Sequence record: PV806337.1
Reading direction: 5' to 3' (one strand)
DNA length: 64,000 nt
Origin: a phage
Shown here piece by piece: positions 1 through 64,000 of the stretch. A program made the translations under genes and the position numbers. The notes beneath the pieces were generated by a model, which searched no databases, was not told where the DNA came from, and saw nothing but the letters and a program-made list of their open reading frames with translations. Every line of letters starts with the position of its first letter. Positions within the stretch are counted from its first letter, which is position 1.

Positions 1-1754
1 ACTAGGATAGATTTCTCACCCATCTCTAGAGAAGTCTGAAGTGCAACCCAAATACTGGATTCATCAGGGAACTCATAAGCATGAGCTTTTGATAGCATTT
101 TACGGTGATGATTATAAAATGCAACCGGTTTATCAAACTCAATCAAAGAACCATATGCTTCAATTGTTTCTGCACTAATATCCCCATCAGATAATATAAT
201 GATTTTTGCAGTTGCAAGAATATCCCGAAGAACCTGAATACATTCACGACGTTGTTTAACAACCGGGGCGAATAATAGGTCGTTCATTACTGCATCACAT
301 TCATCGATAAAGATTGCATCAATTTGACCAATAAAACTCTTGAACTTATGCAAAGAGTGAATAGTTGTGGACATACGGTCAATAGCACCACGCTTAAAAT
401 TAAGCATATCTACAGACTTATCGTATTGTCCTGCACTAAATTTCTTAGCATTTGAAGATACCAGTGCTCTAGTATTGGTAATTGCTAAAAAATTACCTTT
501 AATAACTCCTGAATCTAACCAACGCACAACCGCCGTGGTTTTACCTGTGCCTAAACTCGCTTTTACAAAAGTCATATAACCTTCTGGTGGCACAGTATTT
601 AGTTTCAAGAAATTATCAGTTTCTAGAGAATTAGTTTCTAGCTTTTTAAGTGGAATACCTTTTAAAATATCGGGTATATCGCGTTTAGAATTATTAACAA
701 ACGCTTTCAGAGCCTGCTTACGACCGTTATTAAAATAATCTTGAATATTACGACTGTTATCTTTAGTTGCGATATATTCTGATAAGGCTGGACGGATTTC
801 TTTTTCTAGCCATGCAAAATCAACACCATCCTCTAATGCTCTATGGTATAGTTTGGGGATAATACGCAAGTACACCCCATCCTCAGCTTCTTCTAGTTCG
901 CTGATAGTTTCCTCTACTTTATCAGAGGCAGCTTTTTTACCTTTAATTTGATCGAGTAAAGAGTAAAACTCCTCCTTAAACTCACCTCTAGTTGTTTCAT
1001 AGTCAACCAGATTATTTGGTAAATTTACTTTAGAACCTTTAACAAATACCAGACGTGAAGCACCCTCCGCTTTAAACGGATCTACTATACCATCGGTAAA
1101 TAACGGATCTGCAAAATAATGGAGCTGTACGGAAGAGTAATAAGCTAAGTCGGCAATATCAAAGCCGTACTTTTGTCTACTACTTTCATTGATAGATGTA
1201 AATAAGAATTTGATTTGACCCTGAGTTACTTTAACATTAGATTCTAGTATTAAGTGCATTCGGATACCTGGTTTTAGCCCAGCCGAAGACGATGCATGAG
1301 CGATAAACCCTGCATCAAGAGGAAACATATCCTCACTAATACTATTTAACATCCTAATAATATGTCGAGCCATGCCAACAAGATCAAACTTGTTACAACC
1401 ACCTGTATCTACAATACCATCCACGTCCATTGCAATTATATGACTTGGGTTAGATACATTAAAGTTGCCCTTCTTACGTCGCACATTATTTTTAGGTGCA
1501 AGACATCGACCTCGTACCGCAACGATATGAGGGTCAGACGTTAAACGTCTCATAAGAGGAAGCATTTCTACTAGGGTTTGAGGATCAACTTCATCAATTA
1601 CATCAAACTTGAAGGGCATTGAGGCTGGTTTACCTTCAGGATGCTTTGAGGAAAATCTTTTAGCAAAAAGATAGTCTTCTGCTTTAACTTCTCGCCAATT
1701 GCCTGTGGCTAAATCGCGATGAAATCCTGCATGACCTTGTAGGATTGAGAACAC
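1..1754 (-). CDS. P-loop NTPase, putative helicase-type replication protein (partial; 3' end beyond window start)
   Basis: Uninterrupted reverse-strand frame from GTG at 1754 (AGGAG 7 nt upstream) to window edge; Walker A GTGKTT and Walker B IFIDECD in translation; absent from ORF track because no in-window stop. Confidence 0.6.
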   Translation of the reverse strand, partial: MFSILQGHAGFHRDLATGNWREVKAEDYLFAKRFSSKHPEGKPASMPFKFDVIDEVDPQTLVEMLPLMRRLTSDPHIVAVRGRCLAPKNNVRRKKGNFNVSNPSHIIAMDVDGIVDTGGCNKFDLVGMARHIIRMLNSISEDMFPLDAGFIAHASSSAGLKPGIRMHLILESNVKVTQGQIKFLFTSINESSRQKYGFDIADLAYYSSVQLHYFADPLFTDGIVDPFKAEGASRLVFVKGSKVNLPNNLVDYETTRGEFKEEFYSLLDQIKGKKAASDKVEETISELEEAEDGVYLRIIPKLYHRALEDGVDFAWLEKEIRPALSEYIATKDNSRNIQDYFNNGRKQALKAFVNNSKRDIPDILKGIPLKKLETNSLETDNFLKLNTVPPEGYMTFVKASLGTGKTTAVVRWLDSGVIKGNFLAITNTRALVSSNAKKFSAGQYDKSVDMLNFKRGAIDRMSTTIHSLHKFKSFIGQIDAIFIDECDAVMNDLLFAPVVKQRRECIQVLRDILATAKIIILSDGDISAETIEAYGSLIEFDKPVAFYNHHRKMLSKAHAYEFPDESSIWVALQTSLEMGEKSIL

Positions 1755-2373
1755 AACAATACTCCTGTGTTGGAAATAAAATAAGTTTTCTTTAGGACTA
1801 TTCAGAAAGAATAGAACAACTGTTACTGTCAATTTCTCAACAAATTAATCGCAAATACTGAAGTGGGGTGGCAACTTCCACTTTCACGCTGCGCTGCTGC
1901 TTTGCTATATCGCACAAATCCTTGAGGATGGCCGCTAAGCCAGATTTGCTCACCTAATGCTTCATATACTAGCTCATACTAGATGCAATATAACTTACAG
2001 AATCACGTCTCGGAGTTTTTCACTCCTCCCATCTCACTTCACAACCACCTCATACTAGGTTGCTTCGAGGCCTTACCAGGGTTCCTATGGGACGCAGATC
2101 GCTAAGTATTCTATTAACTATTTGTTTAAAAACTAACACGTAACAGTTAAAACAACCCTTAATGGGGCAGCCTAACTGTTCCGTATCGCGGATTGTAAAC
2201 AAGAAAAATTAGCAAAATCAATTTTTACTAATGTCTCTCAATTCAATATAAATATTATATCAAGATTTTGGGCATCCTGCAAGTAAAATTTTCCGGATGG
2301 TGCTATCATTGGTCTTGAGTACGGATAAAACCGAGCCAAAATGACTCGGTAATCAGAGTTCAGCTAATAAAAA

Positions 2374-2766
2374 TCATTCATCATTTAAGCCTGGAACATA
2401 AATCCCAACACGGTTTAATTGTTCTTTAGCTTCTTTGAGAATATCTGGAGTGTACTCCCAAATATCATCTTCCACCTGTAAAAGATGGGGCGAACAACCA
2501 TCATCCGACACACGACATATGGCCAAACCACGTGGGTGGAACAAAGAGAAATTTAGGGCAACAATTAAACCCATAGCAGACAACTCATTCCAATCCAACT
2601 CCCATTCCCCCGCGTAGCCGGATAGGAAAACACCAACACAGGGATCATCTATTTGCTGCTCCGGAAAAGTGAAGGAGGCTTGTCTTACCCCCAACCAACG
2701 TTGTAGCAGCTTCTCCGCACGTTTCACCAAACTAGGATCAATCTGACGCCAATATACTTGTTCCAT
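2374..2766 (-). CDS. hypothetical protein, paralog of adjacent gene
   Basis: ORF track 130 aa; shares motifs (GL.VALN..LF.P, I.VPGL C-terminus) with 2776-3204 product. Confidence 0.55.
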   Translation of the reverse strand: MEQVYWRQIDPSLVKRAEKLLQRWLGVRQASFTFPEQQIDDPCVGVFLSGYAGEWELDWNELSAMGLIVALNFSLFHPRGLAICRVSDDGCSPHLLQVEDDIWEYTPDILKEAKEQLNRVGIYVPGLNDE

Positions 2767-2775
2767 TCTGCCTCC

Positions 2776-3204
2776 TTAAGCAGTTAAACCTGGGATCATA
2801 TACCCGAAACGTCGAAGTTTCTGAATCCCCTCATTTACTTCTTCCGGTGAGTAAGACCAACCATAACGTTCATTAACCTGAAAACCAGGAGATTCACTAG
2901 TTTTATAGTTAACAACAAGGCGATGCTTAGCAGGCATAAACAGCTTATAATTTAACGCAAAAACTAAGCCCATTTCGTCTAACTCTTTCCAGCCCACAAT
3001 CTCTTCAAGACCATCCTCTACCTGCACAATTAAACCAATACAGGGGGCCTCATCAATATCATCTTTAAAAGCAAAGGAGATTTCGTTATTCTCACACCAT
3101 ATTTTCAAGGAGTTAATAGCCTCATTATACAGGCTAGCCGGTAGAGTACGCCAAAAGTTAACCAAAATTGGGTTAGCTTCTTTAGAGAATACATTATTGA
3201 ACAT
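2776..3204 (-). CDS. hypothetical protein, paralog of adjacent gene
   Basis: ORF track 142 aa; tandem with 2374-2766 and similar in sequence. Confidence 0.55.
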   Translation of the reverse strand: MFNNVFSKEANPILVNFWRTLPASLYNEAINSLKIWCENNEISFAFKDDIDEAPCIGLIVQVEDGLEEIVGWKELDEMGLVFALNYKLFMPAKHRLVVNYKTSESPGFQVNERYGWSYSPEEVNEGIQKLRRFGYMIPGLTA

Positions 3205-3206
3205 AT

Positions 3207-3713
3207 TTACACCTTAAATTGTTGTAGGGCTTTACACATTTCAAGATCTGGACTAAATTCTAGCATATAGCTAACAGCCATTAAATCTTGAAGATTTATT
3301 CCAGTTCTACCGTTGACTATAACCGTTGGATACTGGTACATCATAGCACCAGCGTCATCCAGAACACACCAATGTTTGAGCTTATGCTTTTCAACGAAGC
3401 GAAGAACAGAATTACCCCTAGATAATCCACCCCCAGTAAAATCCGTTGTACCAAGAAAACGATCGATAAGACCTAATCCGGTCATAATCTGAACGTTCTC
3501 CATCTCATTCCTGACAGAGAACCATGAGGATACTCCAACAATCATTATCGGAGAAGGACGAATAAAGTCCTGAAAAGCCTTGAGAAGCGGTTTGAAAACC
3601 CAATCACTTCCAAAGAAAATCTTTTCGTCATCAGGTGCATGATGGTGGGAGATGCTCGAATTGAGCACCCCATCAATATCTAGAAAAATAATTGGAGTAT
3701 TACTTATTTCCAT
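3207..3713 (-). CDS. HAD-superfamily phosphatase-like protein
   Basis: ORF track 168 aa; N-terminal IIFLDIDGVLN motif (HAD motif I DxDGV). Confidence 0.6.
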   Translation of the reverse strand: MEISNTPIIFLDIDGVLNSSISHHHAPDDEKIFFGSDWVFKPLLKAFQDFIRPSPIMIVGVSSWFSVRNEMENVQIMTGLGLIDRFLGTTDFTGGGLSRGNSVLRFVEKHKLKHWCVLDDAGAMMYQYPTVIVNGRTGINLQDLMAVSYMLEFSPDLEMCKALQQFKV

Positions 3714-3909
3714 TTTTGTTCCTTTCTAAGAACCTATCATACTCAACCGTATCAACATATATAACACCATAGTCATCGGATTTATAGTCCATCTCCCACA
3801 GCTCACAGCGATAGCACCAACTACCATCCGCCCATACAAATATATCATCGGGGTGTGTATACACAGATTTAACTATGGACATACCTGTTTCCCTTGCTTC
3901 TCGACACAT
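3700..3909 (-). CDS. hypothetical small protein
   Basis: ORF track 69 aa, same strand as flanking operon, overlaps neighbours by a few codons. Confidence 0.4.
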   Translation of the reverse strand: MCREARETGMSIVKSVYTHPDDIFVWADGSWCYRCELWEMDYKSDDYGVIYVDTVEYDRFLERNKNGNK

Positions 3910-4705
3910 AAGGTCTACCCTCTAAATGAGCTTCTACACGAGCAATAAAATCAGGATCACTAAAAGCATCTACCGCACCTTTACTCCAGTAAGGGACACC
4001 ACGTTCTTCCAGCTGGTACATCTCACTACGAGTCATACCTTGATAGCCCGGTTCCGCCGCGAGGGCACTATCATAGTAGTTAACTACCATAAATTTCGCA
4101 GCAGTCCTATTAAGAACAGGAAATAATTCCCAGTAGAAGTTAATTACTTGGTTAGAGCAACCAACCACAATGATCATATCTTGACTGGTAATACCATCAA
4201 AAACATTATACATTTCTGCGTATGCAGGAGCATGCTCTCCAAAGAAGATTACATTAGGTTTAACCCATTTATAATCATCTGGATCAATAGAATTGTATCC
4301 TACATCAATAATCCGTTTATTGCTACTATTGTAGCTATCAGCTACAACAACCTCTTTTAAATATCCGTGAATATGCAGAATGTCACTATGTGGAACGCCA
4401 GCACGCTCAATAAGGTCATCAACGTTGGTAGTCAAGTTTACTACTTGACCTGGATATTGTTTATACCATTCACCAATACGCAAATGCGCAAGATTGGGTT
4501 CAACAGTTTTTAGCTCTTCACGACGCTTGTTGTAAAACATATGGGTTTTATGATAAAAATTACCACGAAAGGCATGAATATTACATACTTCTTCTAGATC
4601 ATAGTCATCCCACAATGCTTTACCACTAGCAGTATCAGTACGGAAGGCTCGTACACCACTTTCAACACTCAAACCCGCACCACTAATAATAATTAATCTA
4701 CGCAT
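3869..4705 (-). CDS. Sir2-family (sirtuin-like) NAD-dependent deacetylase / ADP-ribosyltransferase-like protein
   Basis: ORF track 278 aa; motifs GAGLSVESG..FR, TTNVDDL, IHG, VIFFGE, VVGCS match sirtuin core; no Zn-binding Cys pairs seen. Confidence 0.7.
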   Translation of the reverse strand: MRRLIIISGAGLSVESGVRAFRTDTASGKALWDDYDLEEVCNIHAFRGNFYHKTHMFYNKRREELKTVEPNLAHLRIGEWYKQYPGQVVNLTTNVDDLIERAGVPHSDILHIHGYLKEVVVADSYNSSNKRIIDVGYNSIDPDDYKWVKPNVIFFGEHAPAYAEMYNVFDGITSQDMIIVVGCSNQVINFYWELFPVLNRTAAKFMVVNYYDSALAAEPGYQGMTRSEMYQLEERGVPYWSKGAVDAFSDPDFIARVEAHLEGRPYVSRSKGNRYVHS

Positions 4706-4919
4706 TTTTCACCTGTTCTCTGAAGTTTTGCCCAATACTGTCTAATAGCTCAGCTAATTCTTTATTGCCTTTCTCCATTAAGGTATTAGCAATAACTTCT
4801 AGCATAGTAGCGCAGGATTCAACACCATCCTTATAGCCAGTTTCCCACTGCTGCATTAATGCATTTTCCAAAGCGGAGTTTAAACCCTTATCTGGTAGCA
4901 TCGGCTTCGAGAATGCCAT
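4698..4919 (-). CDS. hypothetical protein
   Basis: ORF track 73 aa in co-directional cassette. Confidence 0.45.
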   Translation of the reverse strand: MAFSKPMLPDKGLNSALENALMQQWETGYKDGVESCATMLEVIANTLMEKGNKELAELLDSIGQNFREQVKNA

Positions 4920-5112
4920 AAAGTTTCTCCTCTAGTTCCATAACACGATTTTCATAAGAGGCACGCAACTTTTCAATTGCCAGTGCACGCACTGTAACCT
5001 CATTAGAGTTAATAGCTAATTGGGCCAGATCTTCTGTTTCCATACGTCCGTTGTAAATTAATCGATATTTAAGGTGTTTCACATTCTTAGTCATTATTAA
5101 ACTCCACTGCAA
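4888..5112 (-). CDS. hypothetical protein
   Basis: ORF track 74 aa. Confidence 0.45.
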   Translation of the reverse strand: MQWSLIMTKNVKHLKYRLIYNGRMETEDLAQLAINSNEVTVRALAIEKLRASYENRVMELEEKLYGILEADATR

Positions 5113-5467
5113 CTGTTTCTAGGTCTTCGTCAGAAAAACTAGAGTATACATCTTTAAGATACTGTTTAATACTCCAAGTAATATCTTCGTACCCATTGGG
5201 GCTACGTTGGTATACTTTTAACACTCTATTATACACAAATTCAAGATTACATTTTACTTCATCTCTGTCTTCATCAAACAAGCAATATGGGTTATAAGGC
5301 GATACATCTAGATTTGTTCCCACCCAATCGCCAATAATGGTAGGGTATCCAACACCCTCTATATGCGAGTAATCACCTGTGGCAGCAAAGACAGCCTCAG
5401 CAATATCATCTACACCCAGATGGAAACTACCACATGTAGATTCAACTATATAGGGCTTTAATTCCAT
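5087..5467 (-). CDS. hypothetical protein
   Basis: ORF track 126 aa. Confidence 0.5.
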   Translation of the reverse strand: MELKPYIVESTCGSFHLGVDDIAEAVFAATGDYSHIEGVGYPTIIGDWVGTNLDVSPYNPYCLFDEDRDEVKCNLEFVYNRVLKVYQRSPNGYEDITWSIKQYLKDVYSSFSDEDLETVAVEFNND

Positions 5468-5566
5468 ATCTTTCTCCTCTCAAATTTATAAATCTATTAT
5501 ATATAAATTTTTGGCTGAAAGCAAATAAAATAAAAGCCAGGTCGACTAGCAACCCGGCTGATTAGC

Positions 5567-7414
5567 TTACTTAGCTCGAATATCCTGATGTTTCACCCTG
5601 CCCATAACCTCATGCTGTTTGCCTGGGTTAAATGGACGAGCACCTGGATTTCCAAGATACCCACAAACTCGACGAGTTACTTCAAGAGTTTCGGGGTCAT
5701 GATTACCACAGATAGGGCACTTAAATCCATCTTCGGATGCTATTGTTTCACCTAAGAATCCACATTTACCACAAGAATCCACTGGAGTATTAATACCGAA
5801 GTAATGAACTTTACTAGCAGCATAATTAATAACCCATTCTAGTGCATCTGGGAATCGTTTCATATCCGGTAGTTCTACATAGGAAATACACCCACCAGAA
5901 GCAATCGGAGTAAAGTTAGATTCATAATCAAATTTCACATTGGGAGCAACTTTACGTTCCACATCAAGGTGGTGAGAGTTAGTGTAGTATCCTTTGGACA
6001 GAATATCTTCATGCTCCGGGAAATATTCACGATCTAAACGGCAAAACCTATCACACAGGGACTCTGACGGTGTAGCATACAGGCTATAACCTAACTTAGT
6101 TTCTTCCTTCTTCTGATCGACTCTATCTCGCATGTACTGCAATACACGCTGAACAAACTTGATGCTGGTCTCGGACATTGTGTCTACATCTTTGCCAAAC
6201 ATGAACTGTAGCATTTCATGACAACCAATATATCCTAGAGATACAGAAGCACGGTTATAGAAATGATCGAATACGTATTCATCAGGCTCCAAGCGCAGTC
6301 CAAAGGCTCCTGACATATAGAGGATGGGTGCAGCTTTAGCTTGAATGTATTTTAAGCGATCAACTCTCCACTCCAACGCTTTTAATGCTGTATCCACACG
6401 TAGCTCAAGCAAATCAAAGAATAGATCAATATTTCCTTCAGCTTCGATAGCAATTCTAGGCAAGTTTACAGAAACAACACCTAAGTTATTACGACCTGCA
6501 GTTTCACCATCTTCTGTAGCAGCTAGGAATGAACGGCAGCCCATAGAAACTTTATAGTCACCAGTAACTTCCACAACCTTATCATAGCTGATATAATCTG
6601 GATACATACGTTCAGCAGTACATTTCATAGCTAACTTCTTGATGTCATAATTAACATCCCCTGGTTTCATATTAACGCCATCACGGAGTACAAATACCAG
6701 TTTAGGGAAGATAGCTGTACGCTTATTGATACCTAAACCATCCATGCGTACTTTCAGTATTGCTTTCTGTACTAGACGTGCTTCCCAAGAAGTTCCTAGA
6801 CCAAAACCAAAGGTAATAAATGGACTCTGCCCATTAGAGTTGAACATGGTATTGATTTCATATTCTAAACCCTGACAAGCGTCATAGACTTCTTTTTCAG
6901 TCATCTCCGTAGCCATTACGGATGCTTTGGCTTCATCCTTAGTCCAACGTTTTGCAAACGCATGATTTTTGTCATAAGATTTACGAACATAAGGGGCTAA
7001 TACTTCATCAAGGCGATCTACAGAAGTACCACCATACTGATGGGAGCTAACCTGAGTGATAATCTGAGCAGTAATAGCCGCCGCAGTAGTGATAGAGTTT
7101 GGAGTGCTAATTTCAGCATTACCAACCTTCATACCATTCTTCAACATATCTTCCAGAGCTACCAGGCAACAGTTAGTCATACCTAATGCAGCATAATCAG
7201 CATCATGGAAATGAATATCCCCAATCATATGAGCATTTCGAATCTGAATTGGCATTTCTTCTAAAATCAGATACTTACTCAATTCACCTGCAAGCATATC
7301 CCTTTGTGTAGGGAAACGTTCACTCGGTTTGTTCGCGTTATTAAAAAGTAACTCTTCATTGGCAGATCCCTCAATAATTTCCTTACAATTTCTAATCAAT
7401 TCATCTTTGTTCAT
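5567..7414 (-). CDS. nrdD: anaerobic ribonucleoside-triphosphate reductase (class III RNR)
   Basis: ORF track 615 aa; C-terminal Zn ribbon CGKCG..CPICG and glycyl-radical motif RRVCGYLG. Confidence 0.85.
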   Translation of the reverse strand: MNKDELIRNCKEIIEGSANEELLFNNANKPSERFPTQRDMLAGELSKYLILEEMPIQIRNAHMIGDIHFHDADYAALGMTNCCLVALEDMLKNGMKVGNAEISTPNSITTAAAITAQIITQVSSHQYGGTSVDRLDEVLAPYVRKSYDKNHAFAKRWTKDEAKASVMATEMTEKEVYDACQGLEYEINTMFNSNGQSPFITFGFGLGTSWEARLVQKAILKVRMDGLGINKRTAIFPKLVFVLRDGVNMKPGDVNYDIKKLAMKCTAERMYPDYISYDKVVEVTGDYKVSMGCRSFLAATEDGETAGRNNLGVVSVNLPRIAIEAEGNIDLFFDLLELRVDTALKALEWRVDRLKYIQAKAAPILYMSGAFGLRLEPDEYVFDHFYNRASVSLGYIGCHEMLQFMFGKDVDTMSETSIKFVQRVLQYMRDRVDQKKEETKLGYSLYATPSESLCDRFCRLDREYFPEHEDILSKGYYTNSHHLDVERKVAPNVKFDYESNFTPIASGGCISYVELPDMKRFPDALEWVINYAASKVHYFGINTPVDSCGKCGFLGETIASEDGFKCPICGNHDPETLEVTRRVCGYLGNPGARPFNPGKQHEVMGRVKHQDIRAK

Positions 7415-8072
7415 TAATTATTTCCTCAATAAACCTTGCTACTACTTCTGGCTCAATACTAAAAAATTCTGTAGCACCATCAAAATCTTTATATTGACAA
7501 TTATATTCCTTAAACTGTAAATGGGTTTCTCTCTCAATATGCATAGCTTTTGATCTATCTGAAAAGCTATACTCCTTAAATATTTTTAAATCATGTATGT
7601 TAGAGGAAGTTTTAATATCTCTGAGTCTATCTTTAGTTCTGCTAGACACACCTATTTTGGTTCCCACATTACTTACTAAAATATATACGTTAGTAGGATA
7701 ATTATCCTTCTCTAATAAACATATAGGACAACCAGAATTATGATTTCTAACACTATCAAGTGTAGACTCCCATTTATGATCATTCTCACAGCTGAACATG
7801 ATTTTACTCTTGGAATTGATATATTTACCTTCCATCTTTATTCCACGGGCAGCTAAAGATTCATTTACTTCTTTAAGATCTAAAGTACGGCTAGCACAAT
7901 AAGGGCAACCTCTACCACCTTTTACGTTATCTACTCTAGCCTCCCAACTATGCCCATTAGAGCACTTAAATATAGCCTTGGATTTAGCTGATACATACGT
8001 GCTTAGCATAACTATTCCTCTAGGAGCAAGTGCTAAGTTCACATCTTCTGTAGTTATTTTCTTTCTTACCAT
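7401..8072 (-). CDS. tandem zinc-ribbon + T5orf172 (GIY-YIG-like) domain protein
   Basis: ORF track 223 aa; two repeats with GCPYC/GCPIC; C-terminal YILVSN..KIGVS..R..GATEFF pattern. Confidence 0.6.
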   Translation of the reverse strand: MVRKKITTEDVNLALAPRGIVMLSTYVSAKSKAIFKCSNGHSWEARVDNVKGGRGCPYCASRTLDLKEVNESLAARGIKMEGKYINSKSKIMFSCENDHKWESTLDSVRNHNSGCPICLLEKDNYPTNVYILVSNVGTKIGVSSRTKDRLRDIKTSSNIHDLKIFKEYSFSDRSKAMHIERETHLQFKEYNCQYKDFDGATEFFSIEPEVVARFIEEIINEQR

Positions 8073-8294
8073 TAAATTCTCCTTAATTCACATATTATAC
8101 ATAATTCCACCCCATACGTCAACTACATTTTTCTAATACTATTTGACTTTTGATTTTTATCAATTTTTATTGATGCTATACAGCATAATATCTTTACATA
8201 TAAATAAATGATTATCTAGTATCATATTTCTACCTTTATAAGCAAGTAAATTTTTTATTTAAAAGCAATATCATAGGTTTATTTAAAATTATAC

Positions 8295-8323
8295 TTGCTT
8301 TTTGCTGTAAACCTTGTTATAAT
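8295..8323 (+). promoter_or_regulatory. T5-type sigma70 early promoter (TTGCTT-17-TATAAT) for phoH-nrdA operon
   Basis: -35 at 8295-8300, -10 at 8318-8323, A/T-rich upstream. Confidence 0.7.
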
Positions 8324-8399
8324 ATATTTGTAAGTTGATAAACAAGATCTCTTTGTTGATCCTCTGTTAGAAGCGAAGTACACTATAGGAGTGTTATTT

Positions 8400-9152
8400 A
8401 TGGGAAAAGCACGTCAAAAAAGAGAGAACCGCAATGGTTCAAGAAAGCGTGGCAACAAGTATGAGAATAACGTAATTCAGGCTGATTTTTCTAATGATTA
8501 CGCTAACCCAGTTGCTAAATCCCTAGTAGGTAAAAACCGCGAGCAAAAATCATATATCAATATGATCAAGAACAACACAGTGACTGTGGGCATCGGTGAG
8601 CCAGGTACTGGTAAAACCTTTATTCCGTCCGTTCTTGCAGCTCAGGAACTCGTAGACATTCACTCAGATATTGAGCAAGTGATCCTCGTACGTCCTAATG
8701 AACCTCTAGGTAAGTCTCTTGGTATGCTTCCTGGTGATCTAGCAGAAAAGCTAGAGCCTTGGTTGGAGCCAATAGCTGATGGTATGAAATGGGCCATCGG
8801 CGATCATGCCTATAAGGGATATGTCGAACGTCAGAAAATTAAATTTTTGGCTGTCGAACATGCTCGTGGCAGAACTTTCAACAACTCCTATGTAATTGTC
8901 GATGAAGCTCAGAATATTTCCGTTGAGGCAATGATTTGTCTTCTAACTCGTGTAGGGCAAGACTGCCGTTTAATTATCTGCGGAGATATAGCTCAGAAAG
9001 ACATTAAAGGTGACTCAGGTCTAGCACTCCTTATGGAAGTCTATGAGAAATACGAAAATGCCCCATTCTCAATGATCGAATTGATTGATAACGTTCGTTC
9101 TGTTGAGTCTAAAGCATTCTATGACATCTTTAAAGACATGGGGAAGGTGTAA
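8400..9152 (+). CDS. phoH: PhoH-like ATPase
   Basis: ORF track frame; ATG 8400 with AGGAG 8 nt upstream; Walker A GEPGTGKT and Walker B VIVDEAQN. Confidence 0.8.
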   Translation: MGKARQKRENRNGSRKRGNKYENNVIQADFSNDYANPVAKSLVGKNREQKSYINMIKNNTVTVGIGEPGTGKTFIPSVLAAQELVDIHSDIEQVILVRPNEPLGKSLGMLPGDLAEKLEPWLEPIADGMKWAIGDHAYKGYVERQKIKFLAVEHARGRTFNNSYVIVDEAQNISVEAMICLLTRVGQDCRLIICGDIAQKDIKGDSGLALLMEVYEKYENAPFSMIELIDNVRSVESKAFYDIFKDMGKV

Positions 9153-9153
9153 T

Positions 9154-9375
9154 ATGGGAAACGTCGTTCATCTGAGCCGTAAAACTAAAATACATCGTAC
9201 TTCACTGAGTGCTGCTAATATGATTACACGTAAGGAAGGGGAAGAAAGTCCTAAGACAACCCTAGCGTGGAAAATTGTAACCTCAAATCCAAATAAACCA
9301 TTCAATTATAACGAGTTGAGCACCTCCATAGATATTCTATTAAAAGAAGTAGCTAGAACTAAAGTAATTGAATAA
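9154..9375 (+). CDS. hypothetical protein
   Basis: In-frame ATG 9154 immediately after phoH stop within track ORF 9085-9375. Confidence 0.45.
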   Translation: MGNVVHLSRKTKIHRTSLSAANMITRKEGEESPKTTLAWKIVTSNPNKPFNYNELSTSIDILLKEVARTKVIE

Positions 9376-9517
9376 GCTAAAAAGCTAGACTGGTAATATA
9401 CAGGGCCTGGGTATGAAAATACTCGGGCCTTTTCTATCAGAAAATTTTATTTGCCTAATGACCGATAATAAAGTAGAATATTCCTTAAATCCTGATAACT
9501 ATAAAAAGGAAAGCCAA

Positions 9518-11848
9518 ATGAGCCATCGCATTGAAAAAGTAATTAAACGTGACGGTACTGTAGAAGACTTTGCTCCTGAAAAAATCAATGGTTGGGCAGA
9601 GTATGGTTGCAAAACAGTTGATGTAAGCTGGTCAGCCATTACTATGGCTGCTCAAAAAACTCTGCCTAAAGGGGTTGTAGATTCCGACACTCTGATGGAT
9701 GCATTAATTAAAGCTGCTGAAAGTCTTATTAAAGATAATCCAGCATACGATGTGCCAGCAAAGGAATTACGTCTTGCGCAAATGCGTAAACGCCTTTATG
9801 ACTCTTTCGAACCACCTTCTTTACGCTTCTTCCATGACCACATGGTTAGCGTAGGTGCATGGGAAGACATGAGTGCATGGATTACCGATGAGCAATTTGA
9901 AGCTCTGAATCAGGTTATCGACCATGATCGTGACCGTCTTTTTACTAGTGGTGGGCTGAAGCAGTTCTTTGATAAGTATTCCCGTCGTAATATAGCCACT
10001 GGTGAAATTTATGAAACCCCGCAATTCGCCTACATGGGTATGGCAATGGCGATGTTATCTCAACCTAACTGGACAATTCTAGATGCAATCGACCTCTACA
10101 ACGCAATGTCGCTCCACAAAATCAACGTTCCTACGCCGCCACTGGTTGGTCTGCGCTCTAGTGACCGTGGATTTGCTAGTTGCTGTCTCGTGGATTCCAC
10201 TGACACGTTGGATTCAATCGACACCGCCGAGCACATCGTCTTCAAAATGGTCGCAGCCAGAGCGGGAATCGGGTATCATCTTGAAAGCCGATCAATTGCT
10301 GATCCGGTGCGAAATGGGGCATTCCCGCATTCCGGAAAACTGCCATATTATCGACACATTGACCGCTCAGTAAAGGCCAATACTCAGCAAACTCGTGGTG
10401 GTTCTGCTACAGTGTCTTATCCATACTTCGACCCTGAAATCATTCAATTGATGCAGGTTAAGCAACAACGTGCTACAGATGAGAATAAAATCGATAAGAT
10501 GGATTATTCTCTGAGCTTTAACAATCTTTTGTTAAAACGTTATCTTAAAAACGAAGATATTACGCTAATGTCATACTTCTATGCTCCAGAAGTTCATGAA
10601 GCGTTTTATAGTGATGACGAGGCTAAATTTGAAGAAATCTACGTGGCAGCGGAGAAACGTGTGGCATCTCTTACAAAGATCGACCACGAAGGAAAAACAG
10701 TTCCTGCAGCTCCTAAAGTCTCTGCAAAAGAAATCCTAGATACTTGGCTACGTATCCGAATGGAAACAGGACGTATGTATGCTCACCACATTGGGGAATC
10801 TAATCGTCACGGTAACTTCCTTGATCCGATCCGTATGACAAACCTTTGTGTTGAAATTACTCAGCCTACACGCCCGTTCCATCACATTACAGAGCTGTAC
10901 AAGACAAAAGAGCAGCTTGATCAAATGAAGCCGGAGGATATTGGTGAAGTATCTCTGTGTAACTTAGGTGGTGTTGTACTTGGACGCATGGAATCTCTGG
11001 CTGAGTGGGAAAAAACTTGCTACATCCTTCTGAAGTTTGTTGATACAATTATTGAAATTCAGGATTATCCGTTCCCAACTATGGAATATACGGCCAAGAA
11101 ACGTCGTAATGTCGGTATTGGCCTAATGAACGCAGCAGGTGCAATGGCAGCAGAAGGTCTGGCTTACGAAGGTATTGAAGCTCGTAACTGGATCCACCGT
11201 GAGGCTGAAAAACTGTCTTACTTCCTGCATAAAGCCTCTGTACGCCTGGCTAAGGAACAGGGTGCATGTGAGTGGTTTGATCGTACTAAACCATCTAAAG
11301 GAATTCTGGTAATCGACACGTACAAGAAAACTGTTGATGAGCTGGTATCCGTAGGTCTAGAAATGGACTGGGAGTCTCTGCGTGCAGATATTCTGAAATA
11401 TGGTATGCGTAACTCTGTTCTGACTGCTCAGATGCCGGGAGAAAGTTCTTCTGTTCTGTTAGGTGTTACTAACTCTATCGAACCACCTCGTAAGATTGTA
11501 TCTATCAAGGGTAGTGCAGTAAATAAAGTAATTGCAATTGCTCCAGGTGCAACCGATTGGGAAACGTTAATGAGCTATAAATTGGCTTATGATGTAGATC
11601 GTATCGAGTGGATCAAATGGGTAGCAACTATGCAGAAATTCTTCAGCCAGTCTGTTAGTACTAATATGTACTACGACTACACCAAGTTTGAGAATGAAAT
11701 TATTCCTGGCCCAGTAGTAGTTCGTGATTTCATGACTGCTGTTAAATACGGGTGGAAAACTTGGTATTATGCTAACTTCAACACCGCAAATGGTGGTGGT
11801 GCTGGAGAAGAAGCAGCTGGTTGTGCATCAGGCGGTTGTACTATTTAA
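9518..11848 (+). CDS. nrdA: ribonucleoside-diphosphate reductase alpha subunit (class I RNR)
   Basis: Track ORF 9413-11848; ATG 9518 after AAAGGAAAG; N-terminal ATP-cone KRDGT, core motifs NLCVEI and C-terminal Cys pair. Confidence 0.9.
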   Translation: MSHRIEKVIKRDGTVEDFAPEKINGWAEYGCKTVDVSWSAITMAAQKTLPKGVVDSDTLMDALIKAAESLIKDNPAYDVPAKELRLAQMRKRLYDSFEPPSLRFFHDHMVSVGAWEDMSAWITDEQFEALNQVIDHDRDRLFTSGGLKQFFDKYSRRNIATGEIYETPQFAYMGMAMAMLSQPNWTILDAIDLYNAMSLHKINVPTPPLVGLRSSDRGFASCCLVDSTDTLDSIDTAEHIVFKMVAARAGIGYHLESRSIADPVRNGAFPHSGKLPYYRHIDRSVKANTQQTRGGSATVSYPYFDPEIIQLMQVKQQRATDENKIDKMDYSLSFNNLLLKRYLKNEDITLMSYFYAPEVHEAFYSDDEAKFEEIYVAAEKRVASLTKIDHEGKTVPAAPKVSAKEILDTWLRIRMETGRMYAHHIGESNRHGNFLDPIRMTNLCVEITQPTRPFHHITELYKTKEQLDQMKPEDIGEVSLCNLGGVVLGRMESLAEWEKTCYILLKFVDTIIEIQDYPFPTMEYTAKKRRNVGIGLMNAAGAMAAEGLAYEGIEARNWIHREAEKLSYFLHKASVRLAKEQGACEWFDRTKPSKGILVIDTYKKTVDELVSVGLEMDWESLRADILKYGMRNSVLTAQMPGESSSVLLGVTNSIEPPRKIVSIKGSAVNKVIAIAPGATDWETLMSYKLAYDVDRIEWIKWVATMQKFFSQSVSTNMYYDYTKFENEIIPGPVVVRDFMTAVKYGWKTWYYANFNTANGGGAGEEAAGCASGGCTI

Positions 11849-11855
11849 TAAAAAC

Positions 11856-11880
11856 AAGGAGATCTTCGGGTCTCCTTTTT
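11856..11880 (+). terminator. rho-independent terminator after nrdA
   Basis: Hairpin AGGAGATC-TTCG-GGTCTCCTT then T-run. Confidence 0.7.
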
Positions 11881-11894
11881 CTTTGAAATTTTAC

Positions 11895-11923
11895 TTGCTA
11901 ATCGCTACCAGATTTGCTATAAT
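11895..11923 (+). promoter_or_regulatory. T5-type promoter (TTGCTA-17-TATAAT) for nrdB-folA-thyA
   Basis: -35 at 11895-11900, -10 at 11918-11923, just after nrdA terminator. Confidence 0.7.
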
Positions 11924-11954
11924 ATTCCTGAAATAGTGAGAAAGAGGAAAATCA

Positions 11955-13100
11955 ATGACTACTTTACTAAACCTGAATTGGGATCATACTAACGCCGACC
12001 TTTTCCTGGGAGATTCTCTCGGTATCGCAGATTATGTACGTGTAGCACATCCAGAACTAGAACGTCTGGCACTTCTGCAGCGCTCTCAATTTTGGACTGA
12101 AACTGAAATCAGTCTGGAAGCAGATAAGAAACAATGGCCTAATCTCCCACGAGAAATTCAGGAAATTACACTCCTGAACTTAGCATGGCAAACTCAAACT
12201 GATTCCTTTATCAGTCGTGCCCCTGAAGCAGCTATTATGCCGCTTGTAAGTCGTCCAGAATTGGAAGGTATGCTCAAACAGTGGAGCTATTTTGAAGACC
12301 TGCATAGTCGTGCTTATAGCAATATTATTCGTAATGTGCTGACTGATCCAGCAGAATTTATTGATTCTGTAACCAAAAACCAAGAAGCATTCGCGCGCAT
12401 CGCTGATTCTGTTGAACTATTCGATGAACTGTACCAGTTAGGTCAGTATTTCATCGCAGTACGCGATCATCGTGGCGACAATACATATCCAGAAACTGAG
12501 TTCCCTGAAGTTAAACGTGAAACTCAGGCTAAACTATTAGACGCTTACTTTGCGATCTATGGTCTGGAAGCAATGCAGTTTTACGCATCCTTTGCATGTA
12601 CCTTTGCATTAGCAGAGAACGATATTCTGCAAGGTATTGCTAAAAATCTGCAATTAATCGCTAAAGATGAAGCTCTGCACACTCAGATGTCCAAAGCAAT
12701 CATCCAGATTATGTTTCAGCAATTTGACAAAGATCTGGTAGATGAAGCAGTGGCTAAAGCACCAGCACAGCTCCTGAAAACTCTGAAAACTGAAATTGAA
12801 TGGGGTCATTTCATTTTCAAAGGTCGTAGTCTGATTGGCTTGAATGCAGAACTTCTAGAAGAATATCTGTATTTTGTGGGACGTAATGCATTTATGCACA
12901 TCGGTGTAGAATGGCCTAGTCATTTACCAGTAATCACCAAAAACCCTATTCCGTGGATTATGAACTGGTTGGATACTACTTCTCTACAGCCTGCTCCACA
13001 AGAAATCCAGATTGGTGCAGCCTACCGTGTAGGTCAGGTAACTGAGACCTCTACTGATACTCTGAAAGATCTGGGTAATGAATTTGGAGATTTCTTATGA
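11955..13100 (+). CDS. nrdB: ribonucleoside-diphosphate reductase beta subunit
   Basis: ORF track 381 aa directly downstream of nrdA; ferritin-like di-iron type sequence. Confidence 0.85.
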   Translation: MTTLLNLNWDHTNADLFLGDSLGIADYVRVAHPELERLALLQRSQFWTETEISLEADKKQWPNLPREIQEITLLNLAWQTQTDSFISRAPEAAIMPLVSRPELEGMLKQWSYFEDLHSRAYSNIIRNVLTDPAEFIDSVTKNQEAFARIADSVELFDELYQLGQYFIAVRDHRGDNTYPETEFPEVKRETQAKLLDAYFAIYGLEAMQFYASFACTFALAENDILQGIAKNLQLIAKDEALHTQMSKAIIQIMFQQFDKDLVDEAVAKAPAQLLKTLKTEIEWGHFIFKGRSLIGLNAELLEEYLYFVGRNAFMHIGVEWPSHLPVITKNPIPWIMNWLDTTSLQPAPQEIQIGAAYRVGQVTETSTDTLKDLGNEFGDFL

Positions 13101-13630
13101 TTACAGCAATGTATGCAGTTGGGCCGAATGGGGAGTTCGGCCTCCGCGGTAAACTTCCATGGGGTTCCTTCAAAGAAGAACTAGATGCTTTCTATTCTCA
13201 ACTGGACGTGTTGAATCCAGATAACATCATCATTGGTGCGGGTACTTATTTAGCTCTTCCATACGCCGTTAGAGAACGTATGATTGGAGCTTCTGACCTA
13301 TTTATTCGTGCTGATCGTCCACTGCCAGATGATATTACACATGATATTTACACCCCAATTTCTAAGATTGGGGATGCTTTACCTACATTTCTGAAAGATC
13401 AGCAGACAGTAGTTCTAGGTGGTGCTAACCTTCTTCTAGAAATGTATCAATATGGTCATATTGAAAGTGCTTTTGTATCCACAATCTTTAGTAATCAAAA
13501 ACTAGAGGCAGATGTATATCTGGATAATACGATTCTAGATTACAACTATGAATCTACTCGTTTAGTTTACGCAACTGGCGCAAACAGTGATAACAGCCTG
13601 CGATTTGTACAGGAATTGGTTACTTATTAA
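13097..13630 (+). CDS. folA: dihydrofolate reductase
   Basis: ORF track 177 aa; stop/start overlap with nrdB and thyA; DHFR-like N-terminus (GKLPW). Confidence 0.7.
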
Positions 13631-14484
13631 TGGATCAGTATATAGAAGTTGGAAAACGTATTCTATCAGAAGGTCAGTGGGTAACGAATCCCAGAACAGG
13701 GGTTCGTTGCCTCACCATTATTGATGCAGATTTTACTTTTAACGTAGGTGCAGGTGAATTCCCACTTATTACTACTCGTAAGGCGTTTGCAAAACAAGCA
13801 ATAATGGAAATGATTGGGTATCTACGTGGGTATGATTCAGCAGCACAATTCCGCGCTATTGGTGTTAACACATGGAATGCTAATGCAAATGAAAACTTAG
13901 CTTGGCTAGACAATCCATACCGTAAAGGTGAGGATGATATGGGACGAGTCTATGGTGTTCAAGGACGTCAGTGGACTAATTCCGATGGTCTTATGTTTGA
14001 CCAACTAGTCAAGATTTATCATAATCTGAAAAAGGGCATTGATGATCGTGGGGAAATTCTAACCTTCTGGAATCCGGGGGAGTTCTCAAAGGGTTGCTTA
14101 CGTCCATGTATGCATACTCATCAGTTCTCTATTTTGGGAGATACATTATATCTGAACTCTTTCCAGAGATCTAATGACTTCCTGTTAGGCCAAGTATTTA
14201 ACATGGTTCAGTGCTATACGCTTCTAGCATTAATGGCACAGATTACAGGCCTTAAACCAGGAATTGCACGCCAGAAGATTATCAATCTTCATATCTATGA
14301 GGATCAGTATAATGTTTTGATGGAGCACAAGCAATTCGATCGTGAACCTTTTGCACTCCCAACTCTAGAAATTAATCCAAATATTAAGACTTTAGATGAC
14401 GTATTGACTTGGGTAAGTAAGGATGATTTTACTGTTCAAGGTTATGAACATCATCCAGCTATTGCATACCCATTCACTGTTTAA
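13630..14484 (+). CDS. thyA: thymidylate synthase
   Basis: ORF track 284 aa; active-site-like RPCMHTHQF and ThyA-like downstream block. Confidence 0.8.
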
Positions 14485-14497
14485 TTTAAAATATTAT

Positions 14498-14527
14498 TTG
14501 CTTTAATCCCAGTACTTATAGTATAAT
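14498..14527 (+). promoter_or_regulatory. T5-type promoter upstream of HNH endonuclease
   Basis: TTGCTT at 14498-14503, TATAAT at 14522-14527. Confidence 0.6.
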
Positions 14528-14558
14528 ATCTCCTATATACATTATAGGAGATATATTT

Positions 14559-15113
14559 ATGATCGTACAAGAGGGGTGGACAAAAGAATCCGCACGTAAT
14601 AGGTTTATCTATAATCCTCTTACTGGGGAGATTTTAAATAGAATTAACAGTGGTAGGGCTAAGAAAGGACAGATAGCCGGGTACCTAGACAAGTCTACTG
14701 GATATATTCGGGTAACATTGGCAGGAAAAAGAATGAAAGGACATCAGTTAGCCTTCTTATACATGGAAGGATATATACCTGATACTATAGATCACATCAA
14801 CAGAATAAAATCTGATAATAGATGGTGTAATTTAAGGGAATCTTCACCCCAAGAGAATGCTAGAAATATTAAAGCAAGAAGTAAATCTGGTTATTTAGGG
14901 GTTGGGTGGCATAAGCCAAGTCAAAAATGGTGGGTATATACTAAAGATGTAAAAGGAGCGCAGATTAATGGTGGTTACTTTGATTATACGAAATTAGAGG
15001 AAGCAGTCAATAAAGCTAATGAACTCCGTCAGCAATTACATGGACATACTGCTATTTTAGAAGTTTTTAATCCTGATCAACCAATACCTACCATAGAGGA
15101 ACTTAATAAATGA
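14559..15113 (+). CDS. HNH homing endonuclease with AP2-like DNA-binding domain
   Basis: ORF track 184 aa; IDHINRIKSDNRWCNLR (HNH) and SKSGYLGVGWHK (AP2-like); own promoter at 14498-14527. Confidence 0.75.
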   Translation: MIVQEGWTKESARNRFIYNPLTGEILNRINSGRAKKGQIAGYLDKSTGYIRVTLAGKRMKGHQLAFLYMEGYIPDTIDHINRIKSDNRWCNLRESSPQENARNIKARSKSGYLGVGWHKPSQKWWVYTKDVKGAQINGGYFDYTKLEEAVNKANELRQQLHGHTAILEVFNPDQPIPTIEELNK

Positions 15114-15586
15114 GTGTTTTCCACATTTACACAGATGGTGCTTGTAAGTCTAACCCAGGTCCAGGTGCTTGGGGATTTATTGTCTATGATGATAACGATG
15201 ATCGTTTAGGTTCTAAATCTGGATATAGTCCTAAAACTACAAATAATGAGATGGAACTCACGGCTATTGTAGAGGCTCTACGTTGGTCAGTTAAAAAAGA
15301 TAATAGACCAATTGTTATCTATACTGATTCTGCTTATTGCAAAAATGGTATGGAAAGTTGGATGTTTTCTTGGCAAAGGAAAGGCTGGAAGAAAGCAGAT
15401 GGTGAAGTTCCTCTTAATCTAGAACTTTGGCAGGAAGCATTTAAATTAACACAGCAGTATATCAACTTTCATAATACTAACCCTACCTTTATTAAGGTTA
15501 AAGGACATTCTGGTATTAGTGGTAATGAAGCTGTAGACGCCTTATGTAACACAGTTATTACTGAAGCTGAAATGGCTGAGATGTGA
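15110..15586 (+). CDS. rnhA: ribonuclease H
   Basis: ORF track 158 aa; N-terminal IYTDGACKSNPGPGAWG typical of RNase HI. Confidence 0.8.
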   Translation: MSVFHIYTDGACKSNPGPGAWGFIVYDDNDDRLGSKSGYSPKTTNNEMELTAIVEALRWSVKKDNRPIVIYTDSAYCKNGMESWMFSWQRKGWKKADGEVPLNLELWQEAFKLTQQYINFHNTNPTFIKVKGHSGISGNEAVDALCNTVITEAEMAEM

Positions 15587-15607
15587 TAAATAAATTAAAA
15601 AATTTTC

Positions 15608-15636
15608 TTGCTTAAAGCCCTCTAATTTAGTATAAT
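15608..15636 (+). promoter_or_regulatory. T5-type promoter
   Basis: TTGCTT 15608-15613, 17 bp, TATAAT 15631-15636. Confidence 0.7.
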
Positions 15637-15663
15637 ATTCGTATTGAAAGTGAGGAGGGCTTT

Positions 15664-15942
15664 ATGAGAATTTATAACTCAAATTCATTAGGATTTAAAC
15701 CGTTGAGAAAACGTGCACAATCACCTCGTCAAATAAGAAAGGCTAATATTGGTGAGCCAGAAACACGTCTTCCACCTCCTCCGGAACAACGTTTAGTTTA
15801 TCTGGATGAAGAATTAGCTGAACGCGAAAGAAAAGCTCAAGAAGAGATTGAGCGTAAGAAAATGTGTACTGCTCCAGCATATAATAAAGGAGCGTATCAA
15901 TATGTTTCCGATGCAGAACAAGCCAAGATGGTTGGTAGATAA
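15664..15942 (+). CDS. hypothetical protein
   Basis: ORF track 92 aa following promoter 15608-15636 and GAGGAGG RBS. Confidence 0.55.
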   Translation: MRIYNSNSLGFKPLRKRAQSPRQIRKANIGEPETRLPPPPEQRLVYLDEELAERERKAQEEIERKKMCTAPAYNKGAYQYVSDAEQAKMVGR

Positions 15943-15958
15943 TTTTTAAAAAATTCAT

Positions 15959-15987
15959 TTGCTAAACGCTTCAAATTCTCGTATAAT
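15959..15987 (+). promoter_or_regulatory. T5-type promoter with AAAAATTCATTTGCTA upstream block
   Basis: TTGCTA 15959-15964, 17 bp, TATAAT 15982-15987. Confidence 0.75.
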
Positions 15988-16025
15988 ATACTTCATAAAT
16001 TGATAAACAAAAAGGAAAATAAATA

Positions 16026-16541
16026 ATGGCTAAGCAGAAAAACGCAAAAACTCAAGCAGCCCCGGCAGTTAAAACTTTCCCTCAGACTGAGGCTAACCGC
16101 AAAGCTCGTCTGGAACGCCACCTGCGCAAGCACCCTACTGATGCTCAAGCTGCACAGGCACTGAATCGTCCGGCTCCGATTCGTCAAAAGCCGAAGGCTA
16201 AGAATACCACTCGTTCTGTAGTCCGCCTTGTGACCTATGTACAGGGTTATGGTCACAAATCTGTTCCAGTAGCACTGAGTTTCAATGCTGGAGCAGAATT
16301 GTTCCCTCGTAATGGCATGGCCATGAAAGATTACGAGAAAGCAGTTAACCAGAAACGCAAACCAACGGCAGATGTATTGCGTGATACTCGTGGACAGTTT
16401 GGTTCTGTTAAGCCAAATATCTTCGGTGTAGAGTATAGCAAAGATAATGTTCGTGCTCTATGTTACGGTGTAGGCATTAAGTTCACGGGTGATTCTGCTC
16501 GTAAATCTGCTAAACCAGCTCGTAAACGTAAAGCGAAGTAA
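16026..16541 (+). CDS. basic, Lys/Arg/Ala-rich protein (possible nucleic-acid-binding)
   Basis: ORF track 171 aa; promoter 15959-15987; highly basic termini. Confidence 0.6.
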   Translation: MAKQKNAKTQAAPAVKTFPQTEANRKARLERHLRKHPTDAQAAQALNRPAPIRQKPKAKNTTRSVVRLVTYVQGYGHKSVPVALSFNAGAELFPRNGMAMKDYEKAVNQKRKPTADVLRDTRGQFGSVKPNIFGVEYSKDNVRALCYGVGIKFTGDSARKSAKPARKRKAK

Positions 16542-16605
16542 TAGATAAATAGGGGCAGAAGCCCCTACAATCTACTAATTCTCTAACTAATCAAGGATAT
16601 TTTTT

Positions 16606-16821
16606 ATGTTCTCTAAGAAACCACGTTCCGTTACTGAAATCGTTGCTTCCTTTACCACTATCACTGATGAGCTTCAAGCTCGTATTGAGGCTGATCAAAA
16701 AATTGCGGCGGATATTCAGAAACAGCAGGAAGAACTCGCTTTAAAGTTGGCTGAAACCAACAAGAGTGAAAAATCTGCCCAAACTATTATGGAAAATATC
16801 CTTAAACTGCTGGGCAAGTGA
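16606..16821 (+). CDS. hypothetical protein
   Basis: ORF track 71 aa between two hairpins. Confidence 0.5.
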   Translation: MFSKKPRSVTEIVASFTTITDELQARIEADQKIAADIQKQQEELALKLAETNKSEKSAQTIMENILKLLGK

Positions 16822-16862
16822 TTTAAATCAGGGGGCGAAAGCCCCTCTTATTTGGAGAAACT

Positions 16863-17099
16863 ATGCGTAATTTTGTAGCAAAGAATGATTTTAACCGTGC
16901 TAGCACTCATAAGTCCGCTAGAGATTATACACGACTTTCTAGTCATGAGGTAATGGACACCTGTTATGAAGAGCTGGAAGGTAGCTGGAATGAATGGCCC
17001 GACTTCTCTATGGAAGAGAACTGGGATGTCAGTGAGGATATGCTTCCTGGCTTTAAAGACCCCAAGAAGTGGGAGTCTATTAAAGAGCTGTCTCTTTAA
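16863..17099 (+). CDS. hypothetical acidic protein
   Basis: ORF track 78 aa with GGAGA RBS; overlapping reverse ORF judged spurious. Confidence 0.5.
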   Translation: MRNFVAKNDFNRASTHKSARDYTRLSSHEVMDTCYEELEGSWNEWPDFSMEENWDVSEDMLPGFKDPKKWESIKELSL

Positions 17100-17127
17100 T
17101 AGTTTTCTACACAATAAAGGATAAGTT

Positions 17128-17829
17128 ATGAAAGTAAAACCATTTGGTATGCTAGATATTGAATCTCTGGGAACTCCAGGAGATTGTGGTACTACTCATA
17201 TCGCAATGCCTTCTTTCGCTTTTGTGGCTATGCATGGAATTGATAAAGACCCTGATCTAATATTTGTTACTTTGGATGTACAAGATCAGCTTAATTCTGG
17301 TGCCAAAGTTACAGCATCTACTCTAGCATTCTGGATGGATCAAGCTAAAAATAGCCCGTCTGCTATCCACATTATGGAAGCTATGAAGGAACGTAATCCA
17401 AAACTGATTGCCTTCCAAAATGGTAAACATCATTGCACTAATAAACTCGGCTCTAACTATGCTGCCTACTCTATGGCTAAAAATATTATGGAGTTGGCTT
17501 TAGGCGAAAATGCTTTGTATTATGGAAACGGTCCAGAGTTTGATATGACTATCTACTCTGCAAACACGTTCCATGCTGGAACCAATGAAGAGGTAGTTCC
17601 GTGGAAATTCTGGAATTTGGGTAATGTTCGATCTCTTCGTAACCTCTGGATGCAGGCTGGATACAGTTATAAAGCTCTAGAGACCGAAGGTATTAGCTGG
17701 GCAATAGCTAAAATGGAGAAGATGGACACCATTCGTTATGGGATCTATCCGGTTAAGCACGACCCAGCATTTGATGCCTTAGTTGAGAGCTATTGTGTTG
17801 CAGCTATGATCGAAAAAATGAAAATTTGA
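17128..17829 (+). CDS. DnaQ-like 3'-5' exonuclease
   Basis: ORF track 233 aa; Exo I-like MLDIESLG and Exo III-like HDPAFDAL motifs. Confidence 0.6.
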   Translation: MKVKPFGMLDIESLGTPGDCGTTHIAMPSFAFVAMHGIDKDPDLIFVTLDVQDQLNSGAKVTASTLAFWMDQAKNSPSAIHIMEAMKERNPKLIAFQNGKHHCTNKLGSNYAAYSMAKNIMELALGENALYYGNGPEFDMTIYSANTFHAGTNEEVVPWKFWNLGNVRSLRNLWMQAGYSYKALETEGISWAIAKMEKMDTIRYGIYPVKHDPAFDALVESYCVAAMIEKMKI

Positions 17830-17830
17830 T

Positions 17831-17859
17831 TTGCTTCCGGCTCCAAAATTCTGTATAAT
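17831..17859 (+). promoter_or_regulatory. T5-type promoter
   Basis: TTGCTT 17831-17836, 17 bp, TATAAT 17854-17859. Confidence 0.7.
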
Positions 17860-17899
17860 ATATTCATAAATTTGAGAAAACAATAAAAGGAAAACAAAT

Positions 17900-18082
17900 A
17901 TGCCAGTATCTAAAAATGTTCGTAAAAATGGTAAGAAAGCTACTCGTAATCTGGGTATCCGTCGTATGGCTGAACGTCAATCAGGTATCCAGAAAATCTT
18001 TGATCTGCTAAATCGTGCTAATCCTAAAATTGATAACAGTAACGATACTGTTCTGCGCACTCTGCTGGCAATTGGTCTGTAA
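17900..18082 (+). CDS. hypothetical small basic protein
   Basis: ORF track 60 aa after promoter 17831-17859. Confidence 0.5.
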   Translation: MPVSKNVRKNGKKATRNLGIRRMAERQSGIQKIFDLLNRANPKIDNSNDTVLRTLLAIGL

Positions 18083-18135
18083 TAGACCAACTTTAAACAA
18101 ATTCAAATCTCAAACTTCATATAAGGAAGCAAATA

Positions 18136-18774
18136 ATGACTACTCGTATCTCTAAAACTCGCGCTCTGGCAACTATCAAATCTCTGGAAGCTAAAATCCG
18201 TAAAGCTACTGAACAACAGCTTCTGATCGCTGTTGGTGAAGGTAAGGATAAAAATAAGGTTGTAGTTGGCGCTGCAATCGAAGTAGATGATTTATCTGAG
18301 CGTATTAAGACAGATTTCCAGTCCCTGCTGGATATGATGTCCCAGCGTGATCGTATCAAAGCTGCTCTGATTAAGAGCAATGCAGAAACGATCGTTGAGA
18401 TAGGCTCTCGTAAAATGACTGTTGCGGAAGCAATTGAAGCTAAGCGTTCTATGGAACTTAAAGCCCAACTGCTGGCTAACATGCGTAAGCAGTTCCATGC
18501 CGCCACGGTTAAGTTTAATACGCAGAAAGCACAGTTTGATGCTAAATATGAGCGTTTGCAGGATAGCATGGCTACCCGTGATAAGAAAACTTCCGAAGAT
18601 GAAGTTAAAATGCAGCTCAACCTGCTGGAACTCAAGAATACTCCATTCTTGATTGATCCGCTGGAACTGGAGAAGCTGATTAAGCAGCATGACGAGGAAT
18701 ACCAGGACTTTGCAACAAATGTTGATTTTGTTCTGTCCGAGTCTAACGCCTCTACCTTCATTGAAGTAGAGTAA
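18136..18774 (+). CDS. hypothetical protein
   Basis: ORF track 212 aa with AAGGAAG RBS; two overlapping reverse ORFs judged spurious. Confidence 0.6.
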   Translation: MTTRISKTRALATIKSLEAKIRKATEQQLLIAVGEGKDKNKVVVGAAIEVDDLSERIKTDFQSLLDMMSQRDRIKAALIKSNAETIVEIGSRKMTVAEAIEAKRSMELKAQLLANMRKQFHAATVKFNTQKAQFDAKYERLQDSMATRDKKTSEDEVKMQLNLLELKNTPFLIDPLELEKLIKQHDEEYQDFATNVDFVLSESNASTFIEVE

Positions 18775-19157
18775 TAATTTAAAAGCTAGTAAATCGGTAG
18801 ACGAAAGCCCAAGCATCTTACCTCGCAGCAGCGGTTGAAATACGAGGTTAAATAAGACCGCTGACCATACTATAAAGTATAATCTATTGGAGATTATGTT
18901 TATTACACCAGCCTTTTAAGCTGACACGTAAGAACAAAGCGTCGTTGATATTACCGACACAACTTCAAAGATCAACATTTAAGTATGAAAGCTGAAAAGT
19001 TTAAAGAACTCAAACTTCTAAACTTCTAAAGCTAAAAGATGCAAAGTATTCGTTGATGATTCAAACCCTAGATCAAAGGTACATGGCTCATAAGATATGG
19101 CCTGTGGCGCCTCTAGGCTGTTTATCGGTTTACTAGTTTCACAATTTAAAAATGTAT

Positions 19158-19186
19158 TTGCTAATTTACTAAGTTATCTGTATAAT
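19158..19186 (+). promoter_or_regulatory. T5-type promoter
   Basis: TTGCTA 19158-19163, 17 bp, TATAAT 19181-19186. Confidence 0.7.
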
Positions 19187-19216
19187 ATATTTTTAAATTG
19201 ATGAAACGAGGCTATT

Positions 19217-19534
19217 ATGACTTTTCATATTTTGATTGATGATGTGCGTAATCTTCACGGAATGGATATTATCATTCGAACCCCAGAAGCCGCTGTAGAG
19301 TTTCTGAATAAAACTGATACCACCGGCCATTTCGTTTATATGGATAATGACTTGGCTGTAGATGGTATGGAAGGTTATCAAATTCTTCGTTTACTCTTAG
19401 AATTTGGGCAGAGACCAAAGAAAGTGGTACTAGTAACCTCGAACCCAGTAGCTAAGCAAAATATGCGTAATGATTTGCTTGACTTAGGGTATAAAGAAAA
19501 TCCCAATCGTGTTGAATATGATTGGCAGGAGTAA
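19217..19534 (+). CDS. hypothetical protein
   Basis: ORF track 105 aa after promoter 19158-19186. Confidence 0.55.
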   Translation: MTFHILIDDVRNLHGMDIIIRTPEAAVEFLNKTDTTGHFVYMDNDLAVDGMEGYQILRLLLEFGQRPKKVVLVTSNPVAKQNMRNDLLDLGYKENPNRVEYDWQE

Positions 19535-19539
19535 AAAGA

Positions 19540-19989
19540 ATGAAGGCAGCTTTGCTTTTAGTAGCTGCCCTTACCTTCAGCTTTAGTAGTCAGGCATCGC
19601 ACGATGCAAAAGAAATAGATTGCATTGCTAAAAATATCTATTTCGAAAGTCGTGGTGAGGGCATAAAGGGAATGACGGCGATTGCACATGTTACTAAAAA
19701 CCGTGTAAACTCCGGTAAATTCCCAGATTCCTACTGTAAAGTAGTATATCAGTCTAACCAGTTCTCTTGGGTATCTAAGAGACCAAAAGTTGATAAAACT
19801 GATGAGGCTTGGCAAACCGCTAAGAATTTAGCTAGAGTGATATACTACGTTGATTTACCACAAGATCCTACATATGGAGCACTATACTTCCATAGTGGTA
19901 AAGATAAACCTTACTGGACAAAGAAGTTTAAGAAAACAACTAAGATTAAGGGACATACATTCTATAAACCTGTTGTCACTAAAACTTAA
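19540..19989 (+). CDS. secreted cell-wall hydrolase (SleB-like)
   Basis: In-frame ATG 19540 within track ORF; signal peptide; hydrolase-like core IYFESRGE. Confidence 0.6.
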   Translation: MKAALLLVAALTFSFSSQASHDAKEIDCIAKNIYFESRGEGIKGMTAIAHVTKNRVNSGKFPDSYCKVVYQSNQFSWVSKRPKVDKTDEAWQTAKNLARVIYYVDLPQDPTYGALYFHSGKDKPYWTKKFKKTTKIKGHTFYKPVVTKT

Positions 19990-19997
19990 AAATTTAC

Positions 19998-20026
19998 TTG
20001 CTTAGCTACTTAAATTTCTGTATAAT
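19998..20026 (+). promoter_or_regulatory. T5-type promoter
   Basis: TTGCTT 19998-20003, 17 bp, TATAAT 20021-20026. Confidence 0.7.
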
Positions 20027-20057
20027 ACTTTCATAAATTAATGAGAGGAAGCGAAAT

Positions 20058-20228
20058 ATGAAATCAGTTGTAATTATTGGTGTTAACACTCGCGGTATTC
20101 GTACTACGAAAACTGTTAAAACTTCTAACGTTGCTGAAATAACTACGAACCCTAAAAAGTTTGATTTCGCCAAAGTCTCAGCAGTTATGACAGAACAATC
20201 TTTTAACCAAGCATTGGGGATGAAATAA
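20058..20228 (+). CDS. hypothetical small protein
   Basis: 56-codon frame read by eye (below track cut-off); GAGAGGAAG RBS after promoter 19998-20026. Confidence 0.45.
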   Translation: MKSVVIIGVNTRGIRTTKTVKTSNVAEITTNPKKFDFAKVSAVMTEQSFNQALGMK

Positions 20229-20662
20229 TGGGTGAAAATATTCTAATGACCCTTCGTGGACTACTTAGTCTAGCACGTACTCACGGTGATAAGGAACGGG
20301 CACTTAATCTTCAGACCATGATTGGTGATCTGCAACGTATTGATAAAGACATTGTTACTCGAACCGAGTTCGTAGCCTATCTGAAAGCTCAGATTAAGGC
20401 TCTAGAAAATGCAAAACAACGCGCTATTAAAGTTGGTATGGAAGTTCCTACTGATGTAGACTATGAGCAACTGCTTTATTCCATGCTGCAAGAGTATCAG
20501 CCAAGTCAACTGACTGAGGTTCAGATTCGTGAGTATTTTGCAGAACTGGTTAAATTAAACCCAGGTATTACCAAAGCTCTATTAATGAAAACTATTAAGG
20601 CAGAATTTCCCGGACGTTATGACGGTAAAACAACTGCTTTGATTGCTAGTGAATTTTTCTAA
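20228..20662 (+). CDS. hypothetical protein
   Basis: ORF track 144 aa. Confidence 0.55.
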   Translation: MGENILMTLRGLLSLARTHGDKERALNLQTMIGDLQRIDKDIVTRTEFVAYLKAQIKALENAKQRAIKVGMEVPTDVDYEQLLYSMLQEYQPSQLTEVQIREYFAELVKLNPGITKALLMKTIKAEFPGRYDGKTTALIASEFF

Positions 20663-20670
20663 AAATTCAT

Positions 20671-20699
20671 TTGCTAAATGCTTATAAATTCTGTATAAT
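20671..20699 (+). promoter_or_regulatory. T5-type promoter driving ORF-free/tRNA segment
   Basis: TTGCTA 20671-20676, 17 bp, TATAAT 20694-20699. Confidence 0.7.
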
Positions 20700-20922
20700 A
20701 TATTCATAAATTAGGGAACAGCGAGCCGATTACGCTGAGTGCAGAATCCCAACCGGAGCGCATTGAATAGAGTCGGTGGGTTAGTTGTAAAACTAGTACA
20801 CAGGGGGCGGCAATCCCGGTTAGTGGCTAGAACGTGTAAAATGAGGCGTCTGAAACCTCTCCCCTAAACTCTTCTCTGATTTATAAATAGTGGGGTGTGG
20901 AAATCACTTATGTAGTAACACT

Positions 20923-20994
20923 GCCGTCCTAGTATAATTGGTATTATCAAGCCGTAACTGGTGGAAGATGTAGGTTCGAATCCTACGGTCGGTA
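20923..20994 (+). tRNA. tRNA-like gene, anticodon unresolved
   Basis: Canonical T-arm GTAGG-TTCGAAT-CCTAC followed by acceptor 3' strand; 5' acceptor pairs with one mismatch; no clean anticodon stem found by eye. Confidence 0.35.
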
Positions 20995-21496
20995 AGAACT
21001 GGATAACTGATGCTTTTAACATAAAAGCTTCCGAGGTTAGTTGCGCACTGCCTAAACCACGCGGTAGTTGGTTCCAGACTAACCAACCAGTCTGCTGAAT
21101 AGTTTTATTACGATTTAACTATGTCCAGGCTAAAGAAGAACTTTAGAAGGTATTCTAGGATAGTGAAGTTCTTTCTCCATATCGGAGTAGTTTTTCAAGC
21201 TATCCACAAAGTGGGAAATGCTGACATGAGAGATGTCACTAATGGTGCACAATAGCACAGGTAATTCGCGATAACTCCTGTTGAGTAGCAGCAAAAGGTG
21301 GGAAGTCATGACCCCAAGCCTAACCGAGTCCTCAATATACCGCAGGACATAACCACTAAGTCACCCTGACTTAAACTGGAAAATAATAGACGTTACTGTA
21401 TTTTGTCTTGAAATACTTAATGAGTGAGACTTATGACTCTCCCGGTATCGTCTGTATTTTTAAGAGTTTTTACGAGAGTTCTTAAAAATACTTAAA

Positions 21497-21571
21497 CGGG
21501 GTGTAGTCTAAGGGAGAGGCAGGAGTCTTCTAAATTCCTTTATGCAGGTTCGAATCCTGTCACCTCGGCCA
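21497..21571 (+). tRNA. tRNA-Arg (anticodon TCT)
   Basis: Acceptor CGGGGTG/CACCTCG, D-stem GTCT/AGGC, anticodon loop CTTCTAA, T-loop TTCGAAT, encoded CCA. Confidence 0.7.
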
Positions 21572-21605
21572 ATTTTATTAACTGTAACTAAAACAAAGGA
21601 AATAT

Positions 21606-22553
21606 ATGTTTGCTACTAAAAATATGAAAGAACTGACTTCTGAGCAGAAAGTAATTCGTACTATTAAACGTTGGGGTATTGGTGCTGTAGTTGGTTTAGC
21701 AGGTTTAATCCTAGCTTTTAATTCATATACTATTGTTTCTGATGGTACGGTTAAAACCCAAACATTCCTGGGTAAAGTAGACCCTAATCCAGTATTGCCG
21801 GGCTTCCATCTTGTAAACCCGTTTGCATCTTTCGATACTTTTAGTACAAAAGATATTGCTGTAAAATTAGATAAACTTCAGGTTCCTAGCCAGGATAAGT
21901 TTAAATCCACTGTTGACCTGACTGTTATGTTGCAGTTTGATGGTTCTAAAGCACCGATTAACCGTATTAACGCAGGTACTCAGGATCAGGCACTAGACAA
22001 GTATGTAACTGAAAAATTACTGTCTACTATTCGTGAGTTTGGTAAGTCTGTACCTAAAGCACAAGATTTATTTGATGCTAAAATTCAGGCTCAATTGCAA
22101 ACTGCAATTCAACAGGAAGTTGAAGAGTATGCGCGCCCATATGGTTACACAGTTAAGCAGGTATTCCTTCAGGATATTACCTTGCCGCCAGTAATCATGG
22201 AACAGGTACAGAATACCAAAGTTCGTGAAGAGCAAGTTAATGCTGCGAAAGCTGAACTTGCTCGCGTTGAACAGGAAGCACAGCAAAAAGTTAAACAAGC
22301 AGAAGCAGATCGTGAAGCTCGTAACAACCAAGCTATTGCTAATGAACGTGACGCAGATGCTAAACTGTACGCAGCTAAGAAAGAAGCTGAAGCTAACGCC
22401 GCATTGCAACGTACCATTACTCCTGAAATGATTCGTTGGAAACAACTGGAAGTTGAAATGATCCGTGCTCAGAAGTATCAAGGTGGTGTACCTCAGACTG
22501 TGGTAGGTACTGGCTACGATGGTCAAATGATCATGGATATGCGTAACAAGTAA
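21606..22553 (+). CDS. SPFH/band-7 (prohibitin/HflK-like) membrane protein
   Basis: ORF track 315 aa; N-terminal TM segment, SPFH-like core, Ala/Glu/Gln-rich coiled-coil tail. Confidence 0.65.
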   Translation: MFATKNMKELTSEQKVIRTIKRWGIGAVVGLAGLILAFNSYTIVSDGTVKTQTFLGKVDPNPVLPGFHLVNPFASFDTFSTKDIAVKLDKLQVPSQDKFKSTVDLTVMLQFDGSKAPINRINAGTQDQALDKYVTEKLLSTIREFGKSVPKAQDLFDAKIQAQLQTAIQQEVEEYARPYGYTVKQVFLQDITLPPVIMEQVQNTKVREEQVNAAKAELARVEQEAQQKVKQAEADREARNNQAIANERDADAKLYAAKKEAEANAALQRTITPEMIRWKQLEVEMIRAQKYQGGVPQTVVGTGYDGQMIMDMRNK

Positions 22554-22577
22554 TAGTTACACGTAATCTTCGAACCA

Positions 22578-22617
22578 AGCCCGCGTTTCCTACGAGAGCG
22601 CGGGCTTTTCTGTATTT
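22578..22617 (+). terminator. rho-independent terminator after SPFH gene
   Basis: Hairpin AAGCCCGCG...CGCGGGCTT then T-run. Confidence 0.7.
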
Positions 22618-22624
22618 AAGGCAA

Positions 22625-22665
22625 AAGAAAAAGCCCCTTACCTTTCGGCAGGGGCTTTTGTTTTT
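22625..22665. terminator. bidirectional terminator
   Basis: Hairpin AGCCCCTTACC-TTTCGG-CAGGGGCTT with A-run 5' and T-run 3'; lies between convergent gene sets. Confidence 0.65.
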
Positions 22666-22872
22666 GGTTTAGAACCATACTCTCGGTGTACAGCAACCAC
22701 CCATACGGGAGGCCAATCTTGACTGAAAATCTACTCTAGGGGGCAGGATAAGAGTAGGCTTAAAGGCAAAGGGATTGAACGCCGGTATTTGCGTAAACAT
22801 TGCTGGAGAGCAACAACGTGCTACAGGCACTGGGCAGCACGAAACAGATTTTCTGCAACACATATTTCCTCC

Positions 22873-23289
22873 TTAGGAGTTACTACCCCCATTTTGAGCT
22901 TTTGCAACTTGGCTTTGGCAGAAGCTATTAAACTTACCCATAAGTGATACAAGCTGTTTCCCATCCTCTGTCTTTGCGAAGTCTTCGAAAAGGGCTAGTA
23001 CTGCCTGTCCTTCCGCAGAAACCTGCGGTTGTTGGGTTTGTTGCTGAACTTGCTGCTGAGGCACCTGTTGCTGCATTTGTTGAGGCATTTGCGACTGCCC
23101 GCTCATTTGCTGCATCATTTGCATAGGACTCACACTTCCAGGGTTTTGCTGGAGTTGTTGCTGCATCTGTTGCGCTTCTGCTAAACGCTGTTGCAACTGT
23201 TGTAAGTAGGGGTTATCCAGACCCGGAATGGGCTGCTGGGAGCCCATACTTTGATTAAGTCCGTTATTTACAAAACCATATTTACTCAT
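22873..23289 (-). CDS. Gln-rich low-complexity protein
   Basis: ORF track 138 aa; GGAGGAG RBS upstream on reverse strand; long Q/M/P repeats. Confidence 0.55.
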   Translation of the reverse strand: MSKYGFVNNGLNQSMGSQQPIPGLDNPYLQQLQQRLAEAQQMQQQLQQNPGSVSPMQMMQQMSGQSQMPQQMQQQVPQQQVQQQTQQPQVSAEGQAVLALFEDFAKTEDGKQLVSLMGKFNSFCQSQVAKAQNGGSNS

Positions 23290-23310
23290 AATGGGCTCCT
23301 CCCCTTAATA

Positions 23311-24300
23311 TTAAGCCGGCAGTTTAGCCTGCAGACCAGCCAGAGTCTGAGTGATAGCACCAAGACTTAAAGCGATTTGATTAATTACCTGACCGTTAGC
23401 ACCGCTACCCGCAGCGATTGCTTCACGTAGGCGACATGCGTCTAACTCATCCTGGATACGCGCAGTAGTTACACCAGCGATCGCAGTCTGAAGTTCACAG
23501 CAACATTCAGCGATCTGACGTTCCAGAGAGTTCTGGTTAGCACACATCTGAGCCTGAACAGCGGCAAACTGGTTATTAGTTTGTAAAGTCTGCTGGAAAG
23601 CGATCTGTGCAGAATCAAACTTATCTTGTGCACGAGCTATCTGGTTAGCTGCGAAAGATTGATCAATCTGGCGAGAAAGATCGAACTGACCCTGAATAAC
23701 GTTGCGAGTTTCCTGGCAGATCTGATTAGACAGATTAGCACCTGTACCGTAGATCGTAGTTAGTACAGACTGAGTATCACGGCTCTGGTTTTGGGTTGTC
23801 TGGCTAAAACCATTGTTAACTGCGCTTAAAACAGCTCCAGTACCCTGGTTAGCCTCTGTACGAGTAGTGTTGATAGCTGCTAGAATACTAGCGGTATCTT
23901 GGTTCTGAAGTACTGCATCAACTGCGGTACCTTCACCAACTACACCACGTCCACCGAATCCACCGAAACCACCGAATCCGCCGGTTAATAGAGCACCGAT
24001 TAGGATAGCTCCGAATAGTCCCATACCTTCACCACCGAAAGCACCTGCGTTTGCTGGGTAACCACCCAGTAGGCCAGGGAAGCCACTAGTGAATACGTTT
24101 ACTGGTTCTTGCATTTTATGTTTTCCATATTTATGACAATGTTCATCATCGTCATCTTCTTCTTCATCATCGTGTTCACGATGTTTTTCTTCGTAGGCTC
24201 TGACCTTCTCCCACTTTTTCTTATCTGATTCCTCGTGACGGTGCAGTTCTGCTGCAACGCTAGCGACGGTCTCAGGACTCTTAGCTACTTCTTCTGTCAT
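23311..24300 (-). CDS. acidic N-terminus / Gly-rich hydrophobic / Gln-Asn-Thr-rich protein
   Basis: Track ORF 23311-24360; ATG at 24300 has AGGAGG RBS; GGFGGFGGFGG segment. Confidence 0.55.
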   Translation of the reverse strand: MTEEVAKSPETVASVAAELHRHEESDKKKWEKVRAYEEKHREHDDEEEDDDDEHCHKYGKHKMQEPVNVFTSGFPGLLGGYPANAGAFGGEGMGLFGAILIGALLTGGFGGFGGFGGRGVVGEGTAVDAVLQNQDTASILAAINTTRTEANQGTGAVLSAVNNGFSQTTQNQSRDTQSVLTTIYGTGANLSNQICQETRNVIQGQFDLSRQIDQSFAANQIARAQDKFDSAQIAFQQTLQTNNQFAAVQAQMCANQNSLERQIAECCCELQTAIAGVTTARIQDELDACRLREAIAAGSGANGQVINQIALSLGAITQTLAGLQAKLPA

Positions 24301-24507
24301 ATTTTGACACCTCCTAGTATATAGAAAATGTGTGTCTCTTTGATCACTCATCCATAACATATACTTTACACTACCCCAGCGAAAATGTCAAGGGGTCTTT
24401 AAAAATTGCCCCCGGATTTTTAGTGGGGTCACAAATTTTGGTCCTCCCCACTTATCTGCTACCCTTAAGTGCCCTATGATTTTCCTCTAAAAAGTTAAAA
24501 AATTTGA

Positions 24508-24536
24508 TTGCTTGAATGCTAAATTCTCTGTATAAT
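24508..24536 (+). promoter_or_regulatory. T5-type promoter
   Basis: TTGCTT 24508-24513, 17 bp, TATAAT 24531-24536. Confidence 0.7.
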
Positions 24537-24566
24537 ATATCTATAAATTTGAGAGAGGAACCAAAT

Positions 24567-25085
24567 ATGAATGTTGATGAGCTAACACAGCACCTCTTAT
24601 CCAGAGGATTTGATACAGATAAATATCATTGCTGGTTAAGTCCGGAAGGATGGCTAACAGTCCCGTTGTATGACTTCTCCGGGATGTTGCGAGGCTATCA
24701 GACGTATAATCCTTCTGCTCCAAAAGGTCATGGTAAGTGTCCCTTTGAAGCTAAATATTTTACTTATTCTACTACCCAGTGTGTATGGGGACTAGAAACT
24801 CTCAATGGAGATGAAAAAGTAGTATTGATCGCTGAATCTGTATTTAAGGCAGTTGCGCTACATAACGCTGGTTATCCAGCCCTGGCAATGTTAGGTTCTT
24901 CTCCAGGAAAAGCGTTATTAAAGCAACTGAAATTATTACCTTTTAAATTGGTAGCTGTCGGAGACAACGATCCTGCGGGTGAAAAATTTGCTAGAAAATT
25001 AAACGGCTTTGTTTCTCCCGTAGATGTGGATGAGATGTCTACCGAAAACTTGAAAAATTTTCTTGCTATGAAGCTAAATTTCTAA
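24567..25085 (+). CDS. Toprim-domain protein (primase-like)
   Basis: In-frame ATG 24567 after promoter 24508-24536; LIAESVF..VAVGDNDPAGEKFA resembles DnaG Toprim. Confidence 0.55.
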   Translation: MNVDELTQHLLSRGFDTDKYHCWLSPEGWLTVPLYDFSGMLRGYQTYNPSAPKGHGKCPFEAKYFTYSTTQCVWGLETLNGDEKVVLIAESVFKAVALHNAGYPALAMLGSSPGKALLKQLKLLPFKLVAVGDNDPAGEKFARKLNGFVSPVDVDEMSTENLKNFLAMKLNF

Positions 25086-25091
25086 TATAAT
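25063..25091 (+). promoter_or_regulatory. T5-type promoter embedded in 3' end of Toprim-like gene, driving tRNA cluster
   Basis: TTGCTA 25063-25068, 17 bp, TATAAT 25086-25091; tRNA-Ser starts at 25107. Confidence 0.65.
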
Positions 25092-25106
25092 ATATCTTAT
25101 AAATTC

Positions 25107-25195
25107 GGAAGAATAGCATAACGGTATTGCAGCAGATTGCTAATCTGTCGGTTTGAAATATAGCCTTGTGGGTTCGATTCCCACTTCTTCCGCCA
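25107..25195 (+). tRNA. tRNA-Ser (anticodon GCT)
   Basis: Acceptor GGAAGAA/TTCTTCC, anticodon loop TTGCTAA, long variable arm, T-loop TTCGATT, CCA. Confidence 0.75.
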
Positions 25196-25201
25196 AATTC
25201 T

Positions 25202-25279
25202 GGTTCTCAAGCTCATATGGTATGAGCACCCGGCTCATAACCGGAAGGTACGTAGGTTCGAATCCTCGGGGAGCCACCA
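25202..25279 (+). tRNA. tRNA with CAT anticodon (Met/fMet/Ile2 type)
   Basis: Acceptor GGTTCTC/GGGAGCC, D-stem GCTC/GAGC, anticodon loop CTCATAA, T-loop TTCGAAT with weak T-stem, CCA. Confidence 0.5.
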
Positions 25280-25299
25280 ACTTAATTAGGGGATTACAA

Positions 25300-25488
25300 G
25301 TGGAATTATACATAGTTTATGTTGTATTTATTCAAGATAGAGAATACCCGGATGAATATAAAAAAGGATATAGGTTAGCCAGAGCTACCTCTGAGGCCCA
25401 AGCTATGGATAAAGTGGCAGATTATATGATTATGGTAGAAAACGTATACTATATCGACTCCCTTGAAGCCTCAAAAGTAATTGACTAA
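25300..25488 (+). CDS. hypothetical small protein
   Basis: GTG 25300 downstream of tRNAs; 5' part of track ORF 25153-25488 overlaps two tRNAs and is rejected. Confidence 0.35.
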   Translation: MELYIVYVVFIQDREYPDEYKKGYRLARATSEAQAMDKVADYMIMVENVYYIDSLEASKVID

Positions 25489-25497
25489 GGAGACTAT

Positions 25498-25683
25498 ATG
25501 TCCAAGTTTCAAGAACTCAAGCAAGAGCTAGAAGAATGTGCCTGCCCTGAGTGTAGGGGAATTGGTGAAAGTTCTGATGCAGAAGCAGGAGATACTTTTT
25601 GCAATATCTGGATTTGTTCAAATTGCAACGGTACAGGTATTAATCCTAACTGCGGTGTTTCCCTAGATATTGAACGAGGATAA
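25498..25683 (+). CDS. Cys-rich putative zinc-binding small protein
   Basis: ORF track 61 aa; CxC..CPEC..CSNCNG pattern. Confidence 0.5.
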   Translation: MSKFQELKQELEECACPECRGIGESSDAEAGDTFCNIWICSNCNGTGINPNCGVSLDIERG

Positions 25684-25784
25684 TACCTGTGAAACTAAAA
25701 GATTATTATATTGGTTGGTTTGTGGGACTAGTAGTAGGATTTTCACTAGGCTATAATATGTATCAACTAATAAACTGATTACAT

Positions 25785-25861
25785 GGGGGTGTAATCGAAT
25801 TGGCATAGGTACTGGACTTAAAATTCAGGTTTTGTGGGTTCGAATCCCACCACCCCTACCA
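25785..25861 (+). tRNA. tRNA with TAA anticodon (Leu by anticodon) but short variable arm
   Basis: Acceptor GGGGGTG/CACCCCT, anticodon stem CTGGA/TTCAG, loop CTTAAAA, T-arm GTGGG-TTCGAAT-CCCAC, A73, CCA; variable region only 5 nt. Confidence 0.55.
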
Positions 25862-25876
25862 ACTTAAGGAAATAAG

Positions 25877-26044
25877 ATGTATAGACATCCACCTCCGCCA
25901 ACACGTCGTTCTAGGGAAGTCATCCTTATGGAATTGACTAAAAACTTCAAGGCAACTCTTGAAGATAGAGATTTAGGCACGGATGAAGACATTGATTTTA
26001 TTTGTAGACTATTAAAGATGAAACTGGAGAAACAACATGGCTAA
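25877..26044 (+). CDS. hypothetical small protein
   Basis: 55-codon frame read by eye; AAGGAAA RBS. Confidence 0.4.
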   Translation: MYRHPPPPTRRSREVILMELTKNFKATLEDRDLGTDEDIDFICRLLKMKLEKQHG

Positions 26045-26243
26045 TCCTGAAATTACCGCACAACGTTTCATGCTTAAAGGCATGATTGCTGAAGCAGGTA
26101 TGACTCAAGAGGTTGCAGACTTTCATAAGCAATTTCTTGATATTATAACTCTAGCTAAAGAGACTGGAGAAAGAGAACACGGTGCAGCAATTATGGCTAT
26201 ATCTCTTATTAGCCTAGACTTAGCTGAAGAATCTGGAATTTAG
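26037..26243 (+). CDS. hypothetical protein
   Basis: ORF track 68 aa. Confidence 0.5.
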   Translation: MANPEITAQRFMLKGMIAEAGMTQEVADFHKQFLDIITLAKETGEREHGAAIMAISLISLDLAEESGI

Positions 26244-26273
26244 CTCCTCCAAACAGAATTTTTAAAAATGTAC

Positions 26274-26303
26274 TTGCCTTTTGCTTTAAATTTCTGATAT
26301 AAT
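26274..26303 (+). promoter_or_regulatory. T5-type promoter
   Basis: TTGCCT 26274-26279, 18 bp, TATAAT 26298-26303. Confidence 0.6.
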
Positions 26304-26333
26304 AGTTATATAAATTGATGAAGGAGTTAACTA

Positions 26334-26609
26334 ATGCAAAATCGTGTTGTAGCAACTGGTATTGAAAGTGCAATCTGTAAATCCTGGGAAGGCTGGGAAG
26401 GTGAGATTGAATGGCTTTATTTCTATGATGTAGAACTTCTACCGGAAGTTAAAGCTAAATGTGTTGAAGCTGGCATGGCTCCAGATGCAAAAGCTGATAT
26501 TGATATTTCAATGTCTGAACTTAAAGGTCGTGTAATTACTGTTAGTGATGAGGGCGAAGAAGTCTTCGAACTTCCATTCTCCTTAACTGTCACTCCTAAG
26601 TTCGACTAA
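26334..26609 (+). CDS. hypothetical protein
   Basis: ORF track 91 aa after promoter 26274-26303. Confidence 0.55.
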   Translation: MQNRVVATGIESAICKSWEGWEGEIEWLYFYDVELLPEVKAKCVEAGMAPDAKADIDISMSELKGRVITVSDEGEEVFELPFSLTVTPKFD

Positions 26610-26645
26610 CTAATACAGCATTGGGTAAGTTCTTTAAAATTTGAC

Positions 26646-26674
26646 TTGCTCAGTGCCTTAAAACTTGGTATAAT
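26646..26674 (+). promoter_or_regulatory. T5-type promoter driving tRNA-Tyr/Glu/Trp/Phe group
   Basis: TTGCTC 26646-26651, 17 bp, TATAAT 26669-26674. Confidence 0.65.
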
Positions 26675-26737
26675 AGTTATCTAATTTGGAAACATATTTA
26701 AAAGTGTTTAAACTAGTATTTGAATACTTTTAAATAT

Positions 26738-26828
26738 GTTGGATTAGTATCGTAGAGGTAGCGAAGCAGACTGTAAATCTGCCGACTCGGAAGGGTCTCG
26801 GGTGGTTCGACTCCATCATCCAACACCA
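26738..26828 (+). tRNA. tRNA-Tyr (anticodon GTA)
   Basis: Acceptor GTTGGAT/ATCCAAC, anticodon stem GCAGA/TCTGC, loop CTGTAAA, long variable arm, T-loop TTCGACT, CCA. Confidence 0.8.
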
Positions 26829-26835
26829 AATTTAA

Positions 26836-26912
26836 GTCCTGTTAGACAAACTGGTAAAGTCACTACCCTTTCAAGGTAGGATTTGCGGGTTCGATCCCCG
26901 CACAGGACGCCA
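26836..26912 (+). tRNA. tRNA-Glu (anticodon TTC)
   Basis: Acceptor GTCCTGT/ACAGGAC, anticodon stem CTACC/GGTAG, loop CTTTCAA, T-arm GCGGG-TTCGATC-CCCGC, CCA. Confidence 0.8.
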
Positions 26913-26920
26913 TTTTCTGC

Positions 26921-26997
26921 ATTCCTAGAGTGTTACTGGACAGCATGTCGGTCTCCAAAACCGTACGGTCTAGGTTCGAGTCCTAGTAGGTTTGCCA
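26921..26997 (+). tRNA. tRNA-Trp (anticodon CCA)
   Basis: Anticodon loop CTCCAAA, T-arm CTAGG-TTCGAGT-CCTAG, CCA; acceptor stem has two U-U mismatches. Confidence 0.55.
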
Positions 26998-27003
26998 AAA
27001 TTT

Positions 27004-27078
27004 GCACCTTTAGCTGAGATGGATTAGCGCTTGCCTGAAGAGCTTGAGAGGTTGGATCGTTACCAACGGGGTGCTCCA
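27004..27078 (+). tRNA. tRNA-Phe-like (anticodon GAA), atypical
   Basis: Acceptor GCACCTT/GGGGTGC, anticodon loop CTGAAGA, non-canonical T-loop ATCGTTA, CCA; anticodon stem has two U-U mismatches. Confidence 0.45.
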
Positions 27079-27095
27079 AATTGAAGGAGCTGCTG

Positions 27096-27368
27096 ATGCA
27101 TCCTGAAAACTTCTTTATTTACTGCGCTGATAAGTCGCTGAAACGTAGAATTAACAAAGTCTATCATTATAGTGCTAGTCAACAGCCTTATGTATACGCT
27201 TTTGACGGTGATCACATTCCACTAGAACAATTATCTTGTGATTACATGATATTGAAGAACTTTGATGAGACGAAGATCTCGAGCGTTCACAATCGACAGA
27301 ATCCATTAACGTGGAAATATAAGAAGAAAAAGAAAGGCATCAAATTCTTAAAAAATGTAGTTGCTTAG
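27096..27368 (+). CDS. hypothetical protein
   Basis: ATG 27096 with GAAGGAG RBS, inside track ORF 27081-27368. Confidence 0.5.
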   Translation: MHPENFFIYCADKSLKRRINKVYHYSASQQPYVYAFDGDHIPLEQLSCDYMILKNFDETKISSVHNRQNPLTWKYKKKKKGIKFLKNVVA

Positions 27369-27389
27369 TTTCCAAAAGTTCTGTATAAT
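27361..27389 (+). promoter_or_regulatory. T5-type promoter driving tRNA-Cys
   Basis: TTGCTT 27361-27366, 17 bp, TATAAT 27384-27389. Confidence 0.7.
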
Positions 27390-27437
27390 AATTACATAAA
27401 TTGAACTGGAGAAGCAACATGACAGAACAAGATAAAC

Positions 27438-27513
27438 CGACCGTTGGCTGAATGGCTTAGGCGAAGGATTGCAAATCCTTTTTATGTGAGTTCAAATCTC
27501 ATGCGGTCGTCCA
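27438..27513 (+). tRNA. tRNA-Cys (anticodon GCA)
   Basis: Acceptor CGACCGT/GCGGTCG, anticodon stem AAGGA/TCCTT, loop TTGCAAA, T-loop TTCAAAT, CCA. Confidence 0.8.
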
Positions 27514-27534
27514 AATTACTAAAGGAAAGAAGTA

Positions 27535-28053
27535 GTGCATACAAAAGTTTTTGATAGTTTGGTAAAGAAAGGCGTTGTTACTAACGAGCCCTTCTATATA
27601 ACCGCAGAACTAATCCAGAGATTTATGGAAGAATATATAAATCTTTCAGGAACCAATGGTAATACCAAAAAGAATACAAATACTATGTATTCGAGAAAAC
27701 TTGCTGCACTTTCCTTTATAAAGTTTAAGCAGGAAAATAAACTTCCTATTTCTGAAGGTTTTGTATACTGTATTAGTAATCCTGCATGGAAAAATCAGTA
27801 TAAAATAGGTATGAGTCAAAATCCAAAAGAGAGATTAGCTCAATATCAGACTTATTCCCCTTATAGGGATTATAAGTTAGAGCATTGGTCTTTTTGGTTT
27901 GACAAACGAAAAGGTGAAAAACTAATTCACCAGTATTTCAAAGATTTAAAAGAACATGAGTGGTTTAGTATAAATTCTAGGGATCTTAGTAAATATCTAG
28001 AACGTATTAACTCTAGTTCTGACTTATATGGTTCCTTAGCTCTAATTGGTTAG
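27535..28053 (+). CDS. T5orf172 (GIY-YIG-like) domain protein
   Basis: ORF track 172 aa; FVYCISNP..YKIGMS..RL motif. Confidence 0.6.
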   Translation: MHTKVFDSLVKKGVVTNEPFYITAELIQRFMEEYINLSGTNGNTKKNTNTMYSRKLAALSFIKFKQENKLPISEGFVYCISNPAWKNQYKIGMSQNPKERLAQYQTYSPYRDYKLEHWSFWFDKRKGEKLIHQYFKDLKEHEWFSINSRDLSKYLERINSSSDLYGSLALIG

Positions 28054-28107
28054 AGCGGCATCTTGTTAAGTTGAGGGTTGCTGGTTCGAATCCTGCAGGA
28101 ACCGCCA
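28030..28107 (+). tRNA. tRNA-Asn (anticodon GTT)
   Basis: Acceptor GGTTCCT/AGGAACC perfect, D-arm GCTC-TAATTGGTTA-GAGC, anticodon loop TTGTTAA, T-loop TTCGAAT, CCA. Confidence 0.7.
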
Positions 28108-28209
28108 AATTCTGTGTAGAGTTAAGTAAACCGGTAGCCAACCAGCTATCATTGCTGACATCGAATTCAGCCATAGATACCATTTTCGTTAATAACTGAG
28201 GAAACAAGC

Positions 28210-28395
28210 ATGTCCAAGAATGTAATTGCGCAGCTAGAAGTTCATCGTGATAGCACTATCAACAATATTGAAGTTGAGAAGAAATACATAGAAGAACTTA
28301 AACATGATATACTGGTAAGTCTCAACCGTCTTAATGTACGAAAAGAGTTTCTTAAAGAACTTAATGCAGCTATTGAAAAACTCAAAGCTGAGTAA
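28210..28395 (+). CDS. hypothetical coiled-coil small protein
   Basis: ORF track 61 aa. Confidence 0.5.
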   Translation: MSKNVIAQLEVHRDSTINNIEVEKKYIEELKHDILVSLNRLNVRKEFLKELNAAIEKLKAE

Positions 28396-28404
28396 ATGAA
28401 TTAT

Positions 28405-28481
28405 GCGACCGGGGCTGGCTTGGTAATGGTACTCCCCTGTCACGGGAGAGAATGTGGGTTCAAATCCCATCGGTCGCGCCA
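28405..28481 (+). tRNA. tRNA-Asp (anticodon GTC)
   Basis: Acceptor GCGACCG/CGGTCGC, anticodon stem CTCCC/GGGAG, loop CTGTCAC, T-loop TTCAAAT, CCA. Confidence 0.8.
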
Positions 28482-28498
28482 AATAAGGTAGGTTAGCT

Positions 28499-28657
28499 AT
28501 GGAACGTAGGGAGTTTACTCCAGAAGAGATAGAGCAGATAAAAGAATCTGCTATGAAAAATGCTAGAATATCTCTGTCACTGGAAGGTATCATTATTAGT
28601 GATGTAAACTTTGAAAAAATCAAAGCCATAGCTGATGAACTGGAAAAAGTAATTTAA
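28499..28657 (+). CDS. hypothetical small protein
   Basis: 52-codon frame read by eye between tRNA-Asp and tRNA-Lys. Confidence 0.4.
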   Translation: MERREFTPEEIEQIKESAMKNARISLSLEGIIISDVNFEKIKAIADELEKVI

Positions 28658-28658
28658 T

Positions 28659-28734
28659 ACATCCATAGCTCAATGGTTAGAGCTACCGCCTCTTAAGCGG
28701 AGGGTTCTAGGTTCAAGTCCTAGTGGGTGTACCA
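28659..28734 (+). tRNA. tRNA-Lys (anticodon CTT)
   Basis: Acceptor ACATCCA/TGGGTGT, D-arm GCTC/GAGC, anticodon loop CTCTTAA, T-arm CTAGG-TTCAAGT-CCTAG, CCA. Confidence 0.6.
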
Positions 28735-28760
28735 AATTAAACTAGCACGAGAAATATGCT

Positions 28761-29108
28761 ATGATTAATGCTAAAGAAGAATTGTTACTTGCCCTAAAGA
28801 ATACTAATTCTGAAGTTAAGTGTATTAAGATAGAATTCGGTTATTATGGGGATAAAGAAGTTTGGGTATTACCCGTAGGTTATACAGAAAAAGATATTGA
28901 AGATTTTCTAGATAATCTAGACTTTAAATATGATTCTGGTTTCGGCGGACAATTGCTTTATGGTAACGTATGGTTTACCGATGGAACTTGGTTAGAACGT
29001 GGTGAATATGATGGTTCTGAATGGTGGGAATATAAGACTACACCAGCAATCCCAGAAGAATGCCGAACAATTAATGGTGAAGTAGATCGTACTTTACTAT
29101 TAAATTAA
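28761..29108 (+). CDS. hypothetical protein
   Basis: ORF track 115 aa. Confidence 0.55.
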   Translation: MINAKEELLLALKNTNSEVKCIKIEFGYYGDKEVWVLPVGYTEKDIEDFLDNLDFKYDSGFGGQLLYGNVWFTDGTWLERGEYDGSEWWEYKTTPAIPEECRTINGEVDRTLLLN

Positions 29109-29230
29109 CAAAATTTCAGTGCAGAACACGGAGCTAGCAATTCGGAAGTGCTGACTCATGATAAGCTGCCTATGTACTTGCGAAGCGGTCGTGTCCAAGA
29201 CTCGGACTCTTGCACTGAAAACAATCAAAC

Positions 29231-29352
29231 ATTCTAGCGTGGTTGATGGGGAAACCAGCTTGGCGAGGGCAGAAGCTCGTTCGATTCGAGTGAAAGAATG
29301 GTTCTCGTAAGTCCGCACAAGTGATAACAGGTTCGAGTCCTGTCTAGAATGA
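29231..29352 (+). ncRNA. 122-nt tRNA-like structured RNA (acceptor-like helix, D-arm, two T-arm hairpins)
   Basis: ATTCTAG (29231-29237) pairs perfectly with CTAGAAT (29346-29352); D-arm TGGT/ACCA; T-arm hairpins GCTCG-TTCGATT-CGAGT and ACAGG-TTCGAGT-CCTGT; no CCA; no ORF. Confidence 0.3.
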
Positions 29353-29500
29353 CACTATAAAGTTTACTTATTATGTAGGTTCCGATAGACCGGCGGGTCT
29401 ATTCTGGCATTTAAGAGAGGTCTCGCAAACTTCTTTGTCAGCCGTGGGGTTGGTAGCCTCCAGGTGGCCTACACAATAAGTAAATTTATTAAAAATTCAT

Positions 29501-29529
29501 TTGCTATTCTGCTTTATTATCTGTATAAT
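29501..29529 (+). promoter_or_regulatory. T5-type promoter
   Basis: TTGCTA 29501-29506, 17 bp, TATAAT 29524-29529. Confidence 0.7.
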
Positions 29530-29561
29530 ATATTTTATAAAGTGAAGAGAAGGAAAGCAAA

Positions 29562-29720
29562 ATGAAACACAAGATAGCTCAAGTTTTTATGGCATTATGG
29601 TGTATACCAATAGCTATAACAGCATTTAATCTAGATACTTTTACTATAGAAGAAAAATGTATCGGATTAGTTAGCGGTTTTATTATGCTGGGCTTATCTT
29701 TGCTGTGGTTAAAGAACTAA
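29562..29720 (+). CDS. small membrane protein
   Basis: 52-codon frame after promoter 29501-29529 and GAGAAGGAAAG RBS; hydrophobic. Confidence 0.45.
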   Translation: MKHKIAQVFMALWCIPIAITAFNLDTFTIEEKCIGLVSGFIMLGLSLLWLKN

Positions 29721-29724
29721 TATT

Positions 29725-29802
29725 CTCCGTGTAGCTCAGTTTGGCCAGAGCGTTTCGTTTGGGGCGATAGGGTCGGGGGTTCAAATCCTCCCACGGAGAC
29801 CA
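29725..29802 (+). tRNA. tRNA-Pro (anticodon TGG)
   Basis: Acceptor CTCCGTG/CACGGAG, D-arm GCTC/GAGC, anticodon loop TTTGGGG, T-loop TTCAAAT, CCA. Confidence 0.7.
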
Positions 29803-29808
29803 AACAAT

Positions 29809-29886
29809 TGCGGGTTAGATCTCTGGTAGAGATCGCTAGTCTCATAAGCTAGAAAGAGGTAGGTTCGATTCCTGCACCCGCTTCCA
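29809..29886 (+). tRNA. tRNA with CAT anticodon (Met/fMet/Ile2 type)
   Basis: D-arm GATC/GATC, anticodon stem CTAGT/GCTAG, loop CTCATAA, T-loop TTCGATT, CCA. Confidence 0.7.
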
Positions 29887-29906
29887 CTTTAATAGAGGAT
29901 TTCGAA

Positions 29907-30074
29907 ATGAAAGTATTTCGATTAGTAGTAAGTGACAAACGTTTAGGTAAGAATACCTCAAAATCCTTACTTGCTCATTATGGAAAAGATGAGAAAGAAG
30001 TAATGGCGGAGTTTGGGATTAATCACCCTTACTTGAAAGTTCACTCTATTAAAGAAGTATATAATGGTTACTAA
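29907..30074 (+). CDS. hypothetical small protein
   Basis: 55-codon frame read by eye between tRNA-CAT and tRNA-Lys. Confidence 0.4.
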   Translation: MKVFRLVVSDKRLGKNTSKSLLAHYGKDEKEVMAEFGINHPYLKVHSIKEVYNGY

Positions 30075-30075
30075 T

Positions 30076-30154
30076 AGATCGCTAGCTCAATAGGTTTAGT
30101 AGCATCCGACTTTTAATCGGAAGGTTCTGGGTTCGAGTCCCAGGCGATCTACCA
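30076..30154 (+). tRNA. tRNA-Lys (anticodon TTT)
   Basis: Acceptor AGATCGC/GCGATCT perfect, anticodon stem TCCGA/TCGGA, loop CTTTTAA, T-loop TTCGAGT, CCA. Confidence 0.8.
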
Positions 30155-30172
30155 ATTTCAAGAAAAACGCAG

Positions 30173-30201
30173 TTGCTTGATGCTTAATTTCTTGTTATAA
30201 T
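30173..30201 (+). promoter_or_regulatory. T5-type promoter driving ORF-free segment and tRNA-Ala
   Basis: TTGCTT 30173-30178, 17 bp, TATAAT 30196-30201. Confidence 0.7.
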
Positions 30202-30438
30202 ATTTATATAAATTGATGAGGAGAAATCCTCATCATAGTTCACTAAGGTATTAGCTCGACCTAGGACTGGCTACCAAAAAGCACGATCCCTACGATTTGG
30301 AGAAGTTCTAGATTAGTCCACTAGATTCAGCGGCAACTGAATAGTGTATTGGGTTTGCGAGATGACGCAGTTCCTTCCGCTCGAAGCGAAGGTGCTGTAG
30401 TTACGCCGAGCTAATAGCCTTAGTAAACTAAAGAATTT

Positions 30439-30517
30439 GGGGGATGGGTCTGCTAGGGGTGGACACCTCACTTGCACCGAGGACATCAGAACGATTCGAA
30501 TTCGTTATCCTCCACCA
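30439..30517 (+). tRNA. tRNA-Ala (anticodon TGC)
   Basis: Acceptor GGGGGAT/ATCCTCC, D-stem GTCT/GGAC, anticodon loop CTTGCAC, T-arm AACGA-TTCGAAT-TCGTT, CCA. Confidence 0.6.
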
Positions 30518-30522
30518 AATAC

Positions 30523-30599
30523 GCGTGATTGATGGAATTGGCATACATACCGTCCTTAGAAGTCGGGTTTTGAGGGTTCGAATCCCTTGTCACGCACCA
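30523..30599 (+). tRNA. tRNA with TAG anticodon (Leu by anticodon) but short variable arm
   Basis: Acceptor GCGTGAT/GTCACGC, anticodon loop CTTAGAA, T-arm GAGGG-TTCGAAT-CCCTT, A73, CCA; 5-nt variable region. Confidence 0.5.
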
Positions 30600-30724
30600 A
30601 ATTTGATGGTCAGAGTAAATTAAACCTACTATCTCGGTTGAGCTGTTTTAATGGGTTCGAATCCCAGCGAGGCGTAACTGCCTGGTGTGATAGAGGCATC
30701 ATTCCACTAACATTGGAAAAACTA

Positions 30725-30955
30725 ATGAAACGAAAATTAAAAAAGTCTTATATAATTAAGATAAATAAGCTACGAAGTAGGGCAAAAGGATGGCCACTTC
30801 GAATATTAATTGCGGATAACCATACTAGATACCATGCGGAACAACGTCATTACAAACAGTGGGAGTCATACTGCCGCTCAAAAGCAGGTCGTTTAGATGG
30901 ATCTTATGAGTTTCTATTTGGTAAGAAGCCTACTAGAGTAGCTTTAGGTAATTAA
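30725..30955 (+). CDS. small basic protein
   Basis: In-frame ATG inside track ORF 30587-30955; upstream part carries a tRNA T-arm-like motif. Confidence 0.4.
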   Translation: MKRKLKKSYIIKINKLRSRAKGWPLRILIADNHTRYHAEQRHYKQWESYCRSKAGRLDGSYEFLFGKKPTRVALGN

Positions 30956-30959
30956 TACT

Positions 30960-31050
30960 TGGAAGAGCAAATCGAATTGGCGACGAAAACCGCTTGGAAA
31001 GTGGCTGACTGGTAAAACGGCTTGAGAGTTCAAATCTCTCCTCTTCCGCC
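30960..31050 (+). tRNA. tRNA-Ser (anticodon GGA)
   Basis: Anticodon loop TTGGAAA, long variable arm, T-arm GAGAG-TTCAAAT-CTCTC, acceptor 3' CTCTTCC, CCA. Confidence 0.6.
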
Positions 31051-31062
31051 AAACAATTTATA

Positions 31063-31157
31063 TGGTAGGTCAATCCAATGGCTGGCGTGGGACTCCGACT
31101 TGAAATCGGTTGATCGTAGTGATACGGTGTAAGGGTTCGATCCCCTTACCTACCTCC
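31063..31157 (+). tRNA. tRNA-Ser (anticodon TGA)
   Basis: Acceptor GGTAGGT/ACCTACC perfect, anticodon stem CCGA/TCGG, loop CTTGAAA, long variable arm, T-loop TTCGATC, CCA. Confidence 0.7.
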
Positions 31158-31523
31158 AAATCTTGAAGTATGCCGGAATCGGTAGACGGGGCTGCCTAAA
31201 AGGTTTATAGGGAACATCCACTCCCTGCAACATACCTCATAAAGCGGCTGAGATAAATGGTCTATCTCGTGAAGGTTCAAGTCCTTCTGCTTCTTGATAT
31301 ATCTATGGCTCAAAGTGTAACGGTGCTATTTGATGCTCTTAGTAAGACTTTCCCGACATGCGTTCGGGAGTAAGCTGCTAAGGCTAGAGTAGAAGAGTTT
31401 CGGAGAGCCGCCACAATTGAAAATTCGTACTCGTCTTGAGCTGCGCGCAATAGGAGATAACTTGATTAGTATTCTAGAACATGCTAATTGAGGATGGTTT
31501 CGCTAACCCTGCGAGTTTTCAAT

Positions 31524-31600
31524 TGTGGCTATATCATAATTGGTTAATGATCCTGATTGTGAATCAGGCCTATGTGGATTCGAATTCCACTAGCCACCCC
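31524..31600 (+). tRNA. tRNA-His (anticodon GTG)
   Basis: Acceptor GTGGCTA/TAGCCAC, D-arm TCAT/ATGA, anticodon stem CCTGA/TCAGG, loop TTGTGAA, T-loop TTCGAAT, CCA. Confidence 0.8.
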
Positions 31601-31626
31601 AAATTAACTTAAACAGGAAATAAAAT

Positions 31627-31821
31627 ATGGCTGATTTCTGCAAACAATGCTCCATTGATATGTGGGGCAGAGATACTGGTGATCTTTCTGGTTTGATTAC
31701 AGAAGCTGAAGTTAAAGAAGGCTACGGTGCAGTTGTAGTTTGCGAAGGCTGTGGAGTTATTCGAGTAGATCATGAAGGCAAACGTTTAGAAGAACCTGGG
31801 CCAACTACTCTAATTCCATAG
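31627..31821 (+). CDS. putative zinc-ribbon small protein
   Basis: ORF track 64 aa; CKQC ... CEGC pairs. Confidence 0.55.
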   Translation: MADFCKQCSIDMWGRDTGDLSGLITEAEVKEGYGAVVVCEGCGVIRVDHEGKRLEEPGPTTLIP

Positions 31822-31833
31822 AGTAATAATTAT

Positions 31834-31909
31834 TGGGATGTAGATCAATTGGCAGATCGTCGGCCTCTGACTCCGAAGGTTCCACGTTCGATCCGTGGCA
31901 TCCCAGCCA
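31834..31909 (+). tRNA. tRNA-Gln (anticodon CTG)
   Basis: 76 nt; U1-A72, G73, anticodon positions 34-36 CTG, T-loop TTCGATC, CCA. Confidence 0.8.
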
Positions 31910-31915
31910 AACAAT

Positions 31916-31991
31916 TGGAGAGTAGTGTAACGGTTAGCACAACGGCCTTTGACTCCGTTAATGGTAGGTTCGATTCCTCCTTCTCCAGCCA
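31916..31991 (+). tRNA. tRNA-Gln (anticodon TTG)
   Basis: 76 nt; U1-A72, G73, D-stem GTGT/GCAC, anticodon loop CTTTGAC, T-loop TTCGATT, CCA. Confidence 0.8.
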
Positions 31992-31999
31992 AATAATAA

Positions 32000-32075
32000 G
32001 CGGTTAAGCACACGGGTTGTGTCGCAGGCCTTCCAAGCCTCGCTGAGTAGGGTTCGATTCCCTCTAGCCGCTCCA
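32000..32075 (+). tRNA. tRNA-Gly (anticodon TCC)
   Basis: Acceptor GCGGTTA/TAGCCGC, anticodon loop CTTCCAA, T-loop TTCGATT, U73, CCA. Confidence 0.8.
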
Positions 32076-32091
32076 ACTTTAAGGAAATGTT

Positions 32092-32313
32092 ATGCACGTT
32101 TTTGAGTTTCGTAATAAAAATACTGATAAGCGAGTTATCATTATTGGAGAAACATACCGAGCATATGAACAAACTGACGGCTCTGTTATCTTGAATGATG
32201 AGAAAGGAGGTTTTAGCTTTTATCCAGAAGAACCTTATGAAGAGTTTCGTACTAAGTTTCTTTTACCAGACTGGCTAGCAGTAGCTGAGCAACGAGAATC
32301 CGAAGATGGCTGA
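32092..32313 (+). CDS. hypothetical protein
   Basis: ORF track 73 aa. Confidence 0.5.
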   Translation: MHVFEFRNKNTDKRVIIIGETYRAYEQTDGSVILNDEKGGFSFYPEEPYEEFRTKFLLPDWLAVAEQRESEDG

Positions 32314-32470
32314 TAACCTAAAATTAAGGGTCGACAAACAAAAGAAATACATTGAGGTTGAATTAGGCGAAGAACGCTTAAAGCTAACTTTCGAGTTTCT
32401 TCAGCAGTTGGCAATGACAGTTATGACTGATAAGTCTCCTGTTATTGAAAAAGAAATCCCGTTGAAATAA
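32306..32470 (+). CDS. hypothetical small protein
   Basis: 54-codon frame overlapping previous stop. Confidence 0.4.
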   Translation: MADNLKLRVDKQKKYIEVELGEERLKLTFEFLQQLAMTVMTDKSPVIEKEIPLK

Positions 32471-32478
32471 CGGGTTCT

Positions 32479-32553
32479 GCTCCTAAAGCATTGCTGGCGA
32501 TGCAGTTGCCTTGTAAGCATCTGAACCGGGTTCGATTCCTGGTGGGAGCACCA
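32479..32553 (+). tRNA. tRNA-Thr (anticodon TGT)
   Basis: Acceptor GCTCCTA/TGGGAGC, D-arm GCAT/ATGC, anticodon loop CTTGTAA, T-loop TTCGATT, CCA. Confidence 0.75.
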
Positions 32554-32568
32554 AATTTAAAAATTCAT

Positions 32569-32597
32569 TTGCCTTCTCTCTTATTTCTTGTTATAAT
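32569..32597 (+). promoter_or_regulatory. T5-type promoter
   Basis: TTGCCT 32569-32574, 17 bp, TATAAT 32592-32597. Confidence 0.65.
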
Positions 32598-32627
32598 ATT
32601 TATATAAATTAATGAGAGGGAAACCAA

Positions 32628-32921
32628 ATGAAACGTTATCTTTCTGTAGTATTTCAAACTGGTGGTCAAAGATATACCTATGAATTTCCTAACTCTTGGA
32701 AAATCAAAGAAGGTGATCAAGTTGTTGTGTTAACACCACGTGAAGGATATAAAGTAGTAACTGTTAAACAAGTATTCCCAAAAGATCATGAACCAGCTAA
32801 AGGCATTTGCTATAAGATGATTCATGGTGTAGTTCGTCAAGTACCACGAGCGGAAGTCGAAATCAAAATAGATAAAGATGGTAAACTTAAATACACCTCC
32901 TGCTTAGACGAGTTGCTATAA
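32628..32921 (+). CDS. hypothetical protein
   Basis: ORF track 97 aa after promoter 32569-32597. Confidence 0.55.
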   Translation: MKRYLSVVFQTGGQRYTYEFPNSWKIKEGDQVVVLTPREGYKVVTVKQVFPKDHEPAKGICYKMIHGVVRQVPRAEVEIKIDKDGKLKYTSCLDELL

Positions 32922-33127
32922 TGAGGATTACTTTTACAGAAAAGATCATGAGTAATGGTGTTATGATCATTACCGCATGGGATGGTAATCAGTGGTGTAG
33001 TGTTTCAGGTATTAAACCTGAAGAACAAACACTAGAAAATATCTCAAAGATTAAGCGAAGAATGGCAGAACGTGCACGACTTCCAGGTGCACCCAGAAAT
33101 GGCAAACGTTCTGCAACTAAATGTTAA
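32921..33127 (+). CDS. hypothetical protein
   Basis: ORF track 68 aa, ATGA overlap with previous gene. Confidence 0.5.
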   Translation: MRITFTEKIMSNGVMIITAWDGNQWCSVSGIKPEEQTLENISKIKRRMAERARLPGAPRNGKRSATKC

Positions 33128-33128
33128 T

Positions 33129-33205
33129 GCTTCGGTAGCTTAGCGATCTAAAGCACTCGGCTGATAACCGAGAGATCGGGGGTTTAAATCCCTCCCGGAG
33201 TACCA
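33129..33205 (+). tRNA. tRNA-Ile (anticodon GAT)
   Basis: Anticodon stem CTCGG/CCGAG perfect, loop CTGATAA, atypical T-loop TTTAAAT, CCA. Confidence 0.7.
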
Positions 33206-33301
33206 AATTTAGGAATTAAGACTATGCGTCCAGGAAAGTTTAAAAAAGCTAATTGGTCTAAAGAGTATAAAGAATACTTACTTAGTCTAATAAAACATAA
33301 T

Positions 33302-33377
33302 AGTTAGTTGGCAGAGTGGTTATGCACCTCCTTCATACGGAGCGATTACAGTGGTTCAAATCCACTACTAACTACCA
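33302..33377 (+). tRNA. tRNA with CAT anticodon (Met/fMet/Ile2 type)
   Basis: Acceptor AGTTAGT/ACTAACT perfect, anticodon loop TTCATAC, T-arm AGTGG-TTCAAAT-CCACT, CCA. Confidence 0.7.
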
Positions 33378-33414
33378 TTAAAAGAGCTAGAGATAGCTAA
33401 ATATAGGAGCAGTT

Positions 33415-33609
33415 ATGTTAACAGTTAAAGTAATGGCCACTAATGGTGGTGAAGAAATTCATGACGGTACTAGTGTAGGATTTAATCCCAAAAATAAAAG
33501 TATTCATATTTCAGGATTAGATCAACCAATTTTCTTAAAAGAGAATGAAGTTGCCTATGTTATGAACCAAAATGGTAAAACTGTTTCCGTATACTATGGA
33601 AAAGTATAA
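33415..33609 (+). CDS. hypothetical protein
   Basis: ORF track 64 aa; hairpin plus T-run at 33620-33642. Confidence 0.5.
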   Translation: MLTVKVMATNGGEEIHDGTSVGFNPKNKSIHISGLDQPIFLKENEVAYVMNQNGKTVSVYYGKV

Positions 33610-33794
33610 AGAATAAAATATCAGGCCTTTGTGCCTGATTTCTATGTTTATTAAGCTGAATGGGACTATCAATCCACAAGCCGGACTACGAGCGATTATC
33701 GGGTATTCACTTAATAAACAGCCTGCCTTCCAGTTTTTATCTTGCTTCTGGGTTAACAAAAAGCTGAGCCAAATTCTAACATCGGGGAGATCTA

Positions 33795-34163
33795 ATGAAA
33801 GCATATCAAAATCTTAAATCTGGCGTAATTAACCTTGTTCATGAAAATCAGATTATTCAGCTGTACTCCGACAATGGTGAACTTAAACAGAAAGTTCTAG
33901 TTGAAGATCTAGAAGGTATCACACCACAATTCGATTCCGAAGCCTTCCGTGAAGTCAAAGTGGAAGTCGCTCCTCAAATCGAAGGTGGTCAGCACCTAAA
34001 TGTCAATGTGTTAAGCCGTGATCAGCTTTTGGATGCGCAGAAACATCCTGAAAAATATCCTCAGTTGACCATCCGTGTCTCTGGCTACGCTGTTCGATTT
34101 AATGCACTGACTCGCGAACAACAGAACGACGTTATTAGTCGTACGTTTACTCAGGCGATGTAA
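33795..34163 (+). CDS. grcA: autonomous glycyl-radical cofactor protein (GrcA/YfiD-like)
   Basis: ORF track 122 aa; C-terminal [27 protein letters not shown] matches glycyl-radical domain. Confidence 0.7.
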
Positions 34164-34244
34164 TGGGGTTTGGATACGATTTCTCCCAGCTACGCAAGGT
34201 AGTCGAGCAAACTCCATTTATCTCCCAAGTTTTAGGAGAAATGT

Positions 34245-34559
34245 GTGGATCGAGCATTAAGACGCCATCACCGGCAACGTATGAAGAACAACCGCAAGAA
34301 GTACTGGACAGTCTTTCCACATGAAGAAAGCCCTAAGCGGTTAGGTATCATCACTACTACTCCTTGCATCTGTTCTTGTTGGATGTGTGGGAACCCTCGC
34401 AAATATTATAAGAATAGTAAAGCAGGACTGAAAATTTCGGAGATTAGGAAAATGGAAGCAATGATTATGGGCATTTCAAATGATGAATTTGATGGCTTTG
34501 TAGGATTCGGAGAAGGAATCAGCTCAGGCTGTTTCGAAGATGAATGCCACGATCTGTAA
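34245..34559 (+). CDS. Cys-rich hypothetical protein
   Basis: ORF track 104 aa; terminator hairpin at 34569-34599. Confidence 0.5.
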   Translation: MDRALRRHHRQRMKNNRKKYWTVFPHEESPKRLGIITTTPCICSCWMCGNPRKYYKNSKAGLKISEIRKMEAMIMGISNDEFDGFVGFGEGISSGCFEDECHDL

Positions 34560-34568
34560 TTAATAACA

Positions 34569-34605
34569 AACCCCAGCTATTGAACAAGTAGTCTGGGGTT
34601 TTTCT
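34569..34605 (+). terminator. rho-independent terminator
   Basis: Hairpin CCCCAGCT...AGTCTGGGG then TTTTTCTG. Confidence 0.65.
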
Positions 34606-34680
34606 GTATACAGGTAAATAGTTTATGTATAATAAAATTCATCCACATTAGGTTAATTTAAAAGACTTAATGGAGGTAAT

Positions 34681-35028
34681 ATGAGCCGTACTTATCGTAA
34701 ACAATCTGGTGATCAGTGGTGGAAGTCTAAAGAACAATTCTCTCAAGAATATTCTTTCATCAAAGAAAATGGCTACTGGATTCGTGTTATTTATGCCAAA
34801 TCTTGGGACTACATCAAAAAAGAAATGAAGGAAGCAACCATTCGTAATGAGAAAAAGGATGGTTATAACTGGAATTCCATTAGTAAGAATGTTAAGTGGC
34901 ACTCTAATAAAATGGTTCGTCAAGGGAATCGTCAAGAACTCCACCGCGTGATGAAAGATACAGAAAATTATGATTATAATCGCGATCATGACATGCGTAA
35001 GCGTGGATTATGGTGGTGCTATGACTAA
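34681..35028 (+). CDS. hypothetical basic protein
   Basis: ORF track 115 aa with GGAGG RBS; opposing ORF 34648-34989 judged spurious. Confidence 0.5.
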   Translation: MSRTYRKQSGDQWWKSKEQFSQEYSFIKENGYWIRVIYAKSWDYIKKEMKEATIRNEKKDGYNWNSISKNVKWHSNKMVRQGNRQELHRVMKDTENYDYNRDHDMRKRGLWWCYD

Positions 35029-35044
35029 ATTCTGAAATAATTCA

Positions 35045-35073
35045 TTTGCTAAACCTCTCTTTTCTTGCTATAA
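35045..35073 (+). promoter_or_regulatory. T5-type promoter
   Basis: TTGCTA 35045-35050, 17 bp, TATAAT 35068-35073. Confidence 0.7.
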
Positions 35074-35104
35074 TATATTTATAAATTGATGGGAGAGGTT
35101 TGAA

Positions 35105-35386
35105 ATGAAAACTCGTCTAGACTGTGCCCTTCATGTTCTTGAGCATGATGTTGTGGGAACCTGTATGTCTTACCACGAAGCAGGTCGTTTAATTAAAGAA
35201 CGTGTGGCAGATGTGTGCGGATTGAAGATTACTGCTGAGGAATCTGAGGATCTTTTAGGTCAAGCACTGGAGAAAACCGAAATGTTTCTCTGCGATTCTT
35301 GTTCTTGGTGGTGTGAAGCTCACGAACGTTCTTTCAACGATTATGATGTATGTCGTGATTGTAGTGGGGAGGATGAAAATGAATAA
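35105..35386 (+). CDS. Cys-rich hypothetical protein
   Basis: ORF track 93 aa after promoter 35045-35073. Confidence 0.55.
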   Translation: MKTRLDCALHVLEHDVVGTCMSYHEAGRLIKERVADVCGLKITAEESEDLLGQALEKTEMFLCDSCSWWCEAHERSFNDYDVCRDCSGEDENE

Positions 35387-35678
35387 GTTTATTATTGCAC
35401 TGATGATCTCCGCAGTTAGTTTCGGTTCTATGGCGTCTACCAAAGTTTCTATGAAAAATGGCAGTGTTAAAGTCCAACAGAACGGCATTATTACCGAGTA
35501 TGGTAAAGTTCGTGATGTTAAAGAACGTAATGGTAAAGTAGAAATCTATACTAACAAAAACTTTTCTACTCCAGCTGTTACTATTGGCAAACGCGGTGAA
35601 ATAACCACTCAACGTACTAATAGCTCTAGTTCTTTTACTTGTCGTTATGATTGCGACTTTGAAGGTGAAGATGAATAA
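35379..35678 (+). CDS. secreted small protein
   Basis: ATG 35379 overlapping previous stop (ATGAATAA), inside track ORF; signal-peptide-like N-terminus. Confidence 0.5.
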   Translation: MNKFIIALMISAVSFGSMASTKVSMKNGSVKVQQNGIITEYGKVRDVKERNGKVEIYTNKNFSTPAVTIGKRGEITTQRTNSSSSFTCRYDCDFEGEDE

Positions 35679-36063
35679 TTTAGACCCTAGAATTAAATTT
35701 GCAATTACCGAAATCCAAGATCAAATTGATGAGGACTTTACTGTTTGGTCAAGGTCCGGTAACGGGGAATACTGCCAGCTTTATAGTATGAAAATGGGTA
35801 TCTCAATTGAGCTTAATATCAACTCTGAGGGTAGAGTTGAAGCCCAACCCATGTTCAGTGTTCCAGGCTTCTCTGGATTTGTTGCAGGTATAAAATTGTG
35901 CCTACCAAATAACCATCTTCATCGAGTTATTTGTCAGCTAGAGACTATTAAGCATTTCTTGCCAGAAGGTAATATTAATGACTACTACCATGAAGTTGTA
36001 GCAGCTCATATGATGAAAGAAAGTAAACGTCGGAGAGAAGAACGTGAAAAGACTAAACATTAA
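35671..36063 (+). CDS. hypothetical protein
   Basis: ATG 35671 overlapping previous stop (ATGAATAA), inside track ORF 35647-36063. Confidence 0.5.
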   Translation: MNNLDPRIKFAITEIQDQIDEDFTVWSRSGNGEYCQLYSMKMGISIELNINSEGRVEAQPMFSVPGFSGFVAGIKLCLPNNHLHRVICQLETIKHFLPEGNINDYYHEVVAAHMMKESKRRREEREKTKH

Positions 36064-36340
36064 CAGCACAGTGCAGATTCCAGCAACTAAGGATGTTTTA
36101 ACATTCCTACGAAGTGAAAACGCTCAGTTTTGGCATGATCATGTTGTAAAGAACGGTAGTATTCCAGATGTAGTTGCCTTTGCCAAAAAACGTATCGAAG
36201 AATATAAAGATCCAGAGATTAAAGATGGGATGATCACTATGCAATTGTGGGTAGCCATGAATACGTTTGGACCTACTATGAGTCTAGGAGTTACTCCACT
36301 GTTTACTAATATTCTAATTAATGAAAAGGATCTGAAATGA
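36044..36340 (+). CDS. hypothetical protein
   Basis: ORF track 98 aa. Confidence 0.5.
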   Translation: MKRLNINSTVQIPATKDVLTFLRSENAQFWHDHVVKNGSIPDVVAFAKKRIEEYKDPEIKDGMITMQLWVAMNTFGPTMSLGVTPLFTNILINEKDLK

Positions 36341-36621
36341 TTATCTCTCCATTTGCTCTTTGGTTCGTCATTGGATCTATAGTAGCTATTTACAGCTTGG
36401 TTGATGATCTGTATATTTCTAAGAATAAAGATGTAATATTATACGTTATACATAAAACTCGACCGTTAGATCTGCCTCCTCTTGATGATAAAACATTACT
36501 CAGATGTGCTAGATCTATGATATTTATTGTGGATATTCTTCTAGGCCCAACATCTGTGTTTTTCTTTTATAGAAAGACTCGTAATATGAAAAAATTTAAA
36601 GCTGAAATGCAGAATACCTAA
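36337..36621 (+). CDS. membrane protein
   Basis: ORF track 94 aa with hydrophobic segments. Confidence 0.5.
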   Translation: MIISPFALWFVIGSIVAIYSLVDDLYISKNKDVILYVIHKTRPLDLPPLDDKTLLRCARSMIFIVDILLGPTSVFFFYRKTRNMKKFKAEMQNT

Positions 36622-36731
36622 AGAACTCGCGTAGGACCGAGTTGCGTCACCTGCAACTGTTACGGATAAGGGAGTCGTGCCCCTTAGTGCGGTAAGTGGT
36701 GAGGTGGCTGCTAGCCATAACTGGAGATAAT

Positions 36732-37076
36732 ATGACTATATTACTAATTCTTGTTACAACTTGGTTTTTAATCGGTGCTGTATATGCGATAGCTATTATT
36801 AGACATTTGGATGAACATTCTGCTGAATGGTTTGTTAAGTATCTACGTATTGATGATCAAGAACAGAAGTTTAAAGATGAAAAGCAGAAAAAAGCAGTAA
36901 ATAATATGACAGCCAAAGAATGCTTGTTCTACATGCGTATTGTAGGGTTCTTTGGACTATTAGTTGCTGGCCCAATTGGTTCTACCATTGCTCCATATAA
37001 AGAAACAGTTGCTGACATCAAATTGTGGAGAAATGCAGGGGTACTACGCAAAGCTAGAGAAACTAATATTACATAA
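36732..37076 (+). CDS. membrane protein
   Basis: ATG 36732 with GGAG RBS, inside track ORF 36696-37076; two hydrophobic segments. Confidence 0.5.
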   Translation: MTILLILVTTWFLIGAVYAIAIIRHLDEHSAEWFVKYLRIDDQEQKFKDEKQKKAVNNMTAKECLFYMRIVGFFGLLVAGPIGSTIAPYKETVADIKLWRNAGVLRKARETNIT

Positions 37077-37119
37077 GATTGATACTAAATCAACTTACTA
37101 GCAAAAGCAAATAATGACA

Positions 37120-37156
37120 AAGCCCAGCCTGCACTTTTGCGACTGGGCTATTTTTA
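37120..37156 (+). terminator. rho-independent terminator
   Basis: Hairpin AGCCCAGCCTGCAC-TTTTGC-GACTGGGCT then T-run. Confidence 0.65.
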
Positions 37157-37170
37157 TAATAAAATTTTAG

Positions 37171-37199
37171 TTGCTTAGATGCCCAAACTTTTGTATAAT
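37171..37199 (+). promoter_or_regulatory. T5-type promoter
   Basis: TTGCTT 37171-37176, 17 bp, TATAAT 37194-37199. Confidence 0.7.
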
Positions 37200-37230
37200 A
37201 TGTTTATAGATTGAGGCAAGAGGATTAAAT

Positions 37231-37929
37231 ATGAGGATTATTTCTAAGTTCGCCGATGTGTATGATTTGCAGAACAGTTTGTTCGACCCAGATCGTGTTT
37301 GGGAGCGTAAAACTGAAGAGTTGCTGGTTAAAGTAACCGATGATGCAGAAAAGAACATTGTGCATACTCGCCAGGTATTTCGTGATGGCTCGCTATCTTT
37401 TCGTGGTGATTTCGAATATTTTGTAAACCCACTATTTGTTGCAGGTGAAGTTTACTGGTTGCACGAGCTGTACTGCTGGCATCCGGCATTTAGCTTCAAA
37501 ACGTTCAACCTCGACACTATGTTCGATAAAATGGAAGAGATGGGGTTGCATGCCCGCTCTTATTTAATGGATAAGAGTCGCGGAGATGTTCGTGAAACAA
37601 TGCGTGATTTGCTCGCTGAAGCAAAACCTAAAGCAGAACGTATCTTATCCGAACTGCGTGTACCGATTGCATATGTGAAAGGTATTAAAAAGAACGATAA
37701 CGATGATGTTCGTAACTTCGTGATTCAGACTAACATTCGTTTCCATCAGTCAGGTATTCCGTGGCAGGAAATTGAAAGTAACTTATACCGTTTACACCAA
37801 GTTCTCGAACAGTATATCTTCGGTGTACTAGGAACTGGTGAGCCTGATATGATTAAAGTATCAGATAAAGACAGGTTAGCAGCGCATGGATTTGATACAA
37901 AAACTTCTTTCAGGAATATGGCAAGGTAA
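37231..37929 (+). CDS. hypothetical protein
   Basis: ORF track 232 aa after promoter 37171-37199. Confidence 0.6.
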   Translation: MRIISKFADVYDLQNSLFDPDRVWERKTEELLVKVTDDAEKNIVHTRQVFRDGSLSFRGDFEYFVNPLFVAGEVYWLHELYCWHPAFSFKTFNLDTMFDKMEEMGLHARSYLMDKSRGDVRETMRDLLAEAKPKAERILSELRVPIAYVKGIKKNDNDDVRNFVIQTNIRFHQSGIPWQEIESNLYRLHQVLEQYIFGVLGTGEPDMIKVSDKDRLAAHGFDTKTSFRNMAR

Positions 37930-38335
37930 GTGGTATATCCTGGGAGCAGGTCTAGCGATAGGCATCGGGTTCGGTGCTTATCACTTAGTAGATAAAGTGG
38001 AGACTTTAGCAGGAGATCTTGCGGTAGCTACTAAAAAGATTTCTTCTCTAGAGACTTCCCTCAATAAGGTGAAAGCTGAAAGCGAACTTCGTGAGACTAG
38101 AATGAATCAGTATTTCACAATGAATAATATTTCGCAAGCAGATCTAGACAAAAAGATTAAGCAGTTAGACAAAGCTCTTAGTCGCCAAGATATTATAGCT
38201 GCAAAGCCTGGATTGGTAACATTAATTGCTAAAAAGCAGAGTAAAGAGTTCGAGGAAAGATTAGCATGTTTAACTGGAAACTTGGAATACTGCTCGCAGC
38301 CGCAATCACAATCACAGGCTGTGCAGAAGAAATAA
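37886..38335 (+). CDS. candidate i-spanin (N-terminal TM + coiled coil)
   Basis: ORF track 149 aa; single N-terminal hydrophobic segment then charged helical region. Confidence 0.45.
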   Translation: MDLIQKLLSGIWQGKWYILGAGLAIGIGFGAYHLVDKVETLAGDLAVATKKISSLETSLNKVKAESELRETRMNQYFTMNNISQADLDKKIKQLDKALSRQDIIAAKPGLVTLIAKKQSKEFEERLACLTGNLEYCSQPQSQSQAVQKK

Positions 38336-38619
38336 AACCAGAGCCATCTCATGAGTTAAAGCAAGCTCATGTAGACTGGCCTAAAGGACTTCAACCTTGT
38401 AGCTTTGACTTTAAGTTTGAAAAGAAAGTAGCTACAAATGGAGAAGATGGCGTAGTAGTTGTTGTACCATATAAAGATTGGAATATGTTGGCAAAATGCC
38501 GTGAGGCAGAATATTCATATATTTCACGACTGACAAGTATGGTTTGCTTCTATCGCCAAGATTTACAAGAAAAACGTTGCTTAGTTTACTATCCACCCAT
38601 TACAAATAGGAAAGATTAA
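38266..38619 (+). CDS. candidate o-spanin / outer-membrane lipoprotein
   Basis: ORF track 117 aa; lipobox AITITGC; starts inside 3' end of previous gene in another frame. Confidence 0.45.
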   Translation: MFNWKLGILLAAAITITGCAEEIKPEPSHELKQAHVDWPKGLQPCSFDFKFEKKVATNGEDGVVVVVPYKDWNMLAKCREAEYSYISRLTSMVCFYRQDLQEKRCLVYYPPITNRKD

Positions 38620-39371
38620 TGTCAGTATTAGTCGGTTTACATGGTGAAGCTGGTTCGGGAAAAGATACCGTTGCAAAATTAATTATCGATTGGTGTAATG
38701 ACACGTATCCAACGTGTTTACCCCGTCGTTATAGTTTTGCTAAGCCCGTTTATGAACTTGCATCCGTAATCCTCGGTGTAACTCCAGAGTTTCTAGGAGA
38801 GCGCAGGGGAAAAGAGGTTGACCAATGGTTTACGGTCACACAATCTCAATTGGAGCGAGCCAGAGATGTGTGGTTTAAGTACGGTATCGATAAGTTTGAA
38901 GACTTCTCGTACGTTTGGCCTATTTTTGAGGAAAAATATCTTAATCCTCAACAACTTATCTCAGAGAGTAAAAAAGACGGACTTTATAGTTTATTTATTT
39001 CTCCGAGAAAAATGTTACAGCTCGTAGGAACTGAGCTAGGAAGGCAGCTGGTGCATGAACGCATTTGGCTCATAATTCTGGAGCAATCCATCGCTAAAGA
39101 CGACCCAGACGTCGCCGTAATAACAGATGTTAGATTCCCCAATGAAGGAGAGTTACTCAGAGAAACAAACCATTTAGATATGGATTCTTTGATAGTAAAT
39201 GTAGTACCCGCTGAGCAGAAGTTCACTATTAAATCAGATCATCCATCTGAAAGTGGTATTCCTGCAAAATATATTACTCACGAATTAGTTAATAAATTCG
39301 ATGGTATCAATAACCTTAAACTAGAAGTTTATAACTTCTGTGACTTAGAGCTAGAACCACTAGTTGGATAA
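38619..39371 (+). CDS. dnk: deoxynucleoside monophosphate kinase
   Basis: ORF track 250 aa; P-loop GEAGSGKDT at N-terminus. Confidence 0.7.
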   Translation: MSVLVGLHGEAGSGKDTVAKLIIDWCNDTYPTCLPRRYSFAKPVYELASVILGVTPEFLGERRGKEVDQWFTVTQSQLERARDVWFKYGIDKFEDFSYVWPIFEEKYLNPQQLISESKKDGLYSLFISPRKMLQLVGTELGRQLVHERIWLIILEQSIAKDDPDVAVITDVRFPNEGELLRETNHLDMDSLIVNVVPAEQKFTIKSDHPSESGIPAKYITHELVNKFDGINNLKLEVYNFCDLELEPLVG

Positions 39372-39383
39372 TCAAGGATCGCT

Positions 39384-39983
39384 ATGACTAATAAAAAAGA
39401 AGAAAAGACTAACCTGTTTCACTCCATTCGCCAATCTAATGAGTATACCTTTTTCTTTGATGAAGAATTAGGTCCACCTGATGAATACCGTGATTTATCA
39501 ATGGTACTTATGCAGGCAAATGAGGACGACGAAATTAATCTGATGATTAATGGCCCGGGTGGTTATGTTGATACTGCCGCACAGTTATCTAACTTAATTG
39601 CTAATTGCCGTGGAACAGTTATAGGACACCTGATTGGTCCTAGTGCTTCTGCTTACTGCACAATTTTCCTATCTTGTCATGGATGGGTAGTACACCCACA
39701 TGCTACGCTAATGGGACACACGTTCTCTGGCGGGTTCTGTGAGAAAGGTCAAGAAATCAAGAAAGCCTATGAATCTTACAACAAGTTCGTAGAAGATATG
39801 ATGCTAGATGTCTACTATCCATTCTTCTCAATAGATGAAATCGACGAGATGGTAAAAGACAACAAAAATATCTATCTAGATAGCAAGGAAATACATAAGC
39901 GTATTGAAATCTTGGCAAAATATCGATCTGAGCAATATAATAAAATGCAGTTACCTCAATCCGAGGGGCACAACGAAGAGTAA
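39384..39983 (+). CDS. ClpP-like serine protease
   Basis: ORF track 199 aa; INGPGGYV ... GPSAS ... HP resembles ClpP catalytic core. Confidence 0.6.
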   Translation: MTNKKEEKTNLFHSIRQSNEYTFFFDEELGPPDEYRDLSMVLMQANEDDEINLMINGPGGYVDTAAQLSNLIANCRGTVIGHLIGPSASAYCTIFLSCHGWVVHPHATLMGHTFSGGFCEKGQEIKKAYESYNKFVEDMMLDVYYPFFSIDEIDEMVKDNKNIYLDSKEIHKRIEILAKYRSEQYNKMQLPQSEGHNEE

Positions 39984-39992
39984 GTAATTTTA

Positions 39993-40022
39993 AGCCAGGG
40001 TTAAGTACCCTGGCTTTTCTTT
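39993..40022 (+). terminator. rho-independent terminator after ClpP-like gene
   Basis: Hairpin GCCAGGGTTAAGTACCCTGGC then TTTTCTTTT. Confidence 0.7.
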
Positions 40023-40085
40023 TATCTAAAATTCTTCTTGACAACGACATAATTTTGTGCTCCAAGTGTAACATTTAAAAACCCA

Positions 40086-40114
40086 TTGAAATTTTCCTCC
40101 AAAATTAGTATAAT
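40086..40114 (+). promoter_or_regulatory. sigma70-type promoter of lysis cassette
   Basis: TTGAAA 40086-40091, 17 bp, TATAAT 40109-40114; holin start TTG 40140. Confidence 0.55.
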
Positions 40115-40139
40115 GGTACTGGTTAGAGGAGGTTACAAA

Positions 40140-40796
40140 TTGGAAAAGTTCTTACAATTATTAACAGTACTGCTCCAAGAAGCGAAAGACCCAGCATCGC
40201 TTCTTAAACGTCTGCTAACTATCTTAGTTGCTGTCATTATTTTCTTATTTGTTAGTAATACTAGTGAAGTGATGTCATTCTTAAAGACTTTTTCCACGTC
40301 TGCAGTTTTACAGGATTTACAAACCCAGAGGATAGATAACTTCCCTAATGTGGCGAGGGAAAAGAGCATGGTTCTCTTCTCTCAGACGGGTGCAGATGCT
40401 GTTTTTGTAGTCAAGTATAAACCAGATGCTATCAATGACTATTCCAATATTATTGCATGGGAAAGTAATGCGCAATTAGATAGGGCTGACTTGGCCGATA
40501 AAGCGGTAAATAAAACGTCTGAATTATACAGACGTCATTTAGAGGGCTTTAACTACGCATCGGATCTAAGTGTAAGAGTAAATAAATATATGGGGTTAAA
40601 TATACCTGCGTTTAAAAACGTTACTTTTAATTACATATACACTTGTCCATACTTCAATCTAAAAAATATCTATGCTGGGTACATTGGTATTGCTTGGAAA
40701 GATAATCCGGTAGATACAGCTGATTCTGAACAGTTCAAGGAATATTTAGCAAAGCTCTGTTCCCCACAACAGAGATCTTTAGGTAGATCAATATGA
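40140..40796 (+). CDS. holin-like membrane protein
   Basis: TTG 40140 with GAGGAGG RBS after promoter 40086-40114; 218 codons; N-terminal TM; immediately upstream of endolysin. Confidence 0.55.
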   Translation: MEKFLQLLTVLLQEAKDPASLLKRLLTILVAVIIFLFVSNTSEVMSFLKTFSTSAVLQDLQTQRIDNFPNVAREKSMVLFSQTGADAVFVVKYKPDAINDYSNIIAWESNAQLDRADLADKAVNKTSELYRRHLEGFNYASDLSVRVNKYMGLNIPAFKNVTFNYIYTCPYFNLKNIYAGYIGIAWKDNPVDTADSEQFKEYLAKLCSPQQRSLGRSI

Positions 40797-41206
40797 GTTT
40801 TAAATTTGGTAAAAATAGTGAAAAACAATTAGCTACCGTTAAGCCCGAACTACAAAAAGTAGCTCGTAGGGCTTTAGAACTATCTCCGTATGATTTCACA
40901 ATCGTGCAAGGTATTCGTACAGTAGCACAAAGTGCCCAGAACATTGCTAATGGTACTTCATTTCTAAAAGATCCTAGTAAAAGCAAACATATTACTGGGG
41001 ATGCTATTGATTTTGCTCCATATATTAATGGCAAAATTGATTGGAATGACTTAGAAGCATTTTGGGCAGTTAAAAAGGCTTTTGAACAAGCTGGTAAAGA
41101 GCTAGGCATTAAACTTCGTTTTGGTGCTGATTGGAATGCTTCGGGAGATTATCACGACGAAATAAAACGTGGTACCTATGATGGCGGTCATGTCGAACTA
41201 GTTTAA
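40793..41206 (+). CDS. lys: endolysin, L-alanyl-D-glutamate peptidase (M15/VanY-like)
   Basis: ORF track 137 aa; SKHITGDAIDF and DGGHVEL zinc-peptidase motifs; terminator at 41214-41241. Confidence 0.8.
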   Translation: MSFKFGKNSEKQLATVKPELQKVARRALELSPYDFTIVQGIRTVAQSAQNIANGTSFLKDPSKSKHITGDAIDFAPYINGKIDWNDLEAFWAVKKAFEQAGKELGIKLRFGADWNASGDYHDEIKRGTYDGGHVELV

Positions 41207-41213
41207 TTAATAA

Positions 41214-41241
41214 CTGAGGCGGGAATATTCCCGCCTTTTTA
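41214..41241 (+). terminator. rho-independent terminator after endolysin
   Basis: Hairpin GGCGGGAATATTCCCGCC then TTTTT. Confidence 0.7.
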
Positions 41242-41283
41242 GGCAAAGGGGGCTTTAATAATTTTTGAAGATAGGAGAAAGCC

Positions 41284-41700
41284 ATGTTTGCAGAACTATT
41301 CACTATGATGCTGCTAGGTATCTGGAAAATAAGTCTAGTAGTATTCGTTTTAATGATAGTCTTTACTATCATTGCATTAACTACCCGAAATAGCTTATTA
41401 ATAAAGGTTATTCACGGACTAGAGTATATAATTATGGGTTCATTCGGCGTTTGTAAATGCAATTGCCATAGAGATACGAAATATTGTTGGTTATGGATGG
41501 AACTAGAGAATCCTATATCCATAGCTTTGGCTGTTTCATTCGGTATGATTCTTATGGCCCTTACTCTAGCATTAATACCTTTGATGTTAGCTGGGGGAGT
41601 TACAGCGTATTTCACCCTTTTCTCCCCGATACTTATGTACTCAATTTACCCAATAACTATGTATCTAGTTAGGAAAAAATTTATACATACAGTAGATTAA
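41284..41700 (+). CDS. multi-pass membrane protein
   Basis: ORF track 138 aa, several hydrophobic segments. Confidence 0.5.
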   Translation: MFAELFTMMLLGIWKISLVVFVLMIVFTIIALTTRNSLLIKVIHGLEYIIMGSFGVCKCNCHRDTKYCWLWMELENPISIALAVSFGMILMALTLALIPLMLAGGVTAYFTLFSPILMYSIYPITMYLVRKKFIHTVD

Positions 41701-41713
41701 GATAAAAAAGTAG

Positions 41714-41742
41714 TTGACTTTTAGCCCTAGTTATTATATAAT
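41714..41742 (+). promoter_or_regulatory. sigma70-type promoter
   Basis: TTGACT 41714-41719, 17 bp, TATAAT 41737-41742. Confidence 0.65.
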
Positions 41743-41775
41743 ATATACATAAATTAGTTAAGAGAGGTATATATT

Positions 41776-42207
41776 ATGTCTGATCGTTTCTATACTCAAA
41801 TGGCGGAACATTTTCGTATACCACATTACGAGCTAAACATTGCACTCCGTGATCATGACTCTCCTGAGTACAAAAAGCTCGAAAAGAAAGCGGAAAAATC
41901 TATTGATACAAAGGTAGGTGCATCTATGTCTAAGGGCAAAAAGTTAACTCGTCTTGATCTTAATAAAATTTTAACTGAACTTTTGGGTACTGATATTGAA
42001 GGTGCTAAATTACCGCTTCTTGTACTAGAGACTATGATTAAAAAGGTCAAAAATAAAGAATATAAGAAGGTAGAAGTGCCAGAAGGCAGATTGAAGGCTC
42101 CTTATCAGGAAGCATTAACCGAGTGTTTGGGTGTAAATCTTGATCTAAGCACCGCAACCGTAAAAACTATGAAAAACTTCTTAGAGGCCATTAATAACTA
42201 TGAGTAA
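41776..42207 (+). CDS. hypothetical protein
   Basis: ORF track 143 aa after promoter 41714-41742. Confidence 0.55.
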   Translation: MSDRFYTQMAEHFRIPHYELNIALRDHDSPEYKKLEKKAEKSIDTKVGASMSKGKKLTRLDLNKILTELLGTDIEGAKLPLLVLETMIKKVKNKEYKKVEVPEGRLKAPYQEALTECLGVNLDLSTATVKTMKNFLEAINNYE

Positions 42208-42490
42208 ATTAGTATATCTATTGAAAGGTTCCACTTGCAATCCTTGCAAAATGTTTGAGCCAGTATTTGATAAAGTAGTCAATGACTATAATTTGGAAAT
42301 CCATAAAGAGACTGATAATACAGAATTAATGCAGAAATTTGGTGTGCGCCAAGTTCCTGTAGTAGTTCTGGCAGATCGCTTACCTAATGGTCGAGTAGAA
42401 GCTAATCATATTCTGATTGGACGTCAGCTTCGTAAAGAAACTATGCACGAAGCTATTAAAAATTTCCTGGATGATAATCCAGAGGACTAA
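42200..42490 (+). CDS. thioredoxin-like protein
   Basis: ORF track 96 aa; CNPC motif near N-terminus. Confidence 0.5.
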   Translation: MSKLVYLLKGSTCNPCKMFEPVFDKVVNDYNLEIHKETDNTELMQKFGVRQVPVVVLADRLPNGRVEANHILIGRQLRKETMHEAIKNFLDDNPED

Positions 42491-42497
42491 TAAACAA

Positions 42498-42530
42498 AGC
42501 CTGATCTTAGCGGATCAGGCTTTTATTTTA
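42498..42530 (+). terminator. rho-independent terminator
   Basis: Hairpin AGCCTGATC-TTAGC-GGATCAGGCT then TTTTATTTT. Confidence 0.7.
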
Positions 42531-42531
42531 C

Positions 42532-42560
42532 TTGCTTTTTGCTAAAAATTTTGGTATAAT
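42532..42560 (+). promoter_or_regulatory. T5-type promoter
   Basis: TTGCTT 42532-42537, 17 bp, TATAAT 42555-42560. Confidence 0.7.
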
Positions 42561-42587
42561 ATTTATATAAATTGATCGGAGGATTAA

Positions 42588-42833
42588 ATGTTAGCGGAAC
42601 AGGCAAAACGTTTAGCCAGAATAAATAGAGCTGCACTTCTTAAAAGCAGAAAGAAACAATATAAGTATGTTAAAAAGAGAATAGTTTCTTCTGTGGGGAT
42701 TGGAGGTTCTTTTGTACAGTTTAATCGTGATGAAATTGGTTATGAAGCTATAAAAGCCCTCTATAAAGAGGGTTATACCCTCCAACTATCTAATGATTAT
42801 GGCACAACTATTTTAACTGTTATTTGGGAATAA
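42588..42833 (+). CDS. hypothetical protein
   Basis: ORF track 81 aa after promoter 42532-42560. Confidence 0.5.
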   Translation: MLAEQAKRLARINRAALLKSRKKQYKYVKKRIVSSVGIGGSFVQFNRDEIGYEAIKALYKEGYTLQLSNDYGTTILTVIWE

Positions 42834-42835
42834 TT

Positions 42836-43699
42836 ATGAAAAAAGAATTTAATGTACATAAAACTCTAGTAGTGCCGGATGATGCCAACTTGTTTTTCGT
42901 TGGTGATATTCATGGGTGCAACGATTTGCTAGAAGATGCGTTAAAATTAGCTGGGTATAATAGCAAAAAAGATTGCGTAGTATGTGTTGGTGACTTAATT
43001 GACCGAGGCACACAAAACTTACAAGTTTTAGCCAAATTCCTGTATAATCCACGCTTTATCAGTGTCCGTGGCAATCATGACCAATTTATGATTGTGGGAG
43101 ATTGGGCTAACTGGATGTATAATGGTGGTATGTGGGCCATGAATGAACTAGATGCTGACACCATTAAAAATATTGCCGAAGATATGGCTGAAAAAATGCC
43201 AGTATTCCTAACTGTTAGACATCGTGGTAAGAAGTTTGGTGTTGTTCATGGTGGTATACCTTTTACATACAAAGAATGTGGTAATGAAGTAGAAACCCCA
43301 GTATGGGATAATCTTATTGCACAAGTAGAAGCAACTAAGGAAGACCCACATGACCATCCGGGATACCATGTTGAACCATATTTATGGGATCGAGATGTAA
43401 TCCAAGAAATAGGCTTCTACTTGTCCAAAAATGGTGAGGAACACCCATATTTCCAGCGTTATGCAGGATTTAAAGAAAAATACATGGTAGAAGTGCCTGA
43501 AGTTAAAGGGGTAGATTTCGTGTTTCACGGGCATACTGGGGTCCCTTACCCACTTCTTTATAAAAACCGTGTTTATCTTGATACTGGCGGTGTTTTCAAC
43601 GGGCAGTTGACGGTTGCGCAGGTTAATGATGAAACGGGCAAAATCACCACATTTACTACACTCCGGGAAGATAGCTGTGGTGTACAGAGGATTCTTTAA
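42836..43699 (+). CDS. serine/threonine protein phosphatase (calcineurin-like metallophosphatase)
   Basis: In-frame ATG of track ORF; GDIHGC, GDLIDRG, GNHD motifs. Confidence 0.75.
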   Translation: MKKEFNVHKTLVVPDDANLFFVGDIHGCNDLLEDALKLAGYNSKKDCVVCVGDLIDRGTQNLQVLAKFLYNPRFISVRGNHDQFMIVGDWANWMYNGGMWAMNELDADTIKNIAEDMAEKMPVFLTVRHRGKKFGVVHGGIPFTYKECGNEVETPVWDNLIAQVEATKEDPHDHPGYHVEPYLWDRDVIQEIGFYLSKNGEEHPYFQRYAGFKEKYMVEVPEVKGVDFVFHGHTGVPYPLLYKNRVYLDTGGVFNGQLTVAQVNDETGKITTFTTLREDSCGVQRIL

Positions 43700-43998
43700 T
43701 GAATGATAGAATGAAAGAAGTACGAGAAGAATTACGAGCAATGCGTATTGATGCCCTTCGTTGGAGGGCATTAGTTAATGCTTTCGTCAAAGGAGATACT
43801 GGGGTAATATATTCTGGGATAGCAGTCAATTTTTGTTTTAATTCTCCTACTGAAATAGAGGTAGAAACAAGGCTTACTACCTATCTTAATGAGGTAGACC
43901 TTAAGGAAGGAGAGACTTCCGAGGAGTTTAAAACCAAAGTGTTAACCTCTTGGGTTGATAGTTTAATACAGAATAAGGAAAAGAGTAATGAAAGTTAA
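43699..43998 (+). CDS. hypothetical protein
   Basis: ORF track 99 aa. Confidence 0.5.
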   Translation: MNDRMKEVREELRAMRIDALRWRALVNAFVKGDTGVIYSGIAVNFCFNSPTEIEVETRLTTYLNEVDLKEGETSEEFKTKVLTSWVDSLIQNKEKSNES

Positions 43999-44578
43999 AT
44001 TCTGGTCAGACTTGCACCTAGACCACCCTGGAGCGTTACGTTTCCGTCCGTGGTTTAAGAACATGAAGGAGCACGATGAGTATATTCTAGACACTTTGTC
44101 CAAGCATATTGGTAAACGAACAAAACTTATTTTGCTAGGAGATATTGCAGTAGGTCGTGAAGGTCTGGCCAAGTTAAAGTCGGTTATCCACAATGTCCCT
44201 AATCAACTCATTATGGGTAATCATGATGCGGAGCGTCAAGGACTGAGTATTAGGGACTTAGCGGAAGTTTATGACGATATTCAAGCTCTAGGCAAACAGA
44301 CTGGAGGTGGCAAAAAGTTTTGGCTATCTCACTGCCCTTTGCATCCCAATGAACTTCGTGGCAAACTAAATATTCACGGACATGTACATACTACTTCTTT
44401 ACGTGACCCACGTTATATTAATGTCTCATTTGAAATGAGTAGAACTCCAATTCCACTAGAGGATATTGTGTCTGGTAAGTTTACTAGTTACGATAGAGTG
44501 GTTAATTGTACTACCGGCGAGGTATTACAAATAGGAGAAGACGTAGCTGCTGTATTGCGTGGCGATATAAATGTCTAA
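43988..44578 (+). CDS. metallophosphoesterase
   Basis: ORF track 196 aa; DLHLDH, GDIAVG, GNHD motifs. Confidence 0.6.
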   Translation: MKVKFWSDLHLDHPGALRFRPWFKNMKEHDEYILDTLSKHIGKRTKLILLGDIAVGREGLAKLKSVIHNVPNQLIMGNHDAERQGLSIRDLAEVYDDIQALGKQTGGGKKFWLSHCPLHPNELRGKLNIHGHVHTTSLRDPRYINVSFEMSRTPIPLEDIVSGKFTSYDRVVNCTTGEVLQIGEDVAAVLRGDINV

Positions 44579-44686
44579 GTATATAGCTGAGGTTATTATT
44601 AAACGAATCATACAGGCGATAGCAATACTTATAATCATTTGTATTGCTATTGGCACAGGATTAGGCATTTTAATTAAAAGTTTTAT

Positions 44687-44715
44687 TTGCTAAAATGCTT
44701 AAGTTTCTGTATAAT
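44687..44715 (+). promoter_or_regulatory. T5-type promoter
   Basis: TTGCTA 44687-44692, 17 bp, TATAAT 44710-44715. Confidence 0.7.
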
Positions 44716-44745
44716 TGCTGTATAAATTGATGAGAAGGAATCAAA

Positions 44746-45177
44746 ATGAACAAAGTTGATAAAGCTCTAGTTTTCGCAGCAGCAGATAAGTTTGAACAAG
44801 TTAAGGCAACTTTCCGAACCCTGTTTCAGTCTTACGTACAGGATAAGTCTAATCCTATTTCTGAACGCTTGATGGTTTGGGAGTGTCATGCTTGCAATGC
44901 CTTATTAATTGCGGATTATCGTAGCGATATAGATAAAGATCTATGCGAAATTCTTATCGCTGAGGAGGCAGAACGTTATCAGTTAGTCTCTTTCCAAGAT
45001 TTGGCGGAGCATATCATTCCCGATGATCTTTGGGATAAATACTATGGTGATCCTGAAGATGAAGGAATGACTCCAGAAGCATGTATTGAGCTGATCTGCA
45101 AAGATCATCCTGAAATTGCAGAGAAATTTGAAAAAGTTTTTGCTTCTGAGTTCTCCGGCGTTGTTAACGATTGGTAA
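44746..45177 (+). CDS. hypothetical acidic protein
   Basis: ORF track 143 aa after promoter 44687-44715. Confidence 0.55.
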   Translation: MNKVDKALVFAAADKFEQVKATFRTLFQSYVQDKSNPISERLMVWECHACNALLIADYRSDIDKDLCEILIAEEAERYQLVSFQDLAEHIIPDDLWDKYYGDPEDEGMTPEACIELICKDHPEIAEKFEKVFASEFSGVVNDW

Positions 45178-45194
45178 GTAATTAAAAAATTCAG

Positions 45195-45223
45195 TTGCTT
45201 TAAGCCTTAAAATTCTGTATAAT
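45195..45223 (+). promoter_or_regulatory. T5-type promoter
   Basis: TTGCTT 45195-45200, 17 bp, TATAAT 45218-45223. Confidence 0.7.
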
Positions 45224-45255
45224 AAGTTCATAAATTAATGAGAGAGGAAATTCTA

Positions 45256-45507
45256 ATGGAAAACATGACTAAAAACGAAATGGCTAACGTTCTGGCAATT
45301 CTCCTCGACATGCAGGGTTTTGAAGGACAGCTCATGAAGATGTCTATTCCGGCGATGAAAAAGATGTATGATTCTCTGAATAAGAATGCTATGGCGTTCA
45401 ACCTTGCAAAACAGGAAGCTCGTTTTGCTAAAGAGCATCAAGCGACTGCCGAACGTCGTGCAGCATCTTTTGAGCGTGAAGTTAAGCAACTGAAAGGTAA
45501 GAAATAA
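45256..45507 (+). CDS. hypothetical protein
   Basis: ATG 45256 after promoter 45195-45223 and GAGAGAGGAAA leader. Confidence 0.5.
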   Translation: MENMTKNEMANVLAILLDMQGFEGQLMKMSIPAMKKMYDSLNKNAMAFNLAKQEARFAKEHQATAERRAASFEREVKQLKGKK

Positions 45508-45529
45508 GGACTAAGGGAGTATATAATTA

Positions 45530-45811
45530 ATGTTGATTGAAATTCTTATTGGGTTACTAGTTCTTACTACGCTAGTAGCGATTGGCGGAGTTATTGGGAT
45601 TGTGAATGCACGAAAAAGCATGGAAAATATGCTTATTACTAATGATGGACTACACCACCGTTTGCTAGAGCAAGAGCAGGATATTGAATTAGCACAAAGA
45701 CGCTCGGATATTCTTAAGGAAAAATTAAATAATATAGAAGCAGTAGTTGGGAATAATAAATTACCTGCTAAAGTAATGCGTACACAGATAATCACGGAGA
45801 TTAAAAAATGA
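45530..45811 (+). CDS. membrane-anchored coiled-coil protein
   Basis: ORF track 93 aa. Confidence 0.5.
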   Translation: MLIEILIGLLVLTTLVAIGGVIGIVNARKSMENMLITNDGLHHRLLEQEQDIELAQRRSDILKEKLNNIEAVVGNNKLPAKVMRTQIITEIKK

Positions 45812-46053
45812 TGATGTTTATCCTAGCATTTTATTTGATTGTGGTAGGGGTTCTAGTTACTAAGTACCACATATGGGCACCAAATAATGTAGGTAAGGTA
45901 GCACTGTTTGTTATCCCAGTTCCACTTATTATACTTTCTATGTTACTGGTGATGTTAATAGGTAAAGTAACAAAAACAGATGTTAAGCGCATTGCTGACG
46001 AATTGCAACAGTCCTGTGATATGGTTGAGGATATTCTTAAAGATGAAGTTTAA
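45808..46053 (+). CDS. membrane protein
   Basis: ORF track 81 aa. Confidence 0.5.
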   Translation: MMMFILAFYLIVVGVLVTKYHIWAPNNVGKVALFVIPVPLIILSMLLVMLIGKVTKTDVKRIADELQQSCDMVEDILKDEV

Positions 46054-46369
46054 TTTTAATGAATTAAATACCTTACATGAGATATTACAGTTTGTGAATA
46101 ATAATATTAGTATTCCAGATGATACACTAGAAGTTCTCATGTTAATCGAGAAAAAGGTAGGAATTGAAATTGAGGATTCTTGGAAACCACTTTCTGTATT
46201 AACACCTCTTAATATGAAAGTGATAGTTAAAAATATTGATACTGGTGAAGAGTGTGAAATGATTCGTAAAGAACTAGCTGATAGCTACTCACCAAAGTCT
46301 GTAGTAATGTACCATGATGATACCGCTAAGACTCTACAGACAGCTAATTACGTATGGCGTCTCCCATGA
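46043..46369 (+). CDS. hypothetical protein
   Basis: In-frame ATG 46043 inside track ORF 45980-46369. Confidence 0.45.
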   Translation: MKFNFNELNTLHEILQFVNNNISIPDDTLEVLMLIEKKVGIEIEDSWKPLSVLTPLNMKVIVKNIDTGEECEMIRKELADSYSPKSVVMYHDDTAKTLQTANYVWRLP

Positions 46370-46468
46370 TTAATTTAGTACCAATTACTGCGTGGCTAAT
46401 AGCACTATTAGTGCTCGCAGTTTTTATTATTGTGGAGCAGGCCAAAGTAATAAGGAGACTTAAAAACA

Positions 46469-46669
46469 ATGATAAAACGTCTTGTTTATCAGGCACCAAA
46501 GATTGTAACTGAGTATTTTGTATTACTGCCTCAGATTGTATTTCTAACAGCATTATTTAATATACTTTTTCGACATCTAGGAATAACGGAAAATATCTTC
46601 TACACTTCTGGACTACTTCCTTTTATGTACGAAGGCATTATCGTGGCAATTAACGGAGTTCGTAAATGA
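46469..46669 (+). CDS. membrane protein
   Basis: ORF track 66 aa. Confidence 0.45.
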   Translation: MIKRLVYQAPKIVTEYFVLLPQIVFLTALFNILFRHLGITENIFYTSGLLPFMYEGIIVAINGVRK

Positions 46670-47127
46670 CAGCACTACAACAACTACAGAATTACTGGTT
46701 TGATAACCAATTTAACGATCTTTTCATCCAGTTGTTTGTCGAAACGAACGGACGCTTCAACTACCGATTCTTTAACAAGTTTCACGAAACAAAATTCTCG
46801 CATACAGAAATTAATGCAGCGATCCAAGACCTAACTGGTTCTAAAGTAGTTCAATATCGTGAAGTAGACTTTACACCAGATTGTTTTGGGTTTGAGTTGT
46901 TTAAGAAAGCATATAAATTTGGTAAGTTTGAGGATGCTCGTCAATGGGTTCATGATTTCTGGTACAACACTGATATTGTTCCTAGTCGTGTACTGATTCT
47001 TAACTGGATTGCTAAACAACATCCGCCTAAAGCTCAATCATCCTTCTTACCAACTGACACAGGAAACCTCTACCATGACAGAAAAGAAAAATCCATTATT
47101 GGAGCAGATGAAGGAGTGGGAGAGTAA
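46666..47127 (+). CDS. hypothetical protein
   Basis: ORF track 153 aa. Confidence 0.55.
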   Translation: MTALQQLQNYWFDNQFNDLFIQLFVETNGRFNYRFFNKFHETKFSHTEINAAIQDLTGSKVVQYREVDFTPDCFGFELFKKAYKFGKFEDARQWVHDFWYNTDIVPSRVLILNWIAKQHPPKAQSSFLPTDTGNLYHDRKEKSIIGADEGVGE

Positions 47128-47446
47128 TATTGAATCTGGTCTAGTAGACGGAGAAGATATTGTTAACTCCATGCTAGAAGTAACAGTAGATAATATTAAT
47201 CCTATTTTGGCCAAAGAAACCTCCGATCTTATAGGACTCTCTAGCACATTTGATTCTTTAGCTAAATTAGCCTTAGATGACGAAGAGATAACCAAAGAAG
47301 ATCTCGCCTCAGCTATGAATATGGCTATTAACGCTTACATTGGTAAACGTACCGATGAACTTGGTAAACAGATCAATAAGCGTGATGCTACGCTAGGTCT
47401 TATGGAAACGGCCACTATGTTAAGAAGTGGTAAACAACTTCATTAA
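47075..47446 (+). CDS. hypothetical acidic protein
   Basis: ATG 47075 inside track ORF 47009-47446; terminator 47454-47481. Confidence 0.5.
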   Translation: MTEKKNPLLEQMKEWESNIESGLVDGEDIVNSMLEVTVDNINPILAKETSDLIGLSSTFDSLAKLALDDEEITKEDLASAMNMAINAYIGKRTDELGKQINKRDATLGLMETATMLRSGKQLH

Positions 47447-47453
47447 TTCTAGA

Positions 47454-47481
47454 GGCCAGGACTTAATTGTTCTGGCCTTTT
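47454..47481 (+). terminator. rho-independent terminator
   Basis: Hairpin GGCCAGGAC...TTCTGGCC then TTTTG. Confidence 0.65.
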
Positions 47482-47505
47482 GAGTACATATAAAAGGAGA
47501 CTATA

Positions 47506-47739
47506 GTGGAAATTGTATTAGTTATTCTTGCAATAGCACTATTATTCGCAATCAGCGTATCTATTAAAAAGACTCGTGATCTTAATAGGACTATAGATGA
47601 TAACAGAAAACTACGTGGTGAAAAGGCTAGGCTTAACCTACAACATGAAGCTCTGAAGTTATTTGTAGTTCAGGGCAATAGAAACCATACTCCTGAAGAC
47701 TTTATTAAACAGCTTAAAAAGCACTTAGGGCTCAAATAA
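47506..47739 (+). CDS. small membrane-anchored protein
   Basis: ORF track 77 aa; AAGGAG RBS. Confidence 0.5.
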   Translation: MEIVLVILAIALLFAISVSIKKTRDLNRTIDDNRKLRGEKARLNLQHEALKLFVVQGNRNHTPEDFIKQLKKHLGLK

Positions 47740-47924
47740 TGGAAACTCTTTTTCTTTTAATGCTCGTAGGTTCTCTGTTACTAATACTAGCACTTCTACT
47801 AATCTGCAATATTCTTAATAATAAGAATCTAGAGCTAAAGTGTGAGAACCAAATCCTTAACCGTGAACTTAAACAATATAATCTAGCAGCCTATAAACTG
47901 TTAGACAAACTGGAGAATAAATAA
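47739..47924 (+). CDS. small membrane protein
   Basis: ORF track 61 aa. Confidence 0.45.
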   Translation: METLFLLMLVGSLLLILALLLICNILNNKNLELKCENQILNRELKQYNLAAYKLLDKLENK

Positions 47925-48526
47925 TGACTTTTAATGCGCAACAATCTATTCAAGTAGTGCCAGATCATGAACTGAACACATGGGATTATAGCTTTAAAGA
48001 TTTAACCGCTACTGTACAATTTAAATCTATGAAGCTAACATTTGCACACACTGACCTTAGAGCATGTAAAGGTCTTGAGGATAAGCTCGAAGATGCTCGC
48101 AAGATTTTTGGTAAGGCTCGCATCCCAGCTGATAATCTAATTAACGCATTAATCGATGCAGGGTACAAACTTGTGAAGACTGAGGTGAACCGCCCTAGTA
48201 CTCCAGTGACTATTAGAGATCCGTGGCAGTCAGGGACAATCGCAATGCTGAATAAATCATCGGATTTGCACAATGTTCCTTGTGGGGGTGTGATAAGTAG
48301 TACGCAGTCATATAAGTTTGGGGAAGATTACGGCCCTTCTGTACAGTTGAAACATACTCAAGAAGCTTTTGAATCTGATATGCGAAGCGTAGCACCTGCG
48401 GATGCTGAAGGTTTTAGAAGTCCCATCTATGTTACTCACTTTAATAATCTTAGGCCTGGGAGTATAAATGATGCTATCCTTGAAGCGTTGGGAGCTGCTA
48501 TTAATGAAGATAAGAGGGGTAATTAA
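47924..48526 (+). CDS. hypothetical protein
   Basis: ORF track 200 aa; internal reverse ORFs judged spurious. Confidence 0.55.
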   Translation: MTFNAQQSIQVVPDHELNTWDYSFKDLTATVQFKSMKLTFAHTDLRACKGLEDKLEDARKIFGKARIPADNLINALIDAGYKLVKTEVNRPSTPVTIRDPWQSGTIAMLNKSSDLHNVPCGGVISSTQSYKFGEDYGPSVQLKHTQEAFESDMRSVAPADAEGFRSPIYVTHFNNLRPGSINDAILEALGAAINEDKRGN

Positions 48527-49251
48527 TGAGTATAAAAAAGAATTTAGCAGAGATTATTAAGTTAGCTAGAGCTTGTAATGGAAAATGTGTTTCTCAGCTT
48601 AATGAACTAGAAGCACATGCAGTAGCATTTTGTGCAGAGTTTTATCCTGCATACCTTAATGCTAGTGGGCAACCTAAATATAATAAGGATGCCGAAGAAG
48701 TTACGTTAGCTCCTTCATATATTAGCTTGCGTCGTTTAATTCAAACCGTTGATCCTACTATTAAAGGATTCTCAGCAGATTCATTCCACGTCTTTGCAGA
48801 TAAAGAACTCCCGTATTTTAAAGAAGGAAATGCAAAGTCATGTTTAGAATGTTATCCTAATATACTGATGATTCCTCAAAAGCAATGTAAATACGATCAT
48901 CTTCCTAGACTTACAAAGAAAGTAGCACCACCTTATTCTTCTCTATCTGAATTAAAGCTAGGAATTGTATCTACACTTGCGCAGATTCATCTAAGTATAG
49001 TTGACGACTCAACAACATCTAACCCTATTCTAGATGCTGCTCACTTTGAAATTTTACGTGATCCTGAACAAGCTAGAAAAGTTGCTAAGTCTGTTAAGTT
49101 TGATATATCAACAATTCTTGACACTAAACAAGAAACTAGACCTAGAGGAAGTGTAGATTATTCTGCGCTAAATTCCGAGTCATCTTACTTAGCAACATTC
49201 CTTTTCATGGCGTCAAAAGGGGTTATTCTAAAGGTTAATAAAGATGGATGA
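48526..49251 (+). CDS. hypothetical protein
   Basis: ORF track 241 aa. Confidence 0.55.
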   Translation: MSIKKNLAEIIKLARACNGKCVSQLNELEAHAVAFCAEFYPAYLNASGQPKYNKDAEEVTLAPSYISLRRLIQTVDPTIKGFSADSFHVFADKELPYFKEGNAKSCLECYPNILMIPQKQCKYDHLPRLTKKVAPPYSSLSELKLGIVSTLAQIHLSIVDDSTTSNPILDAAHFEILRDPEQARKVAKSVKFDISTILDTKQETRPRGSVDYSALNSESSYLATFLFMASKGVILKVNKDG

Positions 49252-49972
49252 TTTACGTGCTGAAATTAATAAAAAGTTACGAGAGGAAGCCCGGAGGTTT
49301 CCTCTTAAAAACTTTTTGAAGTCAAATGGCTCTACTAATATAACGAAGATTAGGCAACTTCACCCTGACTTCCAACAAGAGGCCTTAAACCTTATCTTTA
49401 TTAGGAAAGCTTTAAAAGTCCAGAAAGAAGAGTATGGGTATGAAAGAGTTAATTATAAGACAGCCAATCAGTTAGTAGAGATATGGTGCTATAAACATAA
49501 AGGATACTTTATGCAAACTGCTAGATCTCACCTAGATGGGCACGGTTGTTTACAATGTGCTAGGGAAAGCAACCTAAATACACCTATCGAGAAACCGGAG
49601 GTAGAAGAAGATGTTCAGTCCCCCACATATCTCTATATCTTCTCTAATAAAGATCAGTCTAGGAAGAAATTAAAGACAAAGATTGGGGTTTCTAGAGAGC
49701 CACATCAAAGGTTTAAGAATCTAGAGTATGATAAATTGCGTGTGCCGGGTTTTGAAGATATGGAAGTATTTGGTATCTACCAGTATAAGAAAGGATCGAA
49801 AGAACTCGCTTACAAAATAGAACACCAAGCACATAAATTTTTCGAGAATAAATTTGCTAACCATTATAAATTCGATGGAGCAAAAGAGATATTCAACATT
49901 AAAGCTGTAGAGGCAGAAGAATATCTATTAAGTCAAGGTTGCATAAAAATTTACCCAACTCCAAACTCATGA
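49244..49972 (+). CDS. zinc-ribbon + T5orf172 (GIY-YIG-like) domain protein
   Basis: ORF track 242 aa; GHGCLQC ribbon; YLYIFSN..KIGVS..FDGAKEIF pattern. Confidence 0.6.
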   Translation: MDDLRAEINKKLREEARRFPLKNFLKSNGSTNITKIRQLHPDFQQEALNLIFIRKALKVQKEEYGYERVNYKTANQLVEIWCYKHKGYFMQTARSHLDGHGCLQCARESNLNTPIEKPEVEEDVQSPTYLYIFSNKDQSRKKLKTKIGVSREPHQRFKNLEYDKLRVPGFEDMEVFGIYQYKKGSKELAYKIEHQAHKFFENKFANHYKFDGAKEIFNIKAVEAEEYLLSQGCIKIYPTPNS

Positions 49973-49999
49973 CAAAAATTTAAAAGTAACGAAATCTGC

Positions 50000-50029
50000 T
50001 TGACATTCGTGAGAATAATGTGTTATAAT
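50000..50029 (+). promoter_or_regulatory. consensus sigma70 promoter (TTGACA-18-TATAAT) with no ORF downstream
   Basis: TTGACA 50000-50005, TATAAT 50024-50029; next about 300 nt lack a credible ORF and lead into the repeat field. Confidence 0.6.
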
Positions 50030-50369
50030 AATCTCATAGATTAAAAACATCAACTTGTTTTTACCTCTAGGCCGTAGATTTACATCATTCCTCGTAGGAA
50101 AACACTTGATGACGGTTCTGCTCGCAGGTTCTCGTCAATTGTTCTTCCACACCGAGACTTAGGAGGATGTATCAAATCGCACGCGCCTAGAGGGGCTAAC
50201 TCTCATGAAATGGGGGTATATTTACTTTTAAATAACTAAAAAATATTTAAAGGCAATATCTGTGTTCAAGATGATACACCTGTTGCCGCTCTCCATCTCT
50301 AGGATCACATACACTTTCCTAGAAACTCCAGAGTTCTCACTAAATACTCACGAAATATCACACTTCTAG

Positions 50370-50442
50370 TGGGCGGTTCTCCTAAGTTTCTAGGAACATA
50401 TACTAGGCGGTTAATATAGGGCGGTTAATATAGGGCGGTTAT
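50370..50442. repeat. tandem GGCGGTT-containing direct repeats (TAGGGCGGTTAATA x3 plus variant)
   Basis: Copies at 50405-50417, 50417-50430, 50431-50442, variant 50370-50380. Confidence 0.8.
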
Positions 50443-50485
50443 TTCTAGGAGACATTTTTCCAAAACACATTTCCAGAAATTACTA

Positions 50486-51085
50486 TCGGATTTGCACATT
50501 GTGTTTCTAGAAATTTATGGTCGGATTTGCACAAACGCCTAAGTTTTTAGGAACTCTTACTCCCCTGAAAATGGCAGCATTATTTCGGGCCGAAGGCCCA
50601 TAATTGCCTGAGTTTTTAGAGCCACAGAAATTTTCACTTGTCAAGCTATTTTGCCCCATTTTGCTAATAAAATTTTACTTTATCTCCACTAATCTCAAAT
50701 TAACCCAAATCTTCTCAACTCTTCCCCAAAAACGCAGCAAATCAGGCGTTGCACGCCACCCATGCTGCTCCTCCAGTTTCTCCCCTTATTTTCTCTCGCT
50801 CTCTCATCTTCTCCTCAAACCCATACAATCACACACCCTCTCATCGAAGTCACAAAAATCTTGTCGGATTCGCACATCTTAATCCTAGAAAAACCGTGTC
50901 GGATTTGCACATACCCCACAGGATTCGAACGCAGTTCGTGATTGCTGGAGTTTTTAGGAAAATTCATTGTCGGATTTGCACACTATAAAAATTTTTCGGG
51001 TCGGATTTGCACACTACCAAAAATTGTCGGATTTGCACACACACGCCCACGCGTAATCCATGGGGGCAAATGTCGGTTTTGCACA
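50486..51085. repeat. dispersed 14-bp direct repeat GTCGGATTTGCACA, 8 copies (injection-stop-signal-like region)
   Basis: Copies near 50486, 50520, 50863 (variant), 50898, 50969, 51000, 51026, 51072 (variant), irregular spacing. Confidence 0.8.
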
Positions 51086-51119
51086 AAAGCGCAGGGCAAT
51101 TGCCCTGCTCGCCTGAATG

Positions 51120-51300
51120 CGAATGATAATGAGAATGATTCTCATTTAAAAAGCGGAATGAGAATGATAATAATTCGCATTTAAGAATGGAAGTGAGAAT
51201 TATTCAGGAAGTGAAACGATTCTCATTTAAAAAGCAGAATGATTCTCATTTAGAAAGTGGAACGCAAATAATAGTGATTCGTATTTAAGAACGGAAGTGA
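51120..51300. repeat. palindromic repeat family (GAATGAGAATGATTCTCATTTAAAAAGC-like)
   Basis: Several similar ~25-bp units, each a near-palindrome around GAGAATGATTCTC; further copy at 51623-51643. Confidence 0.7.
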
Positions 51301-51426
51301 GAAACACTATTATTTAAGTTATCCACAGACTTATTAACAGCACGATTTGACTTGACAGAATCCTAGCCATTTTGGGGTGTTATTAACAGACTTATCCACA
51401 GCTTATCCTACTGTATAAATATACAG
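51297..51426. repeat. left arm of ~130-bp imperfect inverted repeat with two DnaA-box motifs
   Basis: TTATCCACA at 51319-51327 and 51392-51400; ends in palindrome CTGTATAAATATACAG; reverse complement matches 55251-55380. Confidence 0.8.
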
Positions 51427-51794
51427 TATTCCTACGCAGTGAATAATTCTAATATAGCGTTAAAACGTCCTAGATCGCATTCTAACGCGTTTAATTTTGG
51501 TGGAGATACTAAAACAAGGGCAAAATTGGAGGAGGCTTGAAAATTAGTTAGCTCGCTAACGATCACACAAGGCGACACGTAACACCCTAATCATTAGCAG
51601 GCTAACCATCGCGGGCGCGGTCAAATGAGAATGATTCTCATTTGAGAATTGGGGGCACTTCCCGATAGTTGCGCCCCGTGATTATTATAGTAGCGGGCAA
51701 CCGTTACGCTTTGCCCACTCCCGCCACTCATCTTGATGCCTAGACTTGCGACGGCGTACTAAAAACCGCTTGTACCAGTGATTAAACCATCGTT

Positions 51795-51998
51795 TCATAA
51801 ACCCTCCTCCGGTAGTCGATGCGTGATCTTCTCCTCCTCCCCGTAGGAATCCACCAAATACTGATAATAACCATCGTGATCATAAATCACTTTATCATAT
51901 TCGCCCCGCTCGACCGCTTGCCGATTCTCCGGCGTATCTGGCACGTAAAAAACATCAACCATTGTACTGATTTTGGTTACAATAATTTTATTGCTCAT
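51795..51998 (-). CDS. hypothetical protein (pre-early block)
   Basis: ORF track 67 aa in GC-richer block between inverted repeats. Confidence 0.45.
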   Translation of the reverse strand: MSNKIIVTKISTMVDVFYVPDTPENRQAVERGEYDKVIYDHDGYYQYLVDSYGEEEKITHRLPEEGL

Positions 51999-52221
51999 AA
52001 TAACGCTCCGTTATTAAAAATTACCATATATTCCCGGCCAAATTTTACTAGTAACATAAGTTACTATTCCTGCCGTAATTATGCTATAAACTACTAATAA
52101 GGTAAACATTAAACCAGACATAATAACTCCTAGTAAATATATTTTTGCCAATGGTGGCGAACGTTGTCGCCACCAGCGGAATCATTAGCTGCCTTAACAT
52201 TACCAACGAAAATATATAATC

Positions 52222-52581
52222 TCATTGCGCCACCTTTCGAAATGCTGTTTCAATACTTTCCGCAGTTGATTGAATATACACGCCTTTCATTATCAAGCGC
52301 TCAGTGCATACCTTACGGAAAATATTAATAAAATCCTCTTCATTTTCCGCGATTAATGCCTCACCCATAACCTGAACGTCACAAGATGCAAAGGTCAAAA
52401 ATTGAAATGCTAGTTCACGGGCAACGACCGCATTAATTTTATAATGCGCCTTTCCCTCATAAATATTAATAACGCCCTTATAAGCTGGGGAAAGCTGGTT
52501 TAAATAGTTTGCTAATAATGCCGGACGGCAATTAGCAACAAAGCGATTGCCTTCATAAATTATCATTTGCATAGCTCCCAA
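52222..52581 (-). CDS. hypothetical protein (pre-early block)
   Basis: ORF track 119 aa. Confidence 0.5.
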   Translation of the reverse strand: MGAMQMIIYEGNRFVANCRPALLANYLNQLSPAYKGVINIYEGKAHYKINAVVARELAFQFLTFASCDVQVMGEALIAENEEDFINIFRKVCTERLIMKGVYIQSTAESIETAFRKVAQ

Positions 52582-52681
52582 ATAGTTCCGCCGATGATCA
52601 TTAGCTGACTAATAATTATCAGAATAAAACCAATTGAAGGCAGGACGCCCCAAAAACGAAAAGCCGTTTTAATTTGCTGAA

Positions 52682-52894
52682 TCATAATACCCCACGAAAA
52701 GCAGCGTAAAAGGTGGCAAAATGTTTAACTGTTTCAGCTATCACGTTGCCGCGCTTATCAAATTTTTTCTCGGTAACACGAAAGGCATTTTTGTTACGTG
52801 CTACATATTCGATTTTACAATCTTCCCGCTCGAACGTGTTAACATCCACCAGCTTAAAGCCTTTCGAACGTGCAAGGGAAACGTTGCGGATCAT
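52682..52894 (-). CDS. hypothetical protein (pre-early block)
   Basis: ORF track 70 aa; overlapping forward ORFs judged spurious. Confidence 0.45.
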   Translation of the reverse strand: MIRNVSLARSKGFKLVDVNTFEREDCKIEYVARNKNAFRVTEKKFDKRGNVIAETVKHFATFYAAFRGVL

Positions 52895-53095
52895 TTTTAT
52901 TCTCCTTTACTAGTCATGCAGCCCAGCAGATAAGAAAACGCAGCAATGCCAGCGCCAATAATAACAGCGTGAACGCCGAAAGCTATCGCAAATAACGATA
53001 AAATAGCGCCCAAGATACCCGCTAAAATAGATCGAAAAATAACCATTTGTGATAGCCTCCTAGTTATCGGGGCGAAAGTAACGCCCCGTTATTAA

Positions 53096-53404
53096 TTACA
53101 TTAAAACAATTTTAGCGGCTTGTTTTTTAGTGCAATGTTCAGCTTTCAGGGTATCCAGTAAAAAGCCAGCCGTTTGCTGATCGATTTTATCGGCGTTATA
53201 TAGTTCCTGAATGGTATTATAAGTTTTAGCAATGCCGAACTCCTGCACCATTTCATAGATGACAGCACGATTAGATACCCAGCCTTGCGCGGTAAACAGA
53301 TGACTAGCAGAAGAATAAGCAACCATTTTAAGCCTCCAAATTTTTGGGAAAATTTTCAATCCACCGTTTTGGTGTAAAAGCATTATAACAAAAAAGGCCA
53401 CCAT
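53096..53404 (-). CDS. hypothetical protein (pre-early block)
   Basis: ORF track 102 aa. Confidence 0.5.
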   Translation of the reverse strand: MVAFFVIMLLHQNGGLKIFPKIWRLKMVAYSSASHLFTAQGWVSNRAVIYEMVQEFGIAKTYNTIQELYNADKIDQQTAGFLLDTLKAEHCTKKQAAKIVLM

Positions 53405-53431
53405 AAAAGGCGACCTTTACAAAACTTTACA

Positions 53432-53926
53432 TTAGACTACTTGCAGGGATTCAATATTGAAACATCGTTTCAATTCGTCATGCAAAACAGCGTATTCATC
53501 CCATCGGGTACTATCAGGAATATAAACAAGCTGTTTTAATCGGTTTGCGTATATTACCGCTTTGTTATCAATTATCTCGACGCCACCATATTTAATAATT
53601 AATTTCATGACGGAATTAATAGGATCGCCGCCGTTTACATATGTGCCGGATTTACTTAGCTGATAATGATAAAGGCTTGCATATACGTTTTCATTTTCAT
53701 ACCATTCGCCAGTTTCTTCGTCTTCATAGCCATCGCTACCAAAACGAGAAGCATTATCAATAGCCATTTCATGAGCGAAAGCGTCCAGATCCGTACCAGC
53801 AGGAACAAAGTATTCTTCGGTGTTCCCTTCTCCGCAATAGCCAGTATGACAATCGACTAAAATGATCATATCATGTTTAGCCGTGCTCACTTCTCCTAGC
53901 GAGAAGCCGTATTTTTCCTCAGCCAT
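53432..53926 (-). CDS. hypothetical acidic protein (pre-early block)
   Basis: ORF track 164 aa. Confidence 0.55.
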   Translation of the reverse strand: MAEEKYGFSLGEVSTAKHDMIILVDCHTGYCGEGNTEEYFVPAGTDLDAFAHEMAIDNASRFGSDGYEDEETGEWYENENVYASLYHYQLSKSGTYVNGGDPINSVMKLIIKYGGVEIIDNKAVIYANRLKQLVYIPDSTRWDEYAVLHDELKRCFNIESLQVV

Positions 53927-53991
53927 TAGTTAGCCTCCTATTAATTAACAAGGGAATAGTAAAGTGGGGAAATAATCCCCACTAAATATTA

Positions 53992-54984
53992 TTACTCGAT
54001 TTCGGTGCTAGTGGTAAAAGTAGAAATATCAATACCTTTCACCATTTCATCAATCATTTCAGCGATGTTAAAACTTTGCACCATTTCCAGCATTGCCGCT
54101 TCCATAGCCGCCCCTGCTACCGCTTTCGCTTTCTGGTTAGTCGGTGCGTACTGGTCAACCGCTACACTTAGCAGGTTAGCAATCACTACTCGACCAATCG
54201 GCGTATCAATATAGCCTTTAATCATGAACGGTGCTTTTTTAGCCGCTACTTTCGTGATTTGAGTCAGTGCAATTTTACCCGCTTCCAGTTTTGCAGCATT
54301 TACAACAGCAGACTTATTGGCGGCAACGATATTAGCGATCTTGGTCATGGTATTTTTTCCTTTGTTTTCAGTAGTTTGAGTGTTAACGCTTTGAGTGTTA
54401 GAATTTACAGCATGTTTTTCGATGTTGTCAATAGGCTGATCTTCCTCCTTCCAGAAAGTAAAACCAGCCTCCTCTATTAAATCATTATATACATACGGGT
54501 ATAATTCCGACGGTAGCAAAAAATTACCGTTATCATCAAAAGCCATTATAGCCGCAAAACGATACCCGTGATAATCTGATCGATTCCACCCAATTGATAA
54601 ATAACGCCAAAATGAATCGAGAAAATTTTCTACGTCATAAAGATCCTTATCATAAGGCTCATAATTTTCTATCGTGAAAACTTCTAAGCCCATCCCCGCA
54701 TCATAGGCTTTTACTGTACTGCCTTTCACTATAATAAAATCAGTATCTGGCCCTCGACTAGTAAGCAAGTGAGATTCCTGATTATATAAAACAAGCGTTG
54801 CCCCTTGATTATATAACGGTAGAAAACTATTCATATTATAAGCATCGTAATCATCAAGAAAATTACGATGAATAGTTTCAATATTGAAAACAAAATGTTT
54901 AATGCTGGTTGTTCTGCTACCGTCCAGCAGGTTACGCAGCGCGCCTTTTAAGACGGTTGCGTTATCTGGTTTATACAGCCTCAT
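53992..54984 (-). CDS. hypothetical protein (pre-early block)
   Basis: ORF track 330 aa. Confidence 0.55.
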   Translation of the reverse strand: MRLYKPDNATVLKGALRNLLDGSRTTSIKHFVFNIETIHRNFLDDYDAYNMNSFLPLYNQGATLVLYNQESHLLTSRGPDTDFIIVKGSTVKAYDAGMGLEVFTIENYEPYDKDLYDVENFLDSFWRYLSIGWNRSDYHGYRFAAIMAFDDNGNFLLPSELYPYVYNDLIEEAGFTFWKEEDQPIDNIEKHAVNSNTQSVNTQTTENKGKNTMTKIANIVAANKSAVVNAAKLEAGKIALTQITKVAAKKAPFMIKGYIDTPIGRVVIANLLSVAVDQYAPTNQKAKAVAGAAMEAAMLEMVQSFNIAEMIDEMVKGIDISTFTTSTEIE

Positions 54985-55250
54985 TTGTTGGCCTCCCTCG
55001 TTAATCGGTGAGTGAATGATAAAGGTAATTTTCTAGCATGGGCAAATATTATTTTACCTTTTTATTTTCCTTGCCTAACGCCTAGTTTTATGCTAACCGC
55101 GCAGCGGTGCAATAAAGAGCAAAACACGGCGAAGCCACCAGGGCGACGCGTTGCGGCTTTACTTTAACATTACCCTACAGCATTTTGCTCGTTAGAAAGC
55201 GATTTAGGCCGCTTAAAATTGATTGCAGTTGTTAACACTACCTTTTTACC

Positions 55251-55380
55251 CTGTATATTTATACAGTAGGATAACCTGTGGATAAGTCTGTGTAAAAGTC
55301 CTTATATCGCCGCCTATCGTGTCAAGTCAAAAAGTGCTGTGGATAACTTTGTGTATAACTTAAATGATAGTGGTTCTCAC
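55251..55380. repeat. right arm of ~130-bp imperfect inverted repeat with two DnaA-box motifs
   Basis: TGTGGATAA at 55277-55285 and 55338-55346; starts with CTGTATATTTATACAG; inner ~40 bp nearly identical to left arm, outer part diverged. Confidence 0.8.
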
Positions 55381-55900
55381 TTAGCTAGATGATTTCTTAT
55401 AGTTATTATTTCTCATTAATTTATATGTATATTATATATCATGAAATAGTTAGTTGGCTAATGAGATTTTTCCGTGATTAATAGTCTGCTAATAATTCAG
55501 GTCGTTACAATCCACCAGCATGATTATCATTCTAGCAATTATTAGTCTGCTATCTTTCCGATGCATACTAACAAATAAAAGTCAATTAATTTATTTCATA
55601 AAATAAGTAGTTATCCACTGGAAAATAAAAGTCAAGTGGATAACTAGGAAAATTTCATTTTTGCTTTTGGGGATAAGTTATCAACAAGGCTAGAATGCGC
55701 CTAAAACGCTCCAGAACGCAATAAAGTTTTTAGCCATCCCATCATAAGGGGATAAGCCGTTTATCGTTACCACGAGCTTTTTAGATTTTGTCAAGTAGGG
55801 CAAAGCAAATATAAATGAAAAAATTACTTGCCTATTTGCTTTATTTTGTGGTATTCGCGCGCCCGTTTCTTTTAATTTTAGGCCGTCGCCGCACGGTGTC
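55380..55900. promoter_or_regulatory. AT-rich non-coding control region with further DnaA-box-like motifs upstream of pre-early genes
   Basis: TTATCCACT (~55610) and GTGGATAAC (~55637) in inverted orientation; repeated AATAAAAGTCAA; no ORF. Confidence 0.45.
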
Positions 55901-56090
55901 CGGTGAGTTTTACCTTTACATTTCTTTACAAAAATAAGGTTGCGCCATTTTCGGGAATCCCCTATTATTTATCTCGTAGGGCGGCAATGACGAACTACAC
56001 GGCGGGAAGTTTACCGCCACGCTCTTTAAAAATTGGGTATATCTTAAAGCCTATCGGCGGTAAACTTATTCATTATAAGGAATCGACGAT

Positions 56091-56294
56091 ATGAAACAAA
56101 CGCTTTTGATCACTGGCAAGCCTAGCAAGGCACTAGATAGCAAAACAAAAAACTTGTTGACAGTAGCGCAAAATTCTGTAAAATGGCGATTCAAGCAATA
56201 TTTGCAAGGTCGCCAGCAAGGTTTAGAAATGATCTGGCGAAACATTATGATTGACCTGAAGGAAAATCATAAAAAATCTCAAAAAATTGTTTGA
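56091..56294 (+). CDS. hypothetical small protein
   Basis: ORF track 67 aa. Confidence 0.4.
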   Translation: MKQTLLITGKPSKALDSKTKNLLTVAQNSVKWRFKQYLQGRQQGLEMIWRNIMIDLKENHKKSQKIV

Positions 56295-56520
56295 CAGCCT
56301 AGCCGATAGGTTTTAAGATGTACCCAGTTCGAAAAGAGCGATAACTTGATAAAATTTGACGGTCGGTGCTTACCATAATGCATCCCGCCCCCTAACGGGA
56401 TATAGCGGCCTACGTGGAGTTCTTTAAATTGATTAAACTGGCGAGCGGATTGTTACTTATTACCTGCTACTTTCTAGCAGGTAATGCGGAACAATCCCCA
56501 AATAACTAGGAGTTTATATT

Positions 56521-56772
56521 ATGCAAAACGTTATTACCGCGCCTAAAATTGGTCAATCCGTTTTTATTCCTTTCGTTACTAAAACGGACGAATTAACCGG
56601 AAAAGCCGAACGTATTAAAGGTGCGGCGCTTATGCCGTTCGATACAATCGACGCGGTATACACTGAAAATGAACGCAGTAACAACGGCAAGCCCGTTTTT
56701 AGCGTTCGCGTTAAATCCGGCGATGTTGTAAAGGTTGTTCAACGCAACGAAAAATGGGAAGCTGTTTTATAA
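56521..56772 (+). CDS. hypothetical protein
   Basis: ORF track 83 aa with AGGAG RBS. Confidence 0.5.
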   Translation: MQNVITAPKIGQSVFIPFVTKTDELTGKAERIKGAALMPFDTIDAVYTENERSNNGKPVFSVRVKSGDVVKVVQRNEKWEAVL

Positions 56773-56870
56773 TTTAGTGCTAACTTTATATCCCTCTTAT
56801 TTCAGGGGGATATAACGATTAACATTAAGTTAATCTAATCCCTTAAATTAAACTAATAGGAGTTTTTACC

Positions 56871-57278
56871 ATGACTAACGCAAAAACCGCAAAATTCGCA
56901 TGGAATGAAGAAAACACTCAGAAAGCTGTTACCATGTACCAGCAGTTAATCAACGAAAACGGTTTAGATTTTGCAAATAGCGACGGCCTGAAAGAGATTG
57001 CAAAAGCAGTAGGCGCGGCCTCCCCCGTATCCGTTCGCTCAAAATTGACCAGTGCAAAAGCCTATCAAAAAAGCGATAAGCCGCGTAAAGTTGGCGGCGG
57101 TAGCTCTGTGCGTAAAGCTCACTATGTGCGCGTTATCGCTAAACATGCTATTGATTCCGGCATTATCAAAGACGCCGATGATTTGGCAAGCCTTGAAAGT
57201 GCAAAACTTGAAACGCTGGACGCAGTAGCGCAATTGTTAGGCGTTGCCGATGAAGTAAAACAGGCCGCAGGCGAATAA
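56871..57278 (+). CDS. hypothetical protein
   Basis: ORF track 135 aa with AGGAG RBS; terminator hairpin 57291-57311. Confidence 0.55.
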   Translation: MTNAKTAKFAWNEENTQKAVTMYQQLINENGLDFANSDGLKEIAKAVGAASPVSVRSKLTSAKAYQKSDKPRKVGGGSSVRKAHYVRVIAKHAIDSGIIKDADDLASLESAKLETLDAVAQLLGVADEVKQAAGE

Positions 57279-57290
57279 TAGTTATATCTT

Positions 57291-57315
57291 GCCCCCTTTT
57301 AGTGAGGGGGCAATA
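57291..57315 (+). terminator. rho-independent terminator-like hairpin
   Basis: GCCCCCTTTTAGTGAGGGGGC palindrome after 56871-57278 gene. Confidence 0.5.
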
Positions 57316-57368
57316 ATATAACTGTTTAGCGATAGTTATTTTCTTCCCTTAAATCAGGAGTTTTAAAA

Positions 57369-57566
57369 ATGGTTTTCTTCCCTACTGAATCTTTAATTCT
57401 AGGCTTATTTATTATGGCGGCCTCTCTATTATTCGCTTATTTTCAAAATGATTTAGATTCATATTATTTTAAACGCAAATCTAAATTGGCAAAGCGTTTG
57501 GGCTTACTTTGTTTTATCGCTGCCGTTGCTTGTGGTGTTAGTTCTAGCCTAGTGCCTTTAAATTAA
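57369..57566 (+). CDS. small membrane protein
   Basis: ORF track 65 aa. Confidence 0.45.
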   Translation: MVFFPTESLILGLFIMAASLLFAYFQNDLDSYYFKRKSKLAKRLGLLCFIAAVACGVSSSLVPLN

Positions 57567-57656
57567 TGTTGCAAATTATAACGCCTATTGTTCGAGGCGT
57601 TATATTTGGCAATATTGCCGTTATTAACCTAATCCCTTTAATGGAGTTTTATTACT

Positions 57657-59327
57657 ATGATTATTTCCGCAGAAAAACAAACCGTTATCCTGAAAATGGC
57701 CGCTGACTTTAATTTCTATGGTAAACGTCTGCGCGCTACTAAGCTGGAAGTCTGCGACGATATATCAAAAGCGGTTTACGATACTACAAAACACTCCACC
57801 GCCATTTGTGATTGGTTGGAAGCAAATAAACCAGCGAAACCAAAAGCGGCAAAAGTAGCAAAAGCCATTAAAAATGATGAGCGCCCAGAAGCGGCTGGGA
57901 TTGTTTCTAGTACGGTGGAGCAATGGGAAGTAAAACAAGGTAAACGCTTTATTATTACATCGATTCAGAATAATACTTTCCCACATAAAAACTTTTTAGC
58001 CTCACTGGAGCAATTTGCTAAATATATCGGTGCTGATTTGCTTGTTTCTAAGTATATTTATAATAAAAACGGTTTTCAAAATGGGGAAGGTGCGGATGGA
58101 ATCAAATATGATTCCGCGTTCGATAAATATATTTGCAGCAAAAACGTGTTTTTAAATAACCGCCGCTTTGCTTTTATGGCTGAAATTAATGTTTTGCCAA
58201 CCGCAGATTATCCGCTTTCTGGATTCGCTGAAACTGCAACGGCGCTTAATCTTGAAGGTCTGGCAATTGGTCACGCCAAAATTACCGCCGAAAGCGTGCC
58301 AGCTTTAAAAGGTGAAGTAGTGCGCCGCATGTATTCAACCGGAACGGCAACGCTCAAAAACTACATTCAGCAGAAAGCAGGGCAAAAAGCCGAAGCGCTG
58401 CATAATTTCGGTGCGCTTATTGTTGAGTTCGACGAGGACGGGGAATTTTTTGTTCGCCAGCTTGAAACAATGGACGAAAGCGGGGTGTTTTATGATCTGA
58501 ACGTTTGCGCTACTCCTGCCGGATGCTATGAGACATCGGGGCATGTTTTAGGCTTGCAGTATGGCGATATTCACGCCGAAAAATTAGATGAGGAGTGCGC
58601 CGCCGCATCTTGGGGGCATGGTGATACTTATGGGCTAGTAGATATTCTTAAACCAAAATATCAGTTTGTGCATGACGTTCATGATTTTACATCCCGCAAT
58701 CATCATAACCGCGCATCCGGTGTATTCCTAGCGAAACAATATGCCGCCGGACGTGATAAAGTTCTGGATGATCTTATCGATACGGGGCGCGTACTGGAAT
58801 CAATGGAGCGCGATTTTAGTCAAACAATCATTGTTGAATCGAATCACGATTTGGCGCTATCCCGTTGGCTTGATGATCGTAATGCTAACATCAAAGACGA
58901 TCCAGCAAACGCCGAGTTATATCACCGCCTGAATGCTGCAATTTACGCGGCAATCGGTGAACACGACGAAACGTTTAACGTGCTAGATTATGCGTTGCGC
59001 AAGGTTGCAGGTTGTGAATTTAACGCCATTTTCCTGACCACTGATCAATCTTTCAAGATTGCAGGCATTGAATGCGGCGTACACGGTCACAATGGCATTA
59101 ACGGCAGTCGTGGCAATCCTAAACAATTTAAAAAATTGGGCAAGTTAAACACGGGGCATACCCATACCGCCAGCATTTATGGCGGCGTATATACCGCTGG
59201 CGTAGCTGGTAGTCTGGATATGGGCTACAACGTTGGCGCGTCAAGTTGGACGCAGACGCATTTAATTACCTATGCAAACGGTCAACGCACTTTGATCGAC
59301 TTTAAAAACGGTAAATTCTTTGCGTAA
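57657..59327 (+). CDS. A1: pre-early A1-like protein (metallophosphoesterase-type)
   Basis: ORF track 556 aa (matches recalled size of T5 A1); GDIHAEK and GHNGINGSRGN phosphoesterase-like motifs; next to A2- and dmp-like genes. Confidence 0.6.
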   Translation: MIISAEKQTVILKMAADFNFYGKRLRATKLEVCDDISKAVYDTTKHSTAICDWLEANKPAKPKAAKVAKAIKNDERPEAAGIVSSTVEQWEVKQGKRFIITSIQNNTFPHKNFLASLEQFAKYIGADLLVSKYIYNKNGFQNGEGADGIKYDSAFDKYICSKNVFLNNRRFAFMAEINVLPTADYPLSGFAETATALNLEGLAIGHAKITAESVPALKGEVVRRMYSTGTATLKNYIQQKAGQKAEALHNFGALIVEFDEDGEFFVRQLETMDESGVFYDLNVCATPAGCYETSGHVLGLQYGDIHAEKLDEECAAASWGHGDTYGLVDILKPKYQFVHDVHDFTSRNHHNRASGVFLAKQYAAGRDKVLDDLIDTGRVLESMERDFSQTIIVESNHDLALSRWLDDRNANIKDDPANAELYHRLNAAIYAAIGEHDETFNVLDYALRKVAGCEFNAIFLTTDQSFKIAGIECGVHGHNGINGSRGNPKQFKKLGKLNTGHTHTASIYGGVYTAGVAGSLDMGYNVGASSWTQTHLITYANGQRTLIDFKNGKFFA

Positions 59328-59383
59328 TTAAATTATTTCCCTAGCGGCTTGAAATATAGCCGCTATTACAGGAGTCACAAAAA

Positions 59384-59641
59384 ATGAAAGTTACATTACC
59401 CAAAACATTGGACGAAAAAGTATTCATTTCACCGGATGAAATGGAATCTGATAAAGTTTACAGCTTCGGGCCTATCCTAGCCGCTAAAACTAATACTGAT
59501 GGTATTATTTCCGTCGATTCCCGTGATAATGATGTTGTTCCTTTTGATGACGATGGCGCTTTTTATGAGTGGCTAAGCGATAATAATTTACCCGTAAACG
59601 GTGAATTAACGCCGTACCAGATGCAGATTATTATCAAATAA
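59384..59641 (+). CDS. hypothetical acidic protein
   Basis: ORF track 85 aa. Confidence 0.5.
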   Translation: MKVTLPKTLDEKVFISPDEMESDKVYSFGPILAAKTNTDGIISVDSRDNDVVPFDDDGAFYEWLSDNNLPVNGELTPYQMQIIIK

Positions 59642-59679
59642 ATTAAATCCATTATTAAACTAATTGGGGTTTTATAAAT

Positions 59680-60072
59680 ATGAAAAAGCAAAATATTCCA
59701 TTCGATCGCGCTCAATCTTCCATTGTTCTGGTTTATTCTAATGGCGAACGTTACCACGTCGAGGCGGGGCACGTTATTGATGAACTACTAGACTTTAATG
59801 ACGCTTTGCAGGTTACTACCTTTGCCTATACGCAAGGCCGCGCAAGTAGTTACATTAAGGCCGCAGGCGTTTATGTTGACACGGTGAAACAAGAAACGAT
59901 TATCATCGACGCCGTAAAATCCGGCCTAGCCTTTGCAGTTGTCGCGCCTTGCCCCGCTTGCCTTGATGATCAATTGATCAGCGCAAAAGTATATACTTGT
60001 GCGGGGATTCGTTCCAGCGTATCCGGTGAAGATGTTAGTTTTATTGCCGATGCGTTGGCTTATGGTCTTTAA
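59680..60072 (+). CDS. A2: pre-early A2-like protein
   Basis: ORF track 130 aa; position between A1-like and dmp-like genes; assignment by synteny and size only. Confidence 0.45.
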   Translation: MKKQNIPFDRAQSSIVLVYSNGERYHVEAGHVIDELLDFNDALQVTTFAYTQGRASSYIKAAGVYVDTVKQETIIIDAVKSGLAFAVVAPCPACLDDQLISAKVYTCAGIRSSVSGEDVSFIADALAYGL

Positions 60073-60151
60073 TAGTTAATTTATTATTACCCGCTTATAA
60101 ATAGCGGGTAATGCTGAATAAACTAAATCCCTTTAACGGAGAATGTAACAA

Positions 60152-60886
60152 ATGAGTAAAGCTATTATGAATATTTCCCGCAGCTTCCCGCATATTTCCC
60201 GCGTCATGATTTGGGATCTGGACGGCACTATCATTAATTCTTTCCATCGTGTAGCACCCTGCTTTGATAGCGAGGGCAATTTAGATTTAAATAAGTATAA
60301 AAATGAAGCCTGCAAACATGATTTAATAATGCAAGATACTTTATTGCCCCTTGTTACATATATGCGCCAGTGCATGAATGACGCAAATACATTAAACATT
60401 ATTTGCACCGCTCGACTGATGAGCAAGTCGGATTATTATTTCTTGCGTAAACAAGGCTTGCGCGGTCGTGATAAAAGCAATATCCGCGTTTTTTCCCGCG
60501 ACACACTGCATAAATATTTTGAAGCTGATAAAGTTAGCGAAATTTACCATAGTAAAGACGCTATATATAAAAGCCATTATTTTGAGCTATTTAAACAGTT
60601 ATATCCGAACGCTGATTTTACGATGATTGACGATCATAAAGGTGTGCTATCGGCGGCGGCATCATACGGATTTAAAACGCTGGACGCGCAAGCTATTAAC
60701 GATATTCTATCGATTGGGGTTACATTGATAGGTGAAACCTTTATTGATGAATCTCTTGAGGATGATAATGATTATCAGTTCCTAGCCGACCGCCTGCAAT
60801 TATGTTGGGAAGGTATGACCGAAGAAGAACGCGCAGAATATAGTTGCAGCCCGCAACAATATATTGAGAAATTAAAAGTTGCGTAA
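60152..60886 (+). CDS. dmp: 5'-deoxyribonucleotidase (HAD-like)
   Basis: ORF track 244 aa; N-terminal MIWDLDGTIINS HAD motif; size and synteny as recalled for T5 dmp. Confidence 0.6.
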   Translation: MSKAIMNISRSFPHISRVMIWDLDGTIINSFHRVAPCFDSEGNLDLNKYKNEACKHDLIMQDTLLPLVTYMRQCMNDANTLNIICTARLMSKSDYYFLRKQGLRGRDKSNIRVFSRDTLHKYFEADKVSEIYHSKDAIYKSHYFELFKQLYPNADFTMIDDHKGVLSAAASYGFKTLDAQAINDILSIGVTLIGETFIDESLEDDNDYQFLADRLQLCWEGMTEEERAEYSCSPQQYIEKLKVA

Positions 60887-60902
60887 TAATTAAAGTTGAA
60901 AT

Positions 60903-60937
60903 AGTCACGGTGTGTAATGATAACATGCCGTGACTAT
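60903..60937. terminator. hairpin between convergent dmp-like and reverse small genes
   Basis: TAGTCACGG...CCGTGACTA inverted repeat. Confidence 0.5.
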
Positions 60938-61037
60938 TAGCCTGCTAAGTACCGGGCGGTAATGAGACTCATTCTCATCTGGAGGACCACTGGACACACC
61001 TCCATGTGTAATCTTATGAAATTTGGCAAAAGTCAAA

Positions 61038-61283
61038 TTAGCGCATAGAAGGGTCATCAAACCTGTGTTCTGGTCTGAACTCACGGAATCTCTTTCGCGA
61101 CGCCCGAGATCCATCCGACCACTCCCGCTCAAACTCCGCACGTTTCTCATCAAACTTCCGCTCCCTTTCCGCAATCTCCCGCGATACTTCCGCAGTATAC
61201 TTACGATGCTTGTTAATAGCCGCAGTCATTCCGAAAACTCCCGCGAGTACCCCGATAATAAAAGCAATTACAATACTAAACAT
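61038..61283 (-). CDS. small membrane protein
   Basis: ORF track 81 aa; N-terminal TM then charged tail. Confidence 0.45.
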   Translation of the reverse strand: MFSIVIAFIIGVLAGVFGMTAAINKHRKYTAEVSREIAERERKFDEKRAEFEREWSDGSRASRKRFREFRPEHRFDDPSMR

Positions 61284-61470
61284 CTAATTCCCTCTCAATT
61301 TGCAGAATACGGGTACTATCACAACGTTGGAGTTCTACTAATTTTTCTATGGCAAATTGTTGCTGCTTTACCTGGGCCTCTAGAGTTTTTAGGCGAACAT
61401 ACGCGGTGTAAGAAATAATGAAAACTGCCCAGACTAGTATTACTATTAGTGTAGCTACCACTTCCATCAT
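61276..61470 (-). CDS. small membrane protein
   Basis: ORF track 64 aa; N-terminal TM. Confidence 0.45.
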   Translation of the reverse strand: MMEVVATLIVILVWAVFIISYTAYVRLKTLEAQVKQQQFAIEKLVELQRCDSTRILQIERELDV

Positions 61471-61880
61471 TTACGTTTCTCCAATAATAAGGTTTCAATT
61501 CTAGCTAAGTGATTATCTAAAATACATTGCCCAGTAATAACAACCCCTAGTAGTGCAATAATTATCCATTCCATTAAATCCACCCCGCCATAGCTGCTAA
61601 CCAAAAACCTACGAAAATAAAGAATAGGATAGTTCCGAATCCAAAGCTATTAATCCAGCTATCGTACACTTCTCCACGTCTGCTCTTTCTTTTGTTTGAC
61701 ATATCTTTCATGCTCCTATAAATATGGTATTTTAAAATATTTTATAATTTGTGTAATAACCAACCATGCTTGTGACTTCCTAGAAGGACTTCTACTTTTC
61801 TTACATAGTGGTTTCTGCCAATATACCATCCAAAAAATAAAAAATTTAGTTTACTTGGATGTCTTTTTGCTTTATACTAA

Positions 61881-62147
61881 TTACAGGTAGTTAGATTGCT
61901 CTAGTTTAAATTTACAATCACCATATTTAAGGTCAAACTGACTGAGATCCCACCACCCAAACTTAGTACGGAGCTGTACTACTGGGAAGCGATCTCCCTT
62001 AATACGAACTTTTTGAATCTTGAGGCCGTAATGTTCTTCTCCCGCACCGCCAAAAGATTTTACAAATCCAGTACAAAATGGTTTGGGAGCAGGTGCACAA
62101 CCAGATAACATAACTGCGGCAACTAGTGCAATCACAAACTTTTTCAT
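61881..62147 (-). CDS. llp: lytic-conversion-type lipoprotein (Llp-like)
   Basis: ORF track 88 aa; lipobox MLSGC; GGAGAG RBS; divergent from adjacent receptor-binding gene. Confidence 0.6.
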   Translation of the reverse strand: MKKFVIALVAAVMLSGCAPAPKPFCTGFVKSFGGAGEEHYGLKIQKVRIKGDRFPVVQLRTKFGWWDLSQFDLKYGDCKFKLEQSNYL

Positions 62148-62232
62148 ATTTATCTCTCCATTTCTAATTTATGAATCTATTATAGCAAAATAGAGGGATG
62201 AAAGCAAATACATTTTTATAATAGGAGATTAT

Positions 62233-63990
62233 ATGGGTTTTTTCGCTGGAAAATATAGCGATGGTAAGACCGTACTATCCTTAAATACTGAATCTGGTGG
62301 TGACATTAATCGTCACTATAGTCCAAATAATAATAGTATTTTTCATAGTGATATGCCATTTGTTCTAGTTGATGGTACTTATGAGGTAGGATTAGGTGAT
62401 GCCGGGAATGGGTTTTTCGTATGTCAGATGCCTCCTGATATAGTAAATATTAAATCTAATGATCCTGGTAGAGTTATACTAACTGCTATTGAAATTAACG
62501 GCACTCACAGAGCTTTTCTTAATGGTACTCAGAGTAAGGTTGGTCAAACTATAGTTGCCACTCAAGCAGATCCCTTTAGATCTTTTGCTAGTGTTTCTCA
62601 AACCAGTGGATTTGCCTTTGGTAATAGTCTAGCATCCGGCACTTATAATTATAATCCCTCTCTAGGGCACGAAGAATCTATCTCTAGGAGTGGTACAGGG
62701 GGTACTACGTTACATAGTACCTACCATGGGATAGTTAGGCCCGGTGCGGGAGCTCCTGTAGGTATTACTGTTGCAGAAGCTTTTGCACAATTAGGTTTTC
62801 CTACTAATAGTAGCACAGTACCTATAGATGGCAATAACCCGTACTATTGGGATCCTGGATGGATATCACCTCTAGGAGCAGCGCATAGAGGGCATGATTG
62901 GTTTTATGTCTGCAATTCTAATATACGTGGATATGGTGGGGTTAGGCAAGGGCTCCCAGGTAATGTAAATACTATGTACCACGACGGTGGGAACAGATTT
63001 GTTTGTAGGGGATCTACTACTAATCTGGCCAACCAGTCTGGCAATCCTACGGTAATACAGGACTGGTATAATATAACTCCTACTAAGGTTATTTGGTATG
63101 TTCTTAATTTAAGGTACTCTAATGGTGGAATGAGTATTTCAGGCAACCCCTTTACTGGTTCTGATATTCTTATATCGCCTTCTAACTTCATAATTAAAGG
63201 GGTGAGTCTCCCTAATACCGGATATAAATTTATAAATCAGAATGCTTTTGGTAACCTAGGTTACCGTCCTGATATGGAGTATATAGGAAATAACGCAGCG
63301 TATACCGGGGTTTTTGGTGATACCACGGCAAGATGTGAACTTGTAGGGTCTAGTAATGGAGGGTTGTGGTCTCCTGTAGATTATGGAGGAGCTAAATCTC
63401 AAATTAGTATTTATAGATTCGGAGTAGGTAAACAGTGGTATGTAAACTCTAACGATAATACTATTGGTAATGAGCATGGAGTTGTTTGGGGACCCTCAGC
63501 AGTTCCACTGCGACTTTTTGGTGGAAATGTAGGTAGTTCTTATATGGGAGATGATATTACTCCCAGCTACCCAGGAACGGGTGATAGATACGTTGGTTTA
63601 TCAACTATTGGGCTAGGTATACCAGGCGGAAATGCTACAGTAATTCTTACTACTGAAGTTATATCAGGTAATCTTAATTGTGCGGGTGTTCCAGCTAATA
63701 CATGGAATAATGGTGTGTTTCAAGTGCAAGGAAGAAGAGCATATAGCTATAGCGGCGGGGATGCAATATTCCACCAGATTTTAACGCTACCTGTGGGCTA
63801 TCTAGTACCTTTTCATACTACATCTGCTTTTAGATATACACCTAACAATGCTCTAAGTAGAAACAGTTTTATATACACTGTTAAAAATTTAGGAAATGGA
63901 AATGTAGAGTTAGGAGTAGTTATGCACGTGAGTTTGGGTAGTGCAGTTTTCCTACCTAGATTAAGAGTAACAGTTCAACGCCTTACCTAA
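62233..63990 (+). CDS. oad: receptor-binding tail protein (pb5/Oad-like)
   Basis: ORF track 585 aa; AGGAG RBS; Gly/Asn/Ser/Thr-rich; N-terminus MGFFAGK..IFHSDM, internal KVIWYV.NL and FIIKGV, C-terminal QRLT resemble T5 pb5 as recalled. Confidence 0.65.
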   Translation: MGFFAGKYSDGKTVLSLNTESGGDINRHYSPNNNSIFHSDMPFVLVDGTYEVGLGDAGNGFFVCQMPPDIVNIKSNDPGRVILTAIEINGTHRAFLNGTQSKVGQTIVATQADPFRSFASVSQTSGFAFGNSLASGTYNYNPSLGHEESISRSGTGGTTLHSTYHGIVRPGAGAPVGITVAEAFAQLGFPTNSSTVPIDGNNPYYWDPGWISPLGAAHRGHDWFYVCNSNIRGYGGVRQGLPGNVNTMYHDGGNRFVCRGSTTNLANQSGNPTVIQDWYNITPTKVIWYVLNLRYSNGGMSISGNPFTGSDILISPSNFIIKGVSLPNTGYKFINQNAFGNLGYRPDMEYIGNNAAYTGVFGDTTARCELVGSSNGGLWSPVDYGGAKSQISIYRFGVGKQWYVNSNDNTIGNEHGVVWGPSAVPLRLFGGNVGSSYMGDDITPSYPGTGDRYVGLSTIGLGIPGGNATVILTTEVISGNLNCAGVPANTWNNGVFQVQGRRAYSYSGGDAIFHQILTLPVGYLVPFHTTSAFRYTPNNALSRNSFIYTVKNLGNGNVELGVVMHVSLGSAVFLPRLRVTVQRLT

Positions 63991-64000
63991 AGGAGGAAAT

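What the first reader, a model, noticed from the sequence alone, without database searches (positions are those of the whole stretch)
50000..50300. Consensus promoter firing into non-coding DNA at the edge of the repeat field
The only textbook TTGACA-18-TATAAT promoter in the window is followed by ~300 nt containing no ORF of note before the repeats begin. It may make a small RNA, or transcription through the repeat field may be part of how the injection pause is released or controlled.
Basis: seen in the sequence. Interest (0 to 1): 0.45.

Follow-up and report, generated by a model that had tools for sequence, protein, structure and literature searches.

The report
Unannotated structured small RNA gene in T5-like phages
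The consensus promoter is real and most likely drives a roughly 197-nt, highly folded non-coding RNA that is conserved in shape across T5-like phages but has never been annotated; it lies outside the first-injected DNA, so it cannot control the injection pause.

Summary
The window is a T5-like phage (Demerecviridae) in reverse T5 orientation. The promoter TTGACA-18-(TGT)TATAAT at 50000-50029 (+) is real and is the only perfect match in 64 kb. Downstream, 50036-50232 contains no conserved ORF. It folds (z = -5.6 to -5.8) into a 5' hairpin, a 130-nt long hairpin and a 3' hairpin followed by a U-rich tail.

The same unit sits at the same place in every T5-like locus examined. It is also present in distant Demerecviridae (Klebsiella phage Spivey, Pantoea phage AAS21, Serratia phage Kamaji). 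The -35, TG and -10 elements are almost invariant while the spacer is scrambled. The RNA interior falls into at least 11 unrelated sequence types that all keep the long-hairpin fold. Compensatory base changes support the fold, and the sense strand always folds better than the antisense strand.

There is no Rfam match, no annotation in three T5 records, and no mention in the literature I could search.

The terminal-repeat boundary maps to 50618|50619. The promoter therefore lies about 590 bp inside second-step-transfer DNA and about 1.06 kb beyond the first-step nick motif. It points back toward the repeat and is followed by a terminator. A role in releasing the injection pause is not supported.

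Function is unknown. The RNA type co-varies with the hypervariable upstream T5.018-family protein.

The parts
50000..50029 (+). Sigma-70 promoter: -35 TTGACA (50000-50005), 18-nt spacer, extended -10 TGT (50021-50023), -10 TATAAT (50024-50029)
   Evidence: The elements are conserved while the spacer is scrambled in 29 distinct promoter sequences. The same consensus is present in Klebsiella phage Spivey, Pantoea phage AAS21 and Serratia phage Kamaji.
50036..50232 (+). Predicted small non-coding RNA (~197 nt). The start at A50036 is inferred from its 7-nt distance to the -10. The 3' end is inferred from the hairpin plus U-rich tail.
   Evidence: Fold z = -5.77 and -5.61. A covariance model built only from other sequence classes matches exactly 50036-50232, full length, E = 5.7e-11, and is the only hit in the window. 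No Rfam family matches.
50042..50063 (+). 5' hairpin H1 (8 bp, 6-nt loop)
   Evidence: Three pairs show changes on both sides across classes (AU<->CG, CG<->UA, AU<->UA).
50064..50193 (+). Long imperfect hairpin P2 (~130 nt). The base (CUCUAGG... / ...CGCGCCUAGAG) is conserved and the interior is hypervariable.
   Evidence: At least 11 unrelated interior sequence classes all fold as a long hairpin. Compensatory changes are seen.
50199..50232 (+). 3' hairpin (50199-50217, 8 pairs, GAA loop, conserved CAUGAAAUGGGGG) plus U-rich tail AUAUUUACUUUUAAA: a likely but weak intrinsic terminator
   Evidence: Terminator scan. The G-run followed by a U/A-rich tail is conserved in all classes.
50236..50618 (.). 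Highly conserved non-coding DNA between the RNA gene and the terminal repeat. It contains TTCAAGATGATACACCTGTTGCC, CTAG-centred palindromes, GGCGGTTAATATAG x2 and two GTCGGATTTGCACA copies.
   Evidence: Most aligned columns are 80-100% identical across 38 distinct T5-like sequences, with lower stretches around 50343-50405. Repeats are listed.
50619..51700 (.). Inner end of the direct terminal repeat (first base G50619) and the injection-stop region: GTCGGATTTGCACA repeats, palindromes, nick motif GCGCAGGG at 51089, DnaA boxes at 51319-51327 and 51392-51400
   Evidence: The boundary ...GAGTTTTTA|GAGCCACAG is identical in T5 (two records), EscoHU1 and Elw. Nick motif. DnaA boxes: read from the sequence.
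48526..49251 (+). T5.018-family protein gene (241 aa, PHROG 8993, function unknown). It is hypervariable and its type matches the RNA type.
49244..49972 (+). T5orf172 / homing-endonuclease-like ORF inserted between the T5.018-family gene and the promoter. It is present in only some relatives.
   Evidence: Pfam PF10544, E = 4.4e-6; PHROG endonuclease families. It is absent at this position in many loci.

Best explanation
This is a stand-alone small non-coding RNA gene. Host sigma-70 RNA polymerase recognises the near-perfect extended -10 promoter without any phage factor. It starts near A50036, transcribes about 197 nt toward the terminal repeat, and stops at the 3' hairpin with its U-rich tail (50199-50232). 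The RNA folds into a short 5' hairpin and a 130-nt imperfect hairpin. The gene lies in the first kilobase of second-step-transfer DNA, so it is among the first units available to host polymerase once injection resumes. What the sequences show: the promoter elements, the fold, compensatory changes, strand asymmetry, and conservation across Demerecviridae. What is inferred: that the transcript exists, and its exact ends. The most speculative step is the function. I think it acts in trans as a protein-binding structured RNA, most plausibly paired with the co-diverging T5.018-family protein encoded just upstream, and that its discrete, hypervariable hairpin types reflect type-specific recognition or an arms race. 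I put about 0.75-0.8 on 'real RNA gene' and about 0.25-0.3 on the protein-partner mechanism.
For: Promoter:
- It is unique in the window.
- The hexamers and TG are conserved while the spacer is scrambled.
- A consensus promoter sits at the same place in Spivey (TTGACA-18-TGTTATAAT), AAS21 and Kamaji.
- In Spivey an intrinsic terminator separates the upstream gene from the promoter, so the unit is independent (read from the sequence).

Structure:
- The window RNA gives z = -5.8 and -5.6.
- Eleven class representatives give z = -3.3 to -6.4 with the same three-element architecture.
- The distant phages give z = -2.4, -1.7 and -4.3.
- The sense strand folds better than the antisense strand in 25 of 25 distinct sequences.

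Covariation:
- Alignment A2: 92% of cells paired against 38-44% in slid controls, 14 pairs with double changes against 1-4, and 0 of 500 shuffles reaching the observed score.
- T5-type alignment A3: 99% paired, three double changes and four G-U transitions.
- 18 compensatory pairs within classes.

Homology and distribution:
- A covariance model built from other classes finds the window RNA full length at E = 5.7e-11, and it is single-copy.
- 408 GenBank T5-like records match one of the 11 interior types at 90% identity or more.

Protein link:
- The RNA type equals the T5.018-family protein type in 36 of 36 evaluable loci, although promoter-spacer types are shared across classes.
- The protein is 25-50% identical between groups, while the next gene is mostly 69-90% (one locus 52%) and the downstream non-coding DNA is mostly 80-100%.
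Against: - There are no transcript data of any kind.
- The U-tract is interrupted, so termination efficiency and the 3' end are uncertain.
- The covariation rests on few independent lineages (7 sequences per alignment) and on MAFFT alignments that are poor in the interior.
- T5-type, AKFV33-type and the three distant phages are not detected by the covariance model. They are linked only by synteny, promoter and architecture.
- The match between protein type and RNA type could be plain linkage inside one recombination island.
- The protein gave no fold or family hint of RNA binding.
Confidence: 0.72

Rival explanations
1. A DNA- or transcription-level cis element at the terminal-repeat junction. 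On this view the promoter fires toward the repeat to prime or activate replication through the repeat, or to assist concatemer processing and packaging, and the long inverted repeat works as a DNA hairpin or cruciform. T7 phiOL/phiOR and the hairpin intermediate at the T7 concatemer junction would be the analogues (from my own knowledge of T7).
For: The unit lies 387-619 bp from the repeat boundary and is oriented toward it. It sits beside strongly conserved non-coding DNA with iteron-like repeats and DnaA boxes. The terminator is weak, so read-through is possible.
Against: The sense strand folds better than the antisense strand in 25 of 25 sequences, and many pairs are kept through G-U, which a double-stranded DNA cruciform would not favour. 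A conserved 3' hairpin with U-rich tail ends the unit before the junction. Davison notes that T5 replication origins map near the genome centre.
Confidence: 0.12
2. A 3' end or insulator structure for the leftward early operon. On this view the long hairpin and terminator stabilise the upstream mRNAs and stop read-through into the injection-stop region and repeat, and the promoter is secondary.
For: In this window there is no terminator between the stop codon at 49972 and the promoter, so upstream transcripts would run into the same hairpins and end at the same place.
Against: This does not explain why a consensus extended -10 promoter is maintained across the whole family while its spacer is scrambled. 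In Spivey the upstream gene has its own strong terminator before the promoter. A stabiliser would not need discrete hypervariable types.
Confidence: 0.1
3. One reading: transcription from this promoter through the repeat field controls or releases the first-step-transfer pause.
For: Only proximity to the injection-stop region.
Against: The promoter lies in unique second-step DNA, ~590 bp outside the repeat and ~1.06 kb beyond the nick motif at 51089. It is single-copy in genomes with both repeats. It points toward DNA that has already entered, so it cannot pull DNA in. A terminator-like hairpin precedes the repeats.
Confidence: 0.03
4. A small protein-coding gene or a chance promoter. Some GenBank records annotate 'hypothetical protein' here.
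For: ORFs of 31-35 aa exist. There is an 8-codon ORF with a Shine-Dalgarno-like GAGGGG in the 3' hairpin. Several records carry a CDS over the region.
Against: No reading frame is conserved between classes. Interiors are unalignable and differ in length (85-120 nt). The mini-ORF is AUG-UAA in class F and absent in class C. A chance promoter is excluded by the conservation pattern.
Confidence: 0.03

Closest known systems
phi29-family packaging RNA (pRNA)
   Same: A phage-encoded structured RNA of 120-174 nt, made from a strong early host-polymerase promoter at the end of the genome. Sequences in related phages are very divergent while the secondary structure is kept (from my own knowledge).
   Different: There is no Rfam match and the fold is different: one long hairpin rather than a three-way junction with kissing loops. 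There is no evidence of a packaging role, and T5-like phages are not known to need RNA for packaging.
Small phage regulatory RNAs with their own promoter and terminator (lambda oop, P22 sar, P1/P7 c4)
   Same: A short, independently transcribed, non-coding unit ending at an intrinsic terminator.
   Different: Those RNAs are antisense to a neighbouring gene or carry a defined complementary target. Here no gene lies opposite, and no complementarity longer than 12 nt was found to the rest of the 64-kb window. This RNA is also 2-3 times longer.
Type III toxin-antitoxin RNA-protein pairs (ToxI/ToxN)
   Same: An adjacent RNA and protein that diversify together into cognate types.
   Different: There are no tandem 36-nt-type repeats. 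The gene order is reversed and the RNA has a separate promoter. The protein shows no ToxN/AbiQ-like family or fold match.
T7 phiOL/phiOR promoters and the concatemer-junction hairpin
   Same: A strong promoter and an inverted repeat close to a direct terminal repeat, oriented toward it (from my own knowledge).
   Different: T7 uses its own polymerase, and the function there is at the DNA level. Here the strand asymmetry and G-U covariation point to an RNA-level structure.
6S RNA
   Same: About 180-200 nt, largely one extended hairpin, and expected to be abundant.
   Different: There is no large central bubble and no pairing of the 5' and 3' ends. No match to any Rfam family at E up to 10, which includes any 6S models held there.

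Membership tests
Sigma-70 extended -10 promoter | -35 TTGACA, 16-18 nt spacer, TGn, -10 TATAAT | tested here: met
   12/12 matches plus TG; unique in the window.
Sigma-70 extended -10 promoter | Selective maintenance of the elements, not of the surrounding sequence | tested here: met
   Hexamers and TG are 69-100% conserved; spacer positions are 34-76%, apart from one at 90%, over 29 distinct sequences. The elements are also kept in three distant Demerecviridae.
Sigma-70 extended -10 promoter | Initiation by RNA polymerase holoenzyme at the predicted start | not testable with these tools
   Needs in vitro transcription, 5' RACE or RNA-seq.
Structured non-coding RNA gene | Secondary structure more stable than chance and conserved across relatives | tested here: met
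   z = -5.8. Eleven classes give z = -3.3 to -6.4 with the same architecture.
Structured non-coding RNA gene | Compensatory base changes that support the helices | tested here: met
   The caveat is that few independent lineages contribute.
Structured non-coding RNA gene | Absence of conserved coding potential | tested here: met
   No conserved frame or length; the mini-ORF is broken in some classes.
Intrinsic terminator | G+C-rich stem-loop directly followed by a run of U | tested here: inconclusive
   The stem has 8 pairs, of which 3 are G-C, and the tail AUAUUUACUUUU is interrupted. Class E carries a canonical version, GAGAGAC...GUCUCUUUUUCUUU.
Any Rfam 15 family (which would include models such as 6S, pRNA, c4, ToxI or tRNA-like) | Covariance-model match | tested here: not met
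   No hit at gathering threshold, and none at E up to 10 on 49900-51700.
T5 injection stop signal / first-step-transfer DNA | Location inside the left terminal repeat, left of the 7.9% nick | tested here: not met
   The repeat boundary is at 50618|50619 and the nick motif at 51089. The promoter lies outside both and is single-copy in full genomes.
Type III toxin-antitoxin | Tandem-repeat antitoxin RNA upstream of a ToxN/AbiQ-fold endoribonuclease | tested here: not met
   No tandem repeats in 50036-50232. The protein has no such family or fold.

The most novel reading that the evidence does not exclude
The RNA and the hypervariable T5.018-family protein form a co-evolving, type-specific ribonucleoprotein module that is conserved across Demerecviridae and sits at the terminal-repeat junction. 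It could act in a step peculiar to these phages, such as processing or duplication of the 10-kb repeat, control after second-step transfer, or type-specific competition, exclusion or anti-defence. Its discrete hairpin 'alleles' would then behave like specificity or incompatibility types.
Probability: 0.22. Interest if true: 0.8.

Novelty: new member of a known kind. Interest (0 to 1): 0.6.

Why it matters
T5 has been a model phage for over 60 years, yet the ~700 bp between its left terminal repeat and gene T5.018 carries no annotation in three reference records, and Davison's detailed analysis of the region does not mention a promoter or transcript there. A family-wide RNA gene driven by a consensus promoter, placed in the first DNA to enter after the injection pause, is a concrete new player to test in early T5 infection. 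It comes in discrete hypervariable types that track a fast-evolving neighbouring protein. It also corrects spurious 'hypothetical protein' calls in many GenBank records and defines a candidate new RNA family. The T5 coordinates given here make it directly testable.

Tried and rejected
- **Rfam.** No hit at gathering or permissive thresholds.
- **Trans-antisense target.** The longest complementarity to the rest of the window is 12 nt, which is chance level.
- **Host or plasmid homologue or mimic.** None in 5,426 E. coli genomes or 72,556 plasmids.
- **Identity with the classical T5 promoter PN25.** Tested with the sequence as I recall it; no match.
- **Coding mini-ORF MKWGYIYF.** Not conserved.
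- **Link to the T5 nick motif CCCTGCGC.** The RNA's conserved CACGCGCC is not that motif. The motif maps to 51089.
- **Palindrome AATCTCATAGATT across the start site as an operator.** The dyad is broken in L032 and AKFV33, so I did not pursue it.
- **Function of the T5.018-family protein.**
  - No Pfam, PADLOC or PDB sequence hit.
  - The AlphaFold model has pLDDT 72.
  - Foldseek against PDB gives nothing below E = 0.97.
  - BFVD returns only uncharacterised Demerecviridae proteins.
  - afdb50 was unavailable.
- **Literature.** Six searches and five papers checked. None mentions a promoter or RNA at this site.
- **Covariance model.** It did not detect T5-type, AKFV33-type or the three distant phages.

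Full report
**Identity of the window.** A 3-kb query around the finding matches 458 phage records, all T5-like (Escherichia and Salmonella Demerecviridae). The best are slur09, NG_A1 and DaisyDussoix. The window carries 21-23 tRNA genes on the + strand at 20.9-33.4 kb. It runs opposite to the T5 map, and the terminal repeat is collapsed in the assembly.

**Observation.**
- TTGACA-18-TATAAT lies at 50000-50029 (+) with TG at the extended -10 position, 12/12 matches.
- It is the only exact match in 64 kb. Shuffles give 0.09 expected, and 9 of 100 shuffles have at least one match.
- Downstream there are only mechanical ORFs of 31-35 aa.
- The repeat field follows from about 50400.

**What lies downstream.** The stretch 50036-50235 folds at -64.6 kcal/mol against -41.3 ± 4.1 for shuffles, z = -5.77. 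The fold has three parts:
- a 5' hairpin (50042-50063);
- a 130-nt imperfect hairpin (50064-50193);
- a 3' hairpin (50199-50217) followed by AUAUUUACUUUU, which the terminator scan also lists.

No Rfam family matches, either at gathering score or at E up to 10.

**Comparative evidence: loci and promoter.** I collected loci by scanning for two conserved motifs in IMG/VR and in metagenomes, by searching with a neighbouring protein, and from GenBank hits.
- All 75 T5-like loci with the conserved downstream block carry a promoter at the same place.
- Their 29 distinct promoter sequences keep TTGACA, TTGACG or TTGCAT, a 17-18 nt spacer, and TGTTATAAT or TGTTATCAT. The spacer sequence itself is scrambled: element identity is 69-100%, spacer identity 34-76% with one position at 90%.

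**Comparative evidence: RNA body.**
- The transcribed segment falls into at least 11 sequence classes whose interiors cannot be aligned with each other.
- Every class folds into the same three-part architecture, with z = -3.3 to -6.4.
- In 25 of 25 distinct sequences the promoter-sense strand folds better than the antisense strand, by roughly 10 kcal/mol on average. That is expected for an RNA using G-U pairs and not for a symmetric DNA element.

**Comparative evidence: covariation and distribution.**
- On a 7-sequence alignment of four classes, 92.2% of cells pair, against 38-44% when partners are slid. Fourteen pairs change on both sides, against 1-4 in the controls. None of 500 shuffles reaches the observed covariation score.
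- The T5-type alignment is 99.2% paired, with three double changes and four G-U transitions.
- Within-class comparisons give 18 compensatory pairs.
- A covariance model built only from the L021, L009, L010 and L032 classes finds the window RNA full length at exactly 50036-50232 (E = 5.7e-11). It finds it nowhere else in the window, and also hits EscoHU1, UTK0009, L003 and Elw.
- It does not detect T5-type, AKFV33-type or the more distant phages. Those are linked by synteny, promoter and architecture only.
- A concatenated query of the 11 interiors matches 408 GenBank T5-like records at 90% identity or more. The interiors therefore form discrete types. They are almost always unannotated or called 'hypothetical protein'.

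**Depth of conservation.** The upstream protein family led to three distant Demerecviridae. In Klebsiella phage Spivey (Sugarlandvirus), Pantoea phage AAS21 and Serratia phage Kamaji the same layout appears immediately after the homologous gene:
- a consensus extended -10 promoter (in Spivey TTGACA-18-TGTTATAAT, followed by the same AATCTCATAGATT start);
- a 5' hairpin;
- a long hairpin of about 100 nt;
- a G-run with a U/A-rich tail;
- then the GGGCGGTTAT repeats of the injection-stop region.

The folds give z = -2.4, -1.7 and -4.3. In Spivey a strong intrinsic terminator lies between the protein gene and the promoter, so the RNA unit is transcriptionally independent there.

**Position relative to the two-step injection.**
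- The annotated inner ends of the terminal repeat in T5 (two records), EscoHU1 and Elw all fall at ...GAGTTTTTA|GAGCCACAG. That is 50618|50619 in the window.
- The 326-nt region around the promoter is single-copy in full-length genomes that carry both repeats.
- The T5 7.9% nick motif (CCCTGCGC; reverse complement GCGCAGGG) maps to 51089.
- The promoter is therefore ~590 bp inside unique second-step DNA and ~1.06 kb beyond the DNA present during the pause. It fires back toward DNA that has already entered, and a terminator-like hairpin precedes the repeats.
- Together these points reject the idea that it controls or releases the pause. They do make it one of the first units exposed to host polymerase when transfer resumes. 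That last step is inference.

**Not described before, as far as I could check.**
- T5 records NC_005859, AY587007 and AY692264 annotate nothing between the last repeat feature and T5.018.
- Davison's analysis of the region contains no occurrence of 'promoter', 'transcript', 'terminator' or 'small RNA'.
- The other T5 papers I checked do not mention it.
- In T5 the homologous unit is NC_005859 complement ~10640..10844, with its promoter at 10851..10879.

**Hypervariable island and a possible partner.**
- The non-coding DNA downstream (50250-50790) is mostly 80-100% identical in all T5-likes.
- The T5.019 homologue upstream (47924-48526) is mostly 69-90% identical, with one locus at 52%.
- The gene between them (48526-49251; PHROG 8993; the positional and distant sequence homologue of T5.018, the '33.8 kDa early protein') is only 25-50% identical between groups.
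- Its groups mirror the RNA classes: A with C; D, D', E and F together; T5-type with AKFV33-type.
- The RNA class equals the protein class in 36 of 36 evaluable loci. This holds although the intervening promoter-spacer types are shared between classes, and although homing-endonuclease genes are variably inserted between the two. Here the insertion is a T5orf172 ORF at 49244-49972.
- This could be linkage or functional coupling.
- The protein family is small, with ~25 clusters at 50% identity among 1.84 billion proteins. It is restricted to Demerecviridae and gave no informative family or fold match.

**Mechanism and rivals.**
- Best supported is an independent small structured RNA made by host polymerase and ended by its own terminator. 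Its function is unknown. My working model is a protein-binding RNA, possibly partnered with the T5.018-family protein, whose discrete hairpin types reflect specificity or an arms race.
- First rival: a cis DNA or transcription element for processing or replication at the repeat junction. The strand asymmetry, the G-U covariation and the terminator argue against it.
- Second rival: a 3'-end or insulator structure for the early operon. It does not explain the maintained promoter or the Spivey terminator.
- Control of the injection pause is contradicted by position.
- A coding gene or a chance promoter is contradicted by the conservation pattern.

**Caveats.**
- There are no expression data.
- The U-tract is weak.
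- Few independent lineages underlie the covariation counts.
- Interior alignments are poor.
- Covariance-model E-values are rough.

Noticed in passing
window 48526-49251 (+): The T5.018-family protein (241 aa, PHROG 8993) is hypervariable among T5-likes: 25-50% identity between groups, while its neighbours are mostly 69-90%. It is conserved across Demerecviridae and has no recognisable family or fold. Its conserved motifs include H-x3-D-E-x-LP and YDHLP.
   Followed up: partly
window 49244-49972 (+): A T5orf172 / homing-endonuclease-like ORF overlaps the end of the previous gene by 8 nt and ends 28 nt before the -35. Relatives carry nothing, or a different 118-aa endonuclease gene, at the same insertion point.
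   Followed up: partly
window 49978-49989 and 50222-50233: A perfect 12-nt inverted repeat (ATTTAAAAGTAA / TTACTTTTAAAT) brackets the whole promoter-plus-RNA unit. It is not seen in classes that lack the endonuclease insertion, so it may be chance or linked to the endonuclease.
   Followed up: partly
window 50290-50560: CTAG is enriched: 9 occurrences in 620 bp (14.5 per kb) against 4.5 per kb for the window. Most occur as the palindromic pair TTTCTAGGAA / TTCCTAGAAA in both orientations within highly conserved non-coding DNA, which could be a protein-binding motif.
   Followed up: no
window 50265-50290: The block TTCAAGATGATACACCTGTTGCCGCTC is nearly invariant in all T5-likes, including T5 itself, although the RNA gene just upstream is hypervariable. 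Its function is unknown.
   Followed up: no
window 50618|50619: The inner boundary of the direct terminal repeat, inferred by homology with four annotated genomes. The assembly behind this window has the repeat collapsed.
   Followed up: yes
window 51089-51108; 51319-51327; 51392-51400: The T5 major-nick motif (GCGCAGGG) lies inside a G+C-rich palindrome that also scores as a minus-strand terminator. Two consensus DnaA boxes (TTATCCACA) lie in the injection-stop region, as Davison described for T5.
   Followed up: partly
window 20923-33377 (+): A cluster of 21-23 tRNA genes, typical of T5-like phages.
   Followed up: no
L103 (Klebsiella phage Spivey) 2340-2380: A strong intrinsic terminator (CACAGGGACTCTCGCCAAGTCCCTGTCACTTTTTC) separates the T5.018-like gene from the RNA promoter. 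The window phage has no such terminator.
   Followed up: no
GenBank records, e.g. AAS21 gp181-gp189 (L102 2356-3812): Many very short 'hypothetical protein' CDSs are annotated across the RNA gene and the injection-stop repeats in several records. They are probably spurious.
   Followed up: no

What the first reader, a model, noticed from the sequence alone, without database searches (positions are those of the whole stretch)
50300..51700. Gene-free repeat field resembling the T5 injection stop signal
About 1.4 kb without a credible ORF holds three repeat families: GGCGGTT tandem units (50370-50442), eight copies of GTCGGATTTGCACA (50486-51085), and palindromic GAGAATGATTCTC units (51120-51300 and 51623-51643). 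It sits at the boundary between the early genes and the pre-early block, where T5-like phages carry the locus that pauses DNA entry after first-step transfer. The palindromes look like operator sites for a dimeric DNA-binding protein, possibly the A2-like product encoded about 8 kb away.
Basis: partly seen in the sequence, partly recalled or inferred. Interest (0 to 1): 0.6.

Follow-up and report, generated by a model that had tools for sequence, protein, structure and literature searches.

The report
Known T5 injection-stop repeat region
This gene-free, repeat-packed stretch is the direct counterpart of the long-known "injection stop signal" region at the inner end of phage T5's terminal repeat, so it is a rediscovery of an annotated locus whose mechanism is still unsolved.

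Summary
Window 50300-51700 has no conserved ORF and holds all three repeat families at the stated coordinates, far above chance. The window is a T5-like phage (Tequintavirus). The field is collinear with T5's annotated "injection stop signal (iss)", which Davison calls Repeat Region 3. The palindromes lie in the DRC/DRE units. The GGCGGTT units also exist in T5.

- a 132-nt inverted repeat with paired DnaA boxes, whose partner lies 3.8 kb away
- T5's "palindrome D", which matches the LexA SOS-box consensus at 19 of 20 positions
- the 7.9% nick motif
- the terminal-repeat boundary at 50619, which puts 50300-50618 outside first-step-transfer DNA

The "A2-like" ORF (59680-60072) is the T5.002 orthologue. 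The true A2 is at 56871-57278.

Verdict: already known and of low interest as a discovery.

Residual leads: host-type LexA- and Fur-like sites conserved from E. coli to Vibrio phages; DRD copies flanking the genome-end cut site; and a structured small-RNA candidate at 50036-50226.

The parts
50372..50441 (+). GGCGGTT units x4; three form a perfect 14-nt tandem (GGCGGTTAATATAG) at 50406-50441. They lie outside the terminal repeat. The same units are present in T5 but carry no feature in AY587007.
50485..50533 (+). Two DRD copies (ATCGGATTTGCACA, GTCGGATTTGCACA) in unique DNA just outside the terminal repeat. They correspond to T5 DRD 7-8.
50587..50599 (.). Near-invariant GC hairpin GGGCC-GAA-GGCCC, 20 nt outside the terminal-repeat boundary.
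50619..50657 (.). Inner boundary of the terminal repeat (first repeat base 50619) and the most conserved block of the field, GAGCCACAGAAATTTTCACTTGTCAAGCTATTTTGCCCC. The homologous block sits at the annotated boundary in Pectobacterium phage My1.
50690..50860 (+). Polypyrimidine tract (pyrimidine fraction up to 0.73, tied for highest in the window). It includes the equivalents of T5 direct repeats A2/A3.
50863..51085 (+). Six DRD copies inside the terminal repeat (T5 DRD 1-6). The invariant core is TCGGATTYGCACA, all copies share one orientation, and the flanks are not conserved. The last copy contains a consensus DnaA box, TTTTGCACA.
51086..51108 (+). AAA|GCGC motif at the position of T5 'major single-stranded nick 1, 7.9%' (between 51088 and 51089), followed by the hairpin GCAGGGCAATTGCCCTGC (T5 palindrome J). 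Invariant in 15 of 16 relatives.
51116..51303 (+). DRC/DRE units: two 68-nt repeats (51132-51199 and 51236-51303, 85%) built from about 20-nt units AATGATTCTCATTTAAAAAG.
51295..51426 (.). Arm of a 132-nt inverted repeat (T5 IRC'-spacer-IRD'). It carries DnaA-type box pairs at 51319-51327/51331-51339 and 51380-51388/51392-51400; boxes within a pair are 3 nt apart and the pairs are 40 nt apart.
51409..51428 (.). TACTGTATAAATATACAGTA, which is T5 'palindrome D'. It matches the LexA SOS-box consensus at 19 of 20 positions. The CTGT/ACAG arms are conserved across five genera.
51547..51560 (-). Hairpin GTTAGC-TC-GCTAAC with a T-rich tail on the minus strand, at the place of T5's annotated rho-independent terminator. 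Likely end of the rightward pre-early operon.
51621..51645 (.). Perfect 25-bp palindrome TCAAATGAGAATGATTCTCATTTGA. The centre base flips G/C among relatives. Homologous sites in Eps7 and a Klebsiella phage match the Fur consensus at 17 of 19 positions.
55249..55382 (.). Partner arm of the inverted repeat (T5 Repeat Region 2, IRC-spacer-IRD). It has four consensus DnaA boxes (55277-55358, minus strand) and a second LexA-like box at 55249-55268.
56871..57278 (+). True A2 orthologue (135 aa, 99% identical to T5 A2).
57657..59327 (+). A1 orthologue (556 aa; PHROG 'DNA transfer protein').
59680..60072 (+). It is the orthologue of T5.002 (hypothetical protein), not A2.
60954..60995 (.). Outer end of the terminal repeat (last repeat base about 60995), preceded by GGGCGGTAA and GAGACTCATTCTC. 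The repeat therefore spans 50619-60995, about 10.38 kb, and the assembly holds one copy.

Best explanation
The field is this phage's copy of the T5 injection-stop locus (iss; 'Repeat Region 3' of the terminal repeat). It is a conserved, non-coding, cis-acting region at the inner end of the roughly 10.4-kb terminal repeat.

Shown:
- It is orthologous, element by element, to the T5 region annotated as iss.
- It lies where T5's first-step transfer ends. T5's 7.9% nick maps to 51088/51089, and the 7.9% shear estimate maps to about 51139.

Inferred mechanism: the field is composite rather than one signal.
1. The promoter-distal part inside the repeat (51090-51650) is the candidate stop module. This part includes the DRC/DRE units, the 132-nt inverted-repeat arm with two DnaA-box pairs, and the abutting LexA-consensus palindrome; the arm is duplicated in inverted orientation 3.8 kb deeper in the repeat.
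2. No phage protein exists when entry halts. The pause is therefore most likely set by pre-existing host DNA-binding proteins assembling on these sites as they emerge. DnaA is Davison's proposal; LexA and perhaps Fur are suggested by the sequence.
3. The pause is then released by the A1/A2 complex made from the transferred DNA.
4. The DRD copies, the boundary block and the GGCGGTT units straddle the repeat boundary at 50619. They more probably serve genome-end formation and packaging than the stop itself.
For: Identity:
- 457 phage records match at 80-99%.
- The three-way alignment with T5 and Spc35 is collinear, with 82% mean column identity.
- T5 annotates iss, the LTR end and the nick here.
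- Every named T5 repeat (palD, DRB, DRC, palJ, nick1, DRD1-9, DRA2/3) has its counterpart in the window.
- A1 and A2 are present in the same repeat.

Constraint:
- The field is 85-100% conserved while its flanks are 30-60%, and its ORFs are not preserved.

Stop module:
- The 132-nt inverted repeat is there.
- There are 8 DnaA-type boxes in pairs 3 nt apart, as Davison reports for 25 phages.
- The composite DnaA-box pair + TTATCC + CTGTATA-N3-ATACAG is the invariant core from E. coli to Klebsiella, Pectobacterium and Vibrio phages.
- The LexA consensus match has an expected count of 0.00.

Host dependence:
- Ejection into FhuA proteoliposomes goes to completion in vitro, and phages using BtuB also pause (Davison 2020).

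End formation:
- The repeat boundary lies within the field in T5, MM-1, SIA3lw, Spc35 and My1, with DRD copies on both sides.
Against: - No experiment exists on this phage.
- Even in T5, no source I could read reports fine-mapping the stop by mutation, and the 7.9% estimate is coarse.
- The BF23 paper states that the exact iss position is undetermined for most phages.
- Cytoplasmic DNA-binding proteins would be expected to ratchet DNA inward rather than stop it, unless they are anchored. Davison invokes membrane-bound DnaA for this reason.
- No binding of DnaA, LexA, Fur or A2 to these sites has been shown.
- My1 has CTGG in one LexA-type arm.
- The split of roles between the stop module and the end-formation module is my inference.
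Confidence: 0.85

Rival explanations
1. One reading: the GAGAATGATTCTC palindromes are operators for the phage's dimeric DNA-binding protein A2. A2, made from first-step DNA, binds them, alone or with A1, to restart or control DNA entry.
For: - A2 is essential for second-step transfer and is a purified dimer that binds dsDNA and associates with A1 (Davison 2020; 2026 preprint).
- A2 is 99% conserved between this phage and T5.
- The 25-bp palindrome at 51621-51645 keeps its arms while its centre base flips G/C among relatives. That pattern fits recognition by a symmetric dimer.
Against:
- The accessible sources report no sequence specificity for A2.
- A2 has no Pfam or PDB relative that would suggest an operator-binding fold.
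- A2 cannot cause the stop, because it does not exist when entry halts. At best it acts in release.
- Only 2-3 of the 'units' are true palindromes, and the one at 51235 is not palindromic in most relatives.
Confidence: 0.2
2. The left half of the field is a genome-end (terminase recognition and cutting) signal rather than a stop signal. This half comprises the DRD copies, the boundary block at 50619-50657, the hairpin and the GGCGGTT units. The left genome end is injected first, so it should be packaged last. Packaging should therefore start at the right genome end, whose sequence is the inner end of the terminal repeat.
For: - The annotated repeat boundary falls inside the field in five phages of two subfamilies, always beside the block TTTTCAYTTGTCAA..TTTGCCCC.
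- This block is the most conserved part of the field, at 0.95-0.99.
- DRD is an asymmetric 13-14-mer in one orientation with variable spacing on both sides of the cut. There are 133 copies in 16 genomes, with an invariant core and free flanks. This resembles small-terminase binding arrays.
- GGGCGGT occurs only 4 times on the + strand of the window: 3 next to the inner boundary and 1 about 40 nt from the outer boundary.
Against: - No data on T5 terminase recognition were available to me.
- The packaging direction is inferred from the general last-in-first-out rule.
- No DRD copy lies at the outer boundary.
- This reading explains only part of the field and can coexist with a stop function.
Confidence: 0.35
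3. The field is a replication origin or plasmid-like iteron region: DnaA boxes plus iterons plus AT-rich DNA.
For: DnaA-box clusters, iteron-like direct repeats and AT-rich DRC units. Davison notes the resemblance to oriC.
Against: - T5 origins were mapped by electron microscopy near the centre of the genome, and replication genes are not expressed during first-step transfer (Davison 2020).
- The boxes are duplicated as an inverted repeat 3.8 kb apart, unlike known origins.
Confidence: 0.05
4. The field is a transcriptional control region. Its LexA-, Fur- and DnaA-type sites would be ordinary operators regulating pre-early promoters or a non-coding transcript, unrelated to DNA entry.
For: - The partner arm in Repeat Region 2 lies between the divergent pre-early operons.
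- Its LexA-like box overlaps the -10 of a 10/12 promoter-like site at 55232-55259.
- A terminator-type hairpin ends the rightward operon at 51547-51560.
Against: - No convincing promoter overlaps the LexA-like box or the palindromes in the field itself. The best sites score 9/12, and promoter-like hits reach only 17 against 8 expected over the whole 3-kb scan (49500-52500).
- This reading does not explain the DRD copies, the nick or the boundary.
Confidence: 0.15

Closest known systems
Bacteriophage T5 injection stop signal (iss) / Repeat Region 3 of the left terminal repeat (GenBank AY543070 misc_feature 9140-10149; AY587007 repeat features; Davison 2020, bioRxiv 10.1101/866236)
   Same: Same position at the inner end of the terminal repeat, between the last pre-early ORF and the early genes. 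The sequences are collinear. The same named elements appear in the same order: palD, DRB (DnaA-box pairs), DRC/DRE, palE-I, palJ, the nick-1 motif, DRD copies, DRA2/3 and the LTR end. The inverted partner lies in Repeat Region 2, and the repeat also carries A1 and A2.
   Different: Only small differences. There are 8 rather than 9 DRD copies in the array. All 8 DnaA-type boxes are present, whereas T5 has 7 according to Davison. The first ~100 nt at the outer repeat end differ. About 1.7 kb next to the field (two ORFs plus an RNA candidate) is absent from T5 and MM-1.
LexA operator (SOS box, TACTGTATATATATACAGTA) of Gammaproteobacteria
   Same: 51409-51428 matches 19 of 20 positions, and 55249-55268 matches 17 of 20 with CTGT-N8-ACAG intact. 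The expected count is 0.00. Variation among relatives spares CTGT/ACAG and falls in the centre and outer flanks.
   Different: It does not sit on a convincing promoter in the field. It is fused to tandem DnaA-type boxes. LexA binding is untested. T5 records annotate it only as 'palindrome D'.
Fur box (GATAATGATAATCATTATC)
   Same: 51125-51143 matches 16 of 19. The homologues of the 51621-51645 palindrome in Eps7 and a Klebsiella phage match 17 of 19. The expected count at 3 or fewer mismatches is 0.04 per window.
   Different: Phage SIA3lw shows no site at 4 or fewer mismatches. Binding is untested.
DnaA-box clusters such as E. coli oriC
   Same: There are consensus TTWTNCACA boxes in closely spaced pairs: 2 consensus plus 2 variant in the field and 4 consensus in the partner arm.
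   Different: Arranged as a 132-nt inverted repeat 3.8 kb apart. No origin function is reported here; T5 origins map elsewhere (Davison 2020).
Terminase recognition sites next to direct terminal repeats (for example T7 concatemer-junction / pac elements; comparison from general knowledge)
   Same: Arrays of short asymmetric repeats flank the point where the terminal repeat ends.
   Different: I found no experimental link between DRD or the boundary block and T5 terminase. There is no sequence similarity to T7 elements.

Membership tests
T5-type injection-stop locus (iss / Repeat Region 3) | Non-coding region at the inner end of a long direct terminal repeat, between the last pre-early ORF and the early genes | tested here: met
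   The terminal repeat spans 50619-60995. The pre-early ORF 51795-51998 and A1/A2/dmp lie on one side, and early-region ORFs on the other. The ORFs in the field are not conserved.
T5-type injection-stop locus (iss / Repeat Region 3) | Collinear sequence homology with the T5 region annotated as iss | tested here: met
   Alignment A1. T5 9140-10149 maps to window 51693-50689.
T5-type injection-stop locus (iss / Repeat Region 3) | About 131-bp IRD'-spacer-IRC' with DnaA/DnaA* boxes in pairs 3 bp apart, and an inverted partner (IRC-spacer-IRD) deeper in the repeat | tested here: met
   132-nt arms at 51295-51426 and 55251-55382, 80% complementary. Boxes at 51319/51331, 51380/51392 and 55277-55358.
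T5-type injection-stop locus (iss / Repeat Region 3) | Array of DRD repeats (TGTGCAAATCCGACA; 9 in T5), two ~66-bp DRE repeats, palindromes, and the palJ hairpin with the nick-1 motif | tested here: met
   8 DRD copies in the array. 68-nt repeats at 51132-51199 and 51236-51303. AAAGCGC plus GCAGGGCAATTGCCCTGC at 51086-51108. Whether a physical nick exists cannot be seen in sequence.
T5-type injection-stop locus (iss / Repeat Region 3) | A1 and A2 genes encoded on the same first-step DNA | tested here: met
   A1 at 57657-59327. A2 at 56871-57278, 99% identical to T5 A2.
T5-type injection-stop locus (iss / Repeat Region 3) | DNA entry actually pauses here until A1/A2 are made | not testable with these tools
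   Needs interrupted-infection mapping. It is inferred only from orthology.
LexA operator (SOS box) | CTGT-N8-ACAG palindrome with an AT-rich centre close to the 20-nt consensus | tested here: met
   19/20 at 51409-51428 and 17/20 at 55249-55268, with 0.00 expected. Conserved across genera.
LexA operator (SOS box) | Overlaps a promoter that it represses | tested here: inconclusive
   There is no convincing promoter at the 51409 copy. The 55249 copy overlaps the -10 of a 10/12 promoter-like site.
LexA operator (SOS box) | Bound by LexA | not testable with these tools
   Needs EMSA or ChIP.
Fur box | Close match to the 19-bp consensus | tested here: inconclusive
   16/19 at 51125-51143. 17/19 at homologous sites in Eps7 and a Klebsiella phage. 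The palindrome core in this window carries a symmetric G for T, and SIA3lw shows none.
Replication origin with DnaA boxes | DnaA-box cluster beside an unwinding element, at a mapped origin | not tested
   Boxes are present. I did not search for an unwinding element. Published origin mapping places T5 origins mid-genome (Davison 2020).
Terminase recognition / end-formation site | Lies at the genome-end cut site and is flanked by repeated asymmetric motifs | tested here: met
   The boundary is at 50619, with DRD copies on both sides. The arrangement and boundary block are the same in My1.
Terminase recognition / end-formation site | Bound or cut by the phage terminase | not testable with these tools
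   Needs biochemistry or end mapping of mutants.

The most novel reading that the evidence does not exclude
The conserved core of the injection-stop locus is a composite landing pad for host global regulators that are present before any phage protein is made. It consists of a near-consensus LexA SOS box (T5 'palindrome D') fused to tandem DnaA boxes and duplicated in inverted orientation 3.8 kb apart, with Fur-box-like palindromes beside it. On this reading LexA, and perhaps Fur, take part together with DnaA in halting or timing DNA entry. The DRD copies and boundary block are instead the terminase end-forming signal. The sources I could search or read mention neither the LexA nor the Fur resemblance. 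Heusterspreute 1987, Wang 2005 and Davison 2015 could not be read.
Probability: 0.2. Interest if true: 0.65.

Novelty: already known. Interest (0 to 1): 0.25.

Why it matters
How T5 stops its own DNA entry after about 8% of the genome, and how it restarts, has been open for more than 50 years. The locus itself is long known and annotated, so finding it again in a T5 relative adds nothing new. This re-examination does add testable handles:
- The stop-side core is conserved to the nucleotide from E. coli phages to Vibrio phages, and it reads as host LexA-, DnaA- and Fur-type sites. That points to simple host-mutant and ChIP experiments.
- The other half of the field brackets the genome-end cut site, which suggests the 'signal' is really two functions side by side.
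- The check also corrects a misassigned A2 gene.

Tried and rejected
- Rfam scan of 47000-55000 at E<=1: only a chance snoRNA hit outside the field.
- tRNA scan: none in the field.
- Coding potential: ORFs are not preserved and have no PHROG match.
- Pfam for A1, A2 and T5.002: no family.
- PDB sequence search for A2: nothing.
- Search for the T5 PN25-type promoter motif to place pre-early promoters. It only revealed many early-region promoters and none in the repeat, so it was uninformative for the field.
- Literature: no paper in the library links LexA or SOS boxes with T5 first-step DNA or Tequintavirus. Davison 2015 and Wang 2005 are not held, so I cannot exclude prior mention there.
- The 2026 T5 deletion study gave no information on non-coding deletions.
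- My provisional label 'DRA' for the GGCGGTT units was wrong. AY587007 shows that DRA2/3 are ATTTTGGGGAAGAGTTGAG-type repeats in the polypurine tract.
- Replication origin: considered and set aside on published origin mapping.
- I did not run a structure prediction or a large homology search for A2. They could not show site-specific binding.
Full report
**What is there**

- GTCGGATTTGCACA occurs 8 times (at most 1 mismatch) between 50485 and 51085, plus once at 48259. That is 9 matches against 0.30 expected, and no shuffle reached 9.
- GGCGGTT occurs at 50372, 50406, 50420 and 50434, the last three as a perfect 14-nt tandem.
- GAGAATGATTCTC is exact at 51131 and 51627 and has one mismatch at 51235. 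The site at 51621-51645 is a perfect 25-bp palindrome.
- The remaining 'palindromic units' in 51120-51300 are direct repeats of a roughly 20-nt unit (AATGATTCTCATTTAAAAAG), organised as two 68-nt repeats.

The stretch is truly non-coding.
- None of the mechanical ORFs is intact in all 16 aligned relatives, and the two longest are intact only in this window.
- None matches a PHROG family.
- There is no tRNA or Rfam match.

**Where it comes from**

The window is a T5-like phage. A 2-kb query around the field hits 457 phage records, mostly Salmonella and Escherichia Tequintavirus. The 571-bp core is 99.7% identical to phage MM-1.

Read as reverse complement, the field is collinear with T5 AY543070 from about 9300 to 10850. 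T5 annotates three relevant features:
- the left terminal repeat, 1-10219
- a misc_feature 'injection stop signal (iss)', 9140-10149
- a major nick at 9748/9749

These map to window 50619 (repeat end), 51693-50689 (iss) and 51088/51089 (nick).

The second T5 record, AY587007, names every repeat.
- The ~20-nt units are 'direct repeat C', with palindromes E-I.
- The hairpin GCAGGGCAATTGCCCTGC is palindrome J, next to 'major single-stranded nick 1, 7.9%'.
- The GGCGGTT units are present in T5 but carry no feature there.

Davison (bioRxiv 10.1101/866236) describes this as 'Repeat Region 3'. He finds it conserved in 25 T5-like phages and considers it the probable iss. The locus is therefore already known and annotated.

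1. A 132-nt inverted repeat has arms at 51295-51426 and 55251-55382. This is Davison's IRD'spacerIRC' / IRCspacerIRD. It carries eight DnaA-type boxes in pairs 3 nt apart: two consensus and two variant boxes in the field, and four consensus boxes in the partner arm.
2. Directly abutting the DnaA pair is TACTGTATAAATATACAGTA (51409-51428). T5 annotates it only as 'palindrome D'. It matches the LexA SOS-box consensus at 19 of 20 positions. A second copy at 55249-55268 keeps CTGT-N8-ACAG. The expected count is 0.00.
3. The nick motif AAA|GCGC and the palindrome J hairpin (51086-51108) are invariant in 15 of 16 relatives.
4. The terminal-repeat boundary lies inside the field at 50619. Annotations of T5, MM-1, SIA3lw and Spc35 agree. 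So 50300-50618, which holds all the GGCGGTT units and two DRD copies, is unique DNA and not first-step-transfer DNA. The outer boundary is at about 60995. The assembly carries one copy of a repeat of about 10.38 kb and then runs into the receptor-binding tail protein gene.

**Gene context and the A2 claim**

- A1 is at 57657-59327 and dmp at 60152-60886.
It has no similarity to A2.
- The real A2 is at 56871-57278 and is 99% identical to T5 A2.
- A2 is reported to be a dimeric dsDNA-binding protein that associates with A1 and is needed for second-step transfer (Davison 2020). A 2026 preprint still calls its mechanism unknown.
- A2 has no Pfam or PDB relative.
- A2 binding to the palindromes remains an untested idea. 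In any case A2 cannot cause the stop, because it is made only after the stop.

**Conservation**

- Across 16 distinct Tequintavirus sequences, 50450-51690 is 85-100% conserved per 20-nt bin. The flanks drop to 30-60%. This agrees with Davison's remark that the non-coding region is better kept than the neighbouring ORFs.
- The best-conserved blocks are the repeat boundary zone (50570-50730), two DRD copies (50990-51030), the nick/hairpin, and the inverted-repeat arm with the LexA-like box.
- Across five genera (Tequintavirus, Epseptimavirus, Sugarlandvirus, Myunavirus and the Vibrio Pogseptimavirus) the invariant core is the composite DnaA-type box - 3 nt - DnaA box - TTATCC - CTGTATA-N3-ATACAG.
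- Only My1 changes one arm, to CTGG.
- Among close relatives the centre of the LexA-like palindrome flips between AAA and TTT while the arms stay fixed.
- The 25-bp palindrome at 51621-51645 likewise keeps its arms while its centre flips G/C.
- Homologues of that palindrome in Eps7 and a Klebsiella phage match the Fur-box consensus at 17 of 19. 51125-51143 matches at 16 of 19, with 0.04 expected.
- In this window, however, the palindrome core carries a symmetric G where Fur sites have T, and one relative lacks a good match. I treat the Fur resemblance as a lead only.
- DRD has an invariant asymmetric core, TCGGATTYGCACA, with unconserved flanks (133 copies). It differs from a DnaA box at one position.

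**How it most likely works**

Shown: this is the orthologue of the T5 iss region and is under strong constraint.

Inferred:
1. The field combines two functions.
2. The repeat-internal part next to the nick (51090-51650) is the candidate stop module. T5's 7.9% shear estimate (9618 in AY587007, about 51139 here) falls in it.
3. Ejection is complete in vitro with receptor alone, and phages using other receptors also pause (Davison 2020). The stop therefore needs cell factors that exist before phage gene expression. The sequence offers DnaA (Davison's model), LexA and possibly Fur sites. A1/A2 then release the block.
4. The part that straddles 50619 more probably forms genome ends. This part comprises the DRD copies on both sides, the boundary block TTTTCAYTTGTCAA..TTTGCCCC and the hairpin.
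5. The same boundary block and DRD bracketing occur at the annotated repeat end of Pectobacterium phage My1.
6. By the usual last-in-first-out rule, packaging should begin at this end. That rule is general knowledge, not tested here.

A weakness of the host-factor model is that soluble DNA-binding proteins should help pull DNA in rather than stop it, unless they are anchored.

**Rivals**

- A2-operator model: possible for release, but not for the stop.
- Replication origin: contradicted by published origin mapping.
- Ordinary transcriptional control region: the Repeat Region 2 copy of the LexA-like box overlaps a promoter-like -10, but there is no convincing promoter in the field itself.

**Novelty**

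The locus, its repeats, its DnaA boxes and even 'palindrome D' are in GenBank records and in Davison's papers. No paper I could search mentions LexA, SOS boxes or the Fur protein in connection with T5 first-step DNA. Heusterspreute 1987, Wang 2005 and Davison 2015 were not readable. The finding as written is a correct rediscovery with one wrong gene assignment.

**Side observation**

Just outside the field there is a perfect sigma-70 promoter (50000-50029). It is followed by about 190 nt ending in a hairpin and a U-run. The transcript folds at -64.2 kcal/mol, with z = -5.8. It is 97-100% identical in most of 118 phage records, including Epseptimavirus genomes whose neighbouring DNA is only about 75% identical. 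Two diverged copies keep the outer stem and terminator and show 7 compensatory pairs. It has no Rfam match and is not annotated as RNA in the records I inspected.

Noticed in passing
window 50000-50230 (+): Candidate small RNA of about 190 nt. A perfect TTGACA-18-TATAAT promoter with an extended -10 is followed by a highly structured transcript (MFE -64.2 kcal/mol, z = -5.8) ending in a hairpin and a U-run. It is present in 118 phage records, mostly at 95% identity or more, even in Epseptimavirus. It is absent from T5 and MM-1. Diverged copies keep the outer stem and terminator and show 7 compensatory pairs. There is no Rfam match, and it is not annotated as RNA in the records inspected.
   Followed up: partly
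window 51409-51428 and 55249-55268: T5's 'palindrome D' matches the LexA SOS-box consensus at 19/20 positions (17/20 for the second copy). It is fused to DnaA-box pairs in both arms of the 132-nt inverted repeat. The arms are conserved in Escherichia, Salmonella, Klebsiella and Vibrio phages. The searchable literature does not mention LexA here.
   Followed up: partly
window 51125-51143, 51621-51645, 60758-60782: Fur-box-like sequences: 16/19 to the consensus, with 0.04 expected per window. Homologues of the 51621 palindrome reach 17/19 in Eps7 and a Klebsiella phage. One site lies in the 3' end of the dmp ORF near the outer repeat end.
   Followed up: partly
window 48259-48272 (+) and 48188-48195 (-): An extra DRD copy (ATCGGATTTGCACA) and a GGGCGGTT lie inside the early ORF 47924-48526, about 2.2 kb from the array. 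A solitary DRD copy at a similar distance is present in many T5-like contigs.
   Followed up: no
window 60954-60995: Near the outer end of the terminal repeat, GGGCGGTAA plus GAGACTCATTCTC resembles 51613-51645 (GGGCGCGGTCAAATGAGAATGATTCTC). T5 and MM-1 also carry AACCGCC about 35 nt inside their left end, although the first ~100 nt otherwise differ from this phage.
   Followed up: partly
window 48530-50200: About 1.7 kb is absent from the otherwise 97%-identical phage MM-1. It holds ORF 48526-49251, the HNH/homing-endonuclease-like ORF 49244-49972, and the RNA candidate. It looks like a mobile or variable insertion next to the repeat field.
   Followed up: no
window 50690-50860 (+): Polypyrimidine tract, almost free of G on the + strand. 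Its pyrimidine fraction of 0.73 ties for the most strand-biased 100 nt in the window. It is highly conserved and contains T5's DRA2/3 equivalents.
   Followed up: no
window 55232-55259 (+): Promoter-like site TTAACA-16-TATATT (10/12) whose -10 lies inside the second LexA-like box. It sits between the divergent pre-early operons.
   Followed up: no
window 1-47000, mostly + strand: The T5-type promoter upstream motif AAAATTnAnTTGCTT occurs 24 times against 4.2 expected, nearly all on the + strand of the early/tRNA region. There are 21 tRNA genes at 21497-33377.
   Followed up: no
window 60996-63990: The sequence runs from the outer end of the terminal repeat straight into right-end unique DNA (receptor-binding tail protein, 62233-63990). 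The assembly therefore holds a single, collapsed copy of the terminal repeat.
   Followed up: partly

What the first reader, a model, noticed from the sequence alone, without database searches (positions are those of the whole stretch)
51297..55380. A 3.8-kb GC-richer gene block bracketed by 130-bp inverted repeats carrying DnaA boxes
The arms 51297-51426 and 55251-55380 are reverse complements of each other. The inner ~40 bp are nearly identical and the outer part is diverged. Each arm ends in the palindrome CTGTATAAATATACAG and carries two consensus DnaA boxes (TTATCCACA). Between them lie at least six reverse-strand ORFs (51795-54984) plus small hydrophobic ORFs, with visibly higher GC than the AT-rich early region. 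This geometry fits an invertible or once-mobile segment, a replication or DnaA-titration element, or part of the two-step injection control architecture of T5-like phages. None of the enclosed proteins has a recognisable function, which makes this the best place in the window for an undescribed pre-early host-takeover or anti-defence module.
Basis: seen in the sequence. Interest (0 to 1): 0.75.

Follow-up and report, generated by a model that had tools for sequence, protein, structure and literature searches.

The report
T5 injection-stop inverted repeats, rediscovered
The two 132-bp inverted repeats are the already-published IRC/IRD elements of the T5-phage first-injected DNA, which carry DnaA boxes and flank a dispensable accessory gene cassette; the one apparently unreported detail is a near-perfect LexA (SOS) operator at the inner end of each arm, conserved across most of the phage family sampled.

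Summary
Arms 51295-51426 and 55251-55382 are 80% complementary and hold 4 of the window's 5 TTATCCACA boxes. They bracket ten reverse-strand ORFs.

It is already known. The window is a Tequintavirus (97% identical to phage MM-1). The arms are T5's 'IRD'-spacer-IRC'' and 'IRC-spacer-IRD' repeats. Davison (2020) proposed them as part of the injection stop signal acting through membrane-bound DnaA; this remains untested.

The segment is not mobile and not an active invertible switch. It has no recombinase and no target duplication, and no copy occurs in 5,426 E. coli genomes. Orientation is fixed in all 36 close relatives. The arms are under purifying selection and show no concerted evolution.

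A published T5 mutant lacking the A2-side arm and the whole cassette is viable. One enclosed protein is T5's Ung-dependent AP-site nickase.

Three additions:
- The terminal 'palindrome' matches the LexA operator consensus at 19 of 20 positions. It is conserved beside DnaA boxes in six of seven Demerecviridae lineages sampled.
- The cassette is evolutionarily inverted in Sugarlandvirus and in phage My1.
- The diverged part of the arms is the centre, not the outer end.

The GC enrichment is marginal.

The parts
51295..51426 (.). Left (iss-side) arm, homologue of T5 IRD'-spacer-IRC' (Repeat Region 3)
   Evidence: Inverted repeat I1. 90% identical to T5 9407-9542. Described in Davison 2020.
55251..55382 (.). 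Right (A2-side) arm, homologue of T5 IRC-spacer-IRD (Repeat Region 2)
   Evidence: Inverted repeat I1. 82% identical to T5 6098-6232. This arm lies inside the viable T5 deletion ~5394-9160.
51319..51339 (+). Outer DnaA-box pair of the left arm: TTATCCACA, 3 bp, TTATTAACA
51380..51400 (+). Inner DnaA-box pair of the left arm: TTATTAACA, 3 bp, TTATCCACA. A third DnaA-like TTATCCTAC follows and overlaps the LexA-like site.
55277..55297 (-). Inner DnaA-box pair of the right arm: TTATCCACA and TTTTACACA
55338..55358 (-). Outer DnaA-box pair of the right arm: TTATCCACA and TTATACACA
   Evidence: The two pairs are 61 nt apart start-to-start in both arms (families D15 and D16).
51409..51428 (.). LexA-operator-like site TACTGTATAAATATACAGTA, 19/20 to the consensus TACTG(TA)5CAGTA
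   Evidence: 1 mismatch, 0.00 matches expected by chance. Approximate weight matrix gives 25.9 bits against a maximum of 23.1 for known SOS boxes. Conserved across genera.
55249..55268 (.). LexA-operator-like site CCCTGTATATTTATACAGTA, with a perfect CTGT-N8-ACAG core
   Evidence: 3 mismatches. 22.8 bits.
51438..51523 (.). Degenerate inward extension of the left arm, paired with 55151-55239. Core CCTAGATCGCATTCTAACG against CCTAAATCGCTTTCTAACG.
   Evidence: local alignment score 43 against shuffles 21.8 +/- 4.5 (maximum 45). Modest support. Homologous to the Sugarlandvirus inner flanks.
55151..55239 (.). Degenerate inward extension of the right arm
53992..54984 (-). 330-aa protein, T5 gene 011 homologue (DUF7566, PF24450; phrog_4263). 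First gene of the cassette.
   Evidence: Reported toxic with nucleoid reorganisation in T5. AlphaFold model unusable.
53432..53926 (-). 164-aa protein (phrog_6741), function unknown. No match in the T5 terminal-repeat locus; present in Sugarlandvirus and My1.
53096..53404 (-). 102-aa ORF. The PHROG match covers residues 27-102, so the real start is probably internal. T5.012 homologue.
52897..53046 (-). 49-aa hydrophobic protein (phrog_5607)
52682..52894 (-). 70-aa protein, 100% identical to the T5 endonuclease that nicks abasic sites made by host Ung (phrog_4227)
   Evidence: Function as cited.
52222..52581 (-). 119-aa protein (phrog_4379), 91% identical to the T5 ORF at 8300-8644
51795..51998 (-). 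67-aa protein (phrog_6973), homologue of the T5 ORF at 8954-9157. Last sizeable gene of the cassette.
52014..52151 (-). 45-aa hydrophobic ORF. No family match. Conserved in position in L040.
52563..52685 (-). 40-aa hydrophobic ORF. No family match.
51685..51798 (-). 37-aa ORF, 86% identical to T5 9154-9264
54990..55068 (-). Approximate position of the cassette promoter, by coordinate transfer from the promoter annotated at T5 6411-6489. It lies between the right arm and gene 011, so the arm is not part of the cassette mRNA.
   Evidence: experimentally characterised promoter upstream of 011. Promoter-like hits at 55077-55048 and 55045-55016. The coordinate transfer is my inference.
50520..51294 (.). 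Rest of the non-coding injection-stop repeat region outside the left arm: GTCGGATTTGCACA repeats and AATGATTCTCATTT palindromes. The equivalent of T5's major 7.9% nick lies at about 51088.
   Evidence: families D1-D6.; the T5 nick context maps to 51048-51128 at 98.8% identity.

Best explanation
The arms are this phage's copies of the T5-family IRD'-spacer-IRC' and IRC-spacer-IRD elements. They are conserved, non-coding, protein-binding sites in the first-step-transfer (FST) DNA of the left terminal repeat. They flank the variable, dispensable accessory pre-early operon (T5 genes 011-017).

Each arm is a composite landing pad for host DNA-binding proteins. It has two pairs of DnaA boxes 61 nt apart, and a near-consensus LexA operator abutting (and overlapping a third DnaA-like box next to) the inner pair.

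Proposed mechanism. DNA enters left end first. The A2-side arm enters, then the cassette. The iss-side arm (51295-51428) is the last structured element to enter, about 200 bp before the point equivalent to T5's 7.9% nick and shear site. Abundant host proteins load on it: DnaA as Davison proposed, and probably LexA. The resulting nucleoprotein complex contributes to the pause in DNA transfer until the A1 and A2 proteins release it. The A2-side arm is an auxiliary copy.

SHOWN: the identity of the element; the motifs and their statistical excess; purifying selection; family-wide conservation of the DnaA plus LexA-like module on the iss side; fixed orientation within the genus; dispensability of the distal arm and cassette (from the literature).

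INFERRED: that DnaA and LexA actually bind, and that binding causes or modulates the injection pause.

My confidence that this is the known IRC/IRD element is about 0.97. My confidence that its function is a host-protein-mediated contribution to the injection stop is about 0.4.
For: Identity. The window at 50500-56500 matches 538 T5-like records inside their left terminal repeats. The arms match T5 9407-9542 at 90% and 6098-6232 at 82%. Davison 2020 describes exactly these 131-bp repeats with eight DnaA/DnaA* boxes in pairs 3 bp apart. The T5 record annotates 9140-10149 as the injection stop signal.

Function as cis sites. Arm identity between genomes is 0.79-0.98, against 0.68 at A2 fourfold-degenerate sites. 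The CTGT/ACAG half-sites are 0.98 and 0.96 identical. Orthologous arms (L-L 0.91, R-R 0.84) are much more alike than paralogous arms. Within-genome L-R identity (0.750) equals between-genome L-R identity (0.747), permutation p = 0.11. The motifs are therefore kept by selection, not by recombination between arms.

LexA-like site. It has 1 and 3 mismatches to the 20-nt consensus, with 0.00 matches expected. It scores 25.9 and 22.8 bits, against a median of 19.0 and maximum of 23.1 for genuine SOS boxes; the next window hit scores 16.9. It is retained next to DnaA boxes in T5, Sugarlandvirus, My1, PR1, Vibrio phage 70E37-3 and V. cholerae phage phi3, where A2 identity falls to 36-43% and there is no nucleotide homology. 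Substitutions fall mainly in the N8 core. Where they touch the half-sites, most give CTGG or CCAG, forms found in natural operators.

Position. The iss-side module lies 0.5-1 kb inside the inner boundary of the terminal repeat in T5, My1, PR1 and phi3. The T5 nick context maps about 207 bp outside the arm.

Auxiliary status of the second arm. It is absent in PR1 and phi3. It is removed by the viable T5 deletion, which I mapped to ~5394-9160.
Against: No experiment shows DnaA or LexA binding, or any role of these boxes. Papers from 2023 and 2026 state that functional studies are lacking.

Vibrio phage River4 has DnaA boxes on both sides of its cassette but no intact LexA-like box; its best site scores 15.5 bits. 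LexA binding therefore cannot be universally required.

The LexA-like site does not overlap the known cassette promoter, which lies about 180-250 bp away, so the classical repressor role is not evident.

A T5-like phage with these arms lists E. coli DH5a as host. DH5a is recA1 (my own knowledge). LexA cleavage therefore cannot be needed for infection.

The weight matrix was built from SOS boxes recalled from the literature, so its scores are approximate.

The invariant palindrome could equally be the target of a conserved phage protein.
Confidence: 0.6

Rival explanations
1. The palindrome, and perhaps the whole arm, is recognised by a phage protein rather than by host LexA. The most plausible candidate is the dimeric DNA-binding protein A2, alone or with A1. 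Binding would serve to restart transfer, or to cleave or circularise DNA as in Davison's A1/A2 model. The resemblance to an SOS box would then be incidental or mimicry.
For: A2 and A1 are the only FST genes essential for second-step transfer. A2 is encoded 1.5 kb from the right arm. A palindrome suits a dimer. River4 keeps A2 but has lost the box, which shows the box is not tied to the host alone.
Against: A2 diverges to 36-65% identity across lineages, while the site stays at CTGTATAT..ATACAG. This is easier to explain by a host factor with invariant specificity, as for the DnaA box beside it. A chance match of 19/20 to the LexA consensus has an expected count of 0.00. No sequence specificity is known for A2.
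Confidence: 0.2
2. The arms are transcriptional control or boundary elements. LexA and DnaA operators would regulate promoters in or next to the arms, or would act as roadblocks. Such roadblocks would stop transcription of the cassette, which runs toward the injection stop region, from reading into DNA that is still entering.
For: The cassette is transcribed toward the iss-side arm and ends at a terminator just before it (T5 9275-9296; hairpin at 51547-51560). Weak promoter-like hexamers overlap the motifs: TTTACA-17-TATCCT immediately upstream of the right LexA-like box, and TTAACA-16-TATATT with its -10 element inside the box. TTGACTTGACA is conserved in both arms.
Against: The promoter-like matches are weak (9-10 of 12) and not conserved in register between the arms or across phages (my reading). 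The experimentally characterised 011 promoter lies inside the arm, not in it. In Sugarlandvirus and My1 the cassette is flipped and transcription runs away from the iss-side arm, yet the arm is kept.
Confidence: 0.15
3. The arms persist mainly as conserved homology anchors. These allow co-infecting T5-like phages to exchange, or occasionally flip, the accessory cassette between them. This would be an evolutionary consequence rather than a molecular function.
For: Arm-to-arm distance ranges from 1.7 to 4.0 kb, and gene content between highly conserved arms is variable. Davison notes the contrast between conserved repeats and an unconserved 3-kb coding region. The cassette is inverted in two genera.
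Against: This does not explain base-level constraint on specific motifs far above the synonymous rate. It does not explain retention of a single arm in PR1 and phi3. The Sugarlandvirus inversion breakpoints lie inside the cassette (about 52.13-52.23 kb and 54.98-55.15 kb), not in the arms.
Confidence: 0.15
4. The block is an active invertible segment or a (once-)mobile element bounded by terminal inverted repeats.
For: The geometry fits: inverted repeats bracket a gene block. The opposite cassette orientation occurs in Sugarlandvirus and My1.
Against: No invertase, transposase or integrase is present. There is no target-site duplication. Orientation is the same in all 36 close relatives. No copies occur outside Demerecviridae terminal repeats, and none in 5,426 E. 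coli genomes. The arms are only 75-80% alike and show no concerted evolution. The block persists with one arm in PR1 and phi3.
Confidence: 0.03
5. The DnaA-box clusters form a replication origin, or a datA-like sink that titrates host DnaA.
For: There are eight DnaA or DnaA-like boxes per terminal repeat, hence 16 per genome, in oriC-like close pairs.
Against: T5 origins map near the genome centre, and replication genes are not expressed during FST (Davison). No DnaA-trio or 13-mer unwinding element was identified. Sixteen sites are few compared with the hundreds of chromosomal DnaA boxes (my own knowledge).
Confidence: 0.05

Closest known systems
T5 IRC-spacer-IRD / IRD'-spacer-IRC' inverted repeats in Repeat Regions 2 and 3 of the FST DNA (Wang 2005 nomenclature; Heusterspreute 1987 DnaA boxes; Davison 2015 and 2020)
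   Same: Same element by homology (82-90% identity), position, 131-132-bp length, paired DnaA boxes 3 bp apart, fixed spacing between the pairs, and adjacency to the injection stop signal.
   Different: Nothing essential. This phage lacks T5's hegG insertion next to the right arm. All four right-arm boxes fit the consensus. The cassette carries a 164-aa gene with no match in the T5 terminal-repeat locus.
E. coli LexA operators (SOS boxes), for example those of umuDC, dinD and sulA
   Same: CTGT-N8-ACAG palindrome with a TA-rich core. 19/20 match to the 20-nt consensus. Weight-matrix score at or above the best chromosomal operators.
   Different: Not positioned over a recognised promoter. Sits in a virulent phage's non-coding DNA next to DnaA boxes. 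LexA binding is untested. No prior report was found in the searchable library.
oriC / datA-type DnaA-box clusters
   Same: Closely spaced, directly repeated consensus and near-consensus 9-mers suited to cooperative DnaA binding.
   Different: No evidence of origin activity. Lies in DNA that is present before any phage replication function is expressed.
Phage invertible segments (Mu G, P1 C, Salmonella Hin)
   Same: A gene block between inverted repeats. Opposite orientations are seen in different lineages.
   Different: No invertase gene. Arms are five times longer than recombination sites of the hix/gix type and are diverged. No within-genus orientation polymorphism. In Sugarlandvirus the breakpoints are not in the arms.

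Membership tests
T5-type IRC/IRD inverted repeats of the FST DNA | Pair of ~131-bp inverted repeats inside the left terminal repeat, homologous to T5 6098-6232 and 9407-9542 | tested here: met
   132 nt, 80% complementary. 82% and 90% identity to the T5 arms. The locus maps inside annotated left terminal repeats.
T5-type IRC/IRD inverted repeats of the FST DNA | Eight DnaA/DnaA* boxes, in pairs separated by 3 bp, two pairs per arm at fixed spacing | tested here: met
   Boxes at 51319/51331, 51380/51392, 55277/55289 and 55338/55350. Pairs are 61 nt apart in both arms, as in T5.
T5-type IRC/IRD inverted repeats of the FST DNA | One arm at the start of the non-coding injection-stop region, the other between the A2-side promoter region and gene 011 | tested here: met
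   The left arm adjoins the DRD/DRE-type repeats and the T5 nick-context homologue. The right arm lies between the hdi/A2 side and the 011 homologue.
T5-type IRC/IRD inverted repeats of the FST DNA | Participation in two-step DNA injection | not testable with these tools
   Hypothesis only, even for T5 itself.
LexA operator (SOS box) | CTGT-N8-ACAG palindrome close to TACTG(TA)5CAGTA | tested here: met
   1 and 3 mismatches, 0.00 matches expected. 25.9 and 22.8 bits against a known-site median of 19.0 (approximate matrix).
LexA operator (SOS box) | Overlap with a promoter so that LexA represses transcription | tested here: inconclusive
   Only weak promoter-like hexamers overlap the sites, and they are not conserved. 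The characterised 011 promoter is about 180-250 bp away.
LexA operator (SOS box) | Binding by LexA and SOS-dependent behaviour | not testable with these tools
   Needs EMSA, ChIP or host genetics.
Site-specific invertible segment | Dedicated invertase gene within or next to the segment | tested here: not met
   No recombinase family among the ten ORFs or in the annotated neighbours.
Site-specific invertible segment | Both orientations found among close relatives or within a population | tested here: not met
   All 36 Tequintavirus/Epseptimavirus-type loci are collinear. Opposite orientation appears only at genus or subfamily distance. Read-level data are not available.
Transposon / IS / MITE | Transposase, target-site duplication, and copies at other genomic sites | tested here: not met
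   No transposase. Outer flanks are unrelated. The arm is found only in Demerecviridae terminal repeats, at about 2 copies per repeat, and in no E. coli genome.
DnaA-dependent replication origin | DnaA-box cluster plus an adjacent unwinding element, with mapped initiation | tested here: inconclusive
   The box cluster is present. No unwinding element was identified. The literature places T5 origins mid-genome.

The most novel reading that the evidence does not exclude
The T5-family injection-stop arms contain a bona fide host LexA operator that has been overlooked. It is stronger than any chromosomal SOS box, abuts the DnaA boxes, and is conserved in Demerecviridae infecting Escherichia, Salmonella, Klebsiella, Pectobacterium, Providencia and Vibrio. 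If LexA binds there, the pause of T5 DNA entry, or control of the first-entering DNA, would depend on a composite DnaA-LexA nucleoprotein complex assembled from host proteins. That would give the 50-year-old two-step-injection problem a second concrete and genetically tractable host factor.
Probability: 0.35. Interest if true: 0.65.

Novelty: already known. Interest (0 to 1): 0.33.

Why it matters
How T5 stops after injecting 8% of its genome, and then restarts, has been unresolved since the 1960s. The only concrete molecular proposal, membrane-bound DnaA holding the DnaA boxes of these repeats, has never been tested.

The finding itself adds nothing to that, because it rediscovers the published repeats. 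The follow-up sharpens the problem in four ways:
- The arms are under strong purifying selection and do not homogenise each other.
- The A2-side arm is expendable, both in a published viable deletion mutant and in natural single-arm phages. Experiments should therefore target the iss-side arm.
- The most invariant element of the arms is not a DnaA box but a near-perfect LexA operator. This suggests a second host factor to test.
- The accessory cassette has flipped between the arms in at least two lineages. The arms therefore work independently of the direction of cassette transcription.

T5 genome-engineering tools now exist, so these points can be tested directly.

Tried and rejected
1. **Structure of the 330-aa gene-011 protein.** The homology search returned only close relatives (86-95% identity). 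The AlphaFold model had a mean pLDDT of 35, so no fold search was run. Its function stays unknown, in line with the 2026 preprint.

2. **Rfam scan of 50000-57000.** Only two sub-threshold chance hits. The arms are not a known RNA family.

3. **Long-range RNA duplex between the arms.** Rejected. The characterised cassette promoter lies inside the right arm and a terminator precedes the left arm, so the arms are not on the cassette mRNA.

4. **Concerted evolution or gene conversion between arms.** Tested and not found.

5. **Inversion by recombination exactly within the arms.** Not supported for Sugarlandvirus, where the breakpoints lie inside the cassette. It remains possible for My1, where the last cassette gene is also flipped.

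6. **LexA cleavage as the trigger for second-step transfer.** Considered and judged unlikely. A T5-like phage carrying these arms lists DH5a as host, and DH5a is recA1 (my own knowledge).

7. **Inward-facing promoters in the arms (TTTACA/TTAACA ... TATCCT).** The spacing differs between the arms (17 against 15 nt, my reading). Not claimed.

8. **Fur-box resemblance of the AATGAGAATGATTCTCATT palindromes.** One 16/19 match in the iss repeats. Not pursued.

9. **Davison 2015 review.** Could not be retrieved. Heusterspreute 1987 and Wang 2005 were not retrieved either (no look-up was attempted). An earlier mention of an SOS box there cannot be excluded.

Full report
**1. What is in the sequence**

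The repeat finder reports one long inverted repeat in 50500-56500. Its arms are 51295-51426 and 55251-55382: 132 nt, 80% complementary, 3,824 nt apart.

Read in register, the arms have three zones:
- The outer ~63 nt are about 87% identical.
- The central ~22 nt are only 9/22 identical.
- The inner 44 nt are 41/44 identical.

TTATCCACA occurs five times in the 64-kb window against 0.61 expected, and four of the five are in the arms. Each arm carries two pairs of boxes 3 bp apart, and the pairs are 61 nt apart. The left arm has TTATCCACA+TTATTAACA and TTATTAACA+TTATCCACA. All four right-arm boxes fit TTWTNCACA.

The inner ends are CTGTATAAATATACAG and its complement. Ten ORFs on the reverse strand fill the interval, three of them short and hydrophobic.

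The GC claim is weak. The block is 40.2% GC, the window 39.2%, the right flank 40.8% and the left flank 37.0%.

**2. What genome this is, and what the arms are called**

The region matches 538 phage records, nearly all T5-like phages (a few carry other names, such as Listeria or Campylobacter phage). The best is Escherichia phage vB_EcoS_MM-1 at 96.8%. The match runs in reverse orientation at about 4.5-10.5 kb of the annotated left terminal repeats.

A2 is at 56871-57278. T5 coordinate 1 corresponds to about 61004. The whole finding therefore lies in the pre-early, first-step-transfer (FST) DNA.

Against T5 itself (NC_005859), the left arm matches 9407-9542 at 90% and the right arm matches 6098-6232 at 82%. 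Davison's preprint 'Phage T5 two-step injection' describes exactly these elements:
- They are the 131-bp IRC-spacer-IRD (Repeat Region 2) and IRD'-spacer-IRC' (Repeat Region 3).
- 25 T5-like phages were compared; almost all carry both repeats, and the Type 4 phages (PR1, Stubb) only IRD'-spacer-IRC'.
- They carry eight DnaA or DnaA-like boxes in pairs 3 bp apart, with an invariant spacer.
- They are proposed to be part of the injection stop signal (iss), by tethering the entering DNA to membrane-bound DnaA.

The T5 record annotates 9140-10149 as the iss and places the major nick at 9748. That nick context maps to window 51048-51128, about 207 bp outside the left arm.

Papers from 2023 and 2026 still say that the function of these boxes has not been tested.

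**3. The enclosed genes**

The block is the accessory pre-early operon, T5 genes 011-017.
- The 330-aa protein is gene 011 (DUF7566/PF24450, phrog_4263).
- The 70-aa protein is 100% identical to the T5 product annotated as an endonuclease that nicks abasic sites produced by host Ung.
- The 119-, 102-, 67- and 37-aa ORFs have T5 homologues.
- The 164-aa ORF does not.

A 2026 preprint (Annor et al.) reports three relevant results:
- Genes 011, 013 and 015 are toxic when expressed alone.
- 015 is the Ung-dependent nickase.
- A T5 mutant deleted from hegG to 017 is viable, although it makes smaller plaques.

I mapped that deletion's primers onto T5. The homology arms are 5052-5393 and 9161 to about 9497, so the deletion spans about 5394-9160. 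It removes the entire IRC-spacer-IRD arm and the cassette, but keeps the iss-side arm.

The paired geometry is therefore not essential for infection, and the block is dispensable in the laboratory.

My attempt to predict the structure of the 011 protein failed, with mean pLDDT 35 from a shallow alignment.

**4. Mobile, invertible, or fixed?**

I anchored on the conserved A2 protein, so that loci were chosen independently of the arms, and fetched 40 loci from IMG/VR.
- All 39 loci with enough upstream DNA have both arms.
- All 36 of the Tequintavirus/Epseptimavirus type have the cassette in the window's orientation.
- The arm-to-arm distance varies from 1.7 to 4.0 kb.

Database-wide, the arm occurs in 541 phage records at about two copies per terminal repeat. 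It occurs in none of 5,426 complete E. coli genomes. No recombinase or transposase is encoded, and the outer flanks show no target duplication.

In an alignment of 62 arms from 31 distinct genomes:
- Orthologous arms are much more alike (L-L 0.91, R-R 0.84) than the two arms of one genome (0.750).
- The within-genome value equals the between-genome L-R value (0.747; permutation p = 0.11).

The duplication is therefore ancient and the arms do not homogenise each other. This argues against frequent recombination or switching between them.

At greater evolutionary distance, however, the cassette has flipped.
- **Klebsiella Sugarlandvirus** (L040, L041, AmPh_EK80). The homologues of the 330-, 164- and 119-aa proteins (35-38% identity) lie between the same arms, on the A2 strand and in reversed order. 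The left flank, both arms, the left arm's inner flank and everything to the right of ~55151 stay collinear. The breakpoints are at about 52.13-52.23 kb and 54.98-55.15 kb in window coordinates.
- **Pectobacterium phage My1.** The 011, 164-aa and 67-aa homologues are likewise flipped.
- **Providencia PR1.** The 011 homologue has the T5 orientation.
- **Vibrio phages.** By annotated gene strand only, the cassette also has the T5 orientation.

Davison had noted ORFs 'read in the opposite direction' in these types, but took them for unrelated replacement sequence. The protein homology shows an inversion.

What is supported is a rare evolutionary inversion, not an invertible switch.

**5. Are the arms functional?**

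For 29 genomes, identity at fourfold-degenerate sites of the adjacent A2 gene is 0.68. Identities in the arm sub-regions are much higher:

| Sub-region | Left arm | Right arm |
|---|---|---|
| Spacer core | 0.92 | 0.79 |
| Four DnaA boxes | 0.92 | 0.90 |
| Outer AGTGAGAA...TTTAAG block | 0.97 | 0.96 |
| CTGT/ACAG half-sites of the terminal palindrome | 0.98 | 0.96 |

The half-site values are at least as high as A2 codon positions 1+2 (0.955). The arms are clearly under purifying selection.

**6. The terminal 'palindrome' is a near-consensus LexA operator**

Site 51409-51428 reads TACTGTATAAATATACAGTA. That is one mismatch from the LexA consensus TACTG(TA)5CAGTA. The right-arm copy keeps a perfect CTGT-N8-ACAG core. 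These are the only two matches at up to 3 mismatches in the window, with 0.00 expected.

I built a weight matrix from 24 E. coli SOS boxes recalled from the literature, so the scores are approximate.
- The two sites score 25.9 and 22.8 bits.
- Genuine operators score a median of 19.0 and a maximum of 23.1 in leave-one-out scoring.
- The next best window hit scores 16.9.

Among the 62 aligned arms, changes fall mostly in the N8 core. These include recurrent AA/TT flips of the central dinucleotide. In the half-sites, three arms carry CTGG or CCAG, variants common in natural operators, and four right arms carry ACAA, which breaks the CAG.

The same module, DnaA boxes followed by CTGT-N8-ACAG, is the top-scoring site at the corresponding position in each of these:
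- T5.
- Sugarlandvirus.
- My1 (both arms).
- PR1 (iss side only).
- Vibrio phage 70E37-3 (both sides of its cassette, CTGTATATCCATACAG).
- V. cholerae phage phi3 (iss side only).

In the last two, A2 is only 36-43% identical and no nucleotide homology to the window remains. Vibrio phage River4 is the exception: it has DnaA boxes on both sides but only a degenerate box.

Davison's paper never mentions LexA or SOS. Five full-text searches found no paper linking LexA or SOS boxes to T5-type FST DNA. I could not read the 1987, 2005 and 2015 papers (the 2015 look-up failed; the other two were not attempted), so priority cannot be excluded.

**7. Most likely mechanism and its limits**

I take the arms to be landing pads for abundant host DNA-binding proteins on the first DNA to enter the cell. 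The iss-side arm is the last structured element to enter before the pause. A DnaA (and probably LexA) nucleoprotein complex there plausibly contributes to holding the DNA until A1 and A2 act. The A2-side arm is an expendable second copy.

Shown:
- Identity with the published element.
- Motif excess.
- Purifying selection.
- Family-wide retention of the iss-side module.
- Dispensability of the distal arm.

Inferred:
- Protein binding.
- Any effect on injection.

Cautions:
- The LexA-like site does not overlap the characterised cassette promoter.
- River4 lacks it.
- A T5-like phage carrying these arms lists DH5a as host. DH5a is recA1 (my own knowledge). Any LexA role therefore cannot require LexA cleavage.

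Rivals:
- Recognition of the palindrome by phage A2 or A1.
- Operator or roadblock functions in transcription.
- A passive role as homology anchors for cassette exchange.
- An active invertible or mobile element (unlikely).
- A replication origin or DnaA sink (unlikely).

**8. Verdict**

The geometry is real and highly non-random, but it is an already-described feature of T5-like phages, and this window is simply another member.

The mobile and invertible readings are not supported as active processes.

The residual novelty lies in three points, all of which are cheap to test with current T5 engineering tools:
- The conserved LexA-operator-like site.
- The demonstration that the Type 2 and Type 3 cassettes are inverted homologues.
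- The selection and no-homogenisation analysis of the arms.

Noticed in passing
window 51116-51260 and 51620-51644: The repeated palindrome AAATGAGAATGATTCTCATTT and its neighbours, in the injection-stop repeats just outside the left arm, resemble a Fur box. GATAATGAGAATGATTCTC at 51125-51143 matches GATAATGATAATCATTATC at 16 of 19 positions. The window has 3 such matches against 0.04 expected; the other two overlap at 60758-60782. This is curious because T5's receptor FhuA is Fur-regulated (my own knowledge).
   Followed up: partly
window 50520-51090: Six or more copies of GTCGGATTTGCACA (Davison's DRD repeats). Each contains a DnaA-like TTTGCACA, and one is a consensus TTTTGCACA at 51077.
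   Followed up: no
window 55608-55646: A small palindrome made of two facing DnaA-like boxes, TAGTTATCCACTGGA / TCAAGTGGATAACTA. It lies in the intergenic repeat region between the right arm and the A2-side operon (pair I21).
   Followed up: no
window 56020-56058 and 56302-56340: A second inverted repeat (39 nt, 85%) brackets the 67-aa ORF 56091-56294, which by position corresponds to T5.008 (hdi). Strong promoter-like sites lie at 56157 and 56291. This is probably T5's IRA/IRA' around promoters P-H22 and P-D/E20.
   Followed up: no
window 51418-51419 and 55258-55259; arms of L002-L041: The central dinucleotide of the LexA-like palindrome switches between AA and TT as a unit in many phages, independently in the two arms. 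A double change of this kind suggests quasi-palindrome template switching rather than two point mutations.
   Followed up: partly
L040, L041, L043 (Sugarlandvirus) and L047 (My1): The cassette homologues are inverted relative to A2. In Sugarlandvirus both arms also carry the 'left-type' inner flank, so window 51387-51513 matches both sides. Whether this reflects one inversion event or two was not resolved.
   Followed up: partly
window ~61004 and ~50600-50800: The window contains both boundaries of the terminal repeat. T5 coordinate 1 maps to about 61004, and sequence continues beyond it. The source assembly is therefore circularly permuted or has a collapsed terminal repeat (the coordinate arithmetic is mine).
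   Followed up: no
window 51091-51108: A perfect hairpin, GCAGGGCAATTGCCCTGC followed by GCTTTTGTGC on the minus strand, sits at the position equivalent to T5's major 7.9% single-strand interruption.
   Followed up: partly
L045 (Vibrio phage River4) 560-760 and 3720-3980: River4 keeps three TTATCCACA boxes on each side of its cassette, in inverted arrangement, but has only a half LexA-like site (CTGTATATCTACTGG). It is a natural 'DnaA-only' variant and useful as a comparison.
   Followed up: partly
window 44184-44192: The fifth consensus TTATCCACA of the window lies in the early region, far from the arms.
   Followed up: no
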